Shown piece after piece: positions 1 to 64,000 of a stretch of DNA of 64,000 bases. The translations under genes were made by a program, and so were the position numbers. The DNA comes from Nitrospirota bacterium (GTDB lineage Bacteria > Nitrospirota > Thermodesulfovibrionia > Thermodesulfovibrionales > Dissulfurispiraceae). Position 1 is the stretch's first letter, and each line of letters starts with the position of its first letter. The stretch is taken from positions 320,001 through 384,000 of the forward strand of contig CAVPZX010000005.1 in the NCBI GenBank assembly GCA_963710375.1, in the 5' to 3' direction. The notes below the pieces were generated by a model that was not told where the DNA came from, made no database searches, and saw only the letters and a program-made list of their open reading frames with translations.

Positions 1-182
1 ACAACGATGGCGCCAGGTCGGTGGAATCGCGTCTCATGCCTTCATTAAAAAAGTTTAAAGAACTCGGTGTTTCAAGTTCCAGAGACATAGCTCCCCCAGC
101 TGAAATAGACCAGACAGCAAAAACCATAGAGCACCTTGCCCTTGAGTTTCAGGAAGAAGCTTCTGAAGATGAGAAGTTGTGA
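1..182 (+). CDS. rmuC: 3' end of probable DNA recombination protein RmuC (partial)
   Basis: Frame 3 reads ...RSVESRLMPSLKKFKELGV...EDEKL*, resembling the RmuC C-terminal S-x-E-S-R...FKELG motif; stop TGA at 180-182. Confidence 0.55.
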   Translation, partial: NDGARSVESRLMPSLKKFKELGVSSSRDIAPPAEIDQTAKTIEHLALEFQEEASEDEKL

Positions 183-256
183 AGATGAGAAGTTGCGAAT
201 GTGGGTCTTGGGAAGTGCCTGCTCAACTTCACAACTTCACATCTTCTCATCTTCTC
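165..256. repeat. 8-bp periodic inverted-repeat hairpin (GAAGWTGN units)
   Basis: gaagatga gaagttgt gaagatga gaagttgc ... caacttca caacttca catcttct catcttct, between convergent genes. Confidence 0.9.
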
Positions 257-265
257 TACCATGTC

Positions 266-1276
266 TTATAAAGAGTTTGTGACCTTTATGATTTCCGCGA
301 GTTTTTTTGCGGCTTTTCCGCTGCGGATGGATTCTTCGGCAATTTCCTTTGCGGCAACAAAATCGTCTGTGTGACCCGACACAACTATTGCAGCTGCAGC
401 GTTCAGTATTACAATATCGCGCTTGGGACTGTCCACGTTATTGAGGATGGAGTGAATGATGACGGCATTTTCTTTTTTGTCGCCGCCGGCCAGATCGGTA
501 ATGTCAGCCAGTTTGAATCCGTAATCTTCCGGCATTATATAGAAATTCTCGACAGTCTTATCTCTATACCTCGACACCTTTGTAGCGCTGCAGGTAGTGA
601 TTTCATCCATGCCGTCTTCTCCGTGAACTACCATAGCATCCACGGCGCCCAAATTGCCGAGTACCGACGCCAAAAGCTCGGTCAGCCTGCTGCTGAATAC
701 CCCAACGACCTGACGCTTTGCATCCGCAGGATTCGTAATGGGACCTAATATATTAAATATGGTCCTTATGCTGATTTCTCGCCGAGGCCCTATTGCGAAT
801 TTCATGGCTGGGTGGAAAAGAGGCGCAAAGAGAAAGCCGAAATTTGTCTCGAAGAGACATTTTTCCACCCGGTCCGGGGTCAATTCAACCTTCACTCCCA
901 ACGCCTCAAGAAGGTCGGCACTACCTGATTGGCTCGAAACGGAGCGGTTGCCGTGTTTTGCAACGGGAATGCCCGATGACGCCACCACTATTGCCGCTGT
1001 GGTGGAGATATTGAAGGTGTTGGACAAGTCCCCGCCAGTGCCGCAGGTATCGATAATGCCTTCCGGAGCTAGTATTTTTGTCGCCTTTTCACGCATGATC
1101 CGTGCTGCGCCGGTAATCTCATCGATGGTTTCACCCTTGATCCTCAGGGCGGTGAGAAATGCGCCGATCTGGGCATCGGTGGCTCTGCCCTCCATTATTT
1201 CGGTCATGCATTCCGCCATCTCGGCCTCGGAGAGGCTGATATTCTGAATTACAAGGTTTATCGCTTCCTTTATCAC
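266..1276 (-). CDS. trpD: Anthranilate phosphoribosyltransferase
   Basis: DTCGTGGD, NISTT and KHGNRSVSS motifs; in trp cluster. Confidence 0.97.
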   Translation of the reverse strand: MIKEAINLVIQNISLSEAEMAECMTEIMEGRATDAQIGAFLTALRIKGETIDEITGAARIMREKATKILAPEGIIDTCGTGGDLSNTFNISTTAAIVVASSGIPVAKHGNRSVSSQSGSADLLEALGVKVELTPDRVEKCLFETNFGFLFAPLFHPAMKFAIGPRREISIRTIFNILGPITNPADAKRQVVGVFSSRLTELLASVLGNLGAVDAMVVHGEDGMDEITTCSATKVSRYRDKTVENFYIMPEDYGFKLADITDLAGGDKKENAVIIHSILNNVDSPKRDIVILNAAAAIVVSGHTDDFVAAKEIAEESIRSGKAAKKLAEIIKVTNSL

Positions 1277-1308
1277 TGTTTTATCCTCGCCTTATTGACA
1301 AAAACCTA

Positions 1309-1390
1309 ACCACAGAGACACAGAGTTACAAACTAATTTTTTGAAATACTCTATGCGAATTTTTTCTCAGTGCCTCCGTGTCTCTGTGGT
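1309..1390. repeat. ACCACAGAGACACAGAG inverted-repeat hairpin
   Basis: 1309-1325 pairs with ctccgtgtctctgtggt at 1374-1390 (1 mismatch); AT-rich loop. Confidence 0.85.
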
Positions 1391-1391
1391 A

Positions 1392-1976
1392 TTATGTTTT
1401 ACTTTCTTTTTTATTAAGTTGTATGAAATTCCTGAGCAGGTCCTTGCCTGCTGTGGTAAGTATCGACTCGGGATGGAACTGTACACCTTCGACAAGAAAT
1501 TCCTTGTGCCTGACCCCCATGATTATTTCGTCTTTTGTCCATGCGGAGATTTCCAGGCAGTCAGGAAGTGTTTCTCTCTTTATTACAAGGGAATGATAAC
1601 GGGTAGCTTCGAAGGGATTGGGAAGGCCTGAGAATAATGTTTTTCCGTCATGATGGATAATAGAGGTCTTCCCATGCATGAGCAGAGGCGCCCTTATGAT
1701 GTCGCCCCCGTAAGCAGCGCCTATCGACTGATGGCCGAGACAGACGCCGAGTATCGGGATTTTTCCGGCGAAGTGCCTGATGACCTCTATGGAGACTCCC
1801 GCCTCGTTGGGCGTACAGGGCCCGGGAGATATGACGATCCTCTCAGGTTGTTTTTTCTCGATCTCACCTATGGTTATCCGGTCATTTCTAAAGACCTCGA
1901 TTGTTTCACCCAACTCACCCAGGTATTGAACAAGGTTGTATGTGAATGAATCGTAATTGTCGATCATTAAAAGCAT
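1392..1976 (-). CDS. trpG: Anthranilate synthase component II (glutamine amidotransferase)
   Basis: [21 protein letters not shown] and QFHPES motifs; between trpE and trpD. Confidence 0.93.
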
Positions 1977-1992
1977 ATTTTAGCCTCGAAAA

Positions 1993-2075
1993 GCAAAGCG
2001 CAAAGTGCAAAGGGCATAGCGTAAAAGGCAGCGGCTTTCTTTTTTACCCTATGCTCTTTGCTCTATGCCCTATGC
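1993..2075. repeat. 7-bp periodic hairpin (GCAAAGN/GCATAGN units)
   Basis: gcaaagc gcaaagt gcaaagg gcatagc gtaaaa ... ttttac cctatgc tctttgc tctatgc cctatgc. Confidence 0.9.
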
Positions 2076-3579
2076 TTATTTTTCTCCTTCAAAAAAATCT
2101 ACAGTCTTCATCATCGCCATCGCCTTGTTGACTGTCTCGTAATATTCGTTCTCCGGAACAGAGTCGGCTACAAGGCCGGCTCCGGCCTGTACAAATATTG
2201 TATCATTTTTTATGATGAGCGTTCTTATGGTAATGCACATGTCCATGTTGCCCGAATAGCTTATATATCCGACTGAACCGGCATAGGGACCCCGCTTTGT
2301 GGGCTCCAGTTCTTCTATGATTTCCATGGCCCTGACCTTTGCAGCACCGCTGACGGTGCCGGCAGGAAAGCAGGCTTTAAAAACATCAAAGGCATCGAGT
2401 CCTTTTCTTAGAATGCCCTCAACGTTTGATACAAGGTGCATTACATGGCTGTAGCGTTCCACGTTCATTACTTCAGTCACTTTGACCGAGCCGATTTGTG
2501 CGACTCTGCCGACATCGTTCCTTCCCAGATCTACAAGCATTATATGCTCTGCTATTTCTTTGGGATCTTTTTTCAGGTCTTCCTCAAGCGCTCTGTCGGC
2601 ATCTTCGGTCTCTCCCCTTTTACGGGTCCCGGCAATGGGCCTAAGCGTTATTTTGTCGCCTTCCAGCCTGACCAGTATTTCAGGTGAAGAGCCGACAAGC
2701 TGAACATCGCCGGTGTCGAGGTAGTACATGTACGGCGAGGGGTTTATAACCCTGAGGGCACGGTATAGATTAATGGGGTGTATGGGGGCATGTGTCTCAA
2801 ACCGCTGCGAAAGGACCACCTGCAGTATATCGCCTGACAGTATGTATTCTTTGGCCTTTACTACAGCGTCCATAAAGCCTTCTTTTGTGAAATTGGAAGA
2901 GAAGTTATCAGAAAAGGCTAAAGGCGAATGGCTAAAGGCTAAAGGGGAAAGTGCCTGCCGCCTTTTGCCCTTTGCCCTTTGCCTTTAGCCCAAGTTTTTT
3001 TATGATTTTATCTATCCGTTTGCCGGCATCCTCGTAGGTCTTTTCGATATTCTTGTTATCTACGTGTACGTTCGATACGATCTTTATAGTTTGCCTGAGG
3101 TTATCAAATATAAGGATCGTATCAGTGAGCATCAGAAAAATATCGGGTATGTCCAGCGCCGGTTTAGGGGAATCAGGCACCCGCTCAAAGAACTTGACCA
3201 CATCATAACCTATATAGCCTACAAACCCGCCCGAGAACCGGGGAATCCCTGCTACTTCGACAGGGGTAAACCGCGATAATATATCTTTTATAACAGAAAG
3301 CGGATCAGCTGTTTCCAAGTGGGAGGTTTTTCTGCGCTCCCGGACCGTTACTTGTCGGCCCGAACAGCTAAAGGTCATGGCCGGATCTATGCCGAGGAAG
3401 GAGTAGCGGGCCCACTTCTCGCCGCCGGTAACGCTCTCCAAAAGAAAGGACGGCTTCTTGCCGAGCTTGAGAAATGCGCTTACCGGAGTCTCTACGTCGC
3501 CCAGTATTTCCTTGTAAACAGGAATAAGATTGCCCTGCTGTGCTAATGACTTGAATTCATTGAGGTCCGGGAATAACAT
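2076..3579 (-). pseudogene. trpE: Anthranilate synthase component I, split into two ORFs (3579-2932 and 2873-2076) by a +1 frameshift in the linker
   Basis: N-terminal ORF has LLESV..GE..RYSF; C-terminal ORF has [28 protein letters not shown] and RGPY.G. The frames overlap within a repeat hairpin. Confidence 0.9.
2912..2991. repeat. 7-bp periodic hairpin (AGGCWAA units) inside trpE
   Basis: aaaggct aaaggcg aatggct aaaggct aaaggg ... ccttttg ccctttg ccctttg cctttag cc. Confidence 0.9.
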
Positions 3580-3624
3580 TTTTTAGAATAGCATAATTTC
3601 CCATAACAAAGCATGCCAACAGCC

Positions 3625-3760
3625 AAAACGTGAAACGTGAAAGGTGAATAGTGAATAGTGAACGGCTCAAGGCAAAAAACAAACCAAAAAATCTTTAGCT
3701 TTTAACTATTCACCATTCACGTTTCACGTTTTTAACCATTCACCATTCACCTTTCACTAT
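3625..3760. repeat. 7-bp periodic hairpin (GTGAAWR units) with conserved loop, copy 1
   Basis: gtgaaac gtgaaag gtgaata gtgaata gtgaac..., right arm of ttcac units in two blocks; loop shared with 35443-35544. Confidence 0.92.
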
Positions 3761-3819
3761 TTCCTGTTTTCCTTACTACAAACAACGATGGTATGTGATA
3801 AAATAGAGCACAGGAATGT

Positions 3820-4326
3820 ATGACTCTTGATCCGATAAAGTGGTATGTGATTTATACTAAGCCTAAGCAGGAGGACAAGGTTGAAGAAAGCCTTGCCCGT
3901 GCCTCGGTAGAAGTGTTTAATCCGAAACTGCGAAGGAAAAGGCTCATCCGTAGTAAGTTTGAGCACGTCAGACGGCCTTTGTTCCCTAACTACATATTTG
4001 CAAAATTCGATCCGTCACTGCAGTACCATATGATTAAATATACTCGCGGTGTAAGCGGCATTGTAGGGAATCCGGGATCGCCGTGGCCTGTCAGCGAAGA
4101 TATAATCGACATTATTAAATCGCGAATGAATGAAGAAGGGCTTATTGTTATTAACCCTGATATCAAAGTCGGCGACAAGGTTGAGATAACCGAGGGACCG
4201 TTCAGAGGGCTCATAGGCATATTTGAGCGTGAGATGAAAGACAGTGAGCGCATTATTGTGTTACTTAATACAATTGAGTACCAGGCAAGTATCGATATTC
4301 AAAAAGAACTCCTCAGGAAAAAGTGA
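3820..4326 (+). CDS. NusG-family antiterminator paralog (RfaH/UpxY/LoaP-like)
   Basis: WYVIYTKPKQE, PLFPNYIF and KOW motif GDKVEITEGPF.G..G; first gene of polysaccharide operon. Confidence 0.9.
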   Translation: MTLDPIKWYVIYTKPKQEDKVEESLARASVEVFNPKLRRKRLIRSKFEHVRRPLFPNYIFAKFDPSLQYHMIKYTRGVSGIVGNPGSPWPVSEDIIDIIKSRMNEEGLIVINPDIKVGDKVEITEGPFRGLIGIFEREMKDSERIIVLLNTIEYQASIDIQKELLRKK

Positions 4327-4387
4327 CACTTGGATAGGGAACCGGCAGCTGTGGTAATATGTAAGGCTATGGAGTGGTTAACTTAAT

Positions 4388-5359
4388 ATGGAAAAAATTC
4401 TGGTAACAGGGACTGCCGGGTTTATCGGCTGGAGGACTTCTCAAAAATTGCTTGAAGAGGGCAGGCAGGTAATAGGCATCGATAATATGAACGACTATTA
4501 CGACGTAAAGCTGAAAACCGACAGGCTTGAAAGGCTGAAAAAGAACAAAGGCTTTACCTTTTACCAGCTTGACATTGAAAACCTGGCTGCAATGGATCCT
4601 ATTTTCAGGGAAAACACAGTAGGTGCAGTTATCAATCTTGCCGCCCGTGCCGGCGTGAGGTACAGCATAGAGAATCCTCACGTGTATATGAGCACCAACG
4701 CCCAGGGAGTTTTAAACCTCCTCGAACTGATGCGCAAATATGACGTAAGGAAATTGGTGCATGCCTCAACATCTTCCTTGTATGCCGGGCAAAAGATGCC
4801 CTTTACCGAAGACCTGCCGGTGAACACCCCTATTTCACCCTATGCTGCAACCAAAAAAGCAGCAGAAGCAATGGCGTATTCCTATCATTATCTGTTCGGT
4901 CTTGATATATCCGTGCTGCGGTATTTTACTGTTTACGGCCCTTCCGGTAGACCGGATATGAGCATATTCAGGTTTATTAAATGGATAGATGAAGGAAAGC
5001 CCCTGGAGCTTTTCGGCGACGGCTCCCAGAGCAGGGATTTTACTTATATTGATGATATAGCGGCCGGCACTATCAAAGCGCTCAAAAAGGTCGGGTATGA
5101 AATCATAAACCTGGGCGGCGGAAAAAGTCCGCATACATTGAACTATGTTATTGCCAGGCTTGAAGAGTTGTTAGGAAAAAAGGCTTCCATAGAGTACAGG
5201 CCCTTTCTGAAAACAGACATGACCGAAACGGGCGCTGATATCACAAAGGCTTTAAGACTTCTCGATTGGAAACCGGAAACCGACCTCGATGAAGGGCTGA
5301 AAAAGACTGTTGACTGGTATCTGGACAATCGAAGCTGGCTCAAAGACGTAAAACTGTGA
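4388..5359 (+). CDS. NAD-dependent nucleotide-sugar epimerase (UDP-glucuronate 4-epimerase-like)
   Basis: TG.AGFIG, LAARAGVRYS, YAATK and FTVYGP.GRPDM. Confidence 0.88.
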   Translation: MEKILVTGTAGFIGWRTSQKLLEEGRQVIGIDNMNDYYDVKLKTDRLERLKKNKGFTFYQLDIENLAAMDPIFRENTVGAVINLAARAGVRYSIENPHVYMSTNAQGVLNLLELMRKYDVRKLVHASTSSLYAGQKMPFTEDLPVNTPISPYAATKKAAEAMAYSYHYLFGLDISVLRYFTVYGPSGRPDMSIFRFIKWIDEGKPLELFGDGSQSRDFTYIDDIAAGTIKALKKVGYEIINLGGGKSPHTLNYVIARLEELLGKKASIEYRPFLKTDMTETGADITKALRLLDWKPETDLDEGLKKTVDWYLDNRSWLKDVKL

Positions 5360-6786
5360 TACCATCTGCGATCTTCAGGGAGTATGATATAAGGGGTGTG
5401 GCAGGTAAAGACCTTGCCGGAGATACCGCGGTCCTTATCGGAAAGGCGTTCAGCTCACTTGTAAAATCTTTTATTCCCAAAGCAAAACAGGTGAGCGTAG
5501 GAAGAGATGTAAGGCTGAGTTCTGAAGAGCTTGCTGCCGGGCTTATCAAAGGAATCGTGTCTTCCGGCATCGATGTATATGACATCGGGGTCTGCCCTAC
5601 ACCGGTCCAGTATTTCTCACTCCATCATCTGGATCTGGATGGCGGTATAATGGTTACCGGCAGCCATAATCCGCCGGAATATAACGGCTTCAAGATCAGT
5701 ATAGGGAAAGATGCCATTTATGGCGGAAACATTCAAAAGCTGGAAGAGATAATTAAAAGGCAGGATTGGACAATTTCGGAAGAAGACGGCAGAGTTAAGC
5801 ACTGTAATATAATTGACCCATATAAAGAATATATGCTGAAACAGTTTTCATATCTTAATAATGCACGGTTCAGGAGGGTCAGGGTAGTCATAGATGCCGG
5901 AAACGGCACTGCAGGCGCTATTGTGCCCGAAATCCTGGCCGGAATGGGCTGTGAGGTTGTACCGCTTTATTGTGAACCTGACGGAAGGTTCCCCAACCAT
6001 CACCCTGATCCTACGGTGGTTGAATACATGCAGGACTTGATTATGGAAACGAGGAGGTCAGGAGCGGATATCGGCGTTGGTTATGATGGTGATGCCGACA
6101 GGATTGGAGTAGTTGACAGAGAAGGGACTATTATATGGGGAGATCAGATATTGATCATCCTGAGCAAGGAAGTGTTGAAGGAAAACCCGGGGGCCAAGGT
6201 TATCGGCGATGTAAAGTGCTCGCAGGCGATGTTTGATGAGGTGAAGAAACACGGCGGCATTCCCATTATGTGGAAGACCGGGCACTCTTTAATAAAACAA
6301 AAGATGAAGGAAGAGGGGGCCCTTATCGCAGGAGAATTCAGCGGACATATTTTTATTGCTCATAACTATTTCGGCTACGATGACGCACTCTACACCACCT
6401 TCAGGATTATAGAGATCATGAAGAAAACAGGAAAGGACATAAAAGGGCTTGTTTCTGATGTAGCCAGGATGTCATACACTCCTGAAATCAGGCGCGAATG
6501 CCCGGAAGACATGAAAAAAGAGGTTGTGGGCAATGTGGTGTCCCGCCTCCTTGCCTATTCAAAAGACGGTAATGCTCCTTATAGGATTATAGACGTCAAT
6601 ACGCTTGACGGGATCAGGATTTTATTTGAAAAAGGGTGGGGATTGATACGGACCAGCAACACGCAGCCTGTAATCGTCATGAGAGCCGAGGCAGATGATG
6701 AGGAACATTTAAACCAGTACACAAGTTTTTTGGAAAATGTATTAGAGCAGGCAAAGGTAGAGGTAGAGGTAAAGGTAAAAGGCTAG
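5356..6786 (+). CDS. Phosphomannomutase/phosphoglucomutase (AlgC-like)
   Basis: FREYDIRG, TGSHNP, DGDADR and GEFSGH. Confidence 0.95.
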   Translation: MIPSAIFREYDIRGVAGKDLAGDTAVLIGKAFSSLVKSFIPKAKQVSVGRDVRLSSEELAAGLIKGIVSSGIDVYDIGVCPTPVQYFSLHHLDLDGGIMVTGSHNPPEYNGFKISIGKDAIYGGNIQKLEEIIKRQDWTISEEDGRVKHCNIIDPYKEYMLKQFSYLNNARFRRVRVVIDAGNGTAGAIVPEILAGMGCEVVPLYCEPDGRFPNHHPDPTVVEYMQDLIMETRRSGADIGVGYDGDADRIGVVDREGTIIWGDQILIILSKEVLKENPGAKVIGDVKCSQAMFDEVKKHGGIPIMWKTGHSLIKQKMKEEGALIAGEFSGHIFIAHNYFGYDDALYTTFRIIEIMKKTGKDIKGLVSDVARMSYTPEIRRECPEDMKKEVVGNVVSRLLAYSKDGNAPYRIIDVNTLDGIRILFEKGWGLIRTSNTQPVIVMRAEADDEEHLNQYTSFLENVLEQAKVEVEVKVKG

Positions 6787-6844
6787 CAATGTATAAAATA
6801 ATAATTATGTTATCAACCTTGATCTTAACCTTAGCCTTAACCTG
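6749..6844. repeat. 6-bp periodic hairpin (AGGTAR left arm, AACCTT right arm)
   Basis: aggtag aggtag aggtaa aggtaa encodes the KVEVEVKVKG tail; right arm aaccttgatcttaaccttagccttaacct. Confidence 0.8.
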
Positions 6845-6859
6845 CAGTTGGAGTGTTTT

Positions 6860-8251
6860 ATGAAAGCGCTTATTTTAGCAGGAGGAGGCGGGACCAGGCT
6901 TTGGCCTTTGTCCAGGAGGAACTACCCCAAGCAGTTTCTAAAGATAAACAGTGATAAATCGCTCCTTCAACAGACCGCTGAAAGACTTCTTAAAGTGATG
7001 ACCCTGGATGACCTTGTTGTTGTGACGAACGCCAAATATAAGTTTTATGTGAAATCCGACCTCCCTGACATAAAACATTTGATATTTGAGCCTGCGGGCA
7101 GAAATACGGCTCCTGCCACGGCTCTCAGCATTAAATACTTCCTGGAAAAGCTCGGATGCCACGAGGATGAAGTCATATTAATGTGCCCTTCGGACCATGT
7201 GATACGGCCCGATGAAAAATTTGCAGAATACATTGAACTCGCCGAAACAATAGCCAGAAAAGGCTATATAGTAACATTCGGCGTAAAGCCTGACAGGCCT
7301 GAACCGGGTTACGGCTATATAAAAGCAGGCAAAGGCCAAAGCGCAAAGAGCAAAGGCAAACACATAACTTTCTTTGAAGTGGAGAAATTTGTAGAGAAAC
7401 CTGACATGGAAACAGCCCGGAGATATGTGAATGACGGCTCCTATTATTGGAATTCGGGGATGTTTGCCTTCAGCATCAAAACGATGCTCGATGAAATGGG
7501 CAGGCACTCGCCTGAAATGAAAGGACTGCATACTCAGGGATTCGATGATATGCTGTCCGGCTTTGAGCGTATGCCCGACATCTCTATAGATTATGCGGTC
7601 ATGGAGAAATCAGACAGGGTGGTTATTGTGCCCCTTGACCTATATTGGAATGACATAGGCTCCTGGGATTCGCTTTACGACGTGCTTGATAAAGATGAAG
7701 AGAGGAACGTAACGCAGGGCGATGTCCTTGTAATAGATACAAAGGGAACTCTTGTTTTGGGGAATAAGCGTCAGATTACCACCATAGGGCTTAATGATTG
7801 TCTTATTGTTGAAACAGATGACGCAATACTAGTGGCGAAAAAAGGATCGGCGGAGAAAGTAAAAGAGGCGGTAAGCAGGCTGCATAAGGCGTCGAGGAGC
7901 GAAGTGGAAGACCACGTTACAACCTACAGGCCATGGGGCAGCTATACTGTCCTTGAGGATGGCCTGCGGTACAAGATAAAAAGGATAGTAGTGAATCCGA
8001 ATGAAAAATTAAGCCTACAGTTGCACTACCACCGGTCTGAGCATTGGGTTGTGGTTAAAGGCACTGCCAAAGTATTGGTCGGAGACAAGGAGATGCATAT
8101 CCATGAAAATGAATCGGCATATGTCCCGAAATCGACCATGCACAGGCTTGAAAATCCCGGCAAAGTCCCTCTCGAAATTATAGAGGTCCAGAACGGTGAA
8201 TATGTGGGAGAAGATGATATTATAAGGATGGAAGACAAGTACGACAGATAA
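6860..8251 (+). CDS. manC: Mannose-1-phosphate guanylyltransferase/mannose-6-phosphate isomerase
   Basis: LAGG.GTRLWPLSR, EP.GRNTAPA, FVEKP, and C-terminal cupin RPWG...HYHRSEHW; ATG at 6860. Confidence 0.95.
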   Translation: MKALILAGGGGTRLWPLSRRNYPKQFLKINSDKSLLQQTAERLLKVMTLDDLVVVTNAKYKFYVKSDLPDIKHLIFEPAGRNTAPATALSIKYFLEKLGCHEDEVILMCPSDHVIRPDEKFAEYIELAETIARKGYIVTFGVKPDRPEPGYGYIKAGKGQSAKSKGKHITFFEVEKFVEKPDMETARRYVNDGSYYWNSGMFAFSIKTMLDEMGRHSPEMKGLHTQGFDDMLSGFERMPDISIDYAVMEKSDRVVIVPLDLYWNDIGSWDSLYDVLDKDEERNVTQGDVLVIDTKGTLVLGNKRQITTIGLNDCLIVETDDAILVAKKGSAEKVKEAVSRLHKASRSEVEDHVTTYRPWGSYTVLEDGLRYKIKRIVVNPNEKLSLQLHYHRSEHWVVVKGTAKVLVGDKEMHIHENESAYVPKSTMHRLENPGKVPLEIIEVQNGEYVGEDDIIRMEDKYDR

Positions 8252-8255
8252 AGGA

Positions 8256-8339
8256 CAAAAACCGAAGGTGCGAAGATGTGAAGATGCGAAGATGAGCAAA
8301 ATCCCTCCCAACTTCTCAACTTCTCAACTTCGGTTTTTG
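8256..8339. repeat. 8-bp periodic hairpin (GAAGWTGN units)
   Basis: Outer stem caaaaaccgaag/cttcggtttttg plus gaagatg and caacttct units. Confidence 0.9.
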
Positions 8340-8349
8340 CGGAGGGTGA

Positions 8350-9678
8350 ATGAAAATATCTATTATCGGCACCGGTTATGTGGGTTTAGTCACTGGCGCC
8401 TGTATGGCACAAATGGGGAATAACGTAATCTGTGTTGACGTGAATGAGGAAAAAATAGAGAACCTGAAAAAAGGCGCTATCCCCATATATGAACGGGGAC
8501 TGGCATCAATGGTGCTGGAGAACTTCAGGCTGGGCACGCTGCATTTTACGACTTACTTAAAAGAGGCGTTGGACAACAGCGAGATATGCTGCATTGCTGT
8601 CGGCACCCCTATGGGAGGGGACGGCAATGCCGATATGCAGTATGTGTTGCAGGTGGCGCGGGATATAGGGAAAAACATGTCTCATTATATGATTGTGGTG
8701 GACAAGTCCACCGTGCCCGTTGGCACTGCAGATAAGGTCAGAGAGATTATTCAGGAAGAATTGCGGGGTAGGGGATCACAAATTACATTTGATGTGGTCT
8801 CCAATCCGGAATTTCTGAAGGAAGGCTCGGCGATTGAGGATTTCATGCGGCCTGACAGGGTCGTGGTAGGCGCGGACAATCTACACGCCCTTGAGAAGAT
8901 AAAAGAACTTTACGGGCCGTTTACCAAGAACCACGAGCGGCTGATTGCGATGGACATCAGAAGCGCCGAGATGACCAAATATGCGGCCAATGCCATGCTG
9001 GCGACAAAGATATCATTTATGAACGAGATCGCCAATATCTGCGAAAAAGTAGGCGCCGATGTCAATAAAGTGAGGATCGGCATAGGCAGTGACAGCAGGA
9101 TCGGCTACAGCTTCATTTATCCCGGGTGCGGTTTTGGAGGAAGTTGTTTTCCCAAGGACGTAAGGGCACTGGAAAAACTGGCACTCGAAAACGGCCATGC
9201 TCCGGAAATACTCAAGGCAGTGCAGACGGTAAATGAAAGGCAGAAAAAGGTGCTGGCGGAAAAGGTGATAAAGAAGTTCGGCAAAGACTTAAGCTCTTGC
9301 ACCTTTGCTGTATGGGGTCTTTCTTTTAAACCCGAAACCGATGATACGAGAGATGCATCAAGCATAACAATTATAAACGAACTCACTAGACAGGGGGCCG
9401 GAATAAAAGCCTATGACCCAAAGGCAATCGAAGTGGCAAGCAAATTTTATCTCAAAGGTAATAAGAATATTGAATATGTGAGCTCAAAATATGATGCGCT
9501 CTCCGGTGCGGATGCCTTGCTGCTCATAACGGAATGGAAAGAGTTCAGAAGCCCTGATTTCGATGAAATGGCAAAACGCCTCAAGAACAAGATTATTTTT
9601 GACGGCAGAAACCAATACAACAAAGAGAAAATGCATGAACTGGGATTTGAATACCACCAGATAGGAGTGGCAAGTTAG
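8350..9678 (+). CDS. ugd: UDP-glucose 6-dehydrogenase
   Basis: [22 protein letters not shown] and [10 protein letters not shown]. Confidence 0.95.
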
Positions 9679-9697
9679 TGAAAGGAGATACTATCTG

Positions 9698-10645
9698 ATG
9701 AGCAAACGAATATTGGTTACCGGAGGCGCAGGGTTCCTCGGGTCACATCTTTGCGAGAAACTTGTGAACGAAGGAAACGAAGTCCTTTGCGCAGACAACT
9801 TTTATACAGGGCGCAGGGCGAATATCAGGCACCTTTTAAATAATCCCTATTTTGAAGTCATGCGGCATGACGTCTGTTTCCCTCTGTATGTAGAAGTCGA
9901 TGAAATATACAATCTTGCCTGTCCTGCCTCTCCGGTACACTACCAGTTCGATCCGGTACAGACAACTAAGACATCGGTCCATGGTGCGATAAACATGCTG
10001 GGATTGGCAAAGAGGGTCAAGGCAAAAATACTCCAGGCATCGACGAGTGAGGTCTATGGAGATCCGAACATTCACCCTCAGTGCGAGACGTACTGGGGTA
10101 ACGTCAATCCAGTAGGGATTCGTTCATGTTACGATGAAGGGAAGCGCTGCGCCGAAACACTCTTTTTTGATTATTACCGCCAACATAAGCTCAGAATAAA
10201 AGTGGCGCGGATCTTCAATACATACGGTCCCAGGATGTACCCGGACGACGGCCGGGTGGTGAGCAATTTTATCATCCAGGCGTTGAAAGGAGAGGATATC
10301 ACAGTATATGGCGACGGGAGCCAGACCAGAAGTTTTTGTTATGTTGACGACCTGATTGATGGGCTTGTCAAACTAATGGACAGCCCTGATGATCTCACGG
10401 GGCCGGTGAATCTTGGGAACCCGGTAGAATTCACTATTCTTGAACTGGCGGAGAAGGTGATCGCAATGACAGGCTCCAGGTCAAAGGTGGTTTATAAACC
10501 TTTGCCCCAGGATGATCCGATGCAAAGACAGCCTGACATAACATTGGCAAAAAAGGAACTGGGCTGGCATCCGGTGATACAGTTCGAAGAAGGTCTGAGA
10601 AGGACAATCAATTACTTTGAGACAATATTGAAATCCAATTATTAG
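9698..10645 (+). CDS. UDP-glucuronate decarboxylase (UDP-xylose synthase)
   Basis: [25 protein letters not shown] and RSCYDEGKR. Confidence 0.93.
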
Positions 10646-10659
10646 CCCACTTTATGGAA

Positions 10660-10863
10660 AAATTTTATACAAGGAGCAGTCAGGCCACAGTGCTTCACTC
10701 AACTGCCACCCCAAAGGTCTGCGACCTTTCGGGGACCCTATATTCTCGCAAGGCATCCAGCCTTGCTCCGAGGCTATGACAGCCTGTGTCACCATCCTTG
10801 GTGTCACTTAGGCTGTCAAAGTCCGCTCAGCACCATGTCCAGCCTGCTCCTTGTATAAAATTT
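10660..10863. mobile_element. ~200 bp MITE-like element
   Basis: Perfect 20-bp terminal IR aaattttatacaaggagcag/ctgctccttgtataaaattt, three internal hairpins, no credible ORF. Confidence 0.75.
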
Positions 10864-10891
10864 ATGAATAATATGGGCTGGATACGGCAAT

Positions 10892-12175
10892 ATGAAGATA
10901 ATATCTGCTGACAGATTTGGCAGTAATTTCCCTAAGGTTATTAAGAACACAAGCGCCACCATATTTATAAGGGGCTGTTTTGGGATCGCAAGGATACTCT
11001 TGCTATTGCTTATAGCAAGAAAATTTGGCCCAAATGACTTTGGCGCACTGTCGCTCGCTCTTTCCTTTGTCGAGATTTTCAAGGTTGTAGCTGACTTTGG
11101 CGTCGATACTGTTATCCTCAGGCGATTTGTTCTCAATAAGTTGCTTTCGGAAAGGCTTCTTGGGAATGCGTTGACGCTTAAAATATTAAGCGCTACTGTC
11201 GCTTACATTATTGCAAATGTATTATGCTGGTTGATTTATAAAAATGTCGCGGCCTTTCAACTTCTTTTGATCATCGCTGCATCGCTTTATACCACCCTGT
11301 TCGTTAATGCGTTTGTGAGCTATTTCCAGGCAAACCTCAACGCTGCCAGGATTATTGCGCCTAATGTTATAAGTATGCTGATCTACGTTGGTCTGACTCT
11401 TTTCGGGTTTTATGCTGACTGGTCACTGGTTGTCCTTGTGCTCATTATTCCCTTAAGTGAGCTTATAAATCTCCTTGCTACGTCAAAAGTATACTCATCG
11501 CTGTCTCCCATAAGGCTATGTCTCGATAAGAAGATTATATGGAGTATTGTCCGGGACAGTCTTCCGGTCGGCATAGCGGGTATTATTGTTATCCTTTACT
11601 CCAGGATGGATATTCTTATGATCGGATGGTTTATGGGCCAGCAGAAATTGGGGGAGTATTCGTTTGCATACCGTATGACGGAGCCTTTTTTGCTTATATT
11701 CTCTTCGCTTTCCATATCAGTTTATGCTTTTTTTTCCGGCTTGAGCAAACCTGCTGATTTGTTAAAGGTAAGGCAAAAGATAATACAGGTGATGACACCT
11801 GTTGTGATTGTCAGCGCCGCCTGCGCTCTTTCCCTCTCCTTTTCTGCAAAGTGGGTGACGAAGCTGATCTCCAATCAATATGTAGAATCAGCCGGAGTTT
11901 TGCCTGTATTAGCGTGGGCCATAGTATTTAAGGCTGTAAATGCACAGCTTACTGCCTTTATAAACTCCAAGGGAAAATATAGGTTCATTACAGTTATAGC
12001 GATGAACAATTTAATAATTAACGTTATTCTTAATTTGCTCCTTATTCCAAGATTCGGCCTTGTAGGCGCTGCGCTCGCAGTAGTATTGACCGAGGCAATT
12101 AATACCGTAATTCAGAGCGGATGTATAGCATATCTGTTCTCTTTTTCGTTGAGGGGGGCTAAGGAAAGTGGATAA
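10892..12175 (+). CDS. Polysaccharide flippase (Wzx family)
   Basis: Many TM segments, DFG motif, ..D..M.G..G.Y..AY and L.P.FG..GAA. Confidence 0.88.
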   Translation: MKIISADRFGSNFPKVIKNTSATIFIRGCFGIARILLLLLIARKFGPNDFGALSLALSFVEIFKVVADFGVDTVILRRFVLNKLLSERLLGNALTLKILSATVAYIIANVLCWLIYKNVAAFQLLLIIAASLYTTLFVNAFVSYFQANLNAARIIAPNVISMLIYVGLTLFGFYADWSLVVLVLIIPLSELINLLATSKVYSSLSPIRLCLDKKIIWSIVRDSLPVGIAGIIVILYSRMDILMIGWFMGQQKLGEYSFAYRMTEPFLLIFSSLSISVYAFFSGLSKPADLLKVRQKIIQVMTPVVIVSAACALSLSFSAKWVTKLISNQYVESAGVLPVLAWAIVFKAVNAQLTAFINSKGKYRFITVIAMNNLIINVILNLLLIPRFGLVGAALAVVLTEAINTVIQSGCIAYLFSFSLRGAKESG

Positions 12176-12812
12176 TGGATCGTTTTCGAGTATAAGCCTT
12201 TTTTCTGAATTAACTAGCGAGGAGTTAACTGAAGTTCATCAGAAACAGTATGTTCGTTACTTTAAGGATGCTCCGGGCGCTGTTTTGGAAATAGGCTGTG
12301 GCAGGGGAGTTATGCTCCGCATGTTACAGGAGGCGGGGATACAGGCATATGGAATCGATTCCTCTGAAGAATCCGTTAATTTATGCGAAGGGAAAGGCGT
12401 AAAGGTGTTGCAGGATGATGCTGCTCATCATTTAGCAGATCTCCCCGATGCATCTTTAGGCGGAATTTTCTGCGCCCACATGATAGAGCACATGCAACCT
12501 GAGTATGTCATTAAATTGATTAAGGAGAGCCACAGAGTACTTAGGCCAGGTGCTGTGTTTATTATTATTACTCCGAATGCAAAAGACCTCAGGACAACAG
12601 AACGGTTCTGGATGGACATTTCTCATGTCAGGCTTTATCCTGAAAAGTTATTAACGGCAATCCTGAAAAAGGCAGGTTTCAACGAAATAAAGATAACAGA
12701 GGGAAAAGAGCCGGGCAGGAATTTTTTAGTGACGATCGCAAAAAAAATATTGAAAATATGGTTTATGGGTTTCATGTTCAGAGGAGACCTGGTTGTTACC
12801 GTGAGACGATGA
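12168..12812 (+). CDS. Class I SAM-dependent methyltransferase
   Basis: VLEIGCGRG, H.IEH and LRPG motifs. Confidence 0.85.
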   Translation: MDNGSFSSISLFSELTSEELTEVHQKQYVRYFKDAPGAVLEIGCGRGVMLRMLQEAGIQAYGIDSSEESVNLCEGKGVKVLQDDAAHHLADLPDASLGGIFCAHMIEHMQPEYVIKLIKESHRVLRPGAVFIIITPNAKDLRTTERFWMDISHVRLYPEKLLTAILKKAGFNEIKITEGKEPGRNFLVTIAKKILKIWFMGFMFRGDLVVTVRR

Positions 12813-13937
12813 GAGTATTGATGATCTCAAAGGCGCTGGTTGTCGGCGCATACCATAAAAAGCTTGAGGAGATTGCAAAGCTCGGAGTGGACTTGCACCT
12901 TGTGGTCCCACAATCCTGGGGACATCAAAAATTAGAAATAAGAAAAGGGAACGGGTATACCATATCCCCCCTGAGATTGTTTTTTAACGGCAAAAACCAT
13001 TTCCATTTTTATATTGACCTTGGCAATACCATTAAAAAAATTAAGCCCGACATAGTTCATATAGATGAAGAGCATTATAGTATAGTTACCTTCCAGGCAA
13101 TGAGACTGGCAAAACAGGCAAATGCCTAGAGTGCTTTTTTTCACATGGCAGAACATATATAAAAGATATCCTTTCCCGTTTTCATCTATTCAGAAATACG
13201 TTTTTAAAAATGCGGATAGCGCCATAGCCGGAAATGAGGAGGCTAAAGATACTTTGAAAAGAAAAGGATTCGATAAGAATATAACTGTAATTCCACAATT
13301 TGGCGTGGATCCTGATATTTTCAAAAAAATCACCTTCAGCGATACGAGAAGCGACATAGGGCTGGTGGCGGATAAATTTATAGTGGGGTTTATGGGGAGA
13401 CTGGTTGAGGAGAAGGGGGTCCTAGATCTCATACGGGCAGTTGCACGTGTAAAAGGGAGAGAAAACTTGTTGCTTTTACTCATAGGGAGCGGTCCTTTGG
13501 GAAAAAAGATAATCGATCTTGCCGCACGTGAAGAACTGGGGCAGAACATTAAACTTATTGATCAAGTGCCTTCAATGGATGTCCCTTTATACATGAATTG
13601 TTTTGATTGCCTTGTCTTGCCGTCACGGACCAGGCCGAACTGGAAGGAGCAATTCGGCAGGGTATTAATAGAAGCTATGGCATGTGAGATTCCTGTAATA
13701 GGCTCCAGTTCAGGAGAAATCCCAAACGTTATCGCAGATGCCGGTATGGTATTCCAGGAGGGGGACATAGATGATCTCGCGAAGAGGATCGAATTGCTTT
13801 TAGATGATAAAGAGCTGAGAGCATCTCTGGGTAAAAAAGGGCGTGAAAGGGTTTTGGACTGGTATACTCAGAAGAAGATAGCAGTAGATACATACAGAAT
13901 TTATGAGGATTTGATGTCAAAACAGGCTTCAGTATGA
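12809..13937 (+). pseudogene. GT4 glycosyltransferase interrupted by a +1 frameshift near 13127
   Basis: 12809-13129 gives the N-terminal half (PDIVHIDEE); 13122-13937 continues FFTWQNI...EQFGRVLIEAMA. Removing one base joins them. Confidence 0.85.
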
Positions 13938-14998
13938 GTATCTATGTTAATGCAAGATTCTTAACGCAAAGGATAACGGGAGTTCAGCGATATGCGATTG
14001 AGATATCTAGGCAGTTGAAAATTTTGGGCCCGGATATAAAGTTTGTCGCCCCGGGGAATATTATCCACGAAGATTTGGCAGAGGAGTTAAATTTTGTTGC
14101 ACATGGTAAAATGTCAGGGCATTTGTGGGAGCAATTGGAGCTTCCTCGATTCTTAAAGAAAAGGGGCAATCCTTTGCTGATTAATCTTGGAAACACATCC
14201 CCCTTATATTACAAAAATAAAATTGTCGCAATTTATGATGTGTCTTTTTTGAGAAACCCGAAGTGGTTTTCAAAAAAGTTTTATTACTATTATAAATTTG
14301 TAGTTGCGAGAGCTGCCAGGGAAGCCATAAAAATCATTACTGTTAGTGAGTTCTCAAAAAAGGAGATACGCGAACTGCTCGATATCCCTGAAGATAAGAT
14401 AGAGATTGTTTACGGTGCTGCTCCAGAGGAAACAGGGGCTGAAATCGGCAAAGACATGTCCCGGCGCGGGAGATACATTCTCGCAGTATCATCTCTGGAC
14501 CCGAGGAAGAACCTTAAAAATCTGATAACCGCTTTTATCGGCAGCGGGATAAAAGGTATGAAGCTTGTTATCGTGGGATCCCGTAACACCATTTTCAGAC
14601 ATAAAGAATTCAGGGAAGCGATTGGCTCGAATCCTGACATAATCTTTACCGGATATGTTTCTGATCATGACCTGATGGGCCTTTATAGTGGAGCGGAGCT
14701 TTTTGTTTACCCTTCCATTTATGAGGGCTTTGGGATTCCTCCGTTGGAAGCTATGGCATGCGGGTGTCCTGTTATTGTTTCCAGGGCAGCAAGTCTCCCG
14801 GAGGTTTGCGGGGATGCCGCTTTATATGTGAACCCTCATGATATTGATGACATAAAGAGGGCCATGTCTGAAATTTTGGGCAACGGAGAGCTGCGGCAGG
14901 AGCTGATATTAAAGGGGAGGGAAAGGGTAAAACTCTTCAGCTGGAACGATTCGGCAAAAAGGCTTCTGAAAATAATTCAGGGAGTTGTGAACAATTGA
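13934..14998 (+). CDS. GT4 glycosyltransferase (mannosyltransferase-like)
   Basis: TGVQRY, PRKN and [17 protein letters not shown]. Confidence 0.92.
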
Positions 14999-16116
14999 AA
15001 ATAGCTGTAGTCCATGACTGGCTGGTAAATTATGCTGGATCGGAAAGGGCTTTAGAGCAGATAATACAGCTTTATCCATCCGCCGATTTATTCAGCCTGG
15101 TCGATTTTTTACCAGAGGGAGAAAGGACTTTTATTTTAGATAAAACTGTCCGCACATCGTTTATACAGAAAATCCCTTTTGCAAAAAAGAGATACCGGAG
15201 TTATCTGCCTTTGATGCCTTTTGCTGTGGAGCAGTTTGATCTTTCCAAATATGATCTGATTATTTCTTCCTGTCATGCAGTGTCAAAGGGTGTATTGACA
15301 AAGAGCTACCAGCTTCATATTTGCTATTGTTATACGCCGATACGCTACGCGTGGGACCTTTATCATCAATATTTAAAAGAGTCCGGATTGAACGCAGGCG
15401 TTAAAGGTTTTTTTGCTAAACTGTCCCTTCACTATATACGATTGTGGGATTATGCGGCGGCCGCCAGGGTGAATTACTTCGTTGCCATCTCTGATTTTAC
15501 AGCTGAAAGGATCAAAAGGATTTATGGAAGGGATGCCGCTGTTATTTATCCTCCGGTCGATATTGATGCTTTTCACATCTCCCCGCTAAAAAAGGAGGAC
15601 TTTTATTTTACTGCCTCAAGGATGGTCCCGTACAAAAAGATCGATCTTATTGTAGAGGCATTTTCAAAAATGCCGGGGAAAAAACTTATTGTCGCAGGCG
15701 ATGGCCCTGATTTCAGAAAGATAAAATCGAAGGCGGCCAGAAATGTGGAATTTTTGGGTTATCAAACTGCTGATATGCTCCGTAGTTACATGCAACGTGC
15801 CAAAGCCTTTGTTTTCGCGGCTGAAGAGGATTTCGGCATCATCCCTGTTGAAGCTCAGGCCTGCGGGACCCCTGTTATAGCATACGGTAGGGGAGGGGCG
15901 CGTGAAACCGTTATCGAGAACAAAACAGGAGTTTTCTTTGGGGAGCAGAATGTTGAAAGCTTAATCAGCGCAGTAAATAACTTTGAGAAAAATCAGGATT
16001 CCTTTAGCATGGCTGAGGCAAGGAAGAATGCCGAGAGATTCGGCAGAGAAAGGTTTAAAACAGAATTCAAGGCGTTTGTAGAAGAAAAAGTGATAGAATA
16101 CAGGTCAGGGGCGTAA
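14995..16116 (+). CDS. GT4 glycosyltransferase (WbaZ-like)
   Basis: HDWL...GSER, TPIRYAWD and EEDFGIIPVEAQACG. Confidence 0.92.
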   Translation: MKIAVVHDWLVNYAGSERALEQIIQLYPSADLFSLVDFLPEGERTFILDKTVRTSFIQKIPFAKKRYRSYLPLMPFAVEQFDLSKYDLIISSCHAVSKGVLTKSYQLHICYCYTPIRYAWDLYHQYLKESGLNAGVKGFFAKLSLHYIRLWDYAAAARVNYFVAISDFTAERIKRIYGRDAAVIYPPVDIDAFHISPLKKEDFYFTASRMVPYKKIDLIVEAFSKMPGKKLIVAGDGPDFRKIKSKAARNVEFLGYQTADMLRSYMQRAKAFVFAAEEDFGIIPVEAQACGTPVIAYGRGGARETVIENKTGVFFGEQNVESLISAVNNFEKNQDSFSMAEARKNAERFGRERFKTEFKAFVEEKVIEYRSGA

Positions 16117-16119
16117 GAT

Positions 16120-17004
16120 ATGAAAGGTATCATTCTGGCAGGCGGAAGCGGCACGAGACTTTACCCGGTGACTTTGTCGGTGTGCAAGCAGCTTCTGCCT
16201 GTTTACGACAAGCCTCTGATTTACTATCCGCTTTCGGTGCTTATGCTTGCAGGCATAAGGGAAATACTGATCATCTCAACACCCCAGGATCTGCCGAGAT
16301 TCAGGGAAATATTTAATACCGGCTCACAATTGGGATTGAGTTTTTCATATAAGGAGCAGTCCCGGCCGAATGGCATTGCCGAGGCTTTTTTGCTGGGAGA
16401 AGAGTTTATCGGCAGCGATGACGTATGCCTTATATTGGGAGATAATATCTTTCATGGCCACGGTTTTACCGATTTGCTGAATAAGGCAGTGAGTGATATA
16501 ACGGCCCGGAGGGGTGCGACCGTATTTGGTTATTATGTCAACGATCCCGAGCGGTACGGAGTAATCGAATGTGACAAAAAAAACAAGGTCCTTTCAATTG
16601 AAGAAAAGCCCAAAATGCCCAAATCTAATTATGCTGTAACAGGGCTCTATTTTTATGATAACAATGTTACTGAGATTTCGAGGAAGATTAAGCCTTCCCG
16701 GCGGGGAGAACTGGAGATAACAGATGTTAACAAGGAGTATCTGAAAGAAGGAAACCTGAGGGTCGAGTTCCTCGGAAGGGGTTACGCTTGGCTTGATACA
16801 GGCACCCACGAAAGCCTTCTTGAAGCAGGCGAATTTATCTCCACCATAGAAAAACGTCAGGGATTGAAGATAGCCTGTATAGAGGAAATTGCTTACCAGT
16901 TGGGCTATATAGATGGCGATCAGCTTTTAAAGCTCGCTAAACCTCTTAAAAAGAACGGATACGGGCAGTATCTTTTAAAAATATTGAAAGAAGAGAGGCT
17001 ATAG
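16120..17004 (+). CDS. rfbA: Glucose-1-phosphate thymidylyltransferase
   Basis: [27 protein letters not shown] and WLDTGT. Confidence 0.97.
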
Positions 17005-17079
17005 GCAATGGGCTATAGGCAATGGGCAAAAACTAAAAAAACTTCGTCCCTATTGCCTATAGCCTATTGCCCATAGCCT
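16996..17079. repeat. 7-bp periodic hairpin (AGGCWAT units), empty
   Basis: aggctat aggcaat gggctat aggcaat gggc ... cctattg cctatag cctattg cccatag cct. Confidence 0.93.
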
Positions 17080-17088
17080 GTATTTATC

Positions 17089-17631
17089 ATGCCATTCACT
17101 TTCAAAACACTTTCTCTGCCAGGAGTTGTTCTTATTACTTCTCAAGCTTTTGCTGATGCGCGGGGGGTTTTTGGCGAGATATATAAGCATTCTGAATTTT
17201 CCAGTGCAGGCGTGCGGGAATTTTTTGTGCAGGACAACTATTCCAAGTCTTCGCAACACGTGTTAAGAGGACTGCATTACCAAAAGGAACCTATGGCACA
17301 GGGGAAACTGGTGCGGTGTATAAAAGGCATGGTTTTTGATGTGGCAGTCGATATACGAAAAGGATCGCATACATATGGGAAATGGGTCGGCGTTGAGTTG
17401 TCCGAAGAAAATAATCAGATGCTCTATATACCCCCCGCCTTTGCTCATGGTTTTATAGTGCTGAGCGAAGTTGCGGAAATCATCTATAAATGTACAGAGG
17501 AATACTCGCCTGAACACGAGAGGGGGATAATATGGAATGATCCTGTTATAGATATTGACTGGCCGGTAAGAGACCCGGTGCTCTCCGAGAAAGACAAAGC
17601 GCTGCCTTTGCTGAAAGATGCGGATATATGA
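17089..17631 (+). CDS. rfbC: dTDP-4-dehydrorhamnose 3,5-epimerase
   Basis: D.RG.F.E, QDN.S.S, LRGLHYQ and FAHGF. Confidence 0.96.
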   Translation: MPFTFKTLSLPGVVLITSQAFADARGVFGEIYKHSEFSSAGVREFFVQDNYSKSSQHVLRGLHYQKEPMAQGKLVRCIKGMVFDVAVDIRKGSHTYGKWVGVELSEENNQMLYIPPAFAHGFIVLSEVAEIIYKCTEEYSPEHERGIIWNDPVIDIDWPVRDPVLSEKDKALPLLKDADI

Positions 17632-18479
17632 ATGTATTGATTACAGGTGCGAATGGACAGCTTGCTGTTGAGTTCCGGCGATATTTCGAACGCACCGGAA
17701 CGCACCGGTTAACTGCATTAAGCAAAAAAGAACTCGATATTTCCAATTTCGAATCGGTTTCCGAGGCCTTATCAGTTAATGACCCTTCAGTCGTCATAAA
17801 TTGTGCAGCTTACAACCTTGTGGACAGAGCCGAGGACGACAGGGATGCAGCTTTTCGCGTGAATGCCGCAGGGGTGAAAAATCTTGCAGCTTTGTGCAGG
17901 AAGAACAAGGCACTATTAATCCACTATAGCACCGATTATGTTTTTGACGGATCAAAAGAAAATTATTATACCGAGGCAGACAGCACCTATCCATTGAATG
18001 TGTATGGAGAAAGCAAGTTGTCAGGAGAGCGGCTGCTGGCAGAAGAAAATGATGATTTTCTGCTATTCCGGGTAAGTTGGGTATTCGGTCAGGGGATTTC
18101 GAACTTTCTTTATAAACTGTCTGAATGGGCAAAAGACAGAGATGTTCTGAAAATAGTATGCAATCAGGTCTCTGTCCCGACCTATACAAATGATATTGTA
18201 AAGTATACAATGACTGCTTATGATAAGGGTTTGAGAGGTATTTACCATTTAACAAACGGCGGTTATGCCTCCCGGTATGAGCTTGCACGTTATTTCATCG
18301 AAAGGCTTGGACTCAAGAGGACAGTATTGCCCACTGACTCGCATTTTTTTAACGAGCGTGCCAGACGGCCGTATTTCTCCGCGATGTCGAATCGAAAACT
18401 GTCAAGAGACCTGGGCATGGAGATACCTGAGTGGACTGATGCCGTCGATAGATTTATAGAAAGGCAGAATAAAACATAA
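17628..18479 (+). CDS. rfbD: dTDP-4-dehydrorhamnose reductase
   Basis: GANGQL, STDYVFDG and YGESK. Confidence 0.96.
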   Translation: MNVLITGANGQLAVEFRRYFERTGTHRLTALSKKELDISNFESVSEALSVNDPSVVINCAAYNLVDRAEDDRDAAFRVNAAGVKNLAALCRKNKALLIHYSTDYVFDGSKENYYTEADSTYPLNVYGESKLSGERLLAEENDDFLLFRVSWVFGQGISNFLYKLSEWAKDRDVLKIVCNQVSVPTYTNDIVKYTMTAYDKGLRGIYHLTNGGYASRYELARYFIERLGLKRTVLPTDSHFFNERARRPYFSAMSNRKLSRDLGMEIPEWTDAVDRFIERQNKT

Positions 18480-18482
18480 GCA

Positions 18483-18558
18483 GAAGTTGAGAAGTTGAGA
18501 AGTTGAGAAGTTGTGCTATTTTTTTCGCACCTTCTCAATTTCGCAGCTTCTCACCTTC
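18483..18558. repeat. 8-bp periodic hairpin (GAAGTTGA units)
   Basis: gaagttga x3 gaagttgt ... caccttct caatttcg cagcttct caccttcg. Confidence 0.88.
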
Positions 18559-18578
18559 GTGCTCTCAGGGGGTAGTTC

Positions 18579-19547
18579 ATGAAGAGGCTTTTGGTTACTG
18601 GAGGAGCGGGGTTTATCGGGAGTGAATTTGTAAGGCAGGCAGTAGGGAGGGGATATGCTGTCAGTGTTGTTGATGCCCTCAGCTATGCCGGTGATATGTC
18701 ACGAATAGAAAAAGTTGAAAAGAAGCTCACTTTTTACAAGGCAGACATAGGGAATCTGGACTTTATGCGGTATATTTTTGAGACCGAAAGACCTGATGCC
18801 GTTATCCACTGGGCAGCGGAAAGTCATGTGGACAGGAGCATCCAGGATGCAACGCCATTCCTGGGAACGAATATAAAGGGTACCCATAGTTTGCTCGAGG
18901 CGTCACGGTATTGCAATGTTAAACGTTTCATAAATATATCGACGGATGAGGTGTACGGAGAGCTTGCAGCAGAGGGCCATTTTTATGAAACATCTCCGCT
19001 GAACCCAAACTCGCCTTATTCCGTGAGCAAGGCTTCCGCCGATATGCTGGGAAGGGCATATTTCAGAACATATGGCTTACCGGTAATAACGGTCAGGCCT
19101 TCAAATAATTACGGCCCGTGGCAATATCCTGAAAAACTTATTCCTGTGGTCATACTGAAAGCGATGCGCAATGAGAAAATCCCTGTTTATGGTAAGGGAG
19201 AGAATATAAGGGAATGGCTGTTTGTTTCTGACTGCGCCGGTGCAGTCTTTTCTGTTTTGGAGCATGGTAAGCCAGGTGATATTTATAATGTTGGAAGCGG
19301 TGAGGAAAAGAGGAATATAGATGTAGTCAGGGAAATCCTGCATTTGATGGGGAGACCGGAAAAGATGATTGAATTTGTAGAAGACAGGCCGGGCCATGAC
19401 TACCGCTATTCTCTGGATTCGACAAAGATCTGGAAGCAGCCTGGATTGAAGAAGCTGGTCTCTTTTGAAAAGGGACTCAAGGCAACAGTGAAGTGGTATA
19501 AAGACAACATTTCCTGGGTGGAACAAAAATCAGGCAATAGGCAATAG
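18579..19547 (+). CDS. rfbB: dTDP-glucose 4,6-dehydratase
   Basis: AAESHVDRSI, STDEVYG, YSVSK and DRPGHD.RY. Confidence 0.96.
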   Translation: MKRLLVTGGAGFIGSEFVRQAVGRGYAVSVVDALSYAGDMSRIEKVEKKLTFYKADIGNLDFMRYIFETERPDAVIHWAAESHVDRSIQDATPFLGTNIKGTHSLLEASRYCNVKRFINISTDEVYGELAAEGHFYETSPLNPNSPYSVSKASADMLGRAYFRTYGLPVITVRPSNNYGPWQYPEKLIPVVILKAMRNEKIPVYGKGENIREWLFVSDCAGAVFSVLEHGKPGDIYNVGSGEEKRNIDVVREILHLMGRPEKMIEFVEDRPGHDYRYSLDSTKIWKQPGLKKLVSFEKGLKATVKWYKDNISWVEQKSGNRQ

Positions 19548-19608
19548 GCTCTAGGCTATGGGTAAAAGAAAGAGAATTTTTTGTTTTTTCCTATTTCCTA
19601 TTGCCTAT
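19532..19608. repeat. 7-bp periodic hairpin (AGGCWAT units), empty
   Basis: aggcaat aggcaat aggctct aggctat ggg ... cctattt cctattg cctat. Confidence 0.88.
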
Positions 19609-19618
19609 CTTGTGACAT

Positions 19619-21073
19619 ATGCGGTTAGGCAATAGAAATAAGAAATTAGCATGCGTTGTTGCACTTATCACCATTGATATTCTGGCATTCTATGGGGCGC
19701 TTTCTTCAGCTTTTTTTACCAGGAAACTGCTTAATATATTTTTTGCCGGATTAATAACTTTTAAGTTCTCATTGGGTTACTATTTCCGGTTCTGGTGGAT
19801 GCCGCTGATATTTATTGTTGCTATTGCATATGAAAAACTGTATATAAAAAGGCTCTCCCTCTGGGATGAAACGAGAGCAATGATAAAGGCAGTTACCGCC
19901 TCGGTAATTGTAATTTTTGCGATTGTATCTCTGGGAAAGTTGAGCGATCTCATTTCCCGTCTCGTCATAGTTTTTTTATTGCTTTATGGCCTGGTCATGT
20001 TCCCTACTTTCAGATTATTGGGTAAGAAAATCCTGTCAGCGATCGGTCTCTGGCGGGAATACGTCATAATCATAGGTGCGGGCAAAGCAGGTATCGAAAC
20101 TGCACAGGGAATAGTGCGGGAAGCCCATCTAGGCTATAAGATTATCGGATTCCTGGATGATGCTGATGAAAAAAAGGACATGGAGATACGCATTGATAAT
20201 ACGACATATAAAGTTTTTGGGAAGGCCAGGCATTTCAGGAAATTTGTGAATTTATTGCATATATCGACCGTTATTATTGCAATCCCTTCGCTTTCTCTTC
20301 AGAAGATGTCTGAGCTTACCAGTGCTGTCCAGAGATACACAAAAAGCGTTCTTCTTGTCCCCAACCTTAAAGGCATAGCTCTGCTTAATACCGAGTTATA
20401 TCATCTTTTCATGCAACAGCTCTTTCTGTTGAAGACAAACAACAACTTAAAATCATTATTTAACAGGTTTGTAAAGAGGAGTTTTGATCTTGCAGTGGCA
20501 GTGCTTTTTTCCCCAATCCTTTTTCTGCTGGTGGGGGTTATCGGAATCCTGGTTAAAATTGACTCTCGAGGCCCTGTATTCTATTCGCATCTCCGTCTCG
20601 GTCAGAAGGGTAAGCTCATAAGGGTTTATAAAATAAGGACTATGTACCTGGACGCCACGGAAAAGCTGAAGGAATTTCTGGAAAAGGACCAATCAGCAAA
20701 AGAAGAGTGGGGGACTTTTTTTAAATTGAAGAATGATCCGAGGGTGACCAGGATTGGAAAATGGTTGAGGGAGACCTCTCTCGACGAACTGCCCCAGTTC
20801 ATGAATATAATTAAGGGTGACATGAGCCTGGTAGGCCCGCGGCCTGTACTACAGGAAGAAATAGATTATTACTATAAGGAGTATGCCGACTATTATTTTA
20901 TGGTCAAGCCCGGGATGACCGGTCTATGGCAGACAAGCGGAAGGAATATCATAAACTATGATTATAGAGTCAAGCTCGATACGTGGTATGTATTGAACTG
21001 GTCATTATGGTTTGATATCGTCATATTAGTTAAAACAATCAGGGTTGTACTCAACAAAGAAGGTGCTTATTAA
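19619..21073 (+). CDS. wbaP: Undecaprenyl-phosphate sugar phosphotransferase (WbaP-like)
   Basis: N-terminal TMs; KR.FD, DPRVT, SLDELPQ, MSLVGPRP and KPG.TGLWQ. Confidence 0.88.
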   Translation: MRLGNRNKKLACVVALITIDILAFYGALSSAFFTRKLLNIFFAGLITFKFSLGYYFRFWWMPLIFIVAIAYEKLYIKRLSLWDETRAMIKAVTASVIVIFAIVSLGKLSDLISRLVIVFLLLYGLVMFPTFRLLGKKILSAIGLWREYVIIIGAGKAGIETAQGIVREAHLGYKIIGFLDDADEKKDMEIRIDNTTYKVFGKARHFRKFVNLLHISTVIIAIPSLSLQKMSELTSAVQRYTKSVLLVPNLKGIALLNTELYHLFMQQLFLLKTNNNLKSLFNRFVKRSFDLAVAVLFSPILFLLVGVIGILVKIDSRGPVFYSHLRLGQKGKLIRVYKIRTMYLDATEKLKEFLEKDQSAKEEWGTFFKLKNDPRVTRIGKWLRETSLDELPQFMNIIKGDMSLVGPRPVLQEEIDYYYKEYADYYFMVKPGMTGLWQTSGRNIINYDYRVKLDTWYVLNWSLWFDIVILVKTIRVVLNKEGAY

Positions 21074-21265
21074 TATCTCCAATTCAAACAGCAGATGACT
21101 CTCTTTCGCTACGCTCCGTTTTGACAGTTCTATGACTCGTCTCGCTACAGTCGCAAAATTCCCTTCGGTCAGTTTCGCTCCTGTTTTACGCTCACTCGCC
21201 AAGAACTGTTTCCAAAACTCCGCTAATGCTTTAGAGATTCATCTACTGTCTGAATTGCAGATATT
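21072..21265. mobile_element. ~190 bp MITE-like element (CAATTCA-ACAG ends), copy A
   Basis: Imperfect terminal IR aatatctccaattcaaacagcagatga/tcatctactgtctgaattgcagatatt; internal stems. Confidence 0.65.
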
Positions 21266-21280
21266 TTCTGTGCAGCATAA

Positions 21281-21310
21281 TTGACAGAAATGTTAAAATT
21301 ATGATAGATT
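21281..21310 (+). promoter_or_regulatory. Putative sigma70 promoter of the tRNA pair
   Basis: TTGACA-18 bp-TAGATT with TG extension, 30 bp before tRNA-Gly. Confidence 0.55.
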
Positions 21311-21339
21311 TTTGGATACATTTTTTCTATCAATGAATT

Positions 21340-21415
21340 GCGGGTGTAGCTCAGCTGGTAGAGCACAACCTTGCCAAGGTTGGGGTCGCGGGTCCGAATC
21401 CCGTCGCCCGCTCCA
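21340..21415 (+). tRNA. tRNA-Gly(GCC)
   Basis: 76-nt cloverleaf; anticodon arm caacc tt GCC aa ggttg; CCA encoded. Confidence 0.97.
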
Positions 21416-21421
21416 AAAAAA

Positions 21422-21499
21422 ACAGGTTAAGGCTGAGGTTAAGGTTAAGCCAAAGCCAAAGAAAATATTCCTTTAAGACGTTTCTTAACCTTAACCTGT
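21422..21499. repeat. 6-bp periodic hairpin (AGGTTR units) between tRNAs
   Basis: acaggttaaggctgaggttaaggttaag ... cttaaccttaacctgt. Confidence 0.88.
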
Positions 21500-21508
21500 C
21501 TTTATTAC

Positions 21509-21580
21509 GGCGACGTACCCAAGTGGCAAGGGAGAGGTCTGCAAAACCTTTATCCAGCGGTTCGAATCCGCTCGTCGCCT
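21509..21580 (+). tRNA. tRNA-Cys(GCA)
   Basis: Acceptor stem ggcgacg/cgtcgcc, anticodon ct GCA aa, TTCGAAT loop, U discriminator; CCA not encoded. Confidence 0.95.
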
Positions 21581-21590
21581 TAATTTATCC

Positions 21591-21775
21591 TTACAATTCA
21601 GACAGTACAGGGTTGTTTTTCTGCAGTCGAGCGCCTGGGTTATCTGCAGTGGGCGAGTAACGCCGAGCCCACATATTCAACTGGAACAAGATTGATGTTC
21701 TGTATATACAGCAGGGCTGGCACAGTGGGCTAATCGCTCGCAAAGAAAAATTACCCTGTACTGTCTGAATTGTAA
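21591..21775. mobile_element. 185 bp MITE-like element (CAATTCA-ACAG ends), copy B
   Basis: Perfect 23-bp terminal IR ttacaattcagacagtacagggt/accctgtactgtctgaattgtaa. Confidence 0.75.
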
Positions 21776-21965
21776 TTAACCATTTGGTCTTGACTTTTCT
21801 ATTTAATATATGCGATTATTTATTTGAGATAACAGAAGGTTTTGCAAGCTTTCTGCCACAAAGACTTTTTGTTTTGTGGCATTTTTCGTTTCACCGATAG
21901 TTTATAACCGGTGTTATTTTGTGGTTGAGTTTTGACCACACGTATATGTAAGGAGGAAAAATTGT

Positions 21966-22166
21966 ATGGCTCAGGGCACAGTAAAATGGTTCAATGAATC
22001 CAAAGGGTTCGGTTTTGTCACCAGCGAGGACGGCAGTGATGTTTTTGTTCATTATTCATCTATTCAGGGCGATGGCTTTAAAACTCTTGCCGAGGGTGAC
22101 AGAGTGAGTTTTGATATCGAGAAAGGCCCCAAAGGTCCAAAAGCGATCAATGTAGTTAAGATATAA
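21966..22166 (+). CDS. Cold-shock protein (CspA family)
   Basis: GTVKWFN..KGFGF and DVFVH; AAGGAGG RBS; structured upstream leader. Confidence 0.97.
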
Positions 22167-22220
22167 ACGGCAACAGAACGCGATTTCTTGTCGTTTCAAC
22201 AGGGGGCTCATTCATAAGAG

Positions 22221-22610
22221 ATGATGGCGAATAAACAGCATCATTCAGTTAAGGCTGAATTGATCAAGCAAAATAAGTTGGCTGCAGGCCTGGTAGCGGA
22301 ACGCTTTCCTAAAGTCAATAGTATTGTTATAAATATGACCTATTACCAGAAGGGTGTTAATCCAGTCCTGATGGTACGTACGATAAATGTTCTGCCCACG
22401 ACTTATGCATATTTTCATATGGAGTGTATGATAAGGGATTGTGTCGGCGGCGGGTTTGATTTGACGCCGATTATAAGGAGGATGGTAAAGACCCTGAAAA
22501 GGACCGTGAAGGGAAAACTGGCCTGCAAAGGAAGGAGTGACGGTCTTGAAGCTGACCATGCGAGTATAGAATACGAAATTAATATACGATACAATAATAA
22601 AAGGGTCTGA
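22221..22610 (+). CDS. Hypothetical protein with C-x3-C...C...H
   Basis: 129-aa ORF directly downstream of csp on the same strand. Confidence 0.7.
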   Translation: MMANKQHHSVKAELIKQNKLAAGLVAERFPKVNSIVINMTYYQKGVNPVLMVRTINVLPTTYAYFHMECMIRDCVGGGFDLTPIIRRMVKTLKRTVKGKLACKGRSDGLEADHASIEYEINIRYNNKRV

Positions 22611-22619
22611 GTCTGATTT

Positions 22620-23336
22620 CTAATACTTTATTATTTCAAGGTAATCCCTCGTGTCTGTCTCGTCCTCTCCTTTTGACGTCAGCAGATTTTGTTTCATCTC
22701 CGTTATGAATTTTGCTTTATCGCTGTTAAAAGACGGGTCTATTTCGATTGCCCGCTCAATCATAGCGGCCGCGTCCCCATATCTGCCGGTCTTATTGTAC
22801 GCAAGGGAGAGCCCGTAATAAGCCTGCGGAGTTGATGGTGAGCGCTTTATCGAGTCTTTAAAGGCGTCGATGGCATTATCGAACAGTCCCATCCTGTAAT
22901 AGGCCATGCCAAGGTAGTAAAATCCCTTCCCGGGACTTTTATACAGAACATTTGACAGGGCCTTTTTGAGCGGCTCTATCGCCTCATTCCACTGGCGCAT
23001 TTTGATATAGGTAATGCCGAGATAAGTGTAGGCATCTGCAAATTGAGGATCGATCGAAACCGCCCTGAGAAAGAGTCCTTTTGCCTTTTCATACTCCTCG
23101 AACTGCAAATATACATATCCCAGGTTTACAAGGGCATCCTTGTTGTTGGGATTAAGCTGCAAAGTTTTCTGAAATTCGACAAAGGCTGGTTGAATATTCC
23201 CCTCGCTCAGATAGGCAATGCCCATTTTATAGTGTGAATCAGCTTCCTTCTCCTCGTTCTGAACGGGCACAGTTTTGCAACTGATCAGGGCAAGGAACAG
23301 CATGAAAAATACGCCTTTTAGTATAATACTTCGCAC
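22620..23336 (-). CDS. TPR lipoprotein (PilF/PilW-like)
   Basis: Lipobox-like LISC; five to six TPR repeats. Confidence 0.85.
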   Translation of the reverse strand: MRSIILKGVFFMLFLALISCKTVPVQNEEKEADSHYKMGIAYLSEGNIQPAFVEFQKTLQLNPNNKDALVNLGYVYLQFEEYEKAKGLFLRAVSIDPQFADAYTYLGITYIKMRQWNEAIEPLKKALSNVLYKSPGKGFYYLGMAYYRMGLFDNAIDAFKDSIKRSPSTPQAYYGLSLAYNKTGRYGDAAAMIERAIEIDPSFNSDKAKFITEMKQNLLTSKGEDETDTRDYLEIIKY

Positions 23337-23384
23337 CCGTTCAGTTTAAATCATTCAGCGGATTATAGGCAACAAGTGGCAAGC

Positions 23385-26300
23385 CTAGGCAGGTAAGGGT
23401 ACAGTCATCATTTCTGCTATTCTTTGCAGCGTCTCTTCAACTTTTTCAATAGCTTCATGCTGAGTCATATTGCGTGCGTCCAGTTCAAATCCGTCCGGCA
23501 GAAACCTGATAGTCGTGCCGGAAGAAAGTGAAAAAAGGGCTTTCATGAGCCTGTCAAAGAAATCTTCCGGAATCTTATAGGTATTGTCACTATCGAGCAG
23601 AAAGAAAAAACGATACCTTCCATCAATCTCAGTGACCTTTATTATATAGAGCTGTTTCGAAAGCAGCTTTATTTTTATCACGTGAAGCAGGTTTATTGCC
23701 TCTTCCGGCAGTGCCCCGAACCGGTCTGAGAGTTCATCCCTGAGGTCCCAAAGAGCGTCCAGGGATTTCAGCGACGATATGCGCCTATAAATGCTGAGCC
23801 TGAGAGTAATATCGGATATGTAATTATCGGGAATAAACGCCGTGAGCCGCAGCTGTATGGCAGGTTCAATCTCTTCCACTACCTCATGCCCTTTCAACTC
23901 AGCAACGGTTTTCTCGAGCATTTCCATATACATATCAAACCCTACTCCATTAATACAGCCTGATTGCTCCGCGCCAAGGAGATTGCCTGCGCCACGTATG
24001 TCAAGGTCTTTCAGGGCAAGCCTGAATCCTGCCCCAAGATAGCTCATTTCCTGTATTGCCTGTAATCGTTTTTTCGCCTCATCAGTGAGCCTGTCTTCGC
24101 CCGGGATAAGGAAATACGCATAGGCCTGGACGTTGCCTCTCCCCACCCTTCCTCTGAGCTGATAGAGATCTGCGAGTCCGAAAGTATCTGCCCTGTCTAC
24201 CATAATGGTATTGGCGGTTGGGATGTCTAGGCCTGATCCGATAATTGCAGTACACACAAGCATATTGATATCCCCGTTCAGGAAGCGGAGCATTACTTTT
24301 TCGAGCCCGGCCTCCGGCATCTGTCCATGCCCTATGGCGAGTCGGGCATCGGGCACCAGTTTTCGTATATGATCAGCTGTTTTTTCTATGTCCCCTATCC
24401 TGTTATGGACGAAGAATATCTGACCGCCCCTTCTCAGTTCTCTCTCTACAGCCTCCTTTATCGTTTTGCCGGCAAAGGGGGTTACGATACTTCTGACTGC
24501 AAGCCGTTCCTCAGGAGCGGTTTCAATAGTAGCTATCTCCCGTATGCCCGATAGCGACATATGCAGTGTCCGGGGAATAGGCGTTGCCGTAAGGGTAAGA
24601 ATATCGACACCCTTTTTAAGATCTTTAAGCCGCTCCTTCTGGGCCACACCAAAACGGTGCTCTTCGTCGATGACCAGCAGCCCGAGGTCGTGAAAACCGA
24701 TGTTCTTGTTCAGAAGCATATGCGTGCCGATAATTATATCCGTTTCACCCACAGCCAGTGCTTTGACCGACTGCTTGACCTGTTCTTTGTTTTTAAACCT
24801 GCTGAGGTAATCGATTCTTACCGGAAATCCTGAAAAGCGCATTTTAAATGTCCTGAAATGCTGTTCGGCAAGCAGTGTCGTCGGCACGAGGACAGCCACC
24901 TGTTTACCGTCAAATACAGCCCTGAAAGCAGCCTTTATCGCGACCTCTGTCTTGCCGTAACCTACATCGCCGCAAAGCAGCATATCCATGGGTGTTTCCG
25001 AATGCATATGTTTTTGTATCTCCTCAAAGGTCTTTATCTGGTCCGGAGTCTCGTCATAAGGGAAAAAGTCATCGAATTCCCTGTGCATTGGGGTGTCCTC
25101 ACTGAAGACAAATCCACGGGAAACACTTCTTTCGGCATACAGCTTGATGAGCTTGTCAGCCATTTCCCTGATTTTTTCTTTGACCCGCTGTTTTGTCTTT
25201 TGCCATTTTTTGCTCCCCAACTGGTCAATAGGCGAAGTGTGCCCTTCACCGGCGCTATATTTCTGCAGTTTATCTATGCTGTAAAAAGGGATATACAGCC
25301 TGTCTCCGTGGGCATACTCCAGGGTTATTAAATCCTCTTCGCAACTGTCGGTCCTTTGGCGCTGAAGTCCTGTGAATCTTCCTATTCCGTGATCCTTATG
25401 CACCACGAGATCACCGGTCTTCAGATCATCAATAGTAAACAGGAGCCTGGAAGCCTTTGATCGCTTCAGTGGCCTGTAAGCAGGCCTTTCGCCAAAAAGT
25501 TCCCTATCGGTCAGGACCAGTACATTGTTGACCAGCATGCCGGATGACAGTGTGCCAGTCACTATGCAGATAGTGCCAGCAAATGATTCCAGGTCTTTGC
25601 ATTTTATCACCGGAGCTATTACTCCCCCATCGAACAGGATATCCTTCAGACGCTCTGCCTGGGCTTCTGAAGGAAGGACTATCAGGGTATCATAGCCGGC
25701 TTTTTTAAGCGCATAAGGGATATCACCGAGTTCCTTGCGTTCTTCAGGCACAATGCCCATGCCTTTGATAGAATGTTCCATAGCATCAATCCCCTCACCG
25801 GTAAAAGGCAGGTGAGATACCGAATAAAAAGGAGTCTTTCTCTCCTGGAATTCCGGTAACGAAACAGCTGCGTCTTCAACGACGAACACCGCCGGATTTA
25901 TACTGTGTGCCAGCTCGTCAATTATGGCGCCGCTCAGAAGGTCCTCTCTCGCAGGGAAAATCGTCAGTTCGTCAACCTCTCTTATTGAGCGCTGTGTTTC
26001 TATATCGAAACAGCGCATAACTTCTACCTCATCCCCGAAAAATTCCACTCGCAGAGGGAAATTTTCGGTGGTAGGGTAAATATCGAAAATCCATTCTCTC
26101 TGGCTGTATTCCCCTTTTTCCACCACGACACTTACTATCTTATATCCGAGTCCGGAGAGCATTTCATCCAATGTTGCCCGCTCAATGGAAAGCCCCCTTC
26201 TGATGGTGATGACAGCATCCTTTATAATGGGCAAAGAGAATCCTGTCCTGCAGGCCTCGGGTGAGGTGACGATCCCGATGTTACTTTGTGAGCTTGCCGC

Positions 26301-26591
26301 CAGTAGCACCGATGCCCTCTTTCCTATAAGTTCAGGACTTGAGGAAGGTGGGAAGTAGCTGATTGTCCTTCCATTTACAGGTAGAATCTTTCTGAAAAAC
26401 AGCAGGTCATTGTAAAGCGCTTCAGCAGATTCGACCGAATCCTCGATTACAATAAAGGGATTGGTCTCTAATAAAAGCAATAATGCAAAATGAGGTATGG
26501 AGAGGTTATAAATCCTCGCGCCTGGTCCGGTTTTTACCTGCTCAATTAGTTTCGTGATATGATTTGTTAAATGCTGGTACAGGATTGGCAT
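23385..26591 (-). CDS. mfd: Transcription-repair coupling factor
   Basis: RID VVH..HGIG.F, GDVGYGKTE, DEEHRFGV, TATPIPRT, QLRGRVGR and TRG motif. Confidence 0.97.
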   Translation of the reverse strand: MPILYQHLTNHITKLIEQVKTGPGARIYNLSIPHFALLLLLETNPFIVIEDSVESAEALYNDLLFFRKILPVNGRTISYFPPSSSPELIGKRASVLLAASSQSNIGIVTSPEACRTGFSLPIIKDAVITIRRGLSIERATLDEMLSGLGYKIVSVVVEKGEYSQREWIFDIYPTTENFPLRVEFFGDEVEVMRCFDIETQRSIREVDELTIFPAREDLLSGAIIDELAHSINPAVFVVEDAAVSLPEFQERKTPFYSVSHLPFTGEGIDAMEHSIKGMGIVPEERKELGDIPYALKKAGYDTLIVLPSEAQAERLKDILFDGGVIAPVIKCKDLESFAGTICIVTGTLSSGMLVNNVLVLTDRELFGERPAYRPLKRSKASRLLFTIDDLKTGDLVVHKDHGIGRFTGLQRQRTDSCEEDLITLEYAHGDRLYIPFYSIDKLQKYSAGEGHTSPIDQLGSKKWQKTKQRVKEKIREMADKLIKLYAERSVSRGFVFSEDTPMHREFDDFFPYDETPDQIKTFEEIQKHMHSETPMDMLLCGDVGYGKTEVAIKAAFRAVFDGKQVAVLVPTTLLAEQHFRTFKMRFSGFPVRIDYLSRFKNKEQVKQSVKALAVGETDIIIGTHMLLNKNIGFHDLGLLVIDEEHRFGVAQKERLKDLKKGVDILTLTATPIPRTLHMSLSGIREIATIETAPEERLAVRSIVTPFAGKTIKEAVERELRRGGQIFFVHNRIGDIEKTADHIRKLVPDARLAIGHGQMPEAGLEKVMLRFLNGDINMLVCTAIIGSGLDIPTANTIMVDRADTFGLADLYQLRGRVGRGNVQAYAYFLIPGEDRLTDEAKKRLQAIQEMSYLGAGFRLALKDLDIRGAGNLLGAEQSGCINGVGFDMYMEMLEKTVAELKGHEVVEEIEPAIQLRLTAFIPDNYISDITLRLSIYRRISSLKSLDALWDLRDELSDRFGALPEEAINLLHVIKIKLLSKQLYIIKVTEIDGRYRFFFLLDSDNTYKIPEDFFDRLMKALFSLSSGTTIRFLPDGFELDARNMTQHEAIEKVEETLQRIAEMMTVPLPA

Positions 26592-26700
26592 GTTCTGAAT
26601 GATTTAAATCATACCCCTTTTTAATCTATTAATTATACTATATCAGTAATGCCGGTCGTGTGACTTTAATTACGAAAAAGCGGCAGGGAGGAGCATCACA

Positions 26701-27936
26701 GTGAAATATGTCAGGCTCGGGATAGTGTTTGCTTTTATTTTTCTCATTGGCAGCGCGGCATCTGCCAGGACGCAAAGGACCGATTGTGTTGAGTGCCACC
26801 GGAAGGTAACCCCCGGTATTGTGCAACAGCACCTTCAGGGCAAGATGGCAAAGGCAGGAGTTGATTGCTCTGCTTGCCACGGCTCAGGGCACAAAAAAAT
26901 GGATGATGCAAAACTTGCCCAAATGCCAACCCCCGATACCTGCACAGGATGCCACAAGAAACAGGCTGACCAGTTTAAGGACAGCAAACATAATCTCGCC
27001 TGGGTTGCCTCGGTCGCTTTGCCAATGATAACGCACCAGCCTACTGCCCGCCCCGCCTTGGCGGGCGGGACAGACGGAGGATACAAGGGATGTTCAAACT
27101 GCCACGGGATTGGGGTAAAATCAGATGCCGAGCGGGCGCAATTCCGTTATGGGAATGCCCAGTGCGATTACTGCCATACCAGGCATTCATTTAATAAATC
27201 GGAAGCGCAGGACCCCAGGGCCTGCAAGACATGTCATATGGGATTTGACCACCCCCAGTGGGAAATGTGGTCTGGCACCAAACACGGTACGATCTGGCAG
27301 ATTGAAGGCAAGTGGAGCAAAAGGGCGCCTACCTGTCAAACCTGCCATATGCAGGACGGAACCCACAATGTTACGACCTCATGGGGCTTTCTGGCATTGC
27401 GGCTGCCTGAGGACGACAAAGAATGGATGAAAGACAGGATGACTATTCTTCAGTCTCTCGGAGTCCTGGATGATAAGGGCAATCCTGCTGCCAGGTTCGA
27501 CATAGTGAAAGCATGCAGAGTGATGCGGCTTACCAAAGAGGAGTTTAACGAACAAATAGTCAAAATGACCGCTGTCTGCGCAAAATGCCATGGCGCCACT
27601 TACGCTAAACGCCAGCTCGAAGCAGCGGACAAGGTAATAAAGGATGCCGACAGGATCATGTCAGAAGCTATCAGCGTGGTACAAGGTTTATACAAAGACG
27701 GCATACTGGAGAAGCCGGCAGGCTGGACCTTCACCCCTGATCTGCTTCAATCCTATGAAGCAAAGAACGCGGTGGAGCAGGACCTTTATGACATGTTCTT
27801 TGAATACAGGGTGAGGGCTTTCCAGGGTGCATTTCATATGAATCCCGACTATATGTACTGGTACGGTTGGGCGCCCATGAAAGAGACCTTGCAGAAGATT
27901 AAGGATGAAGCGGCAGAGTTGAGGGCGCGCGAATGA
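26701..27936 (+). CDS. Periplasmic octaheme c-type cytochrome, hydroxylamine oxidoreductase-like
   Basis: Signal peptide, 8 CxxCH, CHTRH.F, CHMG.DH and C-terminal H.NP...GW. Confidence 0.88.
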   Translation: MKYVRLGIVFAFIFLIGSAASARTQRTDCVECHRKVTPGIVQQHLQGKMAKAGVDCSACHGSGHKKMDDAKLAQMPTPDTCTGCHKKQADQFKDSKHNLAWVASVALPMITHQPTARPALAGGTDGGYKGCSNCHGIGVKSDAERAQFRYGNAQCDYCHTRHSFNKSEAQDPRACKTCHMGFDHPQWEMWSGTKHGTIWQIEGKWSKRAPTCQTCHMQDGTHNVTTSWGFLALRLPEDDKEWMKDRMTILQSLGVLDDKGNPAARFDIVKACRVMRLTKEEFNEQIVKMTAVCAKCHGATYAKRQLEAADKVIKDADRIMSEAISVVQGLYKDGILEKPAGWTFTPDLLQSYEAKNAVEQDLYDMFFEYRVRAFQGAFHMNPDYMYWYGWAPMKETLQKIKDEAAELRARE

Positions 27937-28103
27937 ATAACTTGTGCGTTCAGGCGCTCAAATTCAGGTCAGATTTGGCTGATCTGACTGAGCAAAAACC
28001 GCAGGCGTAGCATAGCTACGTTGAGGATTTTGCGACTGAGGATCGGGCAAAGATGGCCTAAATCTGAGATGCATCAATGTGCAAGTTATTCATTCGCGTG
28101 CCC
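27923..28103. mobile_element. ~180 bp MITE-like long hairpin, copy 1
   Basis: 22-bp terminal IR; near-identical inverted copy at 58754-58933. Confidence 0.88.
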
Positions 28104-28825
28104 TATTGCGCGCTGAACAACTCAACCTCTCCGCTCTCAATGTGGTATATGCCGGCAACAACCTTAAGGTCTCCTGACTCCATAAGTTTTTTAACTACAG
28201 GGCTTTTCCTAAGCAGGTATTTCTGCTGAAGCAGCACATTTTCCCTGATAGCATTATTAAGAATATCCTCTTTAGTGCCTCCTCTCACGCTCGCTTTTTT
28301 TACAGCAGGCAGTATTTTCCTGAGTATCATAGCGATATTATCTCCGGTTTTCTCTTTTGCCTCGATAGCAGCTGATACTGCACCGCATTTATCGTGTCCC
28401 AGCAGAATGAGAAGGGGCGCATGTAAGTGTTCCGCAGCATATTCGATGCTGCCCACTAAAATTGGATCAAGCACATTGCCTGCGGACCGGACAACAAACA
28501 AAGCACCCAAGCCCTGGTCAAAAATAATTTCAGGGGGTACCCGTGAGTCTGAACAGGTAACGACTATTGCAGAAGGATGCTGTGCCTTTGAGAGTTCTTT
28601 CCTTCTTGTATCACTGGTGTCTTTTGTCGCCAGGCTCCCTGAAATGAACCGCTTGTTACCTTCCAGGAGTTTACTTAAGGCTTCATCCCCTTTTTTAGAG
28701 CCCGTTTCAGGACCCGCAAAGGAAAGACTGAAAGGAGACAGCAGGCAGTAAGAAGTAAGAAGTAAGCAGCAAAAAATCGAAAACAGAACGTTTTTTCTCA
28801 AAATAGTATCAACTCCACACTTCAT
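28103..28825 (-). CDS. Beta-class carbonic anhydrase with N-terminal signal peptide
   Basis: CSDSRV, R.AGN and H..CGAV zinc ligands. Confidence 0.93.
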   Translation of the reverse strand: MKCGVDTILRKNVLFSIFCCLLLTSYCLLSPFSLSFAGPETGSKKGDEALSKLLEGNKRFISGSLATKDTSDTRRKELSKAQHPSAIVVTCSDSRVPPEIIFDQGLGALFVVRSAGNVLDPILVGSIEYAAEHLHAPLLILLGHDKCGAVSAAIEAKEKTGDNIAMILRKILPAVKKASVRGGTKEDILNNAIRENVLLQQKYLLRKSPVVKKLMESGDLKVVAGIYHIESGEVELFSAQ

Positions 28826-28876
28826 CGTTTGTCCTCCTCACTGCCTACTGTTTACTGCTTACTTCTCACTGCTGCT
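28740..28876. repeat. 7-bp periodic hairpin (AGTAAGM units) straddling the carbonic anhydrase start
   Basis: agcaggc agtaaga agtaaga agtaagc at 28740-28771; ctcactg cctactg tttactg cttactt ctcactg at 28837-28876. Confidence 0.82.
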
Positions 28877-29323
28877 TAGTATCTTATTAATGATTGCGCT
28901 GGTAGATACCCCTGGCAAATATGGGAGACTGTGTGTTTCAGCCACGATATCCGAGCCGACAATATCCTCTTTCTTCCAGTCGCCGCCCTTTACGAGCACA
29001 TCGGGCCTGATGGATTTTATAAGTTCATACGGAGTATCTTCGGGGAAAAGGGTGACAAAATCCACCATTTCGAGCGATGCGATCACTTCGGCCCTCTGCG
29101 ATTCCTCATTGATAGGCCTTTGGGGCTTCAATCGCCTCACTGAAGCATCGGAGTTCAGTCCGACTATGAGAATATCTCCCAGTTTTTTGGCCTCTGTTAA
29201 ATATCGGATGTGCCCAATGTGCAGCAGGTCAAAGCAGCCATTGGTAAAGACAATTTTTTTCCCTTCGGATCTGAGCTTTGCAGCAATTTCTTTAATTTCA
29301 TTCCGTAATCGAACTTTGGACAT
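28859..29323 (-). CDS. rfaE2: D-glycero-beta-D-manno-heptose 1-phosphate adenylyltransferase
   Basis: FTNGCFDLLH.GH, NSD.SV and LVKGGD. Confidence 0.92.
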   Translation of the reverse strand: MSKVRLRNEIKEIAAKLRSEGKKIVFTNGCFDLLHIGHIRYLTEAKKLGDILIVGLNSDASVRRLKPQRPINEESQRAEVIASLEMVDFVTLFPEDTPYELIKSIRPDVLVKGGDWKKEDIVGSDIVAETHSLPYLPGVSTSAIINKILSSSEK

Positions 29324-29756
29324 AATTCTCCAGCAGCTCAGCGGCTTTATGAAGTACTTCCCGGTCGCTTTTGTAAGAGAGTTTTTTCATGGCATCATTA
29401 ATGGGGAACCATTGTGCCTCGTCAACCTCCGGGCATTCATTGTCGATGGCTCCGCTGACATATTCCACCAGGAAGTATATGACGGTTTTCCTGCACTTTG
29501 TGTTCTCATTTTTCAGGTAAAACCAGTACGACTTTGTATCGAGCGGACTCACGATTTTACCAGTAAGTCCGGTCTCCTCACGTATTTCCCTTATGGCTGC
29601 GTCCTCGGGTTGTTCCCCCTTGTCGATTATGCCCTTGGGTAGTGTCCATACGGCTTTCCCCTTTGTTGCGATCAGGGCCGCCTCAAAACCCGAGGCTGCT
29701 TTCCTGAAGATGACTCCTCCTGCCGAGTTCAGATATTTCATTGTTGCCGGTCTCAT
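29298..29756 (-). CDS. NUDIX hydrolase
   Basis: Nudix box PKG....GE....AA.RE..EETG; start placed at ATG 29756. Confidence 0.9.
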   Translation of the reverse strand: MRPATMKYLNSAGGVIFRKAASGFEAALIATKGKAVWTLPKGIIDKGEQPEDAAIREIREETGLTGKIVSPLDTKSYWFYLKNENTKCRKTVIYFLVEYVSGAIDNECPEVDEAQWFPINDAMKKLSYKSDREVLHKAAELLENYVQSSITE

Positions 29757-29769
29757 ATCTTGCCGCCTT

Positions 29770-30852
29770 TCATGGCAGTGGTTTCCCGCTGATGATCCTG
29801 AAGATATCATTATACATTGCGAAGATCATAAGCATAAGCAGAAAGGCGAGCCCGATACGTTGCGCAATAATAAGGGCCTGCTCGCTCAAGGGCTTTTTCC
29901 GTATCGCTTCAAGACCGACAAGGAATATGTGCCCCCCGTCAAGAACAGGAATAGGAAGCAGGTTTAAGATGCCGAGATTAATGCTTATCACCGCGGCAAA
30001 AAAGAAATAGTTTAAGTAGCCTGCGGCTGCTTGTTTTTCAGCTAATTGAAATATAAGAATAGGGCCGCCGATGCTTTCAGCAGGAACTATTCTCTGTATA
30101 AGTTTTATTATGCTGACTACGGTGATAGCCGATATGTCCCACGTCTTCAGGAAAGCATTTTTAAAAGCGTCCGGGATGTTTTCCTTTTCCGTAAATGTCT
30201 CTCCCGAGGGTTTGACTCCTATAAGGCCCACCTTCCGCTCTTCTCCGAACACATCTTTCATCTTTTTGCTTTCGGGGGTTATCGAGATGGGAAGGAGCGC
30301 AGCTTTTCTCTGCACCGTCAGAATCAGGGGCTTTCCGGCGCTGCCTTGAATGATGTCGGTCATCTCAGCCCACTGCTTTACAGGACTGCCGTTGATCGCC
30401 ACAATTTTATCGCCATTCTGCAGCATGGCTTTGGCAGCAGGTGTATCGGGCATCACCTCTCCAATGGTGGGGGACAGTATCGGGACCCCTGCAATAAAAA
30501 CAAGAAAGAAGATAACGACAGCGGTCATAAGGTTGAACACCGGTCCGGCAAGGATAATCAGTACCCGCTTATATGCAGGTTTGTAACGGAATGAACGGTC
30601 CTTCTCCGCAGCCTCTTTATCACCTTCAACTTCTCCGATGTCCTCCTGACCGAGCATTTTTACATAGCCGCCAAGAGGGACAGCCGAGATCACATATTCA
30701 GTCTCCCCAATCTGTTTCCCGATGACCCTGGGCCCGAAACCGAGCGAGAACTTTAGCACCTTGACGCCGCTTAGCTTTGCCAGCAGAAAATGTCCCATTT
30801 CATGTATAAATATGATAGAACCGAATAACAAAATGGCTGAAAGGATGCTCAA
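29770..30852 (-). CDS. rseP: Intramembrane metalloprotease RseP
   Basis: HEMGH, PDZ domain and NLLPIPVLDGG. Confidence 0.96.
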   Translation of the reverse strand: MSILSAILLFGSIIFIHEMGHFLLAKLSGVKVLKFSLGFGPRVIGKQIGETEYVISAVPLGGYVKMLGQEDIGEVEGDKEAAEKDRSFRYKPAYKRVLIILAGPVFNLMTAVVIFFLVFIAGVPILSPTIGEVMPDTPAAKAMLQNGDKIVAINGSPVKQWAEMTDIIQGSAGKPLILTVQRKAALLPISITPESKKMKDVFGEERKVGLIGVKPSGETFTEKENIPDAFKNAFLKTWDISAITVVSIIKLIQRIVPAESIGGPILIFQLAEKQAAAGYLNYFFFAAVISINLGILNLLPIPVLDGGHIFLVGLEAIRKKPLSEQALIIAQRIGLAFLLMLMIFAMYNDIFRIISGKPLP

Positions 30853-30869
30853 TTAATTCCTCCGGAACA

Positions 30870-32024
30870 CTATAACCCTATTGCCATTTTGCTTTCTTCC
30901 CTCGCCCATCTGTCGGCTTCAAGGATAACGGCAATATCATCGGCAGGCTGTATTTTATGGGATTCCATCACTCTTTTTATTATAGCAGGAATTTTGTTAA
31001 AGCCTATCATACCGTCCAGGAATGCCCTAACAGCGATCTCGTTGGAGGCATTCAGCACTGCCGGCAACGTGCCGCCTTCCTGCAGGGCTGCATAGGCAAA
31101 TGAAAGACAGGCAAACGTCGCAGTATCCGGTTTTTGGAAGGTGAGACCGGGCAGTCTCTCCCACGCGAGGGGTTGCAGGACCGAGCCCAGCCTTTCCGGA
31201 TAGGAAAGGGCATAGGCAATCGGTCCTCTCATGTCCGGCTGAGAAAGTTGGGCCATGTAGCTGCCGTCAGCAAACTCAACAATGGAATGTATGATACTTT
31301 GGGGATGGATAAGCACATCTATTTTATCGAGGGGCAGACCGAAGAGATAAAAGGCCTCGATCACTTCAAGCCCCTTGTTCATGAGGGTGGCTGAATCTAT
31401 GGATATTTTCTGACCCATACTCCAGTTCGGATGTTTCAGCGCGCTGTCAGGTGAAGCAGTTTCTAGCTCCTCTCTCGTCTTGCCGATAAACGGCCCCCCG
31501 GATGCGGTGAGTATTATTTTTTTGACAGAGCTTTTTTCATATCCCTGCATGCACTGGAAGATAGCGCTGTGCTCGCTGTCAACCGGCAGGAGAGTTGTCC
31601 CGTGGACGCGGACCTCTGAAAGCGCAAGGTCGCCGGCCATCACGAGGGTCTCTTTGTTTGCCAGCGCCACTGTCTTTCCCGATCTTATCGCGGCTAGAGT
31701 GGGCAGGAGGCCTGCGGCTCCCACAATAGCGGATATCACAATGTCCGCCTCCGGCATTGAGGCCGTGCTGCTTATACCGTCAATTCCGAAGCGTATCTCG
31801 GGAGCACTATGCCGCCCCAACGACTCACGGAGATCCCAATAGGTCTTCTCATCAGAGACCGCAACTATTTCGGGATGAAACAGATGGATTTGTTCCATGA
31901 GCAGCGCAGCGTTCCTGCCGGCGGTCAAGCCTATAACACTGAAACGGTCGGGAAACTTCGCGATGATATCGAGCGAGTTTTTCCCTATTGAGCCTGTTGA
32001 ACCGAGGATAACTATTTTTTTCAT
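30870..32024 (-). CDS. dxr: 1-deoxy-D-xylulose 5-phosphate reductoisomerase
   Basis: GSTGSIG, LANKE, PVDSEH and NKGLE. Confidence 0.97.
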   Translation of the reverse strand: MKKIVILGSTGSIGKNSLDIIAKFPDRFSVIGLTAGRNAALLMEQIHLFHPEIVAVSDEKTYWDLRESLGRHSAPEIRFGIDGISSTASMPEADIVISAIVGAAGLLPTLAAIRSGKTVALANKETLVMAGDLALSEVRVHGTTLLPVDSEHSAIFQCMQGYEKSSVKKIILTASGGPFIGKTREELETASPDSALKHPNWSMGQKISIDSATLMNKGLEVIEAFYLFGLPLDKIDVLIHPQSIIHSIVEFADGSYMAQLSQPDMRGPIAYALSYPERLGSVLQPLAWERLPGLTFQKPDTATFACLSFAYAALQEGGTLPAVLNASNEIAVRAFLDGMIGFNKIPAIIKRVMESHKIQPADDIAVILEADRWAREESKMAIGL

Positions 32025-32830
32025 AAAAGGAGCGTCATCCAGTATAGGACAGGTCCTGCAAAGAGTGCCCCATCTATTTTGTCAAGTAATCCCCCGTGAC
32101 CCGGGATGATCGAGCCGGAATCTTTAATGTTTGCATCCCGCTTGAACATGGATTCGACGAGGTCTCCGGCAATGGTCACCGTCCCGATCACCCCCCCCAT
32201 TACAAAAAGCTGAAACATTCCCTTATGGTCTAACAGCAGGGCTCCTAGAATGAGCGATGCAATGACGCCTCCGGCAACGGAACCGACAGCCCCGGCTATG
32301 GTCTTGTTCGGGCTGACCGCACTATAAAGTTTTCTTTCCCCTATGCCCTTGCCCACATAGTAAGCCATGCTATCGGAAGCATAAACGCACCCGTACAAAA
32401 ATAAAATCCATTCGTACCCCTCTAACCTCAAATACCACTGGGCCATTAAAAGGTTGGGAATATAAAAGATGCCGACGACAGCCGGCGCAATGTCTTTTAA
32501 CGATGACAGAGGACCGCTTTTCGTAAAGAGCCTTACCAGCGCAATGAGCATAAATGTCAGTATAAAGGCACATGTCTGTGAGCTCATGTGAGAGTACGCC
32601 ACTCCTGGAAAGTTCACCGGAATCAAGGGTGCGCATAGCGTTAAAATGCCGCCAAGCATTCCGCTCAGAGAGAGCAATCTGTTTGTTTTGTACATGGAAT
32701 AAAATTCGGCCTGAGCAATGACGCTTACCAGGACCAGGAGGAAAAGGAAGTAAGTCGTGGAGAGTTTTGTAATATAAAAGTAGAACAGGGGCAGCGCAAT
32801 GAGTGCAACAATGACTCTTTTCAGGTGCAT
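32021..32830 (-). CDS. cdsA: Phosphatidate cytidylyltransferase
   Basis: SPNKT, GDL.ES..KR and KDSG..PGHGG.LD; start reassigned to ATG 32830. Confidence 0.95.
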   Translation of the reverse strand: MHLKRVIVALIALPLFYFYITKLSTTYFLFLLVLVSVIAQAEFYSMYKTNRLLSLSGMLGGILTLCAPLIPVNFPGVAYSHMSSQTCAFILTFMLIALVRLFTKSGPLSSLKDIAPAVVGIFYIPNLLMAQWYLRLEGYEWILFLYGCVYASDSMAYYVGKGIGERKLYSAVSPNKTIAGAVGSVAGGVIASLILGALLLDHKGMFQLFVMGGVIGTVTIAGDLVESMFKRDANIKDSGSIIPGHGGLLDKIDGALFAGPVLYWMTLLL

Positions 32831-32834
32831 AGTG

Positions 32835-33590
32835 TCAAACATCCCACGTGCCGGGCATTCCTGGAAATCTTTCAGCAAAGAGATTCCTCGAGTTCTCCAC
32901 CTTGCCAAAGCGTCTGCTCCTTGTCCGGTATTCATGAATTGCATCGAGCAGTTCCTCCCTTGTGAAGTCAGGCCACAATGTATCGGTGAAATAGAATTCC
33001 GAATACGCCGACTGCCAAAGGAGAAAGTTGCTTAAGCGCTGTTCCCCGCTGGTCCTGATGATGAGGTCCGGGTCAGGGATTCCGGCTGTATCCAGCAGTC
33101 CGGCAATATAGTCTTCGGTGATTTCGTCCTGCCTGGCGCCCATTGCGACAGCTTTTTTTACGGCCCTTATGATTTCATCTCTTCCGCCGTAGCTTAGGGC
33201 GCACTGCAGAATAAGATTGCTGTTGTTTCTGGTCTCTTGTTCCACTACCTCGACAAAAGCCCTGATAGTCTCGGGGAGTTTGTCACGGTTACCGACAATC
33301 CTGAGACGCACGCCCTCTTTCATGAAACTTTCGAATTCTTTTTTCAGTGTGGATTCAAGGAGTTGCATGATGACAGCGACCTCTTCCTCCGGCCGCATCC
33401 AGTTCTCTATGGAAAAGGCATATAGAGAGAGGACCTCCACTCCAACTTCTTTTACCGCCTCCACTATTTCGTGCACCCTTTCGACGCCCCGCTTGTGGCC
33501 TTCAGACCGCGGCAGTCCTCTCAGCTCCGCCCATCTGCCGTTACCGTCCATGATGATGCCTATGTGTTTAGGCATTTCTTTTCCCTCCAA
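32835..33590 (-). CDS. uppS: Undecaprenyl diphosphate synthase
   Basis: IMDGNGRWA, FS.ENW and IRTSGEQRLSNFLLWQ. Confidence 0.96.
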   Translation of the reverse strand: MEGKEMPKHIGIIMDGNGRWAELRGLPRSEGHKRGVERVHEIVEAVKEVGVEVLSLYAFSIENWMRPEEEVAVIMQLLESTLKKEFESFMKEGVRLRIVGNRDKLPETIRAFVEVVEQETRNNSNLILQCALSYGGRDEIIRAVKKAVAMGARQDEITEDYIAGLLDTAGIPDPDLIIRTSGEQRLSNFLLWQSAYSEFYFTDTLWPDFTREELLDAIHEYRTRSRRFGKVENSRNLFAERFPGMPGTWDV

Positions 33591-33619
33591 ATACGCCTCT
33601 CCAGCCCCACATCAGGAAC

Positions 33620-35323
33620 TCAGCGCCCCTTGAGCGAATATATATATAGTGAGGAACCGAAGGGATTTTCTCCCTTGAATACCTTCATTACTCCGCTGCT
33701 GATGGTAGACCCTGACAGAACTATCAGCCGGTCTCCTACTACGTCATAATCAAGCAAGTCTCCGCCTGCATTTTCAAGAAAATTCCTCTCCTCAATCGTA
33801 GAGCCGTTCCACCATAAGCCCTTTATCGAAGATCCCCAATATCCGAGTCCTCTTGCCATACCAAAGAGCGGTTGGCGTTTCGGCGCAAGAAGTTCATTGT
33901 TGGAGATCAGCAGCCTGTCTTTTACAGACCATTTCCCCCTATCGACAACCATATCCGTACCCGCTTTGTCAAAGGTTGTCGAGAAGCCACCGAAATCCTC
34001 TTTTCCCACCCATAGACGGATGCCATCGCTATTATATATGTGTAAAAAGCCCTTTTCGTCCCATGCAGCAACTGACTGCTTCCCCTCGGGTGACTTGAAA
34101 AGCTGGAAGTCGTAAATATTGACGCCGTCAGGAAGCTTGAGAATCTTTCCCTTTTGAAAGGTGTTGCCTTTAAGGTTAAAAAAGTAAACAGGCCCATCGT
34201 AACCGTCGCCTTTACTGAAGTCCTGTGCGATTGCCTGGTTGCCGATCTTCCTTAAAAACTTGTCTTTTATTTTAAACAACGGCACATAAGATGAATCCTT
34301 AAATTCATAAATAAATGAAACTACCTCGTCTCCGCGCAAGGCGGTAATGAGTATCTCGTCTTTGCCGTCTTTATTAATATCCAGAGTGTCCATCCAGATA
34401 ATCTCGTTGGCGGGAACACTAAATTCTTCTAGAGCTTTAAGATCCACTCCTTGCCTGTAAATTCGTATCTCGTTGCCGTAAGCGAGCGCTATCTCCATGT
34501 CGCCATTGCCTGCCAGATCGCCTGTCGCCAAGCGGTCTGCCTTAAATGGCAAATGAAAAGAGACCAGTATTTCTCCCTCCCTGGGTATGAAAAGGCCTGA
34601 CCTGAGTCTCAGGTCTTTAACGCTGCTTACGTCTGCTTTAACCTCTTTTGCCGCAAACTCCTTGCTGTCCGCAACCCAAAAAAGCTTCTGTTTGAATGTC
34701 ACCTCACCTGCCGAGGTTTCAGAGGTCAATACCAATGCTGCATCAGCGCCTTTGGTTTTTGCATCGGCCAATATTTTGGCAATATCAGTAGTCTCATTAT
34801 CCGTATCAATTAGTTCAAAACGATGCGATTCTTTAAGCATCTGGTAGTAAGCGTCGCCAAAAGACCAATCTATATCACCCTGGTAAAACAGCATTCTGAC
34901 TTTGGTAGCCGGAATCTTGAGTCTTGCGTCTGCAAAATGCGCAGGGTCGCCCTTAAGAATAACTGCTGAAGCACCGCGTTCCGTAACCGAGGTGACTTCA
35001 ACGGCTCCTAACGGGAGTTCTATTTTTCCGAGCGGCTCTTTGGTTACCGGGTGAATAAATGTCGCGCCTTCTTTGAAAGCGGCAAACCGCATGCCCTTTT
35101 TCACGGATTCCTGGGACCCGGGTTCGATTTTCACCACGTTACCTTTAACAGAGACAACCTTTCCTGCAACAGGGTTGAAGTAAGAGATAGTCTGGTCCAT
35201 CAATAGTTTCAGCGCGGCATCCGCTTCGTTCTGAACAGCGTCTTGCCCGCTAAAGCCGGGTTGTGCAAAAAGAAGCAAAAGAGATAATGATAAGAGCACG
35301 GTCGCCCCTATTTTTTGGACCAT
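33620..35323 (-). CDS. Exported hypothetical protein with FG-GAP/VCBS-like motifs
   Basis: Signal peptide; GDLAGNGDMEI and DINKDGKDEI motifs. Confidence 0.75.
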   Translation of the reverse strand: MVQKIGATVLLSLSLLLLFAQPGFSGQDAVQNEADAALKLLMDQTISYFNPVAGKVVSVKGNVVKIEPGSQESVKKGMRFAAFKEGATFIHPVTKEPLGKIELPLGAVEVTSVTERGASAVILKGDPAHFADARLKIPATKVRMLFYQGDIDWSFGDAYYQMLKESHRFELIDTDNETTDIAKILADAKTKGADAALVLTSETSAGEVTFKQKLFWVADSKEFAAKEVKADVSSVKDLRLRSGLFIPREGEILVSFHLPFKADRLATGDLAGNGDMEIALAYGNEIRIYRQGVDLKALEEFSVPANEIIWMDTLDINKDGKDEILITALRGDEVVSFIYEFKDSSYVPLFKIKDKFLRKIGNQAIAQDFSKGDGYDGPVYFFNLKGNTFQKGKILKLPDGVNIYDFQLFKSPEGKQSVAAWDEKGFLHIYNSDGIRLWVGKEDFGGFSTTFDKAGTDMVVDRGKWSVKDRLLISNNELLAPKRQPLFGMARGLGYWGSSIKGLWWNGSTIEERNFLENAGGDLLDYDVVGDRLIVLSGSTISSGVMKVFKGENPFGSSLYIYSLKGR

Positions 35324-35442
35324 TAAATTAATCCTCCGGATTTTAGATGGATTGCAGTACGGGATGCCATTTTTTTATCGCACATTCAGTATAAAACAGT
35401 TTAAAATATAGGCTATTGAGAAGTCAAAGCCACTACCACAAA

Positions 35443-35544
35443 GTGAAAGGTGAATGGTGAATAGTGAATAGTGAACGGCTCAAGGCAAAACACAAAAAAA
35501 TCTTTAGCTTTTAACCATTCACTATTCACTATTCACCTTTCACC
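35443..35544. repeat. 7-bp periodic hairpin (GTGAAWR units) with conserved loop, copy 2
   Basis: Same arms and loop (cggctcaaggcaaaa...aaaaatctttagcttttaac) as 3625-3760. Confidence 0.92.
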
Positions 35545-35591
35545 TTCCATAATCTTGACTAATAAGGGCGGCAAAGGGTTAAATATAAGAT

Positions 35592-36347
35592 ATGGTAAAA
35601 ATCAAGACGTTAGCTTTTTTTATACTTATCATTGTTCTCACTGCGGCGGTTAGCGGGTGTGGCGGGAAGCAAGTTACGAAAGATGAAGACTTCAATTCGG
35701 AGAAATTTCTGGCCAAGGCAAATACACTTATTGATAAAGGTGAGTATGATGAGGCACGAAAGTTATTGCTTGAGGTAAAGAACAGGGACATAACAAAACA
35801 GTATGCTCCACTCGCGCAGTTGAGGATTGCCGATTCATATATAAGGGACAGCGACCCGGACCACGGGATCGAGGAATACAGAAAATTTCTTGATCTCTAT
35901 CCCGATAACCAGCGGGCATCATTTGCCCAGTACCAGATTGCCATGGCTTACTTCTCACAGATTGAAGGCGCTGACAGGGGGCTCAGCGCTGCACAGAAGG
36001 CCCTGCATGAATTTATCCGCTTAAAAGAAGTGTATCCGCGGAATCCTTACAGGGATATTATAGAACTTAGGGTCCAGAAGTGCAGGAAGGTCATAGCGGA
36101 AGGCGAGTTTATTGTCGGAGAATTCTACTATAAAAAGGAATCATATAAACCGGCAATAGACAGGTTTGAGCATCTGCTCAAGCAATTCCCCGATTATGAC
36201 GGGACCGATAAAACACTTCTTTTTTTAGGTAAATCATACAAGGCCATTAAAATGGTAGACAAGGCACGGGAGGAATTTAAAACACTCATCGAAAAGTATC
36301 CATCGAGCAGGTTTGTTAAAGAAGCCAGGAAGGGCCTCCAGGGTTAG
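35592..36347 (+). CDS. bamD: Outer membrane assembly lipoprotein BamD
   Basis: Lipobox VSGC, TPRs, F...YP and E..VG.FY. Confidence 0.9.
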   Translation: MVKIKTLAFFILIIVLTAAVSGCGGKQVTKDEDFNSEKFLAKANTLIDKGEYDEARKLLLEVKNRDITKQYAPLAQLRIADSYIRDSDPDHGIEEYRKFLDLYPDNQRASFAQYQIAMAYFSQIEGADRGLSAAQKALHEFIRLKEVYPRNPYRDIIELRVQKCRKVIAEGEFIVGEFYYKKESYKPAIDRFEHLLKQFPDYDGTDKTLLFLGKSYKAIKMVDKAREEFKTLIEKYPSSRFVKEARKGLQG

Positions 36348-36354
36348 CAGCACG

Positions 36355-37011
36355 GTGGATCATCATTACTATCCTGCCTTTATAGATCTGAGAGGGAAAC
36401 ATTGTATTGTTGTCGGTGGCGGAAAAGTAGCTGAAAGAAAGGTTGCCGCTCTGCTTCGTTCAGGGGCCAAGGTCACCGTGATAAGCCCTATTGTAACCGG
36501 TGTGCTTGCAGATCATTGCGAGAGTAAGCGCATAAAACATATAAAAAGGAAGTACCGGAAGGGTGACCTTGAAGATGCTTTTATTGTTATTGCCGCTGCA
36601 TCCGACAGGAGGGTAAACCAGGAGGTTTCCCTTGATGCGCCGTTCCTTTTGAACGTAGTCGATGCTCCTGAGCTGGCCAACTTTATTGTGCCTTCAGTTG
36701 TAAAAAGGGGACCACTGGCCCTCGCTGTGTCTACATCCGGCTCCAGCCCTGCGCTCGCAAAAAGTATCAGAAAGGAGCTGGAAGTGTTCTACGGTAAACA
36801 GTTTGGTCTATTCGTAGATTTCCTGGGGAAGCAGCGGAAAAAGACACTCATTAATATTGCGGACGATGGTATAAGAGAACGTCTTATGAAACAAATCGCC
36901 ACGCCTGAGATGCTCGGGCTGCTCAGAAAAGAGGGGTTTAAGACTACGAGGAACCTAATCTTGAAAATAATAAAAGGGCAAAGGTCGAATACTGCAAAAT
37001 GCTCAAGGTAG
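36355..37011 (+). CDS. Precorrin-2 dehydrogenase/sirohydrochlorin ferrochelatase (CysG N-terminal/SirC)
   Basis: YP.F.DL, VVGGGKVA.RK, NVVD.P and STSG.SP; start placed at GTG 36355. Confidence 0.92.
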   Translation: MDHHYYPAFIDLRGKHCIVVGGGKVAERKVAALLRSGAKVTVISPIVTGVLADHCESKRIKHIKRKYRKGDLEDAFIVIAAASDRRVNQEVSLDAPFLLNVVDAPELANFIVPSVVKRGPLALAVSTSGSSPALAKSIRKELEVFYGKQFGLFVDFLGKQRKKTLINIADDGIRERLMKQIATPEMLGLLRKEGFKTTRNLILKIIKGQRSNTAKCSR

Positions 37012-37922
37012 GAGTAATAGGAGTAGGGTACCTGGGACAGCACCATGCCCGTATTTTTGCAGAACTCGAGGATGTCAGGATGGTTGCCGTTGCCGACACG
37101 GACGGAGAGCGGGCCGGTGAGGTTGCGGTAAAGTACGGGTGCAAAGCATATACCGATTATCGGAAACTACTTGACGAAGTGGATGCTGTGAGCATTGTCA
37201 CTCCTACTACACTTCATTATGCGGTGGCAATGGATTGTATAATGGCCGGCAAGGATGTCCTCATCGAAAAGCCTATTACTGCCACGATAGAGGAAGCAGA
37301 CCGGCTCATTGCAGCATCCGACAAGACAGGAATGCTTATCCAGGTGGGTCATCTGGAGCGGTTTAATCCGGTTGTGCCAGCGCTGTACCCCTTACTGGAT
37401 TCTCCGTCATTTATCGAAGCGGAGCGCTTGTCTCCATTTCAGGGGAGAGGGATTGATGTGGATATTACTCTTGACCTTATGATCCATGATATTGACGTGG
37501 TGCTTTCAATAATGGGCGAAAGCGTTGTGAAAGATGTGAAAGCTGCGGGCGCAAAGTTTATTACTGATACAATCGACATGGCAAAGGTCTGGCTTGAGTT
37601 TTCTAACGGCGCCCATGCACTGCTTGCGGCAAGCAGGATGGCATCCGACAAATCGAGGAAGCTCACTGTTTTTCAAAAGGATTCATATCTTGTAATGGAC
37701 TACCAGCAAATGGAGATAAAAAAATTTTTCAGGCGGGGAGATGAGATTGTGAGCGATTCCATTTCGATTGAGAAGAGGGAGCCGCTCAAAGAGGAGCTGA
37801 AAGATTTTGTGAAATGTGTCGGCAACAGGAGCAGGCCGGCTGTATGCGCCATAAAAGGGCGCAATGCCTTAAAGATTGCTCTTGAGGCAGGGGCACAGAT
37901 AAAACAGGGGTGGCAACGTTAA
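36999..37922 (+). CDS. Gfo/Idh/MocA oxidoreductase (GnnA-like)
   Basis: G.GYLG..H, EKP, GHLERFNP and DLMIHD; upstream of lpxB. Confidence 0.85.
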   Translation: MLKVGVIGVGYLGQHHARIFAELEDVRMVAVADTDGERAGEVAVKYGCKAYTDYRKLLDEVDAVSIVTPTTLHYAVAMDCIMAGKDVLIEKPITATIEEADRLIAASDKTGMLIQVGHLERFNPVVPALYPLLDSPSFIEAERLSPFQGRGIDVDITLDLMIHDIDVVLSIMGESVVKDVKAAGAKFITDTIDMAKVWLEFSNGAHALLAASRMASDKSRKLTVFQKDSYLVMDYQQMEIKKFFRRGDEIVSDSISIEKREPLKEELKDFVKCVGNRSRPAVCAIKGRNALKIALEAGAQIKQGWQR

Positions 37923-39019
37923 TGAAACCTATGATTGATTTAAAAAAACAGTACCTGGGGGTCAAAGATGAAATCCTCCATACGGTAAATGAAATACTCG
38001 AGAGCTCACAATACATACTGGGCAAAAAAGTTTCTGAGCTTGAGACTGAGGTCAGGAGCTACCACGGGGTGAAGGAGGCTATCGGCGTTGCTTCCGGCAC
38101 AGATGCCCTCCACCTTTCATTGAAGTCTCTTGGAGTGGGGCCCGGAGATGAGGTCATCACAAGTCCCTTTACTTTTTTTGCCACTGTTGAGGCGATTTTA
38201 TACACCGGCGCAAAGCCGGTTTTCGCCGATATCGAGGCAGATACATACAATATTAATCCGTCGCTCATAGAGAAAAAAATAACGAAACATACGAAGGCAA
38301 TTCTACCGGTCCATATCTTCGGACATCCTGCCGGTATGGAAGAAATTATGGAGATTGCTGAAGGCAGCGGACTGAAGGTGGTGGAAGATTGCGCCCAGTC
38401 TTTCGGCGCTTCATTGAACGGCAGAAGAACAGGAAGCTTTGGTGATGCCGGATGTTTCAGCTTCTATCCGAGCAAAAATCTTGGCGCCTTCGGAGACGGA
38501 GGGATGATTGTCCTGAACAACGCGGAAGCCGCCGGTACAATAAGGATTTTGAGGAACCACGGCTCCAAGGGCGGCTACCGGCATGAGTGTCTCGGCTACA
38601 ATAGCAGGCTTGACGAAATACAGGCAGGAATTCTTCTTATCAAGTTGAGGAAGATCGACGAGTACAACAGCAGGAGGCGCGAGAACGCTTATCTCTATAA
38701 CCGGTTGCTTGCCGGCAGCGTTGTCTGCCCTGTAGAGCGGCCAGGCGCATTACATGTATACCACCAGTATACGATCAGGAGTGGGCGGCGGGACCATATC
38801 CAGCAGCGGTTGAAGGAGCAGGGGACCGCATCTGTCGTCTATTACCCCATACCTCTACATATGCAGAAGGCCCTGGAATTTTTGGGCCACGGTGAAGGAA
38901 GTTTTCCTGTGGCAGAGCAGGTTTCAAAGGAAGTACTCTCGCTGCCCATGTATCCGGAGCTTGATGCCGCGGATATACACCATGCCGCAGACATAATCCT
39001 CGCATGCTTGAAAGAATAA
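37922..39019 (+). CDS. DegT/DnrJ aminotransferase (GnnB-like)
   Basis: SGTDAL, EDCAQ, SFYPSKNLG and NSRLDE. Confidence 0.88.
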   Translation: MKPMIDLKKQYLGVKDEILHTVNEILESSQYILGKKVSELETEVRSYHGVKEAIGVASGTDALHLSLKSLGVGPGDEVITSPFTFFATVEAILYTGAKPVFADIEADTYNINPSLIEKKITKHTKAILPVHIFGHPAGMEEIMEIAEGSGLKVVEDCAQSFGASLNGRRTGSFGDAGCFSFYPSKNLGAFGDGGMIVLNNAEAAGTIRILRNHGSKGGYRHECLGYNSRLDEIQAGILLIKLRKIDEYNSRRRENAYLYNRLLAGSVVCPVERPGALHVYHQYTIRSGRRDHIQQRLKEQGTASVVYYPIPLHMQKALEFLGHGEGSFPVAEQVSKEVLSLPMYPELDAADIHHAADIILACLKE

Positions 39020-40167
39020 TGATAATCGCAGGCGAAAGCTCCGGAGAATTATACGGGGCCCTGCTTGCGAAGATGCTCCTGTCTCGCAATCCGGGGCTGC
39101 GCATCTCAGGTGTCGGCGGAGAGAGAATGGAGTCCGCAGGTGTGGAACTCATATCGGTAATATCGAGTTCTTTCGGCCTTATTGAAGCGATCAGGACATT
39201 CGGTAAAATTAAAAAGACGTTTAAGAAGATAGTTGCCGCATTAACATCTTTTGCCCCTCAGGTGGTTGTGCTGATAGATTATCCGGATTTCAACATTCCT
39301 GTTGCCCGTGAAGCCAAAAGACGGGGGATAAAAGTACTTTATTATGTGAGCCCCCAAGTCTGGGCATGGAGAATCGGGAGGGTTGCGACCATCGGCAAAC
39401 TTGTTGATGCAATGGCGGTAATACTCCCTTTCGAGGCGGAGCTGTACCGGAGTACAGGTATCCCATGCGAATTCGTGGGACACCCGGTAATGGATGAGAT
39501 TGCCGGGGTGGCAGGAAATTCAGATTCAATAAAGGCGGAACTTGGGCTGCAGCCTGACCGGCCGGTTATGGCATTGATGCCTGGGAGCAGGCCGCACGAG
39601 GTGCAAAAACTGCTGCCGTTAATGGCAGCCGCCGCCGCTGCAATGAAAGAGCGTTCCCCCGAATATCAGTTCGTGATGCCGGTTGCGCCGAATCTGGGCA
39701 CTGAAGCCTTATCTGTGATGACCAATGAATTAAAGGAATTTGATCCTCACTCATTAGTCATCACTGACCAGGCGGTTAAAGCACTCCTTTCCGCTGACAT
39801 CGCCCTCATTGCATCCGGCACAGCTACATTGCAGGCAGCGCTTTTGGGCGTACCCATGGTGGTCCTGTACAAGTTGTCTGCCTTTACATACTTTGTGGGT
39901 AAGCTTGTCGTCAAAGTGAATTATGTTTCCCTGGCAAATATTCTTCTCGATAAATCGGTCCGGGATGACTCAGGGCTGAGGATCAGGGAATTATTGCAGG
40001 GAGCGGCAAATAAAAAAAATATTATGGAGGAGCTTGTACATCTGTCGGATAGTCAGGAATATAGAAATGCCATGATTTCACAAATGGAAAAGGTGAGGGC
40101 GTTTTTCCTTAACAGAAATGCGTCGCTGAGAGTTGCCGAAATGGTTGAACAGTTATCCAATGTTTAA
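39004..40167 (+). CDS. lpxB: Lipid-A-disaccharide synthase
   Basis: AGE.SG, IDYPDFN, SPQVWAWR, PGSR and SGTATL. Confidence 0.95.
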   Translation: MLERIMIIAGESSGELYGALLAKMLLSRNPGLRISGVGGERMESAGVELISVISSSFGLIEAIRTFGKIKKTFKKIVAALTSFAPQVVVLIDYPDFNIPVAREAKRRGIKVLYYVSPQVWAWRIGRVATIGKLVDAMAVILPFEAELYRSTGIPCEFVGHPVMDEIAGVAGNSDSIKAELGLQPDRPVMALMPGSRPHEVQKLLPLMAAAAAAMKERSPEYQFVMPVAPNLGTEALSVMTNELKEFDPHSLVITDQAVKALLSADIALIASGTATLQAALLGVPMVVLYKLSAFTYFVGKLVVKVNYVSLANILLDKSVRDDSGLRIRELLQGAANKKNIMEELVHLSDSQEYRNAMISQMEKVRAFFLNRNASLRVAEMVEQLSNV

Positions 40168-41419
40168 TTCTTTATATAGCGCTTTCTATGCTGCGGCACT
40201 GGCCTTCCTGCTCCCACTGGAATATTTAAAGCGATCATCTGAATTTCGGAAGCGATGGCTGAGGGAACGCTTCGGCCTTTATAAGGGGAATAGGTTTAAC
40301 GGCCGGCCTATCTGGATCCACGCAGTTTCAGTTGGAGAAGTCATTGCAACCGTCCCGCTTATCGAAAAGATTAAACAGAGACATCCTTCACTTGAAATTC
40401 TCATTTCAACGGTTACCGACACCGGGCAGCAGGTTGCCCTGGAGCGGGCAGGGGCTTATGCTCGAATTATTTATGTGCCTTTTGACCTGCCTTTCGCTAT
40501 TAAGAATGCCCTGCATCATATCCGGCCGTCTGCCTTTATCATAATGGAGACAGAGTTGTGGCCCAATGTTATCAGGATTATGAAAGATAGCGATGTTCCT
40601 GTGATACTGATGAACGGCAGATTGTCCGAACGTTCATATAATGGTTATAAAAAACTCGATTTCTTTATCGGAAAAGTTCTCCTGAACATCAGTCTTCTCT
40701 GCGTGCAGGATGATATCTACGCCGGGCGATTCGGGAATCTTGGCGCGTTACCTGAGCGGATAAAGATCATCGGCAGTTTCAAGTTTGATACACGGCCCTC
40801 TTCAGATATTCCGGAATGGACTGAAGCACTCCGCGGTCCTGTTATAATTGCAGGAAGCACGCACGAGACCGAAGAGGAACTGGTGCTCGATGCCTATATA
40901 CGGTTAAAAGCTTACGAGCCCGGCCTTAATCTTATTATTGCTCCAAGACATCCCGGGCGTTTCAGGACTGTGGAGGAACTGGTAAAGAAAAAGGGCCTGC
41001 AATATGTGAAGCGATCGGAGTTCGCAAATAGTCAGGACTCTCAGGCTTCCGGGCTCGTCGTCATCCTCGACGTTATCGGGGAGTTGTCTGCCCTGTATGG
41101 CGCTGCCGATATTGCGGTCATGGGGGGGAGTTTTATCGAACACGGGGGTCAGAATCCTCTGGAGCCGGCGTTCTGGGGAAAAGCTATTGTATGCGGCCCC
41201 CATATGGAAAACTTTCCTTTTATGGAGGAGTTTTATTCGTGTAGAGGAGCGGTCAGGGCAGAAGGCCCCCGACTTTATAATGTCCTGAAAGAGCTGCTCG
41301 ATTCACCCGAACAAATGCGGAGTATGGGAAGCATTGCAAAGAAACTCTACGAGAAGAACTCAGGCGCTACAGAAAGGGCAATGGAACTAATAGAAAAATA
41401 TATAGGCAATGGGCAATAG
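40160..41419 (+). CDS. waaA: Kdo transferase
   Basis: W.HAVSVGE, ETELWPN, APRHP and GGQNPLEP. Confidence 0.95.
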   Translation: MFNSLYSAFYAAALAFLLPLEYLKRSSEFRKRWLRERFGLYKGNRFNGRPIWIHAVSVGEVIATVPLIEKIKQRHPSLEILISTVTDTGQQVALERAGAYARIIYVPFDLPFAIKNALHHIRPSAFIIMETELWPNVIRIMKDSDVPVILMNGRLSERSYNGYKKLDFFIGKVLLNISLLCVQDDIYAGRFGNLGALPERIKIIGSFKFDTRPSSDIPEWTEALRGPVIIAGSTHETEEELVLDAYIRLKAYEPGLNLIIAPRHPGRFRTVEELVKKKGLQYVKRSEFANSQDSQASGLVVILDVIGELSALYGAADIAVMGGSFIEHGGQNPLEPAFWGKAIVCGPHMENFPFMEEFYSCRGAVRAEGPRLYNVLKELLDSPEQMRSMGSIAKKLYEKNSGATERAMELIEKYIGNGQ

Positions 41420-41503
41420 GCAATAGGTAAAGGCTATGAATACAGAAAATAAAAAACAATTTTTTATCTTTTGCCTATCGCCTATTGCCTATCGCCTATC
41501 GCC
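41402..41503. repeat. 7-bp periodic hairpin (AGGCWAT units), empty
   Basis: aggcaat gggcaat aggcaat aggt ... gcctatc gcctatt gcctatc gcctatc gcc. Confidence 0.92.
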
Positions 41504-41515
41504 GGGTTTCATTCG

Positions 41516-42574
41516 ATGACACCGCTGGAGTTTTTATATTTCATCGGCTATATACTTAAAAAACGGCGCAGTTTAAGTCTCCAGAGAAGCCTTCCGAATG
41601 CTGTAATCAGCATAGGCAACATTACTGTCGGCGGGACTGGAAAGACGCCTGCGACCATAGCAGTTGCCCAGGAGTCTATAAAGAGGGGCTTTAGTCCTGT
41701 AATCCTGACGAGAGGATACAGGGGAAGGGTTAAAGGACCGTGTGTTGTCTCCAGTGATAAGCTGCCTGCCGGTAGTTTCATGGGAAATCCGCTTTCGGTT
41801 ATACATACTGTTAAAGACGGCGGTGATGAGCCGGTGCTTATGGCGGAACGACTCAAGGGTGTGCCTGTTATAAAATCGGCAAGCAGATACGAAGGGGGGA
41901 TTTTTGCCCTTCAATCTTTTTTATCCAATCCGGCAGAGCCTTTTATATTTATTCTTGACGATGGTTTCCAGCACTGGGGCCTTCACCGTGATATCAATAT
42001 TGTTCTTGTCAACGGTCTTAATCCTTTCGGCAACAGGAAGATGCTCCCGCTCGGGATATTGAGGGAGCCGCTGGGAGAATTGAAGCGTGCCGACATTTTT
42101 GTAATAACCAGATGCCGTGATGAGCGGCTGGCTGATGAACTCAGGGATGCTTGGCCGGGAAAGCCTGTCTATTTTTCGGAATACAGGGTTGTCAGGGCCA
42201 TTAACAAGGCGGCAGCCGAATTGCCGCTGGAAGCGCTCAGGAATAAACGTGTGTTTGCTTTTTGCGGTATAGCGCATCCGGAATCTTTCAGGCAGACACT
42301 TGCGTCTCTGTCATTGCTCCCTGCCGGATTCAAGGCGTATAGAGACCATTATTTTTATACACCTAAGGACTTGCATAATCTGCAGCGGCAAAGCAAGGGG
42401 CTTCAGTGCGATGTGCTGCTGACAACCGAAAAGGATATGATCAAGCTCAAAGAATTGAAAATTCCGGATACTGTTTTCAGTCTGGAGATGGAGTGGAACA
42501 CAGACCCTGCCTTTTATGATGAGGTGTTCAGCAGAATCGAAAAGGAAAGAGAGAAAGGTAAAGGTATAGGTTAA
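41516..42574 (+). CDS. lpxK: Tetraacyldisaccharide 4'-kinase
   Basis: GNITVGGTGKTP, RGY, GDEP, DDGFQH and TEKD; start placed at ATG 41516, after the repeat. Confidence 0.95.
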   Translation: MTPLEFLYFIGYILKKRRSLSLQRSLPNAVISIGNITVGGTGKTPATIAVAQESIKRGFSPVILTRGYRGRVKGPCVVSSDKLPAGSFMGNPLSVIHTVKDGGDEPVLMAERLKGVPVIKSASRYEGGIFALQSFLSNPAEPFIFILDDGFQHWGLHRDINIVLVNGLNPFGNRKMLPLGILREPLGELKRADIFVITRCRDERLADELRDAWPGKPVYFSEYRVVRAINKAAAELPLEALRNKRVFAFCGIAHPESFRQTLASLSLLPAGFKAYRDHYFYTPKDLHNLQRQSKGLQCDVLLTTEKDMIKLKELKIPDTVFSLEMEWNTDPAFYDEVFSRIEKEREKGKGIG

Positions 42575-42616
42575 GAGATTATTTGCTTTACCTCTGCCTA
42601 TGCCTTTACCTTTCTC
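42551..42616. repeat. 6-bp periodic hairpin (AGGTAR units) between convergent lpxK and nifS
   Basis: gagaaaggtaaaggtatagg ... cctctgcctatgcctttacctttctc. Confidence 0.85.
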
Positions 42617-43800
42617 ATTTGCATATCTGAGAAGACAATTTATCTCTGCCGTATGGCGAGAGTATCCGCAGTTCTTTTATGATGGGAGGGAGCACCTCGA
42701 TAACTTTATCGATTTCCGCTTCGTTATTGTAACGGCTGAGCGAGAACCTGACTGATCCGTGCAATGCGGTAAACGCTACACCCATTGCCCGCAGGACATG
42801 ACTGGGCTCAAGAGACTCCTGATGTGCAGGCAGATCCCGATGATGCACAAATGCCATATTCATCGAGCCTGAGAAGAATCGCCTCTCCTTCAACATATTC
42901 GAAGCTGATATTTGTTGTATTCGGCAGGCGGTTGCCCCTGTCACCGTTGACCCTGGCATCGGGACAGTTTGCAAGAAGCGAGTTTTCGAGCTTGTCCCTC
43001 AGAATGCTCAGATAGCCATATTCTGTTCCAAGTGCTTCCATCGAGAGCTTGCAAGCCTCGCCCAGTCCAATAATCGAGGCTACATTTTCTGTCCCGGCCC
43101 TCCTGCTGTGCTCCTGATGACCTCCAATGATATATGGATAAAAACGGGTGCCTTTCCGTATATAAAGCGCCCCGATGCCTTTAGGAGCGTGCAGCTTGTG
43201 TCCTGAAAGTGAGAGCATGTCAACAGGGAGCGTTTTCATGTCCAGGGGTATCTTCCCAACTGCCTGCACGGCATCGGTGTGAAAAAGAATCCTCCGCTCT
43301 CTAAGGACTGTCCCGATCTCCTCTATTGGGAAGATCACGCCTGTCTCATTGTTGGCGTACATGATCGACACAATTGCAGTCTCATCGTCAAGCGCCTTGT
43401 AGAAGGCATCCATAGAGAGCCTGCCCATGTTGTCTACAGGAAGAAAGGTAACACGGTACCCCTTGCGCGCAAGGTGCTTGCAGAAATTGTATACTGCGGG
43501 ATGTTCAACCCTTGTCGTGATTATATGCTTCTTTTGAGGGTGTACTTCAAGAGCGCTCATGATAGCTGTATTGTCGCTTTCAGAGCCGCAGCTTGTGAAA
43601 ATAATTTCACCCGGCTCCGCACTGATAAGTTCAGCGACTTTCGCCCGGGCTGCCCGTAAGTGGGGACCGAGCTGTCCGCCAAACGTATGCATGCTTGACG
43701 CGTTACCGTACAGCTCTTTAAGGTAAGGGAGCATGGCTTCCAACACTTCAGGGGCAACGGATGTGGTTGCATTATTGTCCATGTAAATAGGGCTTGTCAT
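42615..43800 (-). pseudogene. nifS: Cysteine desulfurase NifS with a +1 frameshift near 42816
   Basis: DNNATT, SGHK and SSGSACTSG, then stop; SLEPSHVLRAM...RFSLS continues in another frame. Confidence 0.9.
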
Positions 43801-44636
43801 TCTGTCTTGGCCTCCACTACTATATCGCTGCTGACGAGTTCCCTTAACTTTTCCTCTATCCCCTTTATGGTAACACCGCCCATGGGGCATCCTACGCACA
43901 TTGCCCGCAGGGCAACTATCACATGTGGGCCCTCGACATCTATAAGCTCTATGTCCCCGTTGTCGGCCTGCAGCCGGGGCCGTATTTCCCGTTCTATAAC
44001 ATCTTGTATCAGCGCAATCTTCTGGAGATTGGTAAGTCTCCCGGGTGTTTTAGGCTTCTCAGGCAGAGGCTTTAATGCCCAGATGCCTTTAAGGATTGCT
44101 TCGATATCCGGTATGCAAGTGCCGCACCCGCCTCCTGCTTTTGTGTAATTGGTCACCTCTTCAACAGTGGTAAGACGGTTCTCGATTATTACTTTCCGGA
44201 TCTTCTCCTCGGTCACCTCAAAACACTTGCAGATGAGAGGCTCTCCCGGTTCCGCGACAGGGGCTTTGCCCCTGTAGTTGGCAATGGCGGCGTCGAGTGC
44301 TTCCTGACCCATTACGGAACAATGCATCTTTTCATCAGGTAAGCCGCCTAAAAAATCAGCTATGTCCTTATTGGAGAGCTTGAGCGCCTCGTCTAGCGTC
44401 ATGCCTTTGATCATTTCGGTAAGCGCTGAGGAGCTGGCTATAGCGGAGGCGCAGCCAAAGGTCTGGAATTTCGCATCGACAATCCTGCCGGTGTCTTTGT
44501 CGATTTTAAGAAAGAGTTTGAGGGCATCGCCGCAGATTATACTGCCGACTTCTCCCACTGCATCAGGGTGTTCTATCTCGCCGACATTCTTCGGATGAAG
44601 GAAAAGATCTCTAACCTTCTTTGTATATTCCCACAT
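43797..44636 (-). CDS. nifU: Fe-S scaffold NifU (IscU + BFD-like + Nfu domains)
   Basis: CGD, FGC.SA and K.HCS; C.CF...GGGCG.C; C-terminal CVGC. Confidence 0.95.
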   Translation of the reverse strand: MWEYTKKVRDLFLHPKNVGEIEHPDAVGEVGSIICGDALKLFLKIDKDTGRIVDAKFQTFGCASAIASSSALTEMIKGMTLDEALKLSNKDIADFLGGLPDEKMHCSVMGQEALDAAIANYRGKAPVAEPGEPLICKCFEVTEEKIRKVIIENRLTTVEEVTNYTKAGGGCGTCIPDIEAILKGIWALKPLPEKPKTPGRLTNLQKIALIQDVIEREIRPRLQADNGDIELIDVEGPHVIVALRAMCVGCPMGGVTIKGIEEKLRELVSSDIVVEAKTE

Positions 44637-44641
44637 ATATC

Positions 44642-44670
44642 TTTTTAACACACATCAGAAGTCTTGTCAA
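44642..44670 (-). promoter_or_regulatory. Putative sigma70 promoter of nifU-nifS (leaderless or near-leaderless)
   Basis: TTGACA-17 bp-TAAAAA on the minus strand, ending ~6 nt before ATG 44636; no SD. Confidence 0.5.
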
Positions 44671-44675
44671 TTTTT

Positions 44676-44847
44676 GGGTAGTGGGCCAGTTTTTTTTTGC
44701 TCTGTATCACCTGGGTTATCAATAGTGGGCGAGTAACGCCGAGCCCACATATATAGAAGTGGCGACCACAGATAATGCTCAATATAGACCAGTGATTGAA
44801 TTGAACGGCTAATTGATACAGAGCAAAAAAAAACTGGCCCACTACCC
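44676..44847. mobile_element. 172 bp MITE with 34-bp perfect TIRs and 7-bp target duplication
   Basis: gggtagtgggccag(t9)gctctgtatca and its exact reverse complement; AATTTTT at 44669-44675 and 44848-44854. Confidence 0.88.
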
Positions 44848-44852
44848 AATTT

Positions 44853-44881
44853 TTGCCTTCTTAACAATTTTATGCTATAGT
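44853..44881 (+). promoter_or_regulatory. Putative sigma70 promoter of the response regulator
   Basis: TTGCCT-17 bp-TATAGT with TGn extension, 9 nt before ATG 44891. Confidence 0.55.
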
Positions 44882-44890
44882 TTTCTCTGT

Positions 44891-45610
44891 ATGAGAAAGC
44901 TCAATGTGCTTGTTGTCGATGATGTCGCATCCATGCGCAAATTCCTGAAGTACGGGCTGGATAAGAGCTTTCCCGAAATCTTTGTGGACGAGGCTGCCAA
45001 CGGGAAAGAGGCCCAGGCAAAATTAGAAAAAGAGGAGTATGACCTTGTGCTCTGCGACTGGGAAATGCCGTACGTAAACGGCGAAGAACTCCTGACCTGG
45101 GTGCGGAACCACCCGACACTCTCCAAGATGCCCTTTATAATGGTGACGTCAAGAAGTGATAAGCCGAGCGTATTAAAGGCTATGCATGGGGGAGTGGACT
45201 CGTACATGATAAAGCCCTTTACTGCTGACGGCCTTGCACAGAAGGTCATGATGCTTGTCGATAAGGCCGACAGGAGAGAATCGGAGCGCTTTGAAGCGCA
45301 CGGTGATATAAAATTGCATTTCAGGGACCAGGTATCCAGAGGAAATATTGTTGATCTCAGCATGGGAGGACTCTTCTGTTTGATTAGCAGGAAGAATCCA
45401 CTGCCGTCGATTTTTGAAGAGGTGCGGGTAGATGTAACACTTGAGGAAACGCAGAAGAAGGCGGAAGGGCTTCAGGGGTTCATTATCAGGATACAGGCTG
45501 CAGAAGCGTTTATCGATGCCGAAAACGTTAAGATCGCCGTGAAATTCCTCGAACAATCCAGCGAATCAACTAATCAAATTCAGCAGCTCATTGAATCATT
45601 GAAGACCTGA
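44891..45610 (+). CDS. Response regulator (CheY-like receiver + PilZ-like domain)
   Basis: VVDD, DWEMP and KPF; RRESER and DLSMGG PilZ motifs. Confidence 0.88.
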   Translation: MRKLNVLVVDDVASMRKFLKYGLDKSFPEIFVDEAANGKEAQAKLEKEEYDLVLCDWEMPYVNGEELLTWVRNHPTLSKMPFIMVTSRSDKPSVLKAMHGGVDSYMIKPFTADGLAQKVMMLVDKADRRESERFEAHGDIKLHFRDQVSRGNIVDLSMGGLFCLISRKNPLPSIFEEVRVDVTLEETQKKAEGLQGFIIRIQAAEAFIDAENVKIAVKFLEQSSESTNQIQQLIESLKT

Positions 45611-45613
45611 GGC

Positions 45614-47140
45614 TCAGAAGCTTTTATTTATTGTATCCCGCACGATCTCTGTTGTCCCCCTAAAATCAATTTTTCCGCTTCCCATTTTCGGGAGTTCTTC
45701 TATCACTACAAACTGGCTCGGGAGGGCGATATTGGGAAGATGCTTCGACATATCCTTTAGCATCTTTTTTTCATCCAGTTGCCGGGTGACAGCCGCCACT
45801 ATCTTTGCCCCTTTTATTGTATCCGGGATCTCGACCACGCAACAGGAAACATCTTGAGGAAGGAATCGTTCAAGTGTGTTTTCCACCCTTACCAATGAAA
45901 CCATTTCTCCCCCGATTTTAACAAATCTCTTTAATCTTCCTGAGTGCCACAGGTACCCATCTTCATCAAAAAAGCCCATATCGCCTGTATCATACCATCC
46001 GTGCCGGATGCGCATGGATGTCTCTTCAAGGTCATCAAAGTAACCCTTCATTACAATATCTCCCTTGACCAGGACCCGCCCAACCTCACCAAACCGGCAA
46101 TCAGCTCCGGTCTCATAATTCTCTATCCGGACCTGCACGCCCGGCAATATCTTGCCGACGCTTCCCGGCCTGCTGTTGCCAGGAGTGTTTGCGGAGATTA
46201 CCGGCGATGTCTCAGTGGTCCCATAACCTTCATAGAGAGTGATTCCATGTTTTTTTTGAAATTCCTCCTGCAGTGTTTCAGGACATTTGTCAGCGCCGCA
46301 GATGACATAACGCAAGCTCCCGAAATCTCCTGATTCGGATTTCCGGAGATAGCCCCATAAAAAACTGGGGGTCCCGACCATTATTGTCGGTTTATGATCT
46401 CTAACAATGTTGCAGATTATCTTGTAGTCGAGGGGGTTTGCATATGAAATGATTGTCATACCAAAGTAGAATGGCACCCAAAGATTGACTGTAAGGCCAA
46501 AGACATGGAAAAAAGGAAGGTTCGCAAGCATGCGGTCCTTATCATTAAGATCGATGATTTTAGAGACGCTTTCAATGTTGGATGCTATGTTACGATGGGT
46601 CAGTTGCACTGCTTTGGGATCTTTTTCGCTGCCGCTCGTGAACAATATAACAAGATTGTCGTCCTCATCACCCGCATGAATATATCTTCTTATACATAAC
46701 TCAGCCGGCAGTGATGCCTTTATCGTCGCTTTCAGTTTGTCGGAGACTGAAACCCTTTCCATGATATCTTCTATAAAGACCATCCCATCAACAGGTTCAC
46801 ATTTAATCTTTTCCAGAAGGGCTTTGGATGTAATAACAGTCTTAACATTGCATTTCCTCTGCGCATTACGAACATTATCTGAAGCGCCAGTAGAATAATT
46901 GATAATTACGGGGGTCTTTCCGCTCATCAATGTGCCAAGGATTGACAGGGCAGCTCCTGCAGACGTTGGAAGCATTATGCCCAGGAATCCTTCTTCATAC
47001 TTCCTGAATTTATCAGCAAGGATCAGAGAGGCGATTAGTGCCTTGGAATAGGTAACTCTTTTGTCGGTAGTGCAATCAATGAAGGCAAGTTTTTTGCCAT
47101 ACTTTTTAGCTGTCTGAACAAAATGATGATGCAAAAGCAT
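45614..47140 (-). CDS. AMP-binding acyl-ACP synthetase (Aas C-terminal-like)
   Basis: FTSGSEKDPK, EGYGTTE, TGD, GR.KRF.KIGGE and GSGK.D. Confidence 0.88.
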   Translation of the reverse strand: MLLHHHFVQTAKKYGKKLAFIDCTTDKRVTYSKALIASLILADKFRKYEEGFLGIMLPTSAGAALSILGTLMSGKTPVIINYSTGASDNVRNAQRKCNVKTVITSKALLEKIKCEPVDGMVFIEDIMERVSVSDKLKATIKASLPAELCIRRYIHAGDEDDNLVILFTSGSEKDPKAVQLTHRNIASNIESVSKIIDLNDKDRMLANLPFFHVFGLTVNLWVPFYFGMTIISYANPLDYKIICNIVRDHKPTIMVGTPSFLWGYLRKSESGDFGSLRYVICGADKCPETLQEEFQKKHGITLYEGYGTTETSPVISANTPGNSRPGSVGKILPGVQVRIENYETGADCRFGEVGRVLVKGDIVMKGYFDDLEETSMRIRHGWYDTGDMGFFDEDGYLWHSGRLKRFVKIGGEMVSLVRVENTLERFLPQDVSCCVVEIPDTIKGAKIVAAVTRQLDEKKMLKDMSKHLPNIALPSQFVVIEELPKMGSGKIDFRGTTEIVRDTINKSF

Positions 47141-47253
47141 AATTAGTATCTGTCCATAAATCAAGATTTAAGTAAAGGGATTCCATTCTTTTTAACATGT
47201 TCTGGATTGTCCGGTCAAGCCTCGTCCGGTCAATCCGCCTAGGCGGAGGGCAA

Positions 47254-48669
47254 TCACAGTTTTTCCCATCCGCCTCCCAGTGCTTTGATCAGCCGCACGC
47301 TGGCGCCGAAGCGCTGTCCTTCTATCCGGGCCTTCTGAAGTTCGTATTGAAGCTTATTCCGTTCGGCATCCAGCAGTTCAAAGCGACTGATTGCGCCGGC
47401 TTCGTAGCGGGCTTTTGCCAGTATATTTACCCGTTCCGCTGAGGCTAGGGCTTCGTCCTGGGCAGCGGCCTGTTCATTGGTGAAGACAATTTGCGCGAGA
47501 GAATCTTCAACTTCTTTAAAGGCTGTGAGCACGGTTTGTCGATAGTCGGCCAGACCTTCATCGTAAGATGCCTTTGCCTGGTCAACGTCAGCAGCAGTCC
47601 GCCCTCCGGTAAACAACGGGAGGCTGACGCCAGGACCAAATGACCAGATGCGGTTGCCATACAAAAATAGATTGTCCACACTGTCGCTGAGATACCCGGC
47701 CTGGCCGGTCAGGTGGAGAACAGGGAAGTAAGCTGCGCGGGCAACACCGATTTGGGCGTTTTTTGCCGCGAGGTTTCTTTCCGCTCTCGCAATGTCGGGC
47801 CGGCGTTCGAGGAGCGATGAGGGCAGACCTGCCGGGATAACAGGAGGCTCAGCGGTCAGGGGGCATTTATGGATCTCAAATGAACTGGCGGGTCTGCCGC
47901 AGAGTAGTGCGATGGCATTTTGGGTTTCGGCGCGCTGACGTGCAGTATCGGCCAACCCGGCTTTGGCACTAGCCAGTTCAGTTTTTGCCTGGGCGAGATC
48001 GCTTTCCGGAACGGTGCCGGTTGTAAAACGGTCGCTCAAGATGCGGACTGTCTCATCGCGCAGTTCCACTGTCCGACGTAATACGGCAATTTCAGCATCC
48101 AGAGACCTGACCCTGAAATAGTCTGCTGCAACATCGGCAGTGAGCGCGAGGAGCACATTATGATAATCCGCGACGCTGGCCTGGGCCTGGGCCTTGGCGG
48201 ATTCCAAAGAGCGTCGGACCCGGCCCCAGAGGTCCACTTCATAACTCAAATCCAGTGGAACGCTGAAAGAATTCAGCTGCATGGAGACCTCTTTGAACTG
48301 GGAGGGGAGCGGGATTGGAATCGGCTGGTGGGCCGAAGTCCGCTGCCTGCTGAACGACGGATCGAGGGACAGTTCCGGGAATAACCGGCCTCTGCTGAGC
48401 CTTGCGGCAGCAAGGTATTCATCTATGCGGGCCACGGCGGCACGGAGATTTTGATTGTTTGAGACAGCGCCGTCTTCCAGTTCATCAAGTGCCGGGTCTT
48501 TGAAAAGTTTCCACCACTCGCCTTTCGGGATCGTATCCTTAGGCTCTGCAATTTTCCAGCGCCAGTCAGTAGGAGTGATGTTTGTCACATCGGGCCTCTT
48601 GTAGTCAGGGCCTACTGCGCATGAACAGAGCACCGCAAGCACCGCACATTGCCAAAGCAGCTTCTTCAT
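47254..48669 (-). CDS. Efflux outer-membrane lipoprotein (NodT/OprM family)
   Basis: CAVGPDY.RP, E.DLWG, LL.RRPDI and ALGGGW; start placed at ATG 48669. Confidence 0.93.
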   Translation of the reverse strand: MKKLLWQCAVLAVLCSCAVGPDYKRPDVTNITPTDWRWKIAEPKDTIPKGEWWKLFKDPALDELEDGAVSNNQNLRAAVARIDEYLAAARLSRGRLFPELSLDPSFSRQRTSAHQPIPIPLPSQFKEVSMQLNSFSVPLDLSYEVDLWGRVRRSLESAKAQAQASVADYHNVLLALTADVAADYFRVRSLDAEIAVLRRTVELRDETVRILSDRFTTGTVPESDLAQAKTELASAKAGLADTARQRAETQNAIALLCGRPASSFEIHKCPLTAEPPVIPAGLPSSLLERRPDIARAERNLAAKNAQIGVARAAYFPVLHLTGQAGYLSDSVDNLFLYGNRIWSFGPGVSLPLFTGGRTAADVDQAKASYDEGLADYRQTVLTAFKEVEDSLAQIVFTNEQAAAQDEALASAERVNILAKARYEAGAISRFELLDAERNKLQYELQKARIEGQRFGASVRLIKALGGGWEKL

Positions 48670-48671
48670 AA

Positions 48672-49811
48672 TTAATCCAGTGTCCTCCGGTAACGCTTTA
48701 CTCCGATTGTCACGGCAAAAAAAGCAAAAAGCGCGATTTGCCAAAGTTGCAGCATGACGTCTGCAAAACCGTTGCCTTTTAACACAATCCCGCGGACGAT
48801 CCTCAGGTAATGGGTGAGCGGGAACCATTCCCCGAGCGCCTGTGCCCAGTGAGGCATGCCGCGGAAAGGGAACATGAACCCTGAAAGCAGTACCGAGGGC
48901 AGGAAGAAGAAATATGACATTTGAAGGGCCTGGCGCTGATTCTTGGCTATTGTGGAAACGCTGATGCCCAGCGCCAGATTTGCGGTGATAAACACAAATG
49001 AGGCCGCGAGCAGCAGGAATATGTTTCCAACCATAGGGACATGAAAAAGAAAACGGGCTGCTGCAAGGATGAGGAACAGCTGAATGTAACCTACTAGTAT
49101 ATAAGGAACGATCTTGCCCACCAGCACCTCGACCGGGCGTGTAGGCATGGAAAGGAGATTTTCCATGGTGCCGCTCTCGAGTTCCCGGGTAATTGCAAGG
49201 GCTGTTATAACGATCGTGGTCATAGTAAGGATGACGCCCATAAGGCCCGGCACTATGTTGAATTGCGTATTGACTTCGGGGTTATACAGGGCGTGTGTGC
49301 GCAGATCGATGGGGCCGTTAACGCCGGACAGATAAGAGAGCGGGCCCTTCAGATCGTTTTGCAACACGCTGTCGAACAGAAAGCGCAAAGAGCCGAGAGC
49401 ATTACTGGTAGCTGCAGGATCGGTTGCATCCGCTTCGATAAGAACGGGTGGCCTGTCGCCGCGCAGGAGGTCCCGCGTGAAATTCTGCGGGATATTAATT
49501 ACGAACTGTACCTCACCGCGTTCAAGCGCTTTGCGTCCTTCGGCTTCGGTCTTGATCTCCCTGACGAAATCGAAATAACTGCTGTTCCGAAGTGAGTAAA
49601 GAACAGTCCTGCCCATAGGGCCGTTATCGTTAACCAGCATCGCGGCAGGAAGGTGCTTGGGATCAGAATTGATTGCGTAGCCGAAAAGGGTGATCATAAT
49701 GAGAGGCATGATTATCATGAGCGCGAAGGTGACCCGGTCCCTGCGCATCTGGATAAATTCCTTGACCACCATAGCCCAGAACCGCGCCGGCGAAATCCTG
49801 ATTTTTATCAT
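48672..49811 (-). CDS. ABC-2 type permease (YbhR/S-like)
   Basis: KEF.Q..RD, RE.E.GT.E and LSGF.FP. Confidence 0.92.
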   Translation of the reverse strand: MIKIRISPARFWAMVVKEFIQMRRDRVTFALMIIMPLIMITLFGYAINSDPKHLPAAMLVNDNGPMGRTVLYSLRNSSYFDFVREIKTEAEGRKALERGEVQFVINIPQNFTRDLLRGDRPPVLIEADATDPAATSNALGSLRFLFDSVLQNDLKGPLSYLSGVNGPIDLRTHALYNPEVNTQFNIVPGLMGVILTMTTIVITALAITRELESGTMENLLSMPTRPVEVLVGKIVPYILVGYIQLFLILAAARFLFHVPMVGNIFLLLAASFVFITANLALGISVSTIAKNQRQALQMSYFFFLPSVLLSGFMFPFRGMPHWAQALGEWFPLTHYLRIVRGIVLKGNGFADVMLQLWQIALFAFFAVTIGVKRYRRTLD

Positions 49812-50734
49812 GACGACAGTCCATCCTTTGGCTGATTCATAAGATGGATGAAAACATCTTCCAGGCTCGAATCGACACGGCGCCAGTTATACCGTCCGGT
49901 GCGATACGGGACGATAGCTTTATCAAGAGCGGCAGGATCATCGCCGCTGACGCGGAGCGTATTGCCGAAAGGCACTGCCTGCTCCACGCCGGGTGCGTCC
50001 CGGAGCTGTCCGGCCAATTCGAGCAAGTCCGGTCCGCTGACCGACCACGTTGTGAGGTGGGCCCGATCGATGACTCCTCTGACTGTGCCGCGGGTGAGCA
50101 GAATGCTGTTGGAGATGAAGGCAATCCGATGGCAGCGTTCGGCTTCATCCATATAATGCGTGGCAACAAGGAATGTAAGCCCCTGTCCGGCAAGCTGATG
50201 GATCTCCTCCCAGAATTCCCTGCGCGCTTGCGGGTCAACGCCGGCAGTCGGTTCGTCCAGCAGCAGGAGCTTCGGCTGGTGAAGCATGCACGCCGCCAAT
50301 GCGAGGCGCTGTTTCCAGCCGCCCGAAAGCTCGCCTGCAAGCTGGTTCCTGCGCTCCGTCAGTCCTAGTTTTTCGATGCTCTCCCGGACAACATCCCTGC
50401 GGTTGCTCAGGGAATACATGCGCGCTACGAAATCAAGGTTCTCGGAAACACTCAAGTCCTCATAAAAACTGAACCGCTGGGTCATATACCCTACCCGCCG
50501 CTTTATATCTTCGCTCTCTGTGATCACGTTATGGCCAAGGCATGTACCGCTGCCGGAATCAGCCCTTAGAAGACCGCACAGCATGCGAATAAATGTGGTT
50601 TTGCCGCTGCCGTTCGGACCGAGAAATCCACATATTTCGCCGGTAGCGACCTGGAGGTCAACACTACTTACAGCGGTATGCCCGCCAAACCGCTTGGTCA
50701 TTCCATGCACATCTATGGCGAGTTCGGCGGCCAT
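49808..50734 (-). CDS. ABC transporter ATP-binding protein
   Basis: GPNGSGKT, LSGG and LDEPT. Confidence 0.95.
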   Translation of the reverse strand: MAAELAIDVHGMTKRFGGHTAVSSVDLQVATGEICGFLGPNGSGKTTFIRMLCGLLRADSGSGTCLGHNVITESEDIKRRVGYMTQRFSFYEDLSVSENLDFVARMYSLSNRRDVVRESIEKLGLTERRNQLAGELSGGWKQRLALAACMLHQPKLLLLDEPTAGVDPQARREFWEEIHQLAGQGLTFLVATHYMDEAERCHRIAFISNSILLTRGTVRGVIDRAHLTTWSVSGPDLLELAGQLRDAPGVEQAVPFGNTLRVSGDDPAALDKAIVPYRTGRYNWRRVDSSLEDVFIHLMNQPKDGLSS

Positions 50735-50737
50735 GGA

Positions 50738-51721
50738 TCAAGGACCTAACTGTACATCCACGGGCTGGCCTGGATGCAGCCTCGCCGCAGTTTCGGCATC
50801 GAATTCAACTTCAATCATGAAGACCAGTTTGCCGCGGTTTTCCCTGTTATAGATTACAGGCGGCGTGTATTCGGCCTTTGGCGAAATGAAACTTACCTTT
50901 CCCATAAATGGAGCAGGCACGCTGTCCACTATGACCCTTACTGTTTCGCCGTAATGAATTGAGCTGACGCGGGCTTCCGGCACAAACGCGCGAACTTTGA
51001 TGTTGCGGGGCGGCAGCAGCACAACGACGGGATGGCCTGCTGCGACCCATTCACCCTCGCGATAGAGCGTGTCATAAATCAATCCGGCTTCGGGCGCGGC
51101 CTGGCGTTTTTGAGAAAGGTCCCATCCCGCCCTGGCCAGCGTTGCTGTCAGCGCCCTCACATTGGCTTCTGCAGCTGCAATCTGGTCACTCCTGGAGCCC
51201 AGATGAGCTGTTGCCAGGTCGGCTTCCAATTGGGCCACCCGTTGGCGGTCCTGGTCCCTCGCTGAACGCGCTCGGTCAACGTCCTGGACAGAAGACGCCG
51301 ATGTCCGCAGGAGTTTTTCCTGTCGCGCGAGTTCTTTTTCCGAAAGTACCAGGGCTGCCTGGGCCTGACGCAACTGGGCTTCGGCGGACTCTATTTCTGT
51401 GGGCCGTCTGCCTTTCCTGGCGTCTTCCAAACTCGAGTGGGCCTGGACCAGCCTCCGTTCTGCCTCGTCCCTGGCAGATTTTTCAGGCTCATTATCCAAT
51501 GTGAAGAGCAGTTTGTCGGTCTTCACCTGATCTCCCCGCTGCACGTCCAAAGACTTTAACTCTCCGGCAAACGGTGAAGCGATATAAACGAATTCTCCCT
51601 CCGCATAACCCTGCACACTATTGTCAGCAGGGCGGCTGCAGCCGGCCAGAATGCACAACGCCGCCAGAATGCACAAGTTATTTATTCTCGAGCCCTTATG
51701 CGGAGCCCCTGCGCAGATCAT
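50738..51721 (-). CDS. HlyD-family periplasmic adaptor (YbhG-like)
   Basis: Lipobox LAGC, coiled-coil hairpin and AEYTP motif. Confidence 0.92.
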   Translation of the reverse strand: MICAGAPHKGSRINNLCILAALCILAGCSRPADNSVQGYAEGEFVYIASPFAGELKSLDVQRGDQVKTDKLLFTLDNEPEKSARDEAERRLVQAHSSLEDARKGRRPTEIESAEAQLRQAQAALVLSEKELARQEKLLRTSASSVQDVDRARSARDQDRQRVAQLEADLATAHLGSRSDQIAAAEANVRALTATLARAGWDLSQKRQAAPEAGLIYDTLYREGEWVAAGHPVVVLLPPRNIKVRAFVPEARVSSIHYGETVRVIVDSVPAPFMGKVSFISPKAEYTPPVIYNRENRGKLVFMIEVEFDAETAARLHPGQPVDVQLGP

Positions 51722-52347
51722 ATTTTCAACCTTCCTTTCTCGGTGATCAAACCCTCGAGAATCACCGTAATGATAGAGGCATAGGCCGCCTTTATCGTGA
51801 TACCCAGCTCTTCTAACCTCGAAGGGTTTATAATGGCCTGCACCGAGCTTAGGATAATGTCCGTCACCACTTTGGCCGGAATGTCCTTGCGTATGATCCC
51901 GGCCCTGCGTCCCGCGCCAAGTAGCCTCCCGAAATAGCGCTGAATAATATCGCGGCGCCGACCCTCTATCAGTTTGAAGATTTCTGGCGCCTCACGGCGA
52001 AGGTCACGGATAAAGGGGGGATGAATCTCCCCTATATGGCCTTGTATGCAGGTAAGCACATTTTGGAGGACTCGGGGAAAATCGGCCAACGGTCCGGAAC
52101 TTATTTGCTGCAGCTCAGACTCGACGTCCTGAAATTTATCGAGGATTACGACCTCTACAAGAGCCATCTTGCTCGGGAAGTGAGCGTAAAGGGTTTTTTT
52201 GCTCATCCCTAGTTCTTTTGCAATGTCATCCATTGTGACACCGCGAAAGCCGTTAGCGAAAAAATGCTGCCGGGCAGCGGCAACGATCCTCAGCCATTGG
52301 GAATTCACTGCAGGCGATTCTTTCAAATCCGCTTTGGTGCGTTGCAT
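51718..52347 (-). CDS. TetR/AcrR family regulator
   Basis: T.DDIA.ELG.SK.TLY.HF.SK; start at 52347 or 52359. Confidence 0.92.
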   Translation of the reverse strand: MQRTKADLKESPAVNSQWLRIVAAARQHFFANGFRGVTMDDIAKELGMSKKTLYAHFPSKMALVEVVILDKFQDVESELQQISSGPLADFPRVLQNVLTCIQGHIGEIHPPFIRDLRREAPEIFKLIEGRRRDIIQRYFGRLLGAGRRAGIIRKDIPAKVVTDIILSSVQAIINPSRLEELGITIKAAYASIITVILEGLITEKGRLKI

Positions 52348-52401
52348 GGATAATAACACTCCTTCAGGGCAAGGACCTGTAACCGTGCTTAAATACTCTG
52401 T

Positions 52402-52440
52402 AAACTATCGAAGTATATAAAGTTTCCTTGACCGTGTCAA
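52402..52440 (-). promoter_or_regulatory. Sigma70 promoter with probable TetR operator
   Basis: TTGACA-17 bp-TATACT on the minus strand; AAACT-N14-AGTTT inverted repeat over the -10. Confidence 0.7.
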
Positions 52441-52448
52441 GGCCGGGT

Positions 52449-52534
52449 AGGTAAAGGTAGAGGTAGAGGTAGAGCAAAAGCAATAACCAGGGCAGGCTTA
52501 ATCGAGTATTTTCTATACCTCTACCTATACCTCT
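52449..52534. repeat. 6-bp periodic hairpin (AGGTAR units)
   Basis: aggtaa aggtag aggtag aggtag ... ctatacctctacctatacctct. Confidence 0.88.
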
Positions 52535-52657
52535 GTTTGGCATCGCGATACGGTTGCTAAAACAACCCCAAAAAGGGTAGATTATTACAATTCAAATACA
52601 TTAGACAATAAGCACCGGCATGGCAGTCTCAGTAACTACGTGTTTTAAGAGTGTAAA

Positions 52658-52732
52658 GGGCGATTAGCTCAGTGGTAGAGCGCTTCCTTCACACGGAAGA
52701 GGTCGAGGGTTCGATACCCCCATCGCCTACCA
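52658..52732 (+). tRNA. tRNA-Val(CAC)
   Basis: Cloverleaf; anticodon arm cttcc tt CAC ac ggaag; ACCA end. Confidence 0.95.
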
Positions 52733-52741
52733 TTAACGGCA

Positions 52742-52828
52742 AAGGTTAAGGTTGAGGTTGAGACAGATAATGTATAAGGGATTTAACTAAAGTCTTTTTT
52801 TCTTAACCTTAACCTTAACCTTGACCTG
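52742..52828. repeat. 6-bp periodic hairpin (AGGTTR units)
   Basis: aaggttaaggttgaggttgag ... cttaaccttaaccttaaccttgacct. Confidence 0.9.
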
Positions 52829-52846
52829 TTTTCTCCGGGGTGAAGT

Positions 52847-53419
52847 GTGAGCAAAAAAGAAAAGTGTGATCATCTAATCTCTCATTACAGTAAGCTTATC
52901 GAATCAAACCCGAATGATTACAGGGCATACAACAATCGCGGCAACGCATACCAGAAGTGTGGGGAATATGATCTCGCTCTTGCCGATTACGATGGGGCCC
53001 TCGAGCTGAACCCGTCATTCGACCTTTGCTACATCAACAGGGGCAACACGTACCAAAAGACAGGCGATTACGAACGTGCAATCGCAGACTATGACAGAGC
53101 GATCGCGCTGAATCCGGAAAACAGCATGGCCTATAACAACAGGGGCTTTGTGTACATGTTAATGCAAAAAAACAAGGAAGCGGAGAGGGACATTAATAAA
53201 TCAATAGAAATCAATCCGAACAATATATATGCCCTGAACAGTATGGCTGAATTTTGTGCTGCCCAACAAAATGCACAGGAGGCGTGCAAATGGCTGAAGA
53301 AGGCCATTGACAAGGGATATAACAACTGGGGATACATCAAATCCTCCCAAACCTACGACAACATACGCTCCGCCGCCTGTTTCAAAGAAATACTGAAGGC
53401 AATAGGCAATAGGCTATAG
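52847..53419 (+). CDS. TPR repeat protein
   Basis: Repeated AYNNRG...A..DY..A..LNP. Confidence 0.92.
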   Translation: MSKKEKCDHLISHYSKLIESNPNDYRAYNNRGNAYQKCGEYDLALADYDGALELNPSFDLCYINRGNTYQKTGDYERAIADYDRAIALNPENSMAYNNRGFVYMLMQKNKEAERDINKSIEINPNNIYALNSMAEFCAAQQNAQEACKWLKKAIDKGYNNWGYIKSSQTYDNIRSAACFKEILKAIGNRL

Positions 53420-53818
53420 GCGATGGGAAAAAATGGTTTCAAGGATTTGATTGTTTGGCAAAAAGCTAAAGCTCTTGCAGTTTATATTTACAAAATATCT
53501 GAAGAAGGATCTATAGGTCGAGATTTTGGTTTGAAAGATCAGATTCGGCGAAGCGTTGTAAGTATAGCGAGCAATTTGGCAGAAGGAGATGAACGCGATA
53601 CAGATAAAGAATCTGTGCGTTTTTTTTATATTGCAAAAGGATCACTTGCCGAACTGCAAACTCAGATCCAAATTGCTAATGAGGTAGGTTATTTGGAAAA
53701 GAACATTTATGAACAATGTGAGAAATGTTGTAAAGAATTGGGGAAAATGATAGGCAGTCTCATCAAAGCGAGAACGAAATCCAATAACCTATAGCCCATC
53801 GCCTATAGCCTATTGCCT
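53397..53818. repeat. AGGCWAT periodic inverted repeat enclosing a whole gene
   Basis: 53404-53427 aggcaataggctataggcgatggg is the exact reverse complement of 53795-53818. Confidence 0.93.
53423..53794 (+). CDS. Four-helix-bundle protein (23S rRNA intervening-sequence protein family, PF05635/TIGR02436-like)
   Basis: FKDL.VWQKA, GL.DQIRRS..SI.SN.AEG, F..IA.GS..E..TQ and GYL. Confidence 0.93.
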   Translation: MGKNGFKDLIVWQKAKALAVYIYKISEEGSIGRDFGLKDQIRRSVVSIASNLAEGDERDTDKESVRFFYIAKGSLAELQTQIQIANEVGYLEKNIYEQCEKCCKELGKMIGSLIKARTKSNNL

Positions 53819-53844
53819 GTCTTTTTGTGTTTTTTTTCACATTT

Positions 53845-53930
53845 ATGTAGTATTATTGCTACATTCTCTTCCAGGTACTGTTTTATTATTACTGCATATC
53901 CAAGTAGTTATGCTCGGCATATTTTTTGCT
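53845..53930 (+). promoter_or_regulatory. Putative sigma54 promoter with upstream palindrome
   Basis: cGGCA-tattt-tTGCT (GG-N10-GC) at 53915-53930; ATGTAG-N8-CTACAT at 53845-53864. Confidence 0.55.
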
Positions 53931-54191
53931 CTTTATCTTCTTGGGATTATTGCGTTCTTTGAAACCTCGCTGGTCGTAATTTTCTTGACTATTTGCTATG
54001 AAGCGGTTAAACTATGCCAGTTTTCATAAAACCTTTTACTTTTTTATAAGGCTTGTTTCCGTTGGCGGAAACAAAATCCACGGAAGAAAGGGGGGGTGAT
54101 ATAAGAAGATAAAAAACGGATAATGTAGAAGTCAGAGGATTTAAAATCCGCCTTTGGCGGACAAACTGAACTAACCTCAGGAGGTTAGGAA

Positions 54192-55739
54192 GTGAAAAAG
54201 TACTTATCAATTCTTTTAGCTATGTTGTGTGTCTTCGGCTTTGCAGCCAGCGCTTTTGCTATGCATGCCGACATCCCTTCAGAAACAACGGCGGCCATAG
54301 CCCAAGGCAGTACCCAGATAACAATAAGCGGTCAAATCAGGGCTAGATACAATTGGCAGCACACGGGTTTTAACAGTAACGATAACCAAGTCGAGTCAGC
54401 TTATATGGATGAGCGCATAAGACTCGGCGTCCTGGCCGTATTGAGTCCGAACACAACCGGTTTTATTGAGCTTTCGAGCGAGGCCGATCCAGCTTCATCC
54501 GGCACAGCTTCGTATGATAATATGTATGGCGGTTCGGGAGGCACAGGCGTTGGAGGATCCGGCAAGTCTGATTCTTACGGCCTGGCTGGTGGAGTGGGCA
54601 ATGAGTTGAAGGGAACCGTTGCCATTCGTAACATGTGGATACTGTACAAAGGCACAGGCCTGCTCGGCGTGGAGTCTGGAATTAAGGTCGGTCATATGCC
54701 GATGAGCCTTGGCAGCGGTCTGTTCTTTGACCACACCTATTTTGGCGACGACGGTATTATTGCATACGTGTTCCCTGTCAAAGAGCTTGAGGTTGCCGGA
54801 GTGGTAAACATTGCAGAAGTGGATGGTATAAACAATCCTCCATTGGGTTCTGCATTAAACACATCCTTAAGCAATAAGGCCACCGGATATGTCTTATTGG
54901 CAAATTATAAACCAAGCAAAACCACGTCTATCAGTGGCGACGTAACTTTCTTTAATGTACAGAATGCCGGCGAGACGACCACCACTACTAACGATTTCGG
55001 CAGTATTCACCTTTGGAACTTTGCTCTAAGAGGCAACACCGAGGTTTCAGGCGTGAGACTTAAGATCGATGGTGAACTCCAGGCAGGAGACTTTTTAACT
55101 TCGTTTACTCCAAGCACGACCCACACCACCGTGCCTGCCACTACTTTGCACGGCTATGCAGTGCAAGGAGGCATAGGCTATACAGTTGATCCTGTAATGC
55201 TCGACCTTGAGGTTGGGTATGGCAGCGGTGACAGCGGCAAGAATTCGACCAAAGCTAACTCCTTCTATACTGCGGAGGGTCCGGAGTCGACCTTTGGCGA
55301 TCCTTACAGGTACAGCCATGGAGTACAAGGCCCTTATGTGTATAATTACCGTACCGTCAATGCCGCAGGCATCCAGTACGGCGGTCTTTCAAACACCATG
55401 TATGTTAGAGTCGGCGGCAATGCTGATCTAACAAAGGGCCTGAATTTTGATGCCGCATTTTTCTACCTTTCGGCTGCTAATGCAATCACATCATCAAATG
55501 TTGGTTTATACGGCTTTTCAGCCTCTAACGTAGCGGCCGCGGGATATAAGGCCAGCCATGACATAGGTGAAGAAATTGACGCAAAACTCACCTACAAACT
55601 CGACAAAGGACTTCAGACCTGGGTCGAAGGTGGCTACCTTTGGGCAGGAGACTTCTGGAAAGCAGTTTCAACAGTTACACCCGGACAGAGTCCGAGCAAT
55701 TGCTACACAGCAAGGACCGGTATACAGTTAGACTTCTAA
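54192..55739 (+). CDS. Outer-membrane beta-barrel porin-like protein
   Basis: Signal peptide, alternating beta-strand pattern, G.E.D....Y and C-terminal Phe (GIQLDF). Confidence 0.82.
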   Translation: MKKYLSILLAMLCVFGFAASAFAMHADIPSETTAAIAQGSTQITISGQIRARYNWQHTGFNSNDNQVESAYMDERIRLGVLAVLSPNTTGFIELSSEADPASSGTASYDNMYGGSGGTGVGGSGKSDSYGLAGGVGNELKGTVAIRNMWILYKGTGLLGVESGIKVGHMPMSLGSGLFFDHTYFGDDGIIAYVFPVKELEVAGVVNIAEVDGINNPPLGSALNTSLSNKATGYVLLANYKPSKTTSISGDVTFFNVQNAGETTTTTNDFGSIHLWNFALRGNTEVSGVRLKIDGELQAGDFLTSFTPSTTHTTVPATTLHGYAVQGGIGYTVDPVMLDLEVGYGSGDSGKNSTKANSFYTAEGPESTFGDPYRYSHGVQGPYVYNYRTVNAAGIQYGGLSNTMYVRVGGNADLTKGLNFDAAFFYLSAANAITSSNVGLYGFSASNVAAAGYKASHDIGEEIDAKLTYKLDKGLQTWVEGGYLWAGDFWKAVSTVTPGQSPSNCYTARTGIQLDF

Positions 55740-55787
55740 AAACAGTGATCGGTTATGCGTAACGCGTAATGTGTGAACGCAGTATCC

Positions 55788-55820
55788 AAGGCGGGTCGAA
55801 AGACCCGCCTTTCTTTTTTT
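55788..55820 (+). terminator. Intrinsic terminator
   Basis: aaggcgggtc-gaaa-gacccgcctt followed by a T tract, between convergent genes. Confidence 0.88.
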
Positions 55821-56685
55821 ATTTATGGCATTTGCCGCAGTCTGTTACTGATGTCGCAATTGTACCGTTATGGCAGGCTCCGCACTGTTTACCCTTGTTC
55901 ATCGCATCCATGGTCATTTTGCCCTGAGTTTTTTTCATGGTAAATATTTTCGGATGGCACTTAGCGCAGGAGAATACGCCGGTATGAAAAGTATGGCTGA
56001 ATGTGACCGGTCCCATGTCTTTCACCTTGTAAACCAGCGGGGCTTTCGGCGCGGGCGTCTTTGCATGGCATTTCGTACAATCAGTGGAAGCAAAAGCCGT
56101 CTTACCGTTATGGCATGCGCCGCAGTATTTGCCCTTATAAAGGTCTCCCATGGTGATCTTATCCTGTCCTTTTTTCAGGGCAAAGAGCTTTGCGTGGCAA
56201 TCCGCGCATTTAAAAGTTGTCGTGTGTACCGCATGCTCAAAATTGACTGCTGAATCACCGGCCCCCAGTACAATTGCCTTCTTTGGAGCCTGAAATGACC
56301 AGGCAACAGGTTTGGCTTTTGCCGCAGCCGCAGCCTCTTTCAGGCCGCCATGACAGCGGGCGCACTCTGTGTTTGAAGCAAAGGCTGTCTTTCCGTTATG
56401 GCATGCGCCGCAGTACTTGCCCTTATAAAGCGCATCCATGGTAAAATCCTCTTTACTCTGCGCTGCCAGCGCCTTCATTTCAAAAAGTTTCATATGACAC
56501 ATATCGCAGCCTAGTTTTTTGTCTTCCACATGCAGCTTGTGGCTGAAAAGCACCGACTTAACAGGTTTCGTATACAGGATGTCCCCTCCGTAGGAAACAG
56601 CTTCCCCGGCAAGAGCCCTTCCAGAAGGCAGAAGGAAAAGCGCTATCACAATAATGAGCAAGTGGACAATTGGTATTTTTATCAT
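55819..56685 (-). CDS. Nonaheme cytochrome c (three c7-type triheme domains)
   Basis: 9 CxxCH in three repeats F.H..H...C..CH...M.....GK.CGACHNG..AF...C..CH. Confidence 0.9.
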   Translation of the reverse strand: MIKIPIVHLLIIVIALFLLPSGRALAGEAVSYGGDILYTKPVKSVLFSHKLHVEDKKLGCDMCHMKLFEMKALAAQSKEDFTMDALYKGKYCGACHNGKTAFASNTECARCHGGLKEAAAAAKAKPVAWSFQAPKKAIVLGAGDSAVNFEHAVHTTTFKCADCHAKLFALKKGQDKITMGDLYKGKYCGACHNGKTAFASTDCTKCHAKTPAPKAPLVYKVKDMGPVTFSHTFHTGVFSCAKCHPKIFTMKKTQGKMTMDAMNKGKQCGACHNGTIATSVTDCGKCHK

Positions 56686-56706
56686 ATGTGACCCCTATTA
56701 AATATA

Positions 56707-57462
56707 TTATCCCTTTGTGTAAAAGACATTGGGTAGTGCTCCAACATCAGGGCGTAAAACCCATACCACTTTATCCAGTTGGTGCACCATTTTGTAGACC
56801 TCGCTGGCGGGGTCTGATAAATCTCCGAAATTCCTCGTCTTGGTCGGACATGCCGCAGCACAGGCAGTCAGTTTTTCACCCTTGGAGAGGCGGGTGTCAT
56901 AACAGAAATTGCACTTGTCAATGGCATGCCTCTCTTCATTAAAATACCGTGCATTGTACGGGCAAGCCAGCATGCAGGTCTTGCAGCCGATGCATTTATA
57001 GCTTATCATTAGGACAATCCCTGTTTTCTCGTCCTTGAAGGTCGCCCTCGTCGGGCAGGCCCTGACGCATGGGGGATTATTGCATTGGTTGCAAAGTACT
57101 GGAATAAATTCCCTCGTCCTGCCTATGGCATCCGGGACATCTTTTTCGAGTATCCTCGTCCGGTAACCATACGAGGGCACTTCGTTTGTTATGCGGCAGG
57201 CCTCGAGACATCGCCCGCAGTCAATGCACCTGTCCTGCCTCAGCACCATCCCATAATGCGGCTTGTACGGATACTTTTCAGCCGCCTCCTCAGGGGATGC
57301 GAAAACTTTGTTCAGATTCGACATCACAGAGAATACCGTGCCTCCCGCGAACACTCCTGTAATTATCAGTCCCACCCTCAGGAATTCCCTGCGCTCCATA
57401 GGCGAGACAGAGTCCATACTCTCCTTTTTTAGTTTCTCGAAATCTATTTTCCCGTTCTTCAT
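56707..57462 (-). CDS. Tat-exported 4Fe-4S protein (NrfC/PsrB family)
   Basis: RREFL Tat motif; four Cys clusters (CIDC..C, CNQC..PPC, CIGCKTC, KCNFC). Confidence 0.92.
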   Translation of the reverse strand: MKNGKIDFEKLKKESMDSVSPMERREFLRVGLIITGVFAGGTVFSVMSNLNKVFASPEEAAEKYPYKPHYGMVLRQDRCIDCGRCLEACRITNEVPSYGYRTRILEKDVPDAIGRTREFIPVLCNQCNNPPCVRACPTRATFKDEKTGIVLMISYKCIGCKTCMLACPYNARYFNEERHAIDKCNFCYDTRLSKGEKLTACAAACPTKTRNFGDLSDPASEVYKMVHQLDKVVWVLRPDVGALPNVFYTKG

Positions 57463-57486
57463 TGTCTAACCTCCGTTTTCTGCAGT

Positions 57487-58740
57487 TTAATGTATCTCGC
57501 TCTTGTGCCCGCGGAAGACCTTCTCTCCCATCATGAATGTCGTGGCTGTCAATCCCATGCCGGCCAGGACAATAAGTATCTCATGGAAAGAAGGGGTATA
57601 TGACAACAACCCGGGATATTCCTTGACACCAAGATCATGATAGACAGGTACAAGCTCTCCGATTACCAGGAGATCGTACCTCATAAAGAAGATTGCGAAA
57701 ATCATCATGGCGGAAGCGAGGAATGCTATATTGATATTCTTACCTTTGGAGGTCAGCAAGATCACGAACGGGATAATCAATCCCATAAGTATCTCTATAA
57801 CCCAGAAATTGAAAGCATAGGAGCCGCTCATCATAGCCGTGAGGGCCTCGATTTTATCGGGTCCACCTACCAGGCCGGTGAGGATCTTCCAGGCGACAAG
57901 AAATAGAGTCACCACGATCATAAGCATTAAGAGTTTTGAGATGGCCTCCATGGAGCGGAGCATAGGCCTGTCCATCTTCTCGTTTGTGATCTTGTACCCC
58001 AGCCACGTAAAGAAGATGATTGTGGCGCACCCCGACATGATCGCCGAAGCGATGAAATAAACGGGCAGGAACGGTCCGTACCAGTATTCACGCGCGTGCA
58101 GCATACCAAAGATAGCGCCCAGGTTGCTGTGTGCACTGACACCGGAGATCAACCCTGCCAGCCCGAAATAGGTGGCGAATTTGTGGTTATCCAACAAAAG
58201 GAAGATGAACTCGACAATCATGAAAAACATATATGCGCCGTAAAGGGTGCCCATCCACCAGATATTGGAGGTCAGCCCCGGTGAGATCACATTGTAAAGG
58301 GCCATTCTAAAGGGGTTCTCTATCTCGAATAAAATCACGGTGAACCCCGCTACGATGGTGACGATCGAGAGGAAGACCGCCCGCTTTGCGATGGGCATAA
58401 AGTTCTTGACGCCGAAAACATGCCCGATGGATGAAACTATACAAAGACCGGTGGATGTTACCACAAAGAAGATGTAGGTTGAAATCAGTATGCCCCAGGG
58501 TACCTCCCTGCTTACTCCATATGCATTCAGGTACCCTATACGGACCGCATCCAAAGCTCCGAGGGAACCGGCGTATACGATGATAACACCTATGCCTAAC
58601 AGAACATAAAAGGACTTGCTGCCTGAAAGGAACCCGGTCATAGTGGAATACCATTCCACCAGGAACGAGGACTTCAAAGACTTTGTCAGGCTATCCATTA
58701 TTTCCGAGGTTTTCACAGGTGGTTTTGACTCATTTTCCAT
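57487..58740 (-). CDS. NrfD/PsrC family membrane anchor
   Basis: VPWG..I..Y.F and P...S...W motifs; about 10 TMs. Confidence 0.9.
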   Translation of the reverse strand: MENESKPPVKTSEIMDSLTKSLKSSFLVEWYSTMTGFLSGSKSFYVLLGIGVIIVYAGSLGALDAVRIGYLNAYGVSREVPWGILISTYIFFVVTSTGLCIVSSIGHVFGVKNFMPIAKRAVFLSIVTIVAGFTVILFEIENPFRMALYNVISPGLTSNIWWMGTLYGAYMFFMIVEFIFLLLDNHKFATYFGLAGLISGVSAHSNLGAIFGMLHAREYWYGPFLPVYFIASAIMSGCATIIFFTWLGYKITNEKMDRPMLRSMEAISKLLMLMIVVTLFLVAWKILTGLVGGPDKIEALTAMMSGSYAFNFWVIEILMGLIIPFVILLTSKGKNINIAFLASAMMIFAIFFMRYDLLVIGELVPVYHDLGVKEYPGLLSYTPSFHEILIVLAGMGLTATTFMMGEKVFRGHKSEIH

Positions 58741-58753
58741 AACTCCTCCTTAA

Positions 58754-58933
58754 GGGCTCGCGAATAAATACCTTGTACATTGATGCATCTCGGATTTAGG
58801 CCATCTTTGCCCGATCCTCAGTCACAAAATCCTCAACGTAGCTATGCTACGCCTGCGGTTTTGCTCAGTCGGATCAGCCAAATCTGACCCAAATCCGAGC
58901 GCCTGAATGCACAAGGTATTTATTCGCGAGCCC
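58754..58933. mobile_element. ~180 bp MITE-like long hairpin, copy 2 (inverted)
   Basis: Perfect 22-bp TIR gggctcgcgaataaataccttg; homologous to 27923-28103. Confidence 0.88.
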
Positions 58934-59023
58934 GTATCTTTTTAAAAGCTTGCTGTGTGCTCAAAACCTTTTTGCTAATCCCACAGCTGGCTGCGGGATT
59001 GATAAACCGAGACACTTTTAGTC

Positions 59024-59067
59024 TATCATTAAAAACCGCCGGTGCGCTCCGGCGGTTTTTAATGATA
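59024..59067 (-). terminator. Intrinsic terminator (bidirectional form)
   Basis: tatcattaaaaaccgccgg-tgcgct-ccggcggtttttaatgata. Confidence 0.75.
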
Positions 59068-59139
59068 CAGGCGTCTTATTCCGCAAACTGCCCCTTCCAC
59101 TCTTTTGTGCAGACAAGTGGAAATCCATCTTCCGTTATA

Positions 59140-59472
59140 TTATATCTTTTCCGCTACCCTATGGGTCTCAGGTATCGCCACTTTACTGGCCTTCACAGCG
59201 TCTGCGATGAAACCCGCTGCCCATCCCAGCACACCAAGGCCGACAACAAAGACGACAGCGGTCATCAGTACTCCCGCTATCATGGAAAAGGCGACAATCA
59301 GCCGCGGCATTATAGCCCCTGCCACTATAGGCCCAAACATGCCCTCCGCAATCTTCAATCCGACATACCCTCCGACAAATGAGCCTGGAAGCACTCCTAC
59401 CAGTACCAACAGAACCAGTCCCATACCTGTCCCAATATACAATCCTTTCTTTGCCATATCATTCGTTGCCAT
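59140..59472 (-). CDS. Small Gly-rich membrane protein, paralog 1
   Basis: KKGLY.G.G.GLVL..L.G.LPGSF.GG; GGAGGGGAG RBS. Confidence 0.85.
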   Translation of the reverse strand: MATNDMAKKGLYIGTGMGLVLLVLVGVLPGSFVGGYVGLKIAEGMFGPIVAGAIMPRLIVAFSMIAGVLMTAVVFVVGLGVLGWAAGFIADAVKASKVAIPETHRVAEKI

Positions 59473-59499
59473 TTTTACTCCCCTCCTTATTTATATTTG

Positions 59500-59853
59500 C
59501 TACCTTTTTTTGCCCTGAATTATTATTTCCTTCTTCACCTCTTTATACGGTGAACTGTAGGAAATGATAATATCGCCGTATTTGCTCTGGAAGTCCAATA
59601 ATTCATCGAGACTGTTGATCTCGACTACCCATTGTTTTGTTTTAGCCTTTTTATCGCATACGATCATTCCGTTTTCTTCCCTGTGATTTTCGCCTTCAGC
59701 GATCCAATCCTTATACCAGATTTTTCCCTTTGCCTCATCTAGCGTTTTTACATCTCTGTAATCCAAAGGGGTCAGCTCATATTCTTTTGCCTCACTGCAG
59801 GGACTTTTGCTCTCTGTCAGTGACACCCTCGTTCCGCTGATAACAAACAACAT
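59500..59853 (-). CDS. Hypothetical protein (AT-rich)
   Basis: 117-aa ORF with GGAGG RBS, between the two paralogs. Confidence 0.7.
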   Translation of the reverse strand: MLFVISGTRVSLTESKSPCSEAKEYELTPLDYRDVKTLDEAKGKIWYKDWIAEGENHREENGMIVCDKKAKTKQWVVEINSLDELLDFQSKYGDIIISYSSPYKEVKKEIIIQGKKR

Positions 59854-59888
59854 AATTATTTATCTTCCTCCTCTATTTTTCTATATTA

Positions 59889-60227
59889 TTATTTAACTAC
59901 GGATGTAACTTCTCTTTCAATTCTCTTGCCATGCCTTATCGTATCCACAGCATGCCCGACCAACCAGCCCAACAAAGAGAAGCCCACCACAAAGACCACC
60001 CCTGCTAGCATCACCCCAAGCACCATGGATACACTCACAATGATCCTGGGCAGCACAGATGCAGTCAACGGCAGTCCGAAGATGCGGCCCGCGATGTTAA
60101 GTCCGACCACTCCTCCGATAAAGGAGCCTGGAAGCAACCCTGTAAGTGCGAATAAAACGAGACCAGCCCCTATTCCAGTATATAATCCCTTTTTTGCCAT
60201 CTCTCCTAAACCATTACCGTTTGCCAT
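59889..60227 (-). CDS. Small Gly-rich membrane protein, paralog 2
   Basis: Same motif as 59140-59472; AAGGAGGT RBS. Confidence 0.85.
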   Translation of the reverse strand: MANGNGLGEMAKKGLYTGIGAGLVLFALTGLLPGSFIGGVVGLNIAGRIFGLPLTASVLPRIIVSVSMVLGVMLAGVVFVVGFSLLGWLVGHAVDTIRHGKRIEREVTSVVK

Positions 60228-60277
60228 CTTTATGTACCTCCTTACTTATTTGTGGTCGGTGTATCTGTCTTAAATAA

Positions 60278-60294
60278 AGCACTTCTCATGCCAG
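60278..60294 (-). promoter_or_regulatory. Putative sigma54 promoter
   Basis: CTGGCA-tgaga-AGTGCT (GG-N10-GC) on the minus strand, ~50 bp upstream of the ORF. Confidence 0.55.
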
Positions 60295-60408
60295 CCGTGT
60301 ATGCATTGATTTTAAAAGGTTTTTACCTTGAAATCTTTCGCATGTTTGCAAAACAAGTTGTTTGTATTTGCGCAATTGCTAAAAATCAGATGATTGGATA
60401 GGCTATTG

Positions 60409-61293
60409 TTAATCGCTAAACAGAAAGGGATTTTTAGGCTTGTGACACTTGCCGCAAAGTATTTTGGCCCTGCTTTTTCCCACAAGCCAGGTATGTGGTT
60501 TGTGGCAGTACATACAATCGATCCCTTGCCGAAAGTGCAACGCATGTTGGCCTGAAGAGGTCTTATTGTGGTGGCACTTGTTCACGCAGGTTGCTGCAGC
60601 AGGCTCAACAGCGCTATGCGGTTTGTGGCACGCGTGGCAGAGAAGTCCTGACATCGGACCAGTTTTATGGACTTGAGTGTGGCACCTGTTGCACCGGTCG
60701 TTGGGAATCATCTTAGGTGTTTTTTCGGAGAAAGCATGGCAGCTGAGGCATGAGGACGTATCCATGCCGACCCCGTGAACGCTCTTGTCCTTATGGCAGT
60801 TCTGACACGCTGTTTCAGAGGGTCGGAAATTATGAAATGTTCTCTCATGGCATACCCGGCATGTCAGTTTCTGGAAGAAGACATGCCGGGCATGTCCGTA
60901 CGACTCGGTAGTCGTAACAGAGCCCTGCTCAATACTTTCCATATGGCAACCCTTGCATGCTAACCAGGGTTTTTCACGGCCGTGGGTCTGGGCAAGTGGC
61001 TGAGTGCCTTTTACAACATACGCGATAAGGAGCCGGTTTTTCTCCAGGATGCTCAACTGGTGGCACTTCTGGCAGACCACGTCCCTGTGCTTGCCTTTTT
61101 CCCATTCGATAAAAGCATCTTTCATCAGGTGGCAGGTGGCACAGAACTGCGGGTCGTCCTCCGTATAGCGATTGTACCGGTAGCCGACCAGCAGACTGAG
61201 GATTGCAACAGTTACGAATGCGGCCAGAATAAATCCTTTGACATGCTCCAGCACCTTTTCAAGCAACTCGTCAATTTTGCTCTGTCTTTTCAT
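60409..61293 (-). CDS. Membrane-anchored multiheme cytochrome c (NapC/NirT-like N-terminus)
   Basis: N-terminal TM, then T..P.FC..CH.M; 10 CxxCH plus one CxxxCH. Confidence 0.88.
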   Translation of the reverse strand: MKRQSKIDELLEKVLEHVKGFILAAFVTVAILSLLVGYRYNRYTEDDPQFCATCHLMKDAFIEWEKGKHRDVVCQKCHQLSILEKNRLLIAYVVKGTQPLAQTHGREKPWLACKGCHMESIEQGSVTTTESYGHARHVFFQKLTCRVCHERTFHNFRPSETACQNCHKDKSVHGVGMDTSSCLSCHAFSEKTPKMIPNDRCNRCHTQVHKTGPMSGLLCHACHKPHSAVEPAAATCVNKCHHNKTSSGQHALHFRQGIDCMYCHKPHTWLVGKSRAKILCGKCHKPKNPFLFSD

Positions 61294-61323
61294 ATGAGCT
61301 ATTTTATGAATGCTCCGCTTGAA

Positions 61324-62325
61324 TCATTTCCCTCTCGCAGATATATCTTCCAGCACCCTTAATTTAGGGACCTCTCCCAGGGCAATCAACGTATCACCGG
61401 CTTCAATAATATTTTGTGAGGTGGGATTGAACTTCATCTCCCCCGAACTTTTTCTGATTGCGACAATGATAATCCCGAGGTCCCGCCCTATGCCGCCTTC
61501 GTCCAGTGTTACCCCGACTAGTCTGGAGCCCTCCGAAATAGAGACCTCTTCCATTTGAAGATCGATATTACCGCTTTGTGTAGCGAATTCTATAAAATCC
61601 ACTACAGCCGGCTTGAGTATAGTATGAGCGATATGGAGACCGCCTATATGATATGGCGATGTTACCCTGTCTGCACCGGCCCGGAGCAGTTTCCGTCCCG
61701 AACCCTCCTCCCCTGCACGGGCGACTATTAAAAGTTGGGGGTTGAGGCCGCGGGCACTCAGGACAACAAAAAGATTTTCCGCATCGGTCGGCAGTACCGT
61801 TATCAGTCCCTTTGCCTTTTCGATACCTGCATCTATCAGCACCGCATCTTGTGTTGCATCACCCTCTACAATAAGGATATTGTCTTTCTCATGCAGCTTA
61901 TTGGGGTTCTTTTCAATAACAATGAACTTTTCCCCCTTTGCATTTAACTCTCTGCATATGATTCTACCCATCCGGCCATACCCGCAAATAATATAGTGGT
62001 CATGCAGATCTCTTATTTTCTTTTCCAATCTATTCCTCCCGAACATGTCTTGAAGTTCTCCTTCCAGCACCACCTTGGCCCCCGTGCTAAGCGCGTAGAA
62101 AACCGTGCCCACACCCCCAATGATAAGGAAAATATTAAATATCCTTCCTTCCGACGATAGATTATGGACTTCCGCATAGCCGACAGTGGTAAGGGTTATA
62201 ATGGTCATATAAAGGGCATCAAGAAAATTCCATCGTTCTATGATGATAAAGCCTGCTGTGCCGATAGCGACTATCAGGAATATCAGCAGGCCGGAGAGTA
62301 TCAGTCTTTTTCTGAGTGTTTCCAA
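61324..62325 (-). CDS. Potassium channel with RCK (TrkA-N/TrkA-C) domains
   Basis: TTVGYA filter-like motif, CGYGRMG and GDAT. Confidence 0.92.
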   Translation of the reverse strand: METLRKRLILSGLLIFLIVAIGTAGFIIIERWNFLDALYMTIITLTTVGYAEVHNLSSEGRIFNIFLIIGGVGTVFYALSTGAKVVLEGELQDMFGRNRLEKKIRDLHDHYIICGYGRMGRIICRELNAKGEKFIVIEKNPNKLHEKDNILIVEGDATQDAVLIDAGIEKAKGLITVLPTDAENLFVVLSARGLNPQLLIVARAGEEGSGRKLLRAGADRVTSPYHIGGLHIAHTILKPAVVDFIEFATQSGNIDLQMEEVSISEGSRLVGVTLDEGGIGRDLGIIIVAIRKSSGEMKFNPTSQNIIEAGDTLIALGEVPKLRVLEDISARGK

Positions 62326-62867
62326 TTGTCTAATATTTTTTCCAACTGGGAATCAATGGATTTTTTATGCGAACCACACCAATAAACTTTACCACATTCC
62401 TTGCAAGTAAGAATAGACGTTGCGTTCAGAAAGACATATTCCGGGATCCGGTCGGCAACAGCTTCCCTATCTGTTGCAGCAAGTTCTCCGTTGCATAAAG
62501 TACACCGGGGAACACCTGAAAGGGGGAAAGAGGGACCATCTGAAAGGGGGAACCGGAGAATCGGAGAATCGGGGAAAAGTCTGTAGAGAACCTCTTTCAA
62601 CTGTTCAAGAGTCGAGTTGGAGTGTATGAGAATGACATCAGGCCCAACTTTGCTCCGATTCGCCGATTCCCCGGTTCCCCCTTTCAGCTTTATTGAGGGA
62701 CGCCGCGCGATACCTGTGTCTCTTGTTAAAAGGGTCCTCTCTTGCTGACGGGCTATCTTTATAAGTTCATTATCATCGATGGCCCTGAAATAGATTGTAT
62801 CGAAACCCAGTATCCTGAGCCATCTGGCAAGGCTTCCGAGCATAACATCAGCAATAAAACGAGGCAT
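62301..62867 (-). CDS. Mut7-C RNase domain protein
   Basis: F.AD.MLG.LARWLR.LG.D, LLTRD, RC..CNG and C..C..VYW.GSH. Confidence 0.9.
   Translation of the reverse strand: MPRFIADVMLGSLARWLRILGFDTIYFRAIDDNELIKIARQQERTLLTRDTGIARRPSIKLKGGTGESANRSKVGPDVILIHSNSTLEQLKEVLYRLFPDSPILRFPLSDGPSFPLSGVPRCTLCNGELAATDREAVADRIPEYVFLNATSILTCKECGKVYWCGSHKKSIDSQLEKILDNWKHSEKD
62540..62687. repeat. 8-bp periodic inverted repeat (GGAGAATC units) inside the Mut7-C gene
   Basis: 35-bp arms at 62540-62574 and 62653-62687, 3 mismatches. Confidence 0.88.
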
Positions 62868-62870
62868 AGG

Positions 62871-62933
62871 AAGGTTAAGGTCAAGGTTAAGGTTGAGAAA
62901 GGTTTTGACTTAACCTTAACCTCAACCTTATCC
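62871..62933. repeat. 6-bp periodic hairpin (AGGTTR units) downstream of rpoC
   Basis: aaggttaaggtcaaggttaaggttgag ... cttaaccttaacctcaacctt. Confidence 0.9.
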
Positions 62934-62942
62934 TGACTTTTG

Positions 62943-64000
62943 TTACTCTACTTCAGCTTCTTCATGCTCAAGCTGCATGGAATAAAAGTCGCCTTTGATG
63001 AAGGTGTCCCTATATATCTTCATGCCGGATCCAGCAGGTATTACCCTTCCCATAATAACGTTTTCTTTCAGTCCTCTGAGTTCGTCAACAAGCCCGCTCA
63101 ACGCCGCTTCGGTCAAGACCCTCGTGGTTTCCTGGAATGAGGCAGCTGAGACCCAGCTTTCCGTTGACAATGAGGCTTTCGTGATACCGAGCAGTAACGG
63201 CCTGCCCTGGGCAGGTCTCTCGCCTTCACCTCTTACACGCTCATTCTCTTCGGCAAATACCATCCTGTCGACTTCATCACCCATAAGAAATATCGTGTCG
63301 CCAGGGTCCTCAATCCGTATTTTCCGCATCATCTGCCGCACGATGACCTCGATATGCTTATCATTGATAGAGACGCCCTGCAGCCGATAGACCTTCTGCA
63401 CCTCGTCAACAAGATAGCTCTGCAATTCCTTTGGGCCGAGGATGTCGAGTATGCTGTGGGGATTTACCGCTCCATCCATCAGCGGTTCTCCTGCCTTGAC
63501 CCAGTCGCCTTCATGCACGGTAACGTGCTTGCCCTTAGGAATCAGGTATTCTCTCGACTCGCTGCCGCCTTTAACTACGACAACTCTCATCCCTTTATGC
63601 GCGCCCCTGAACTCGACAATGCCGTCGATTTCACTGACAATTGTCTGCTCCTTGGGCTTCCTGGCCTCAAAAAGCTCAGCGACCCTCGGGAGACCCCCGG
63701 TGATGTCCTTTGTTTTTGTAGTTTCCCTCGGTATCTTGGCAAGAATATCGCCTGGCGCCAGCAGATCTCCTCTTTCAACAAGCATATGAGCGCCCGCAGG
63801 CAGCAGATATCTGGCAGGGTTATTTGTGCCAGGGCTCTTAACGGTCTTGCCGTGTTCATCCTTTATCGAAATCCTGGGTCTCATATGAGCAGGATAGTCT
63901 ATGACGACCTTATGCGCTAGACCGGTGGTTTCGTCAACCTCTTCTTTAAAGGTTACGCCTTCGACAAGGTCGCCGAGCGCTATCCTGCCTCCGATTTCAG
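62943..64000 (-). CDS. rpoC: RNA polymerase beta' subunit, 3' part (partial)
   Basis: [26 protein letters not shown] and GLKENVI.G; frame open to the window edge. Confidence 0.98.

Follow-up and report, generated by a model that had tools for sequence, protein, structure and literature searches.

The locus described here is very probably a real and clear copy of a widespread family of elements, the parts of which have been published separately: a gene for a four-helix-bundle protein, inverted arms built from short periodic units, and hairpins of the same design that lack the gene. The gene is inherited jointly with its arms, and the pair occurs at many unrelated sites. The gene-less hairpins, which we call empty, can form by deletion of the loop and are then copied themselves, and sites that were already occupied, including sites in 23S rRNA, have been re-used by other families of units. 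The analysis starts from a stretch of 64,000 nucleotides from a Nitrospirota genome of 3.19 Mb that is 98.8% complete (G000). This stretch (G000:C5:320001-384000) is called the window, and positions without a contig name refer to it.

Table 1. The gene-bearing (focal) cassette with its upstream neighbour, and empty hairpins of the window.
Feature	Position	Strand	Remark
Upstream host TPR gene	52847..53419	+	final codons encoded by left arm
Left arm, four RGGYNAT heptamer units	53397..53424	+	overlaps TPR stop codon
Four-helix-bundle gene (PF05635 / TIGR02436), 123 aa	53423..53794	+	profile search
Right arm, five heptamer units	53784..53818	-	includes TAG of the gene
Empty hairpin, focal unit	16996..17079		rfbA/rfbC junction
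Empty hairpin, focal unit, worn right arm	19532..19609		rfbB/wbaP junction
Empty hairpin, focal unit	41404..41497		waaA/lpxK junction
Empty hexamer hairpin	6749..6843		loop start resembles start of hexamer-clade gene
Empty hexamer hairpin	52737..52828		between tRNA-Val and TPR gene
Empty GTGAANN hairpin	3625..3761		in 11-copy loop-sharing group
Empty GTGAANN hairpin	35444..35549		loop is that of 3625; none in G005, G002, G007

An earlier note on this DNA had described a gene bracketed by heptamer arms with a 24-bp inverted match, and this description holds: the match runs without mismatch between 53404-53427 and 53795-53818. Specifically, the left arm overlaps the stop codon of the TPR gene (53417-53419) and gives the first two letters of the next ATG, and both this start codon (53423) and the TAG at 53792-53794 overlap repeat units, as had been claimed. 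Membership of the protein in its family is well above cut-off, both for PF05635, whose whole model is matched (E 3.5e-36, 124.1 bits against a cut-off of 33.8), and for TIGR02436 (120.1 bits, cut-off 24). The PF05635 gene is the sole ORF of the cassette, in agreement with the reported absence of a transposase in cis. That the gene is AT-richer than its TPR neighbour also stands, but the GC contents are 36% and 45%, with 47% for the window, and not 32% and 52%. The cassette sits between the TPR gene and a porin-like gene, outside any rRNA gene, and its gene has the top flank-pairing score among 843 small ORFs of the genome. Promoter and terminator scans yielded matches at chance level only.

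Six full-length family genes are present in the genome, each flanked by a different unit, and periodic hairpins are far more numerous: a census counts 232 of them, as against none in a single shuffled copy of the genome. All except two of the hairpins (230/232) can be assigned to twelve labelled families, led by a hexamer (68), GTGAANN (52), the focal unit (23) and an octamer (20). The empty hairpins of the focal unit with short A/T loops that had been noticed before are present, with starts at 16996, 19532 and 41404. For five array families, to which about 55 hairpins belong, this genome has no cognate gene, and the only loop occupants found in it are four-helix-bundle genes.

The hairpins share an architecture that goes beyond inverted repetition. 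When order was recounted without the preference used in de-duplication, a purine-rich array with its partner downstream was found 232 times, and a pyrimidine-rich array with a partner downstream only was found twice. In seven of the 11 families counted, arms most often have four units, at periods of 6, 7 and 8 (76/136, 23/46 and 24/40 arms, respectively), with per-family unit patterns that were composed post hoc, after the data had been inspected. A looser count of 150 arms of filled cassettes gives four units in 46 and five in 44. Unit number is constant across hairpins while stem length is not, and the arm profiles show that the invariant letters of the units are core adenines, the spacer positions being degenerate.

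Several further observations were made in these sequences. Several filled cassettes are joined directly to an empty hairpin or to an arm block repeated in tandem (G000:C5:269540-270450, 280938-281550 and 318050-318700). An in-frame heptamer hairpin lies inside a trpE-like gene (2076-3579), likewise in the relatives G005 and G003, and a tandem family of membrane-protein genes in G005 (C12, about 180000-250000, L202-L205) carries in-frame hairpin arms at several places. The apparent frameshift that splits the trpE-like gene of the window is an assembly error, because all four sequencing runs lack one letter at 2960; a letter at 13125 is likewise absent from all four. Two more palindromic elements of the window exist in several copies, with long outer arms that are specific to the site and with high contig depth (10644-10879 and 44674-44849), a piece of the second being found again at 21616-21676. 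A stretch of about 180 nt is duplicated in inverted orientation 30 kb away (27923-28104 and 58753-58933), the copies being 88-95% alike, with a related piece at 51662-51699, and a 128-nt repeat, 71% alike (59333-59460 and 60076-60203), lies in two small ORFs that have no Pfam match.

The earlier note had proposed that periodic inverted flanks are enriched around PF05635 genes, and they are. Across the genome and its relatives, flank pairing exceeds the 95th percentile of the control (843 ORFs) for 83 of 89 full-length genes, and for 77 of the 89 it also exceeds a control with swapped flanks. In a tree of the family, unit and period are common to the members of a protein clade; 13 of 102 matches, which are partial, were left out of this tree, and its 104 columns leave many forks without resolution. 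The link between unit and clade is most evident for the focal clade, for which 80 loci with 53-79% identity were taken from GTDB and 75 kept, five being without flanks. Among these, 72 of 75 exceed the flank-pairing control, and at least two RGGYNRN units are present on both arms at 70 of 75, compared with 0 of 84 genes of other clades (40/75 and 0/84 with the strict unit pattern), the relaxed pattern having been composed after inspection of the data. The loci come from Nitrospirota, delta-proteobacteria, Verrucomicrobiota, Omnitrophota and others, such that the link spans several phyla, gene GC contents of 31-66% and 38 neighbour contexts.

This association has bounds. Similarity across arms increases only above 55% protein identity, and a Mantel test across all pairs shows no signal (rho 0.054, with a maximum of 0.091 among permutations). 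Moreover, physical linkage alone can be enough to produce a link between unit and clade. The ratio dN/dS is 0.06-0.16 in eight of 13 pairs, the remaining five being saturated, and judged by these values the family is under purifying selection. A family gene above cut-off is present in 44 of 61 relatives and is broken in many. Hexamer arrays occur in 7/7 genomes with the cognate gene versus 12/54 without it, and at a threshold of at least ten matches in 6/7 versus 3/54, where one of the seven genes counted has an internal stop and kin genomes are dependent samples; three genomes without the hexamer gene hold 12-45 hexamer matches. Matches to the focal unit abound even where no focal-clade gene was found, the best identity being 33-44% (406 matches in G003, 192 in G005, 133 in G008 and 119 in G002, compared with 64 here). 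Such abundance counts against a strict driver model.

The suggestion that the system moves small genes requires revision. We regard the gene as part of the element rather than as general cargo, because the loops of this genome hold only four-helix-bundle genes and the unit tracks the protein clade. A pair of housekeeping genes whose flanks scored high, considered as candidates for general cargo, proved to lie between neighbouring empty hairpins, in pyrimidine-first order. In the relative G003, a PF13366 gene resembling PD-(D/E)XK nucleases lies in inverted CGCAAAG-type arms of its own (L219:17965-18312), and therefore a second type of occupant exists. Its cassette is fused to an empty hairpin with the same CGCAAAG-type unit, and a profile search for PF13366 gave no match in the present genome. 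Phage records contain no match to the four-helix-bundle family, and plasmid records contain 31, with Nostoc as the largest group.

Comparison of orthologous junctions demonstrates how variable the occupancy of a site can be. Among the eight congeners listed, the gene at the focal junction is intact in G009 (59% identical), whereas in G007 it ends after about 30 codons, inside arms of the same unit. The contig of G001 stops after the left arm, and G002, G005 and G006 have remnants of that arm. G004 carries an empty hairpin with another unit, and G003 carries another unit with a different insert. The filled/empty polymorphism that the earlier note had anticipated is real in the sense that truncated, empty, filled and bare alleles are present at orthologous junctions, with no clean empty allele of the same unit at the focal junction among the relatives listed. 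Three contig joints that skip the focal gene (40000-54400) were considered as orthologous empties and are read as paralogous ones, because their short side has only 24-26 letters.

Similar exchanges are seen elsewhere. The hairpin at 6749-6843, empty here, has a whole hexamer-clade gene at the orthologous site of G002, and the empty version retains the first letters of such a gene. The junction between tRNA-Val and the TPR gene is empty here, contains a focal-clade gene in G006 and holds different units in other relatives. Filled alleles had also been expected at rfbA/rfbC, rfbB/wbaP and waaA/lpxK, and there they appeared in 0/5, 0/5 and 0/8 relatives of the genus, respectively, and 57 further loci around waaA and rfbC homologues gave no hit. 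The rfbA/rfbC junction is without a hairpin in G005 and has other units in G003 and G002; in G005 and G003 the rfbB/wbaP junction carries a related unit, in G002 and G006 it carries other units, and in G007 it has none; and the waaA/lpxK junction is without a hairpin in four of eight relatives and has another unit in the other four. One contig of depth 2 links rfbA to rfbC through 25 other letters (side 30), which is too weak to count.

In the regions compared, hairpins of G003 are found at 31 of 43 junctions that are occupied here versus 24 of 173 that are not, and 17 of the 31 have another period. For G005, the corresponding values are 16/32 and 15/135, with another period in five of the 16. 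The re-use of sites may be a matter of junctions that tolerate inserts, with no targeting involved.

Even rRNA genes are used in this manner. Both 23S rRNA genes of the genome carry an empty hexamer hairpin (G000:C2:686595 and C2:1070226), which lies at a short, variable helix of the Rfam model (positions 277-294). The 23S rRNAs of G005 and G007 have the same hexamer unit and loop. On one contig of G003, by comparison, two readable 23S copies hold an octamer and another heptamer, respectively, and the heptamer hairpin lies in the same outer helix as the hexamer hairpin of G000; a third G003 copy yielded no insert that could be read. By analogy with Coxiella, cleavage at these rRNA hairpins is likely.

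The origin of some empty hairpins by loop deletion is evident from truncated genes within arms, with intermediates at the focal site of G007, at C5:278303 and at 6789 when compared with G002. Only one loop has a clear match to the start of a gene, and of 186 loops no more than 33 are shared with a paralogue; the 33 form nine groups, and all 35 links between them stay inside one arm family. The largest group has 11 copies on six contigs, and among the copies inspected the outer flanks are unlike. Copied empties at co-directional junctions lie along transcription in six cases and against it in six. In 33 pairs of alleles with and without a hairpin, target letters were lost in 31 and overlap was seen in two (14 and 5 nt); the loss is at most 37 letters in 15 of the 31, and where it is large the alignment failed or another insert is present. 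No regular target duplication is found in these 33 pairs, whose alleles are about 10% diverged, and because the compared species differ to this extent a short duplication may have decayed.

We propose that the focal locus would be one gene-bearing copy of a set of insertable units whose gene-less versions are dispersed in the genome. A five-part ring, as in the nearest solved homologue of the focal protein (the five-chain entry 2GSC, E 1.2e-14 by sequence search), would recognise, in an array of four units, the strand that is rich in purines, and such recognition would explain both the fixed unit count and the link between unit and clade. That the protein counts units is suggested by the constant unit number at varying period, the degenerate spacers and the clade-specific words. 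Unit-counting binding to purine-rich repeats is a property of TRAP and Hfq, and four units and five subunits offer no simple match. Because the left arm covers the start of the gene, the protein may also repress its own translation. Host repair or recombination would then copy units at the DNA level so that they take the place of a spacer or of a hairpin already present, a scheme we favor because copying is free of orientation, target letters are lost and occupied sites are re-used. In the weakest step of the proposal, bound protein would protect or present the ends of the arms, and the copy would replace the target with a loss of 10-40 bases. Some empties also travel within ordinary MITEs. 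On the sequence patterns described above, the protein probably binds its cognate array. For the full mechanism, in which the ring binds its own arrays and host copy-and-replace of DNA spreads the units, we would put the chances at little better than even, at most.

An alternative at the RNA level, in which the arms are an RNase III stem that excises the insert from transcripts and the excised RNA is mobile, is unlikely, and the excision proposed in the earlier note is not supported at mRNA sites. The idea draws on a Coxiella intervening sequence with a PF05635-type gene and heptamer arms, which the passages of PMC4990558 describe as cut by RNase III, and on the hairpins in the variable helix of both 23S genes. 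It would also suit the predicted stem of the focal region (fold z = -7.75), the co-orientation of filled cassettes with their neighbors (upstream 77 versus 2, downstream 76 versus 4; 116 loci) and the median gap of 4 nt between the upstream stop codon and the first arm. However, in most families an arm pairs about as well with a swapped sibling as with its own partner, the excess being found chiefly for GTGAANN (20.0 versus 16.9), and the sense strand shows no enrichment of G.U pairs (134 versus 110 A.C, p = 0.14). By crude gene calls, hairpins are borne by divergent junctions (27/421, 6.4%) about as often as by co-directional ones (146/2050, 7.1%), with 39/425 (9.2%) for convergent junctions. 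Constancy of unit number rather than stem length, and copying of empties in both orientations, are likewise not what an RNA stem would demand. Finally, RNase III as portrayed in the published passages cleaves without re-ligation, and would therefore split an mRNA instead of restoring it.

The resemblance of the protein to Avd raises the prospect of a retro-element that acts in trans, in which the ring binds the RNA of the hairpin and enlists a reverse transcriptase that is not its own, and cDNA replaces a target marked by a hairpin. In the passages of bioRxiv 10.1101/2023.10.23.563531 and PMC10053308, each of the five protomers of Avd touches an RNA stem-loop; according to PMC3240598, targets of diversity-generating retroelements (DGRs) depend on a hairpin and undergo replacement without duplication; and re-use of sites without target duplication would be compatible with DGR-like homing. 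We nevertheless consider this very improbable. The focal protein matches both Avd models weakly and below cut-off (PF22296, E 1.5e-7, 32.3 versus 40 bits; NF033474, E 4.1e-9, 36.7 bits versus 80), and this nearly complete genome has no match to the reverse transcriptase family PF00078. Furthermore, the core adenines of the units are invariant, unlike the outcome of adenine mutagenesis, and the orientation of copies is independent of transcription.

There is an equally slim chance that the arrays are sites of a global regulator, as for the paired sites of Geobacter, and that the gene encodes a regulator with its own operators. A fixed unit count with degenerate spacer positions does resemble a binding array, the protein is maintained by purifying selection, and a regulator hypothesis for the empties is already in print in the passages of PMC2700814. 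Set against this are arrays located inside 23S rRNA and in frame inside trpE, and the finding that the unit family at a given junction differs between congeners. The restriction of the gene to part of the relatives, where it is frequently broken, and the persistence of arrays in genomes without it fit a host regulator no better.

Passive repeats, made by slippage and template switching and spread only by hitchhiking on MITEs or through gene transfer, with the gene as a linked passenger of unrelated role, are similarly improbable: arrays are indeed abundant without a cognate gene, and in G056 (L247-L257) an empty hairpin rides within a repeated unit of about 185 nt that ends in inverted repeats and is flanked by direct repeats of 9 bp (by eye, of 11 copies, perfect in three, 8/9 in two, 7/9 in one, with five lacking an end), as another does in a different repeated unit in G027 (L238-L246), these carried hairpins being young, identical empties, but the passive model leaves without explanation the four-unit mode, the purine-first order, the clade-specific unit kept at saturated synonymous divergence, and the 11-copy group with its unlike outer flanks.

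Returning to recognition by the ring and copying by the host, we raise as a doubtful but possible extension that these loci constitute a new class of selfish element. Its sole gene would encode a non-catalytic ring, clade-specific words of 6-9 bases would be arranged in four-unit arrays, and host repair would paste these over hairpins, such that rival families overwrite each other, also in rRNA genes. Intervening sequences of rRNA and the repeats of Geobacter and Xanthomonas would then be filled and empty forms of the same thing. This reading joins three items, namely a large protein family without an assigned function, the origin of rRNA intervening sequences that bear an ORF, and pairs of four-unit repeats in spacers. 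For each protein, its own flanks also spell out a predicted ligand, which makes function testable. If the ring reads one short word per subunit, then the family would be a natural set of binders with differing nucleic-acid specificities.

MITEs and REP elements are short non-coding units with inverted ends and many intergenic copies that derive by deletion from a coding form, and REP elements in particular carry a tetranucleotide foot of the GTAG type and are linked to a RAYT transposase. The empties resemble MITEs and insertion sequences in their terminal inverted repeats and dispersed copies. They differ from MITE and REP elements in that the coding form has no transposase, no regular target duplication is seen in the allele pairs compared, the arms are periodic and there are about eleven unit families; no GTAG-type foot is present in the arm profiles.

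The Avd protein of DGRs is, as predicted for the focal protein, a five-part four-helix ring, and the two are homologous. Avd holds the bases of a stem-loop, flipped, in crevices between protomers, according to the passages of bioRxiv 10.1101/2023.10.23.563531 and PMC10053308. The focal protein differs in scoring below the Avd cut-offs, and its genome has no PF00078 match, so none adjoins the gene.

The closest published counterpart of the filled form is the Coxiella intervening sequence in helix 45 of 23S rRNA, where an S23p ORF lies in the loop and is judged to be decaying, and three plus one heptamers precede its ATG (passages of PMC4990558). The focal cassette is similar in that a gene of this family occupies the loop between its terminal inverted repeats and four heptamers come before the start. 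It has the long stem of such intervening sequences (24 bp) and lies outside rRNA. Compared with the Coxiella case as portrayed there, the rRNA copies here are gene-less, and the family is under purifying selection.

The Coxiella intervening sequence and the repeats of Geobacter and Xanthomonas have been published separately, and in the literature as represented by these passages we found no report that joins gene, arms and empties, including the passages of PMC2996986, PMC4679880, PMC5524665 and bioRxiv 2024.02.27.582315, although the neighbor table of PMC2700814 may contain the link. The passages of PMC2700814 and PMC4692102 include no filled form, clade link or swapping of unit families; 'S23' is absent from both main texts, 'helix' from that of PMC2700814 and 'bundle' from that of PMC4692102. 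These passages interpret the repeats as regulator sites or quadruplexes. With about four units in inverted pairs, however, the repeats of both organisms are like the empties described here. The paired sites of Geobacter metallireducens have about four units of 7-8 nt, are inverted at variable distance and lie near stop codons, and one of them is occupied by a different sequence in a sister species (PMC2700814, in the passages cited). Among the GGGAATC repeats of Xanthomonas, a four-unit array labelled only 'conserved' in the table of PMC4692102 lies over the start of XCC0516, and XCC0516 is the solved homologue 2GSC.
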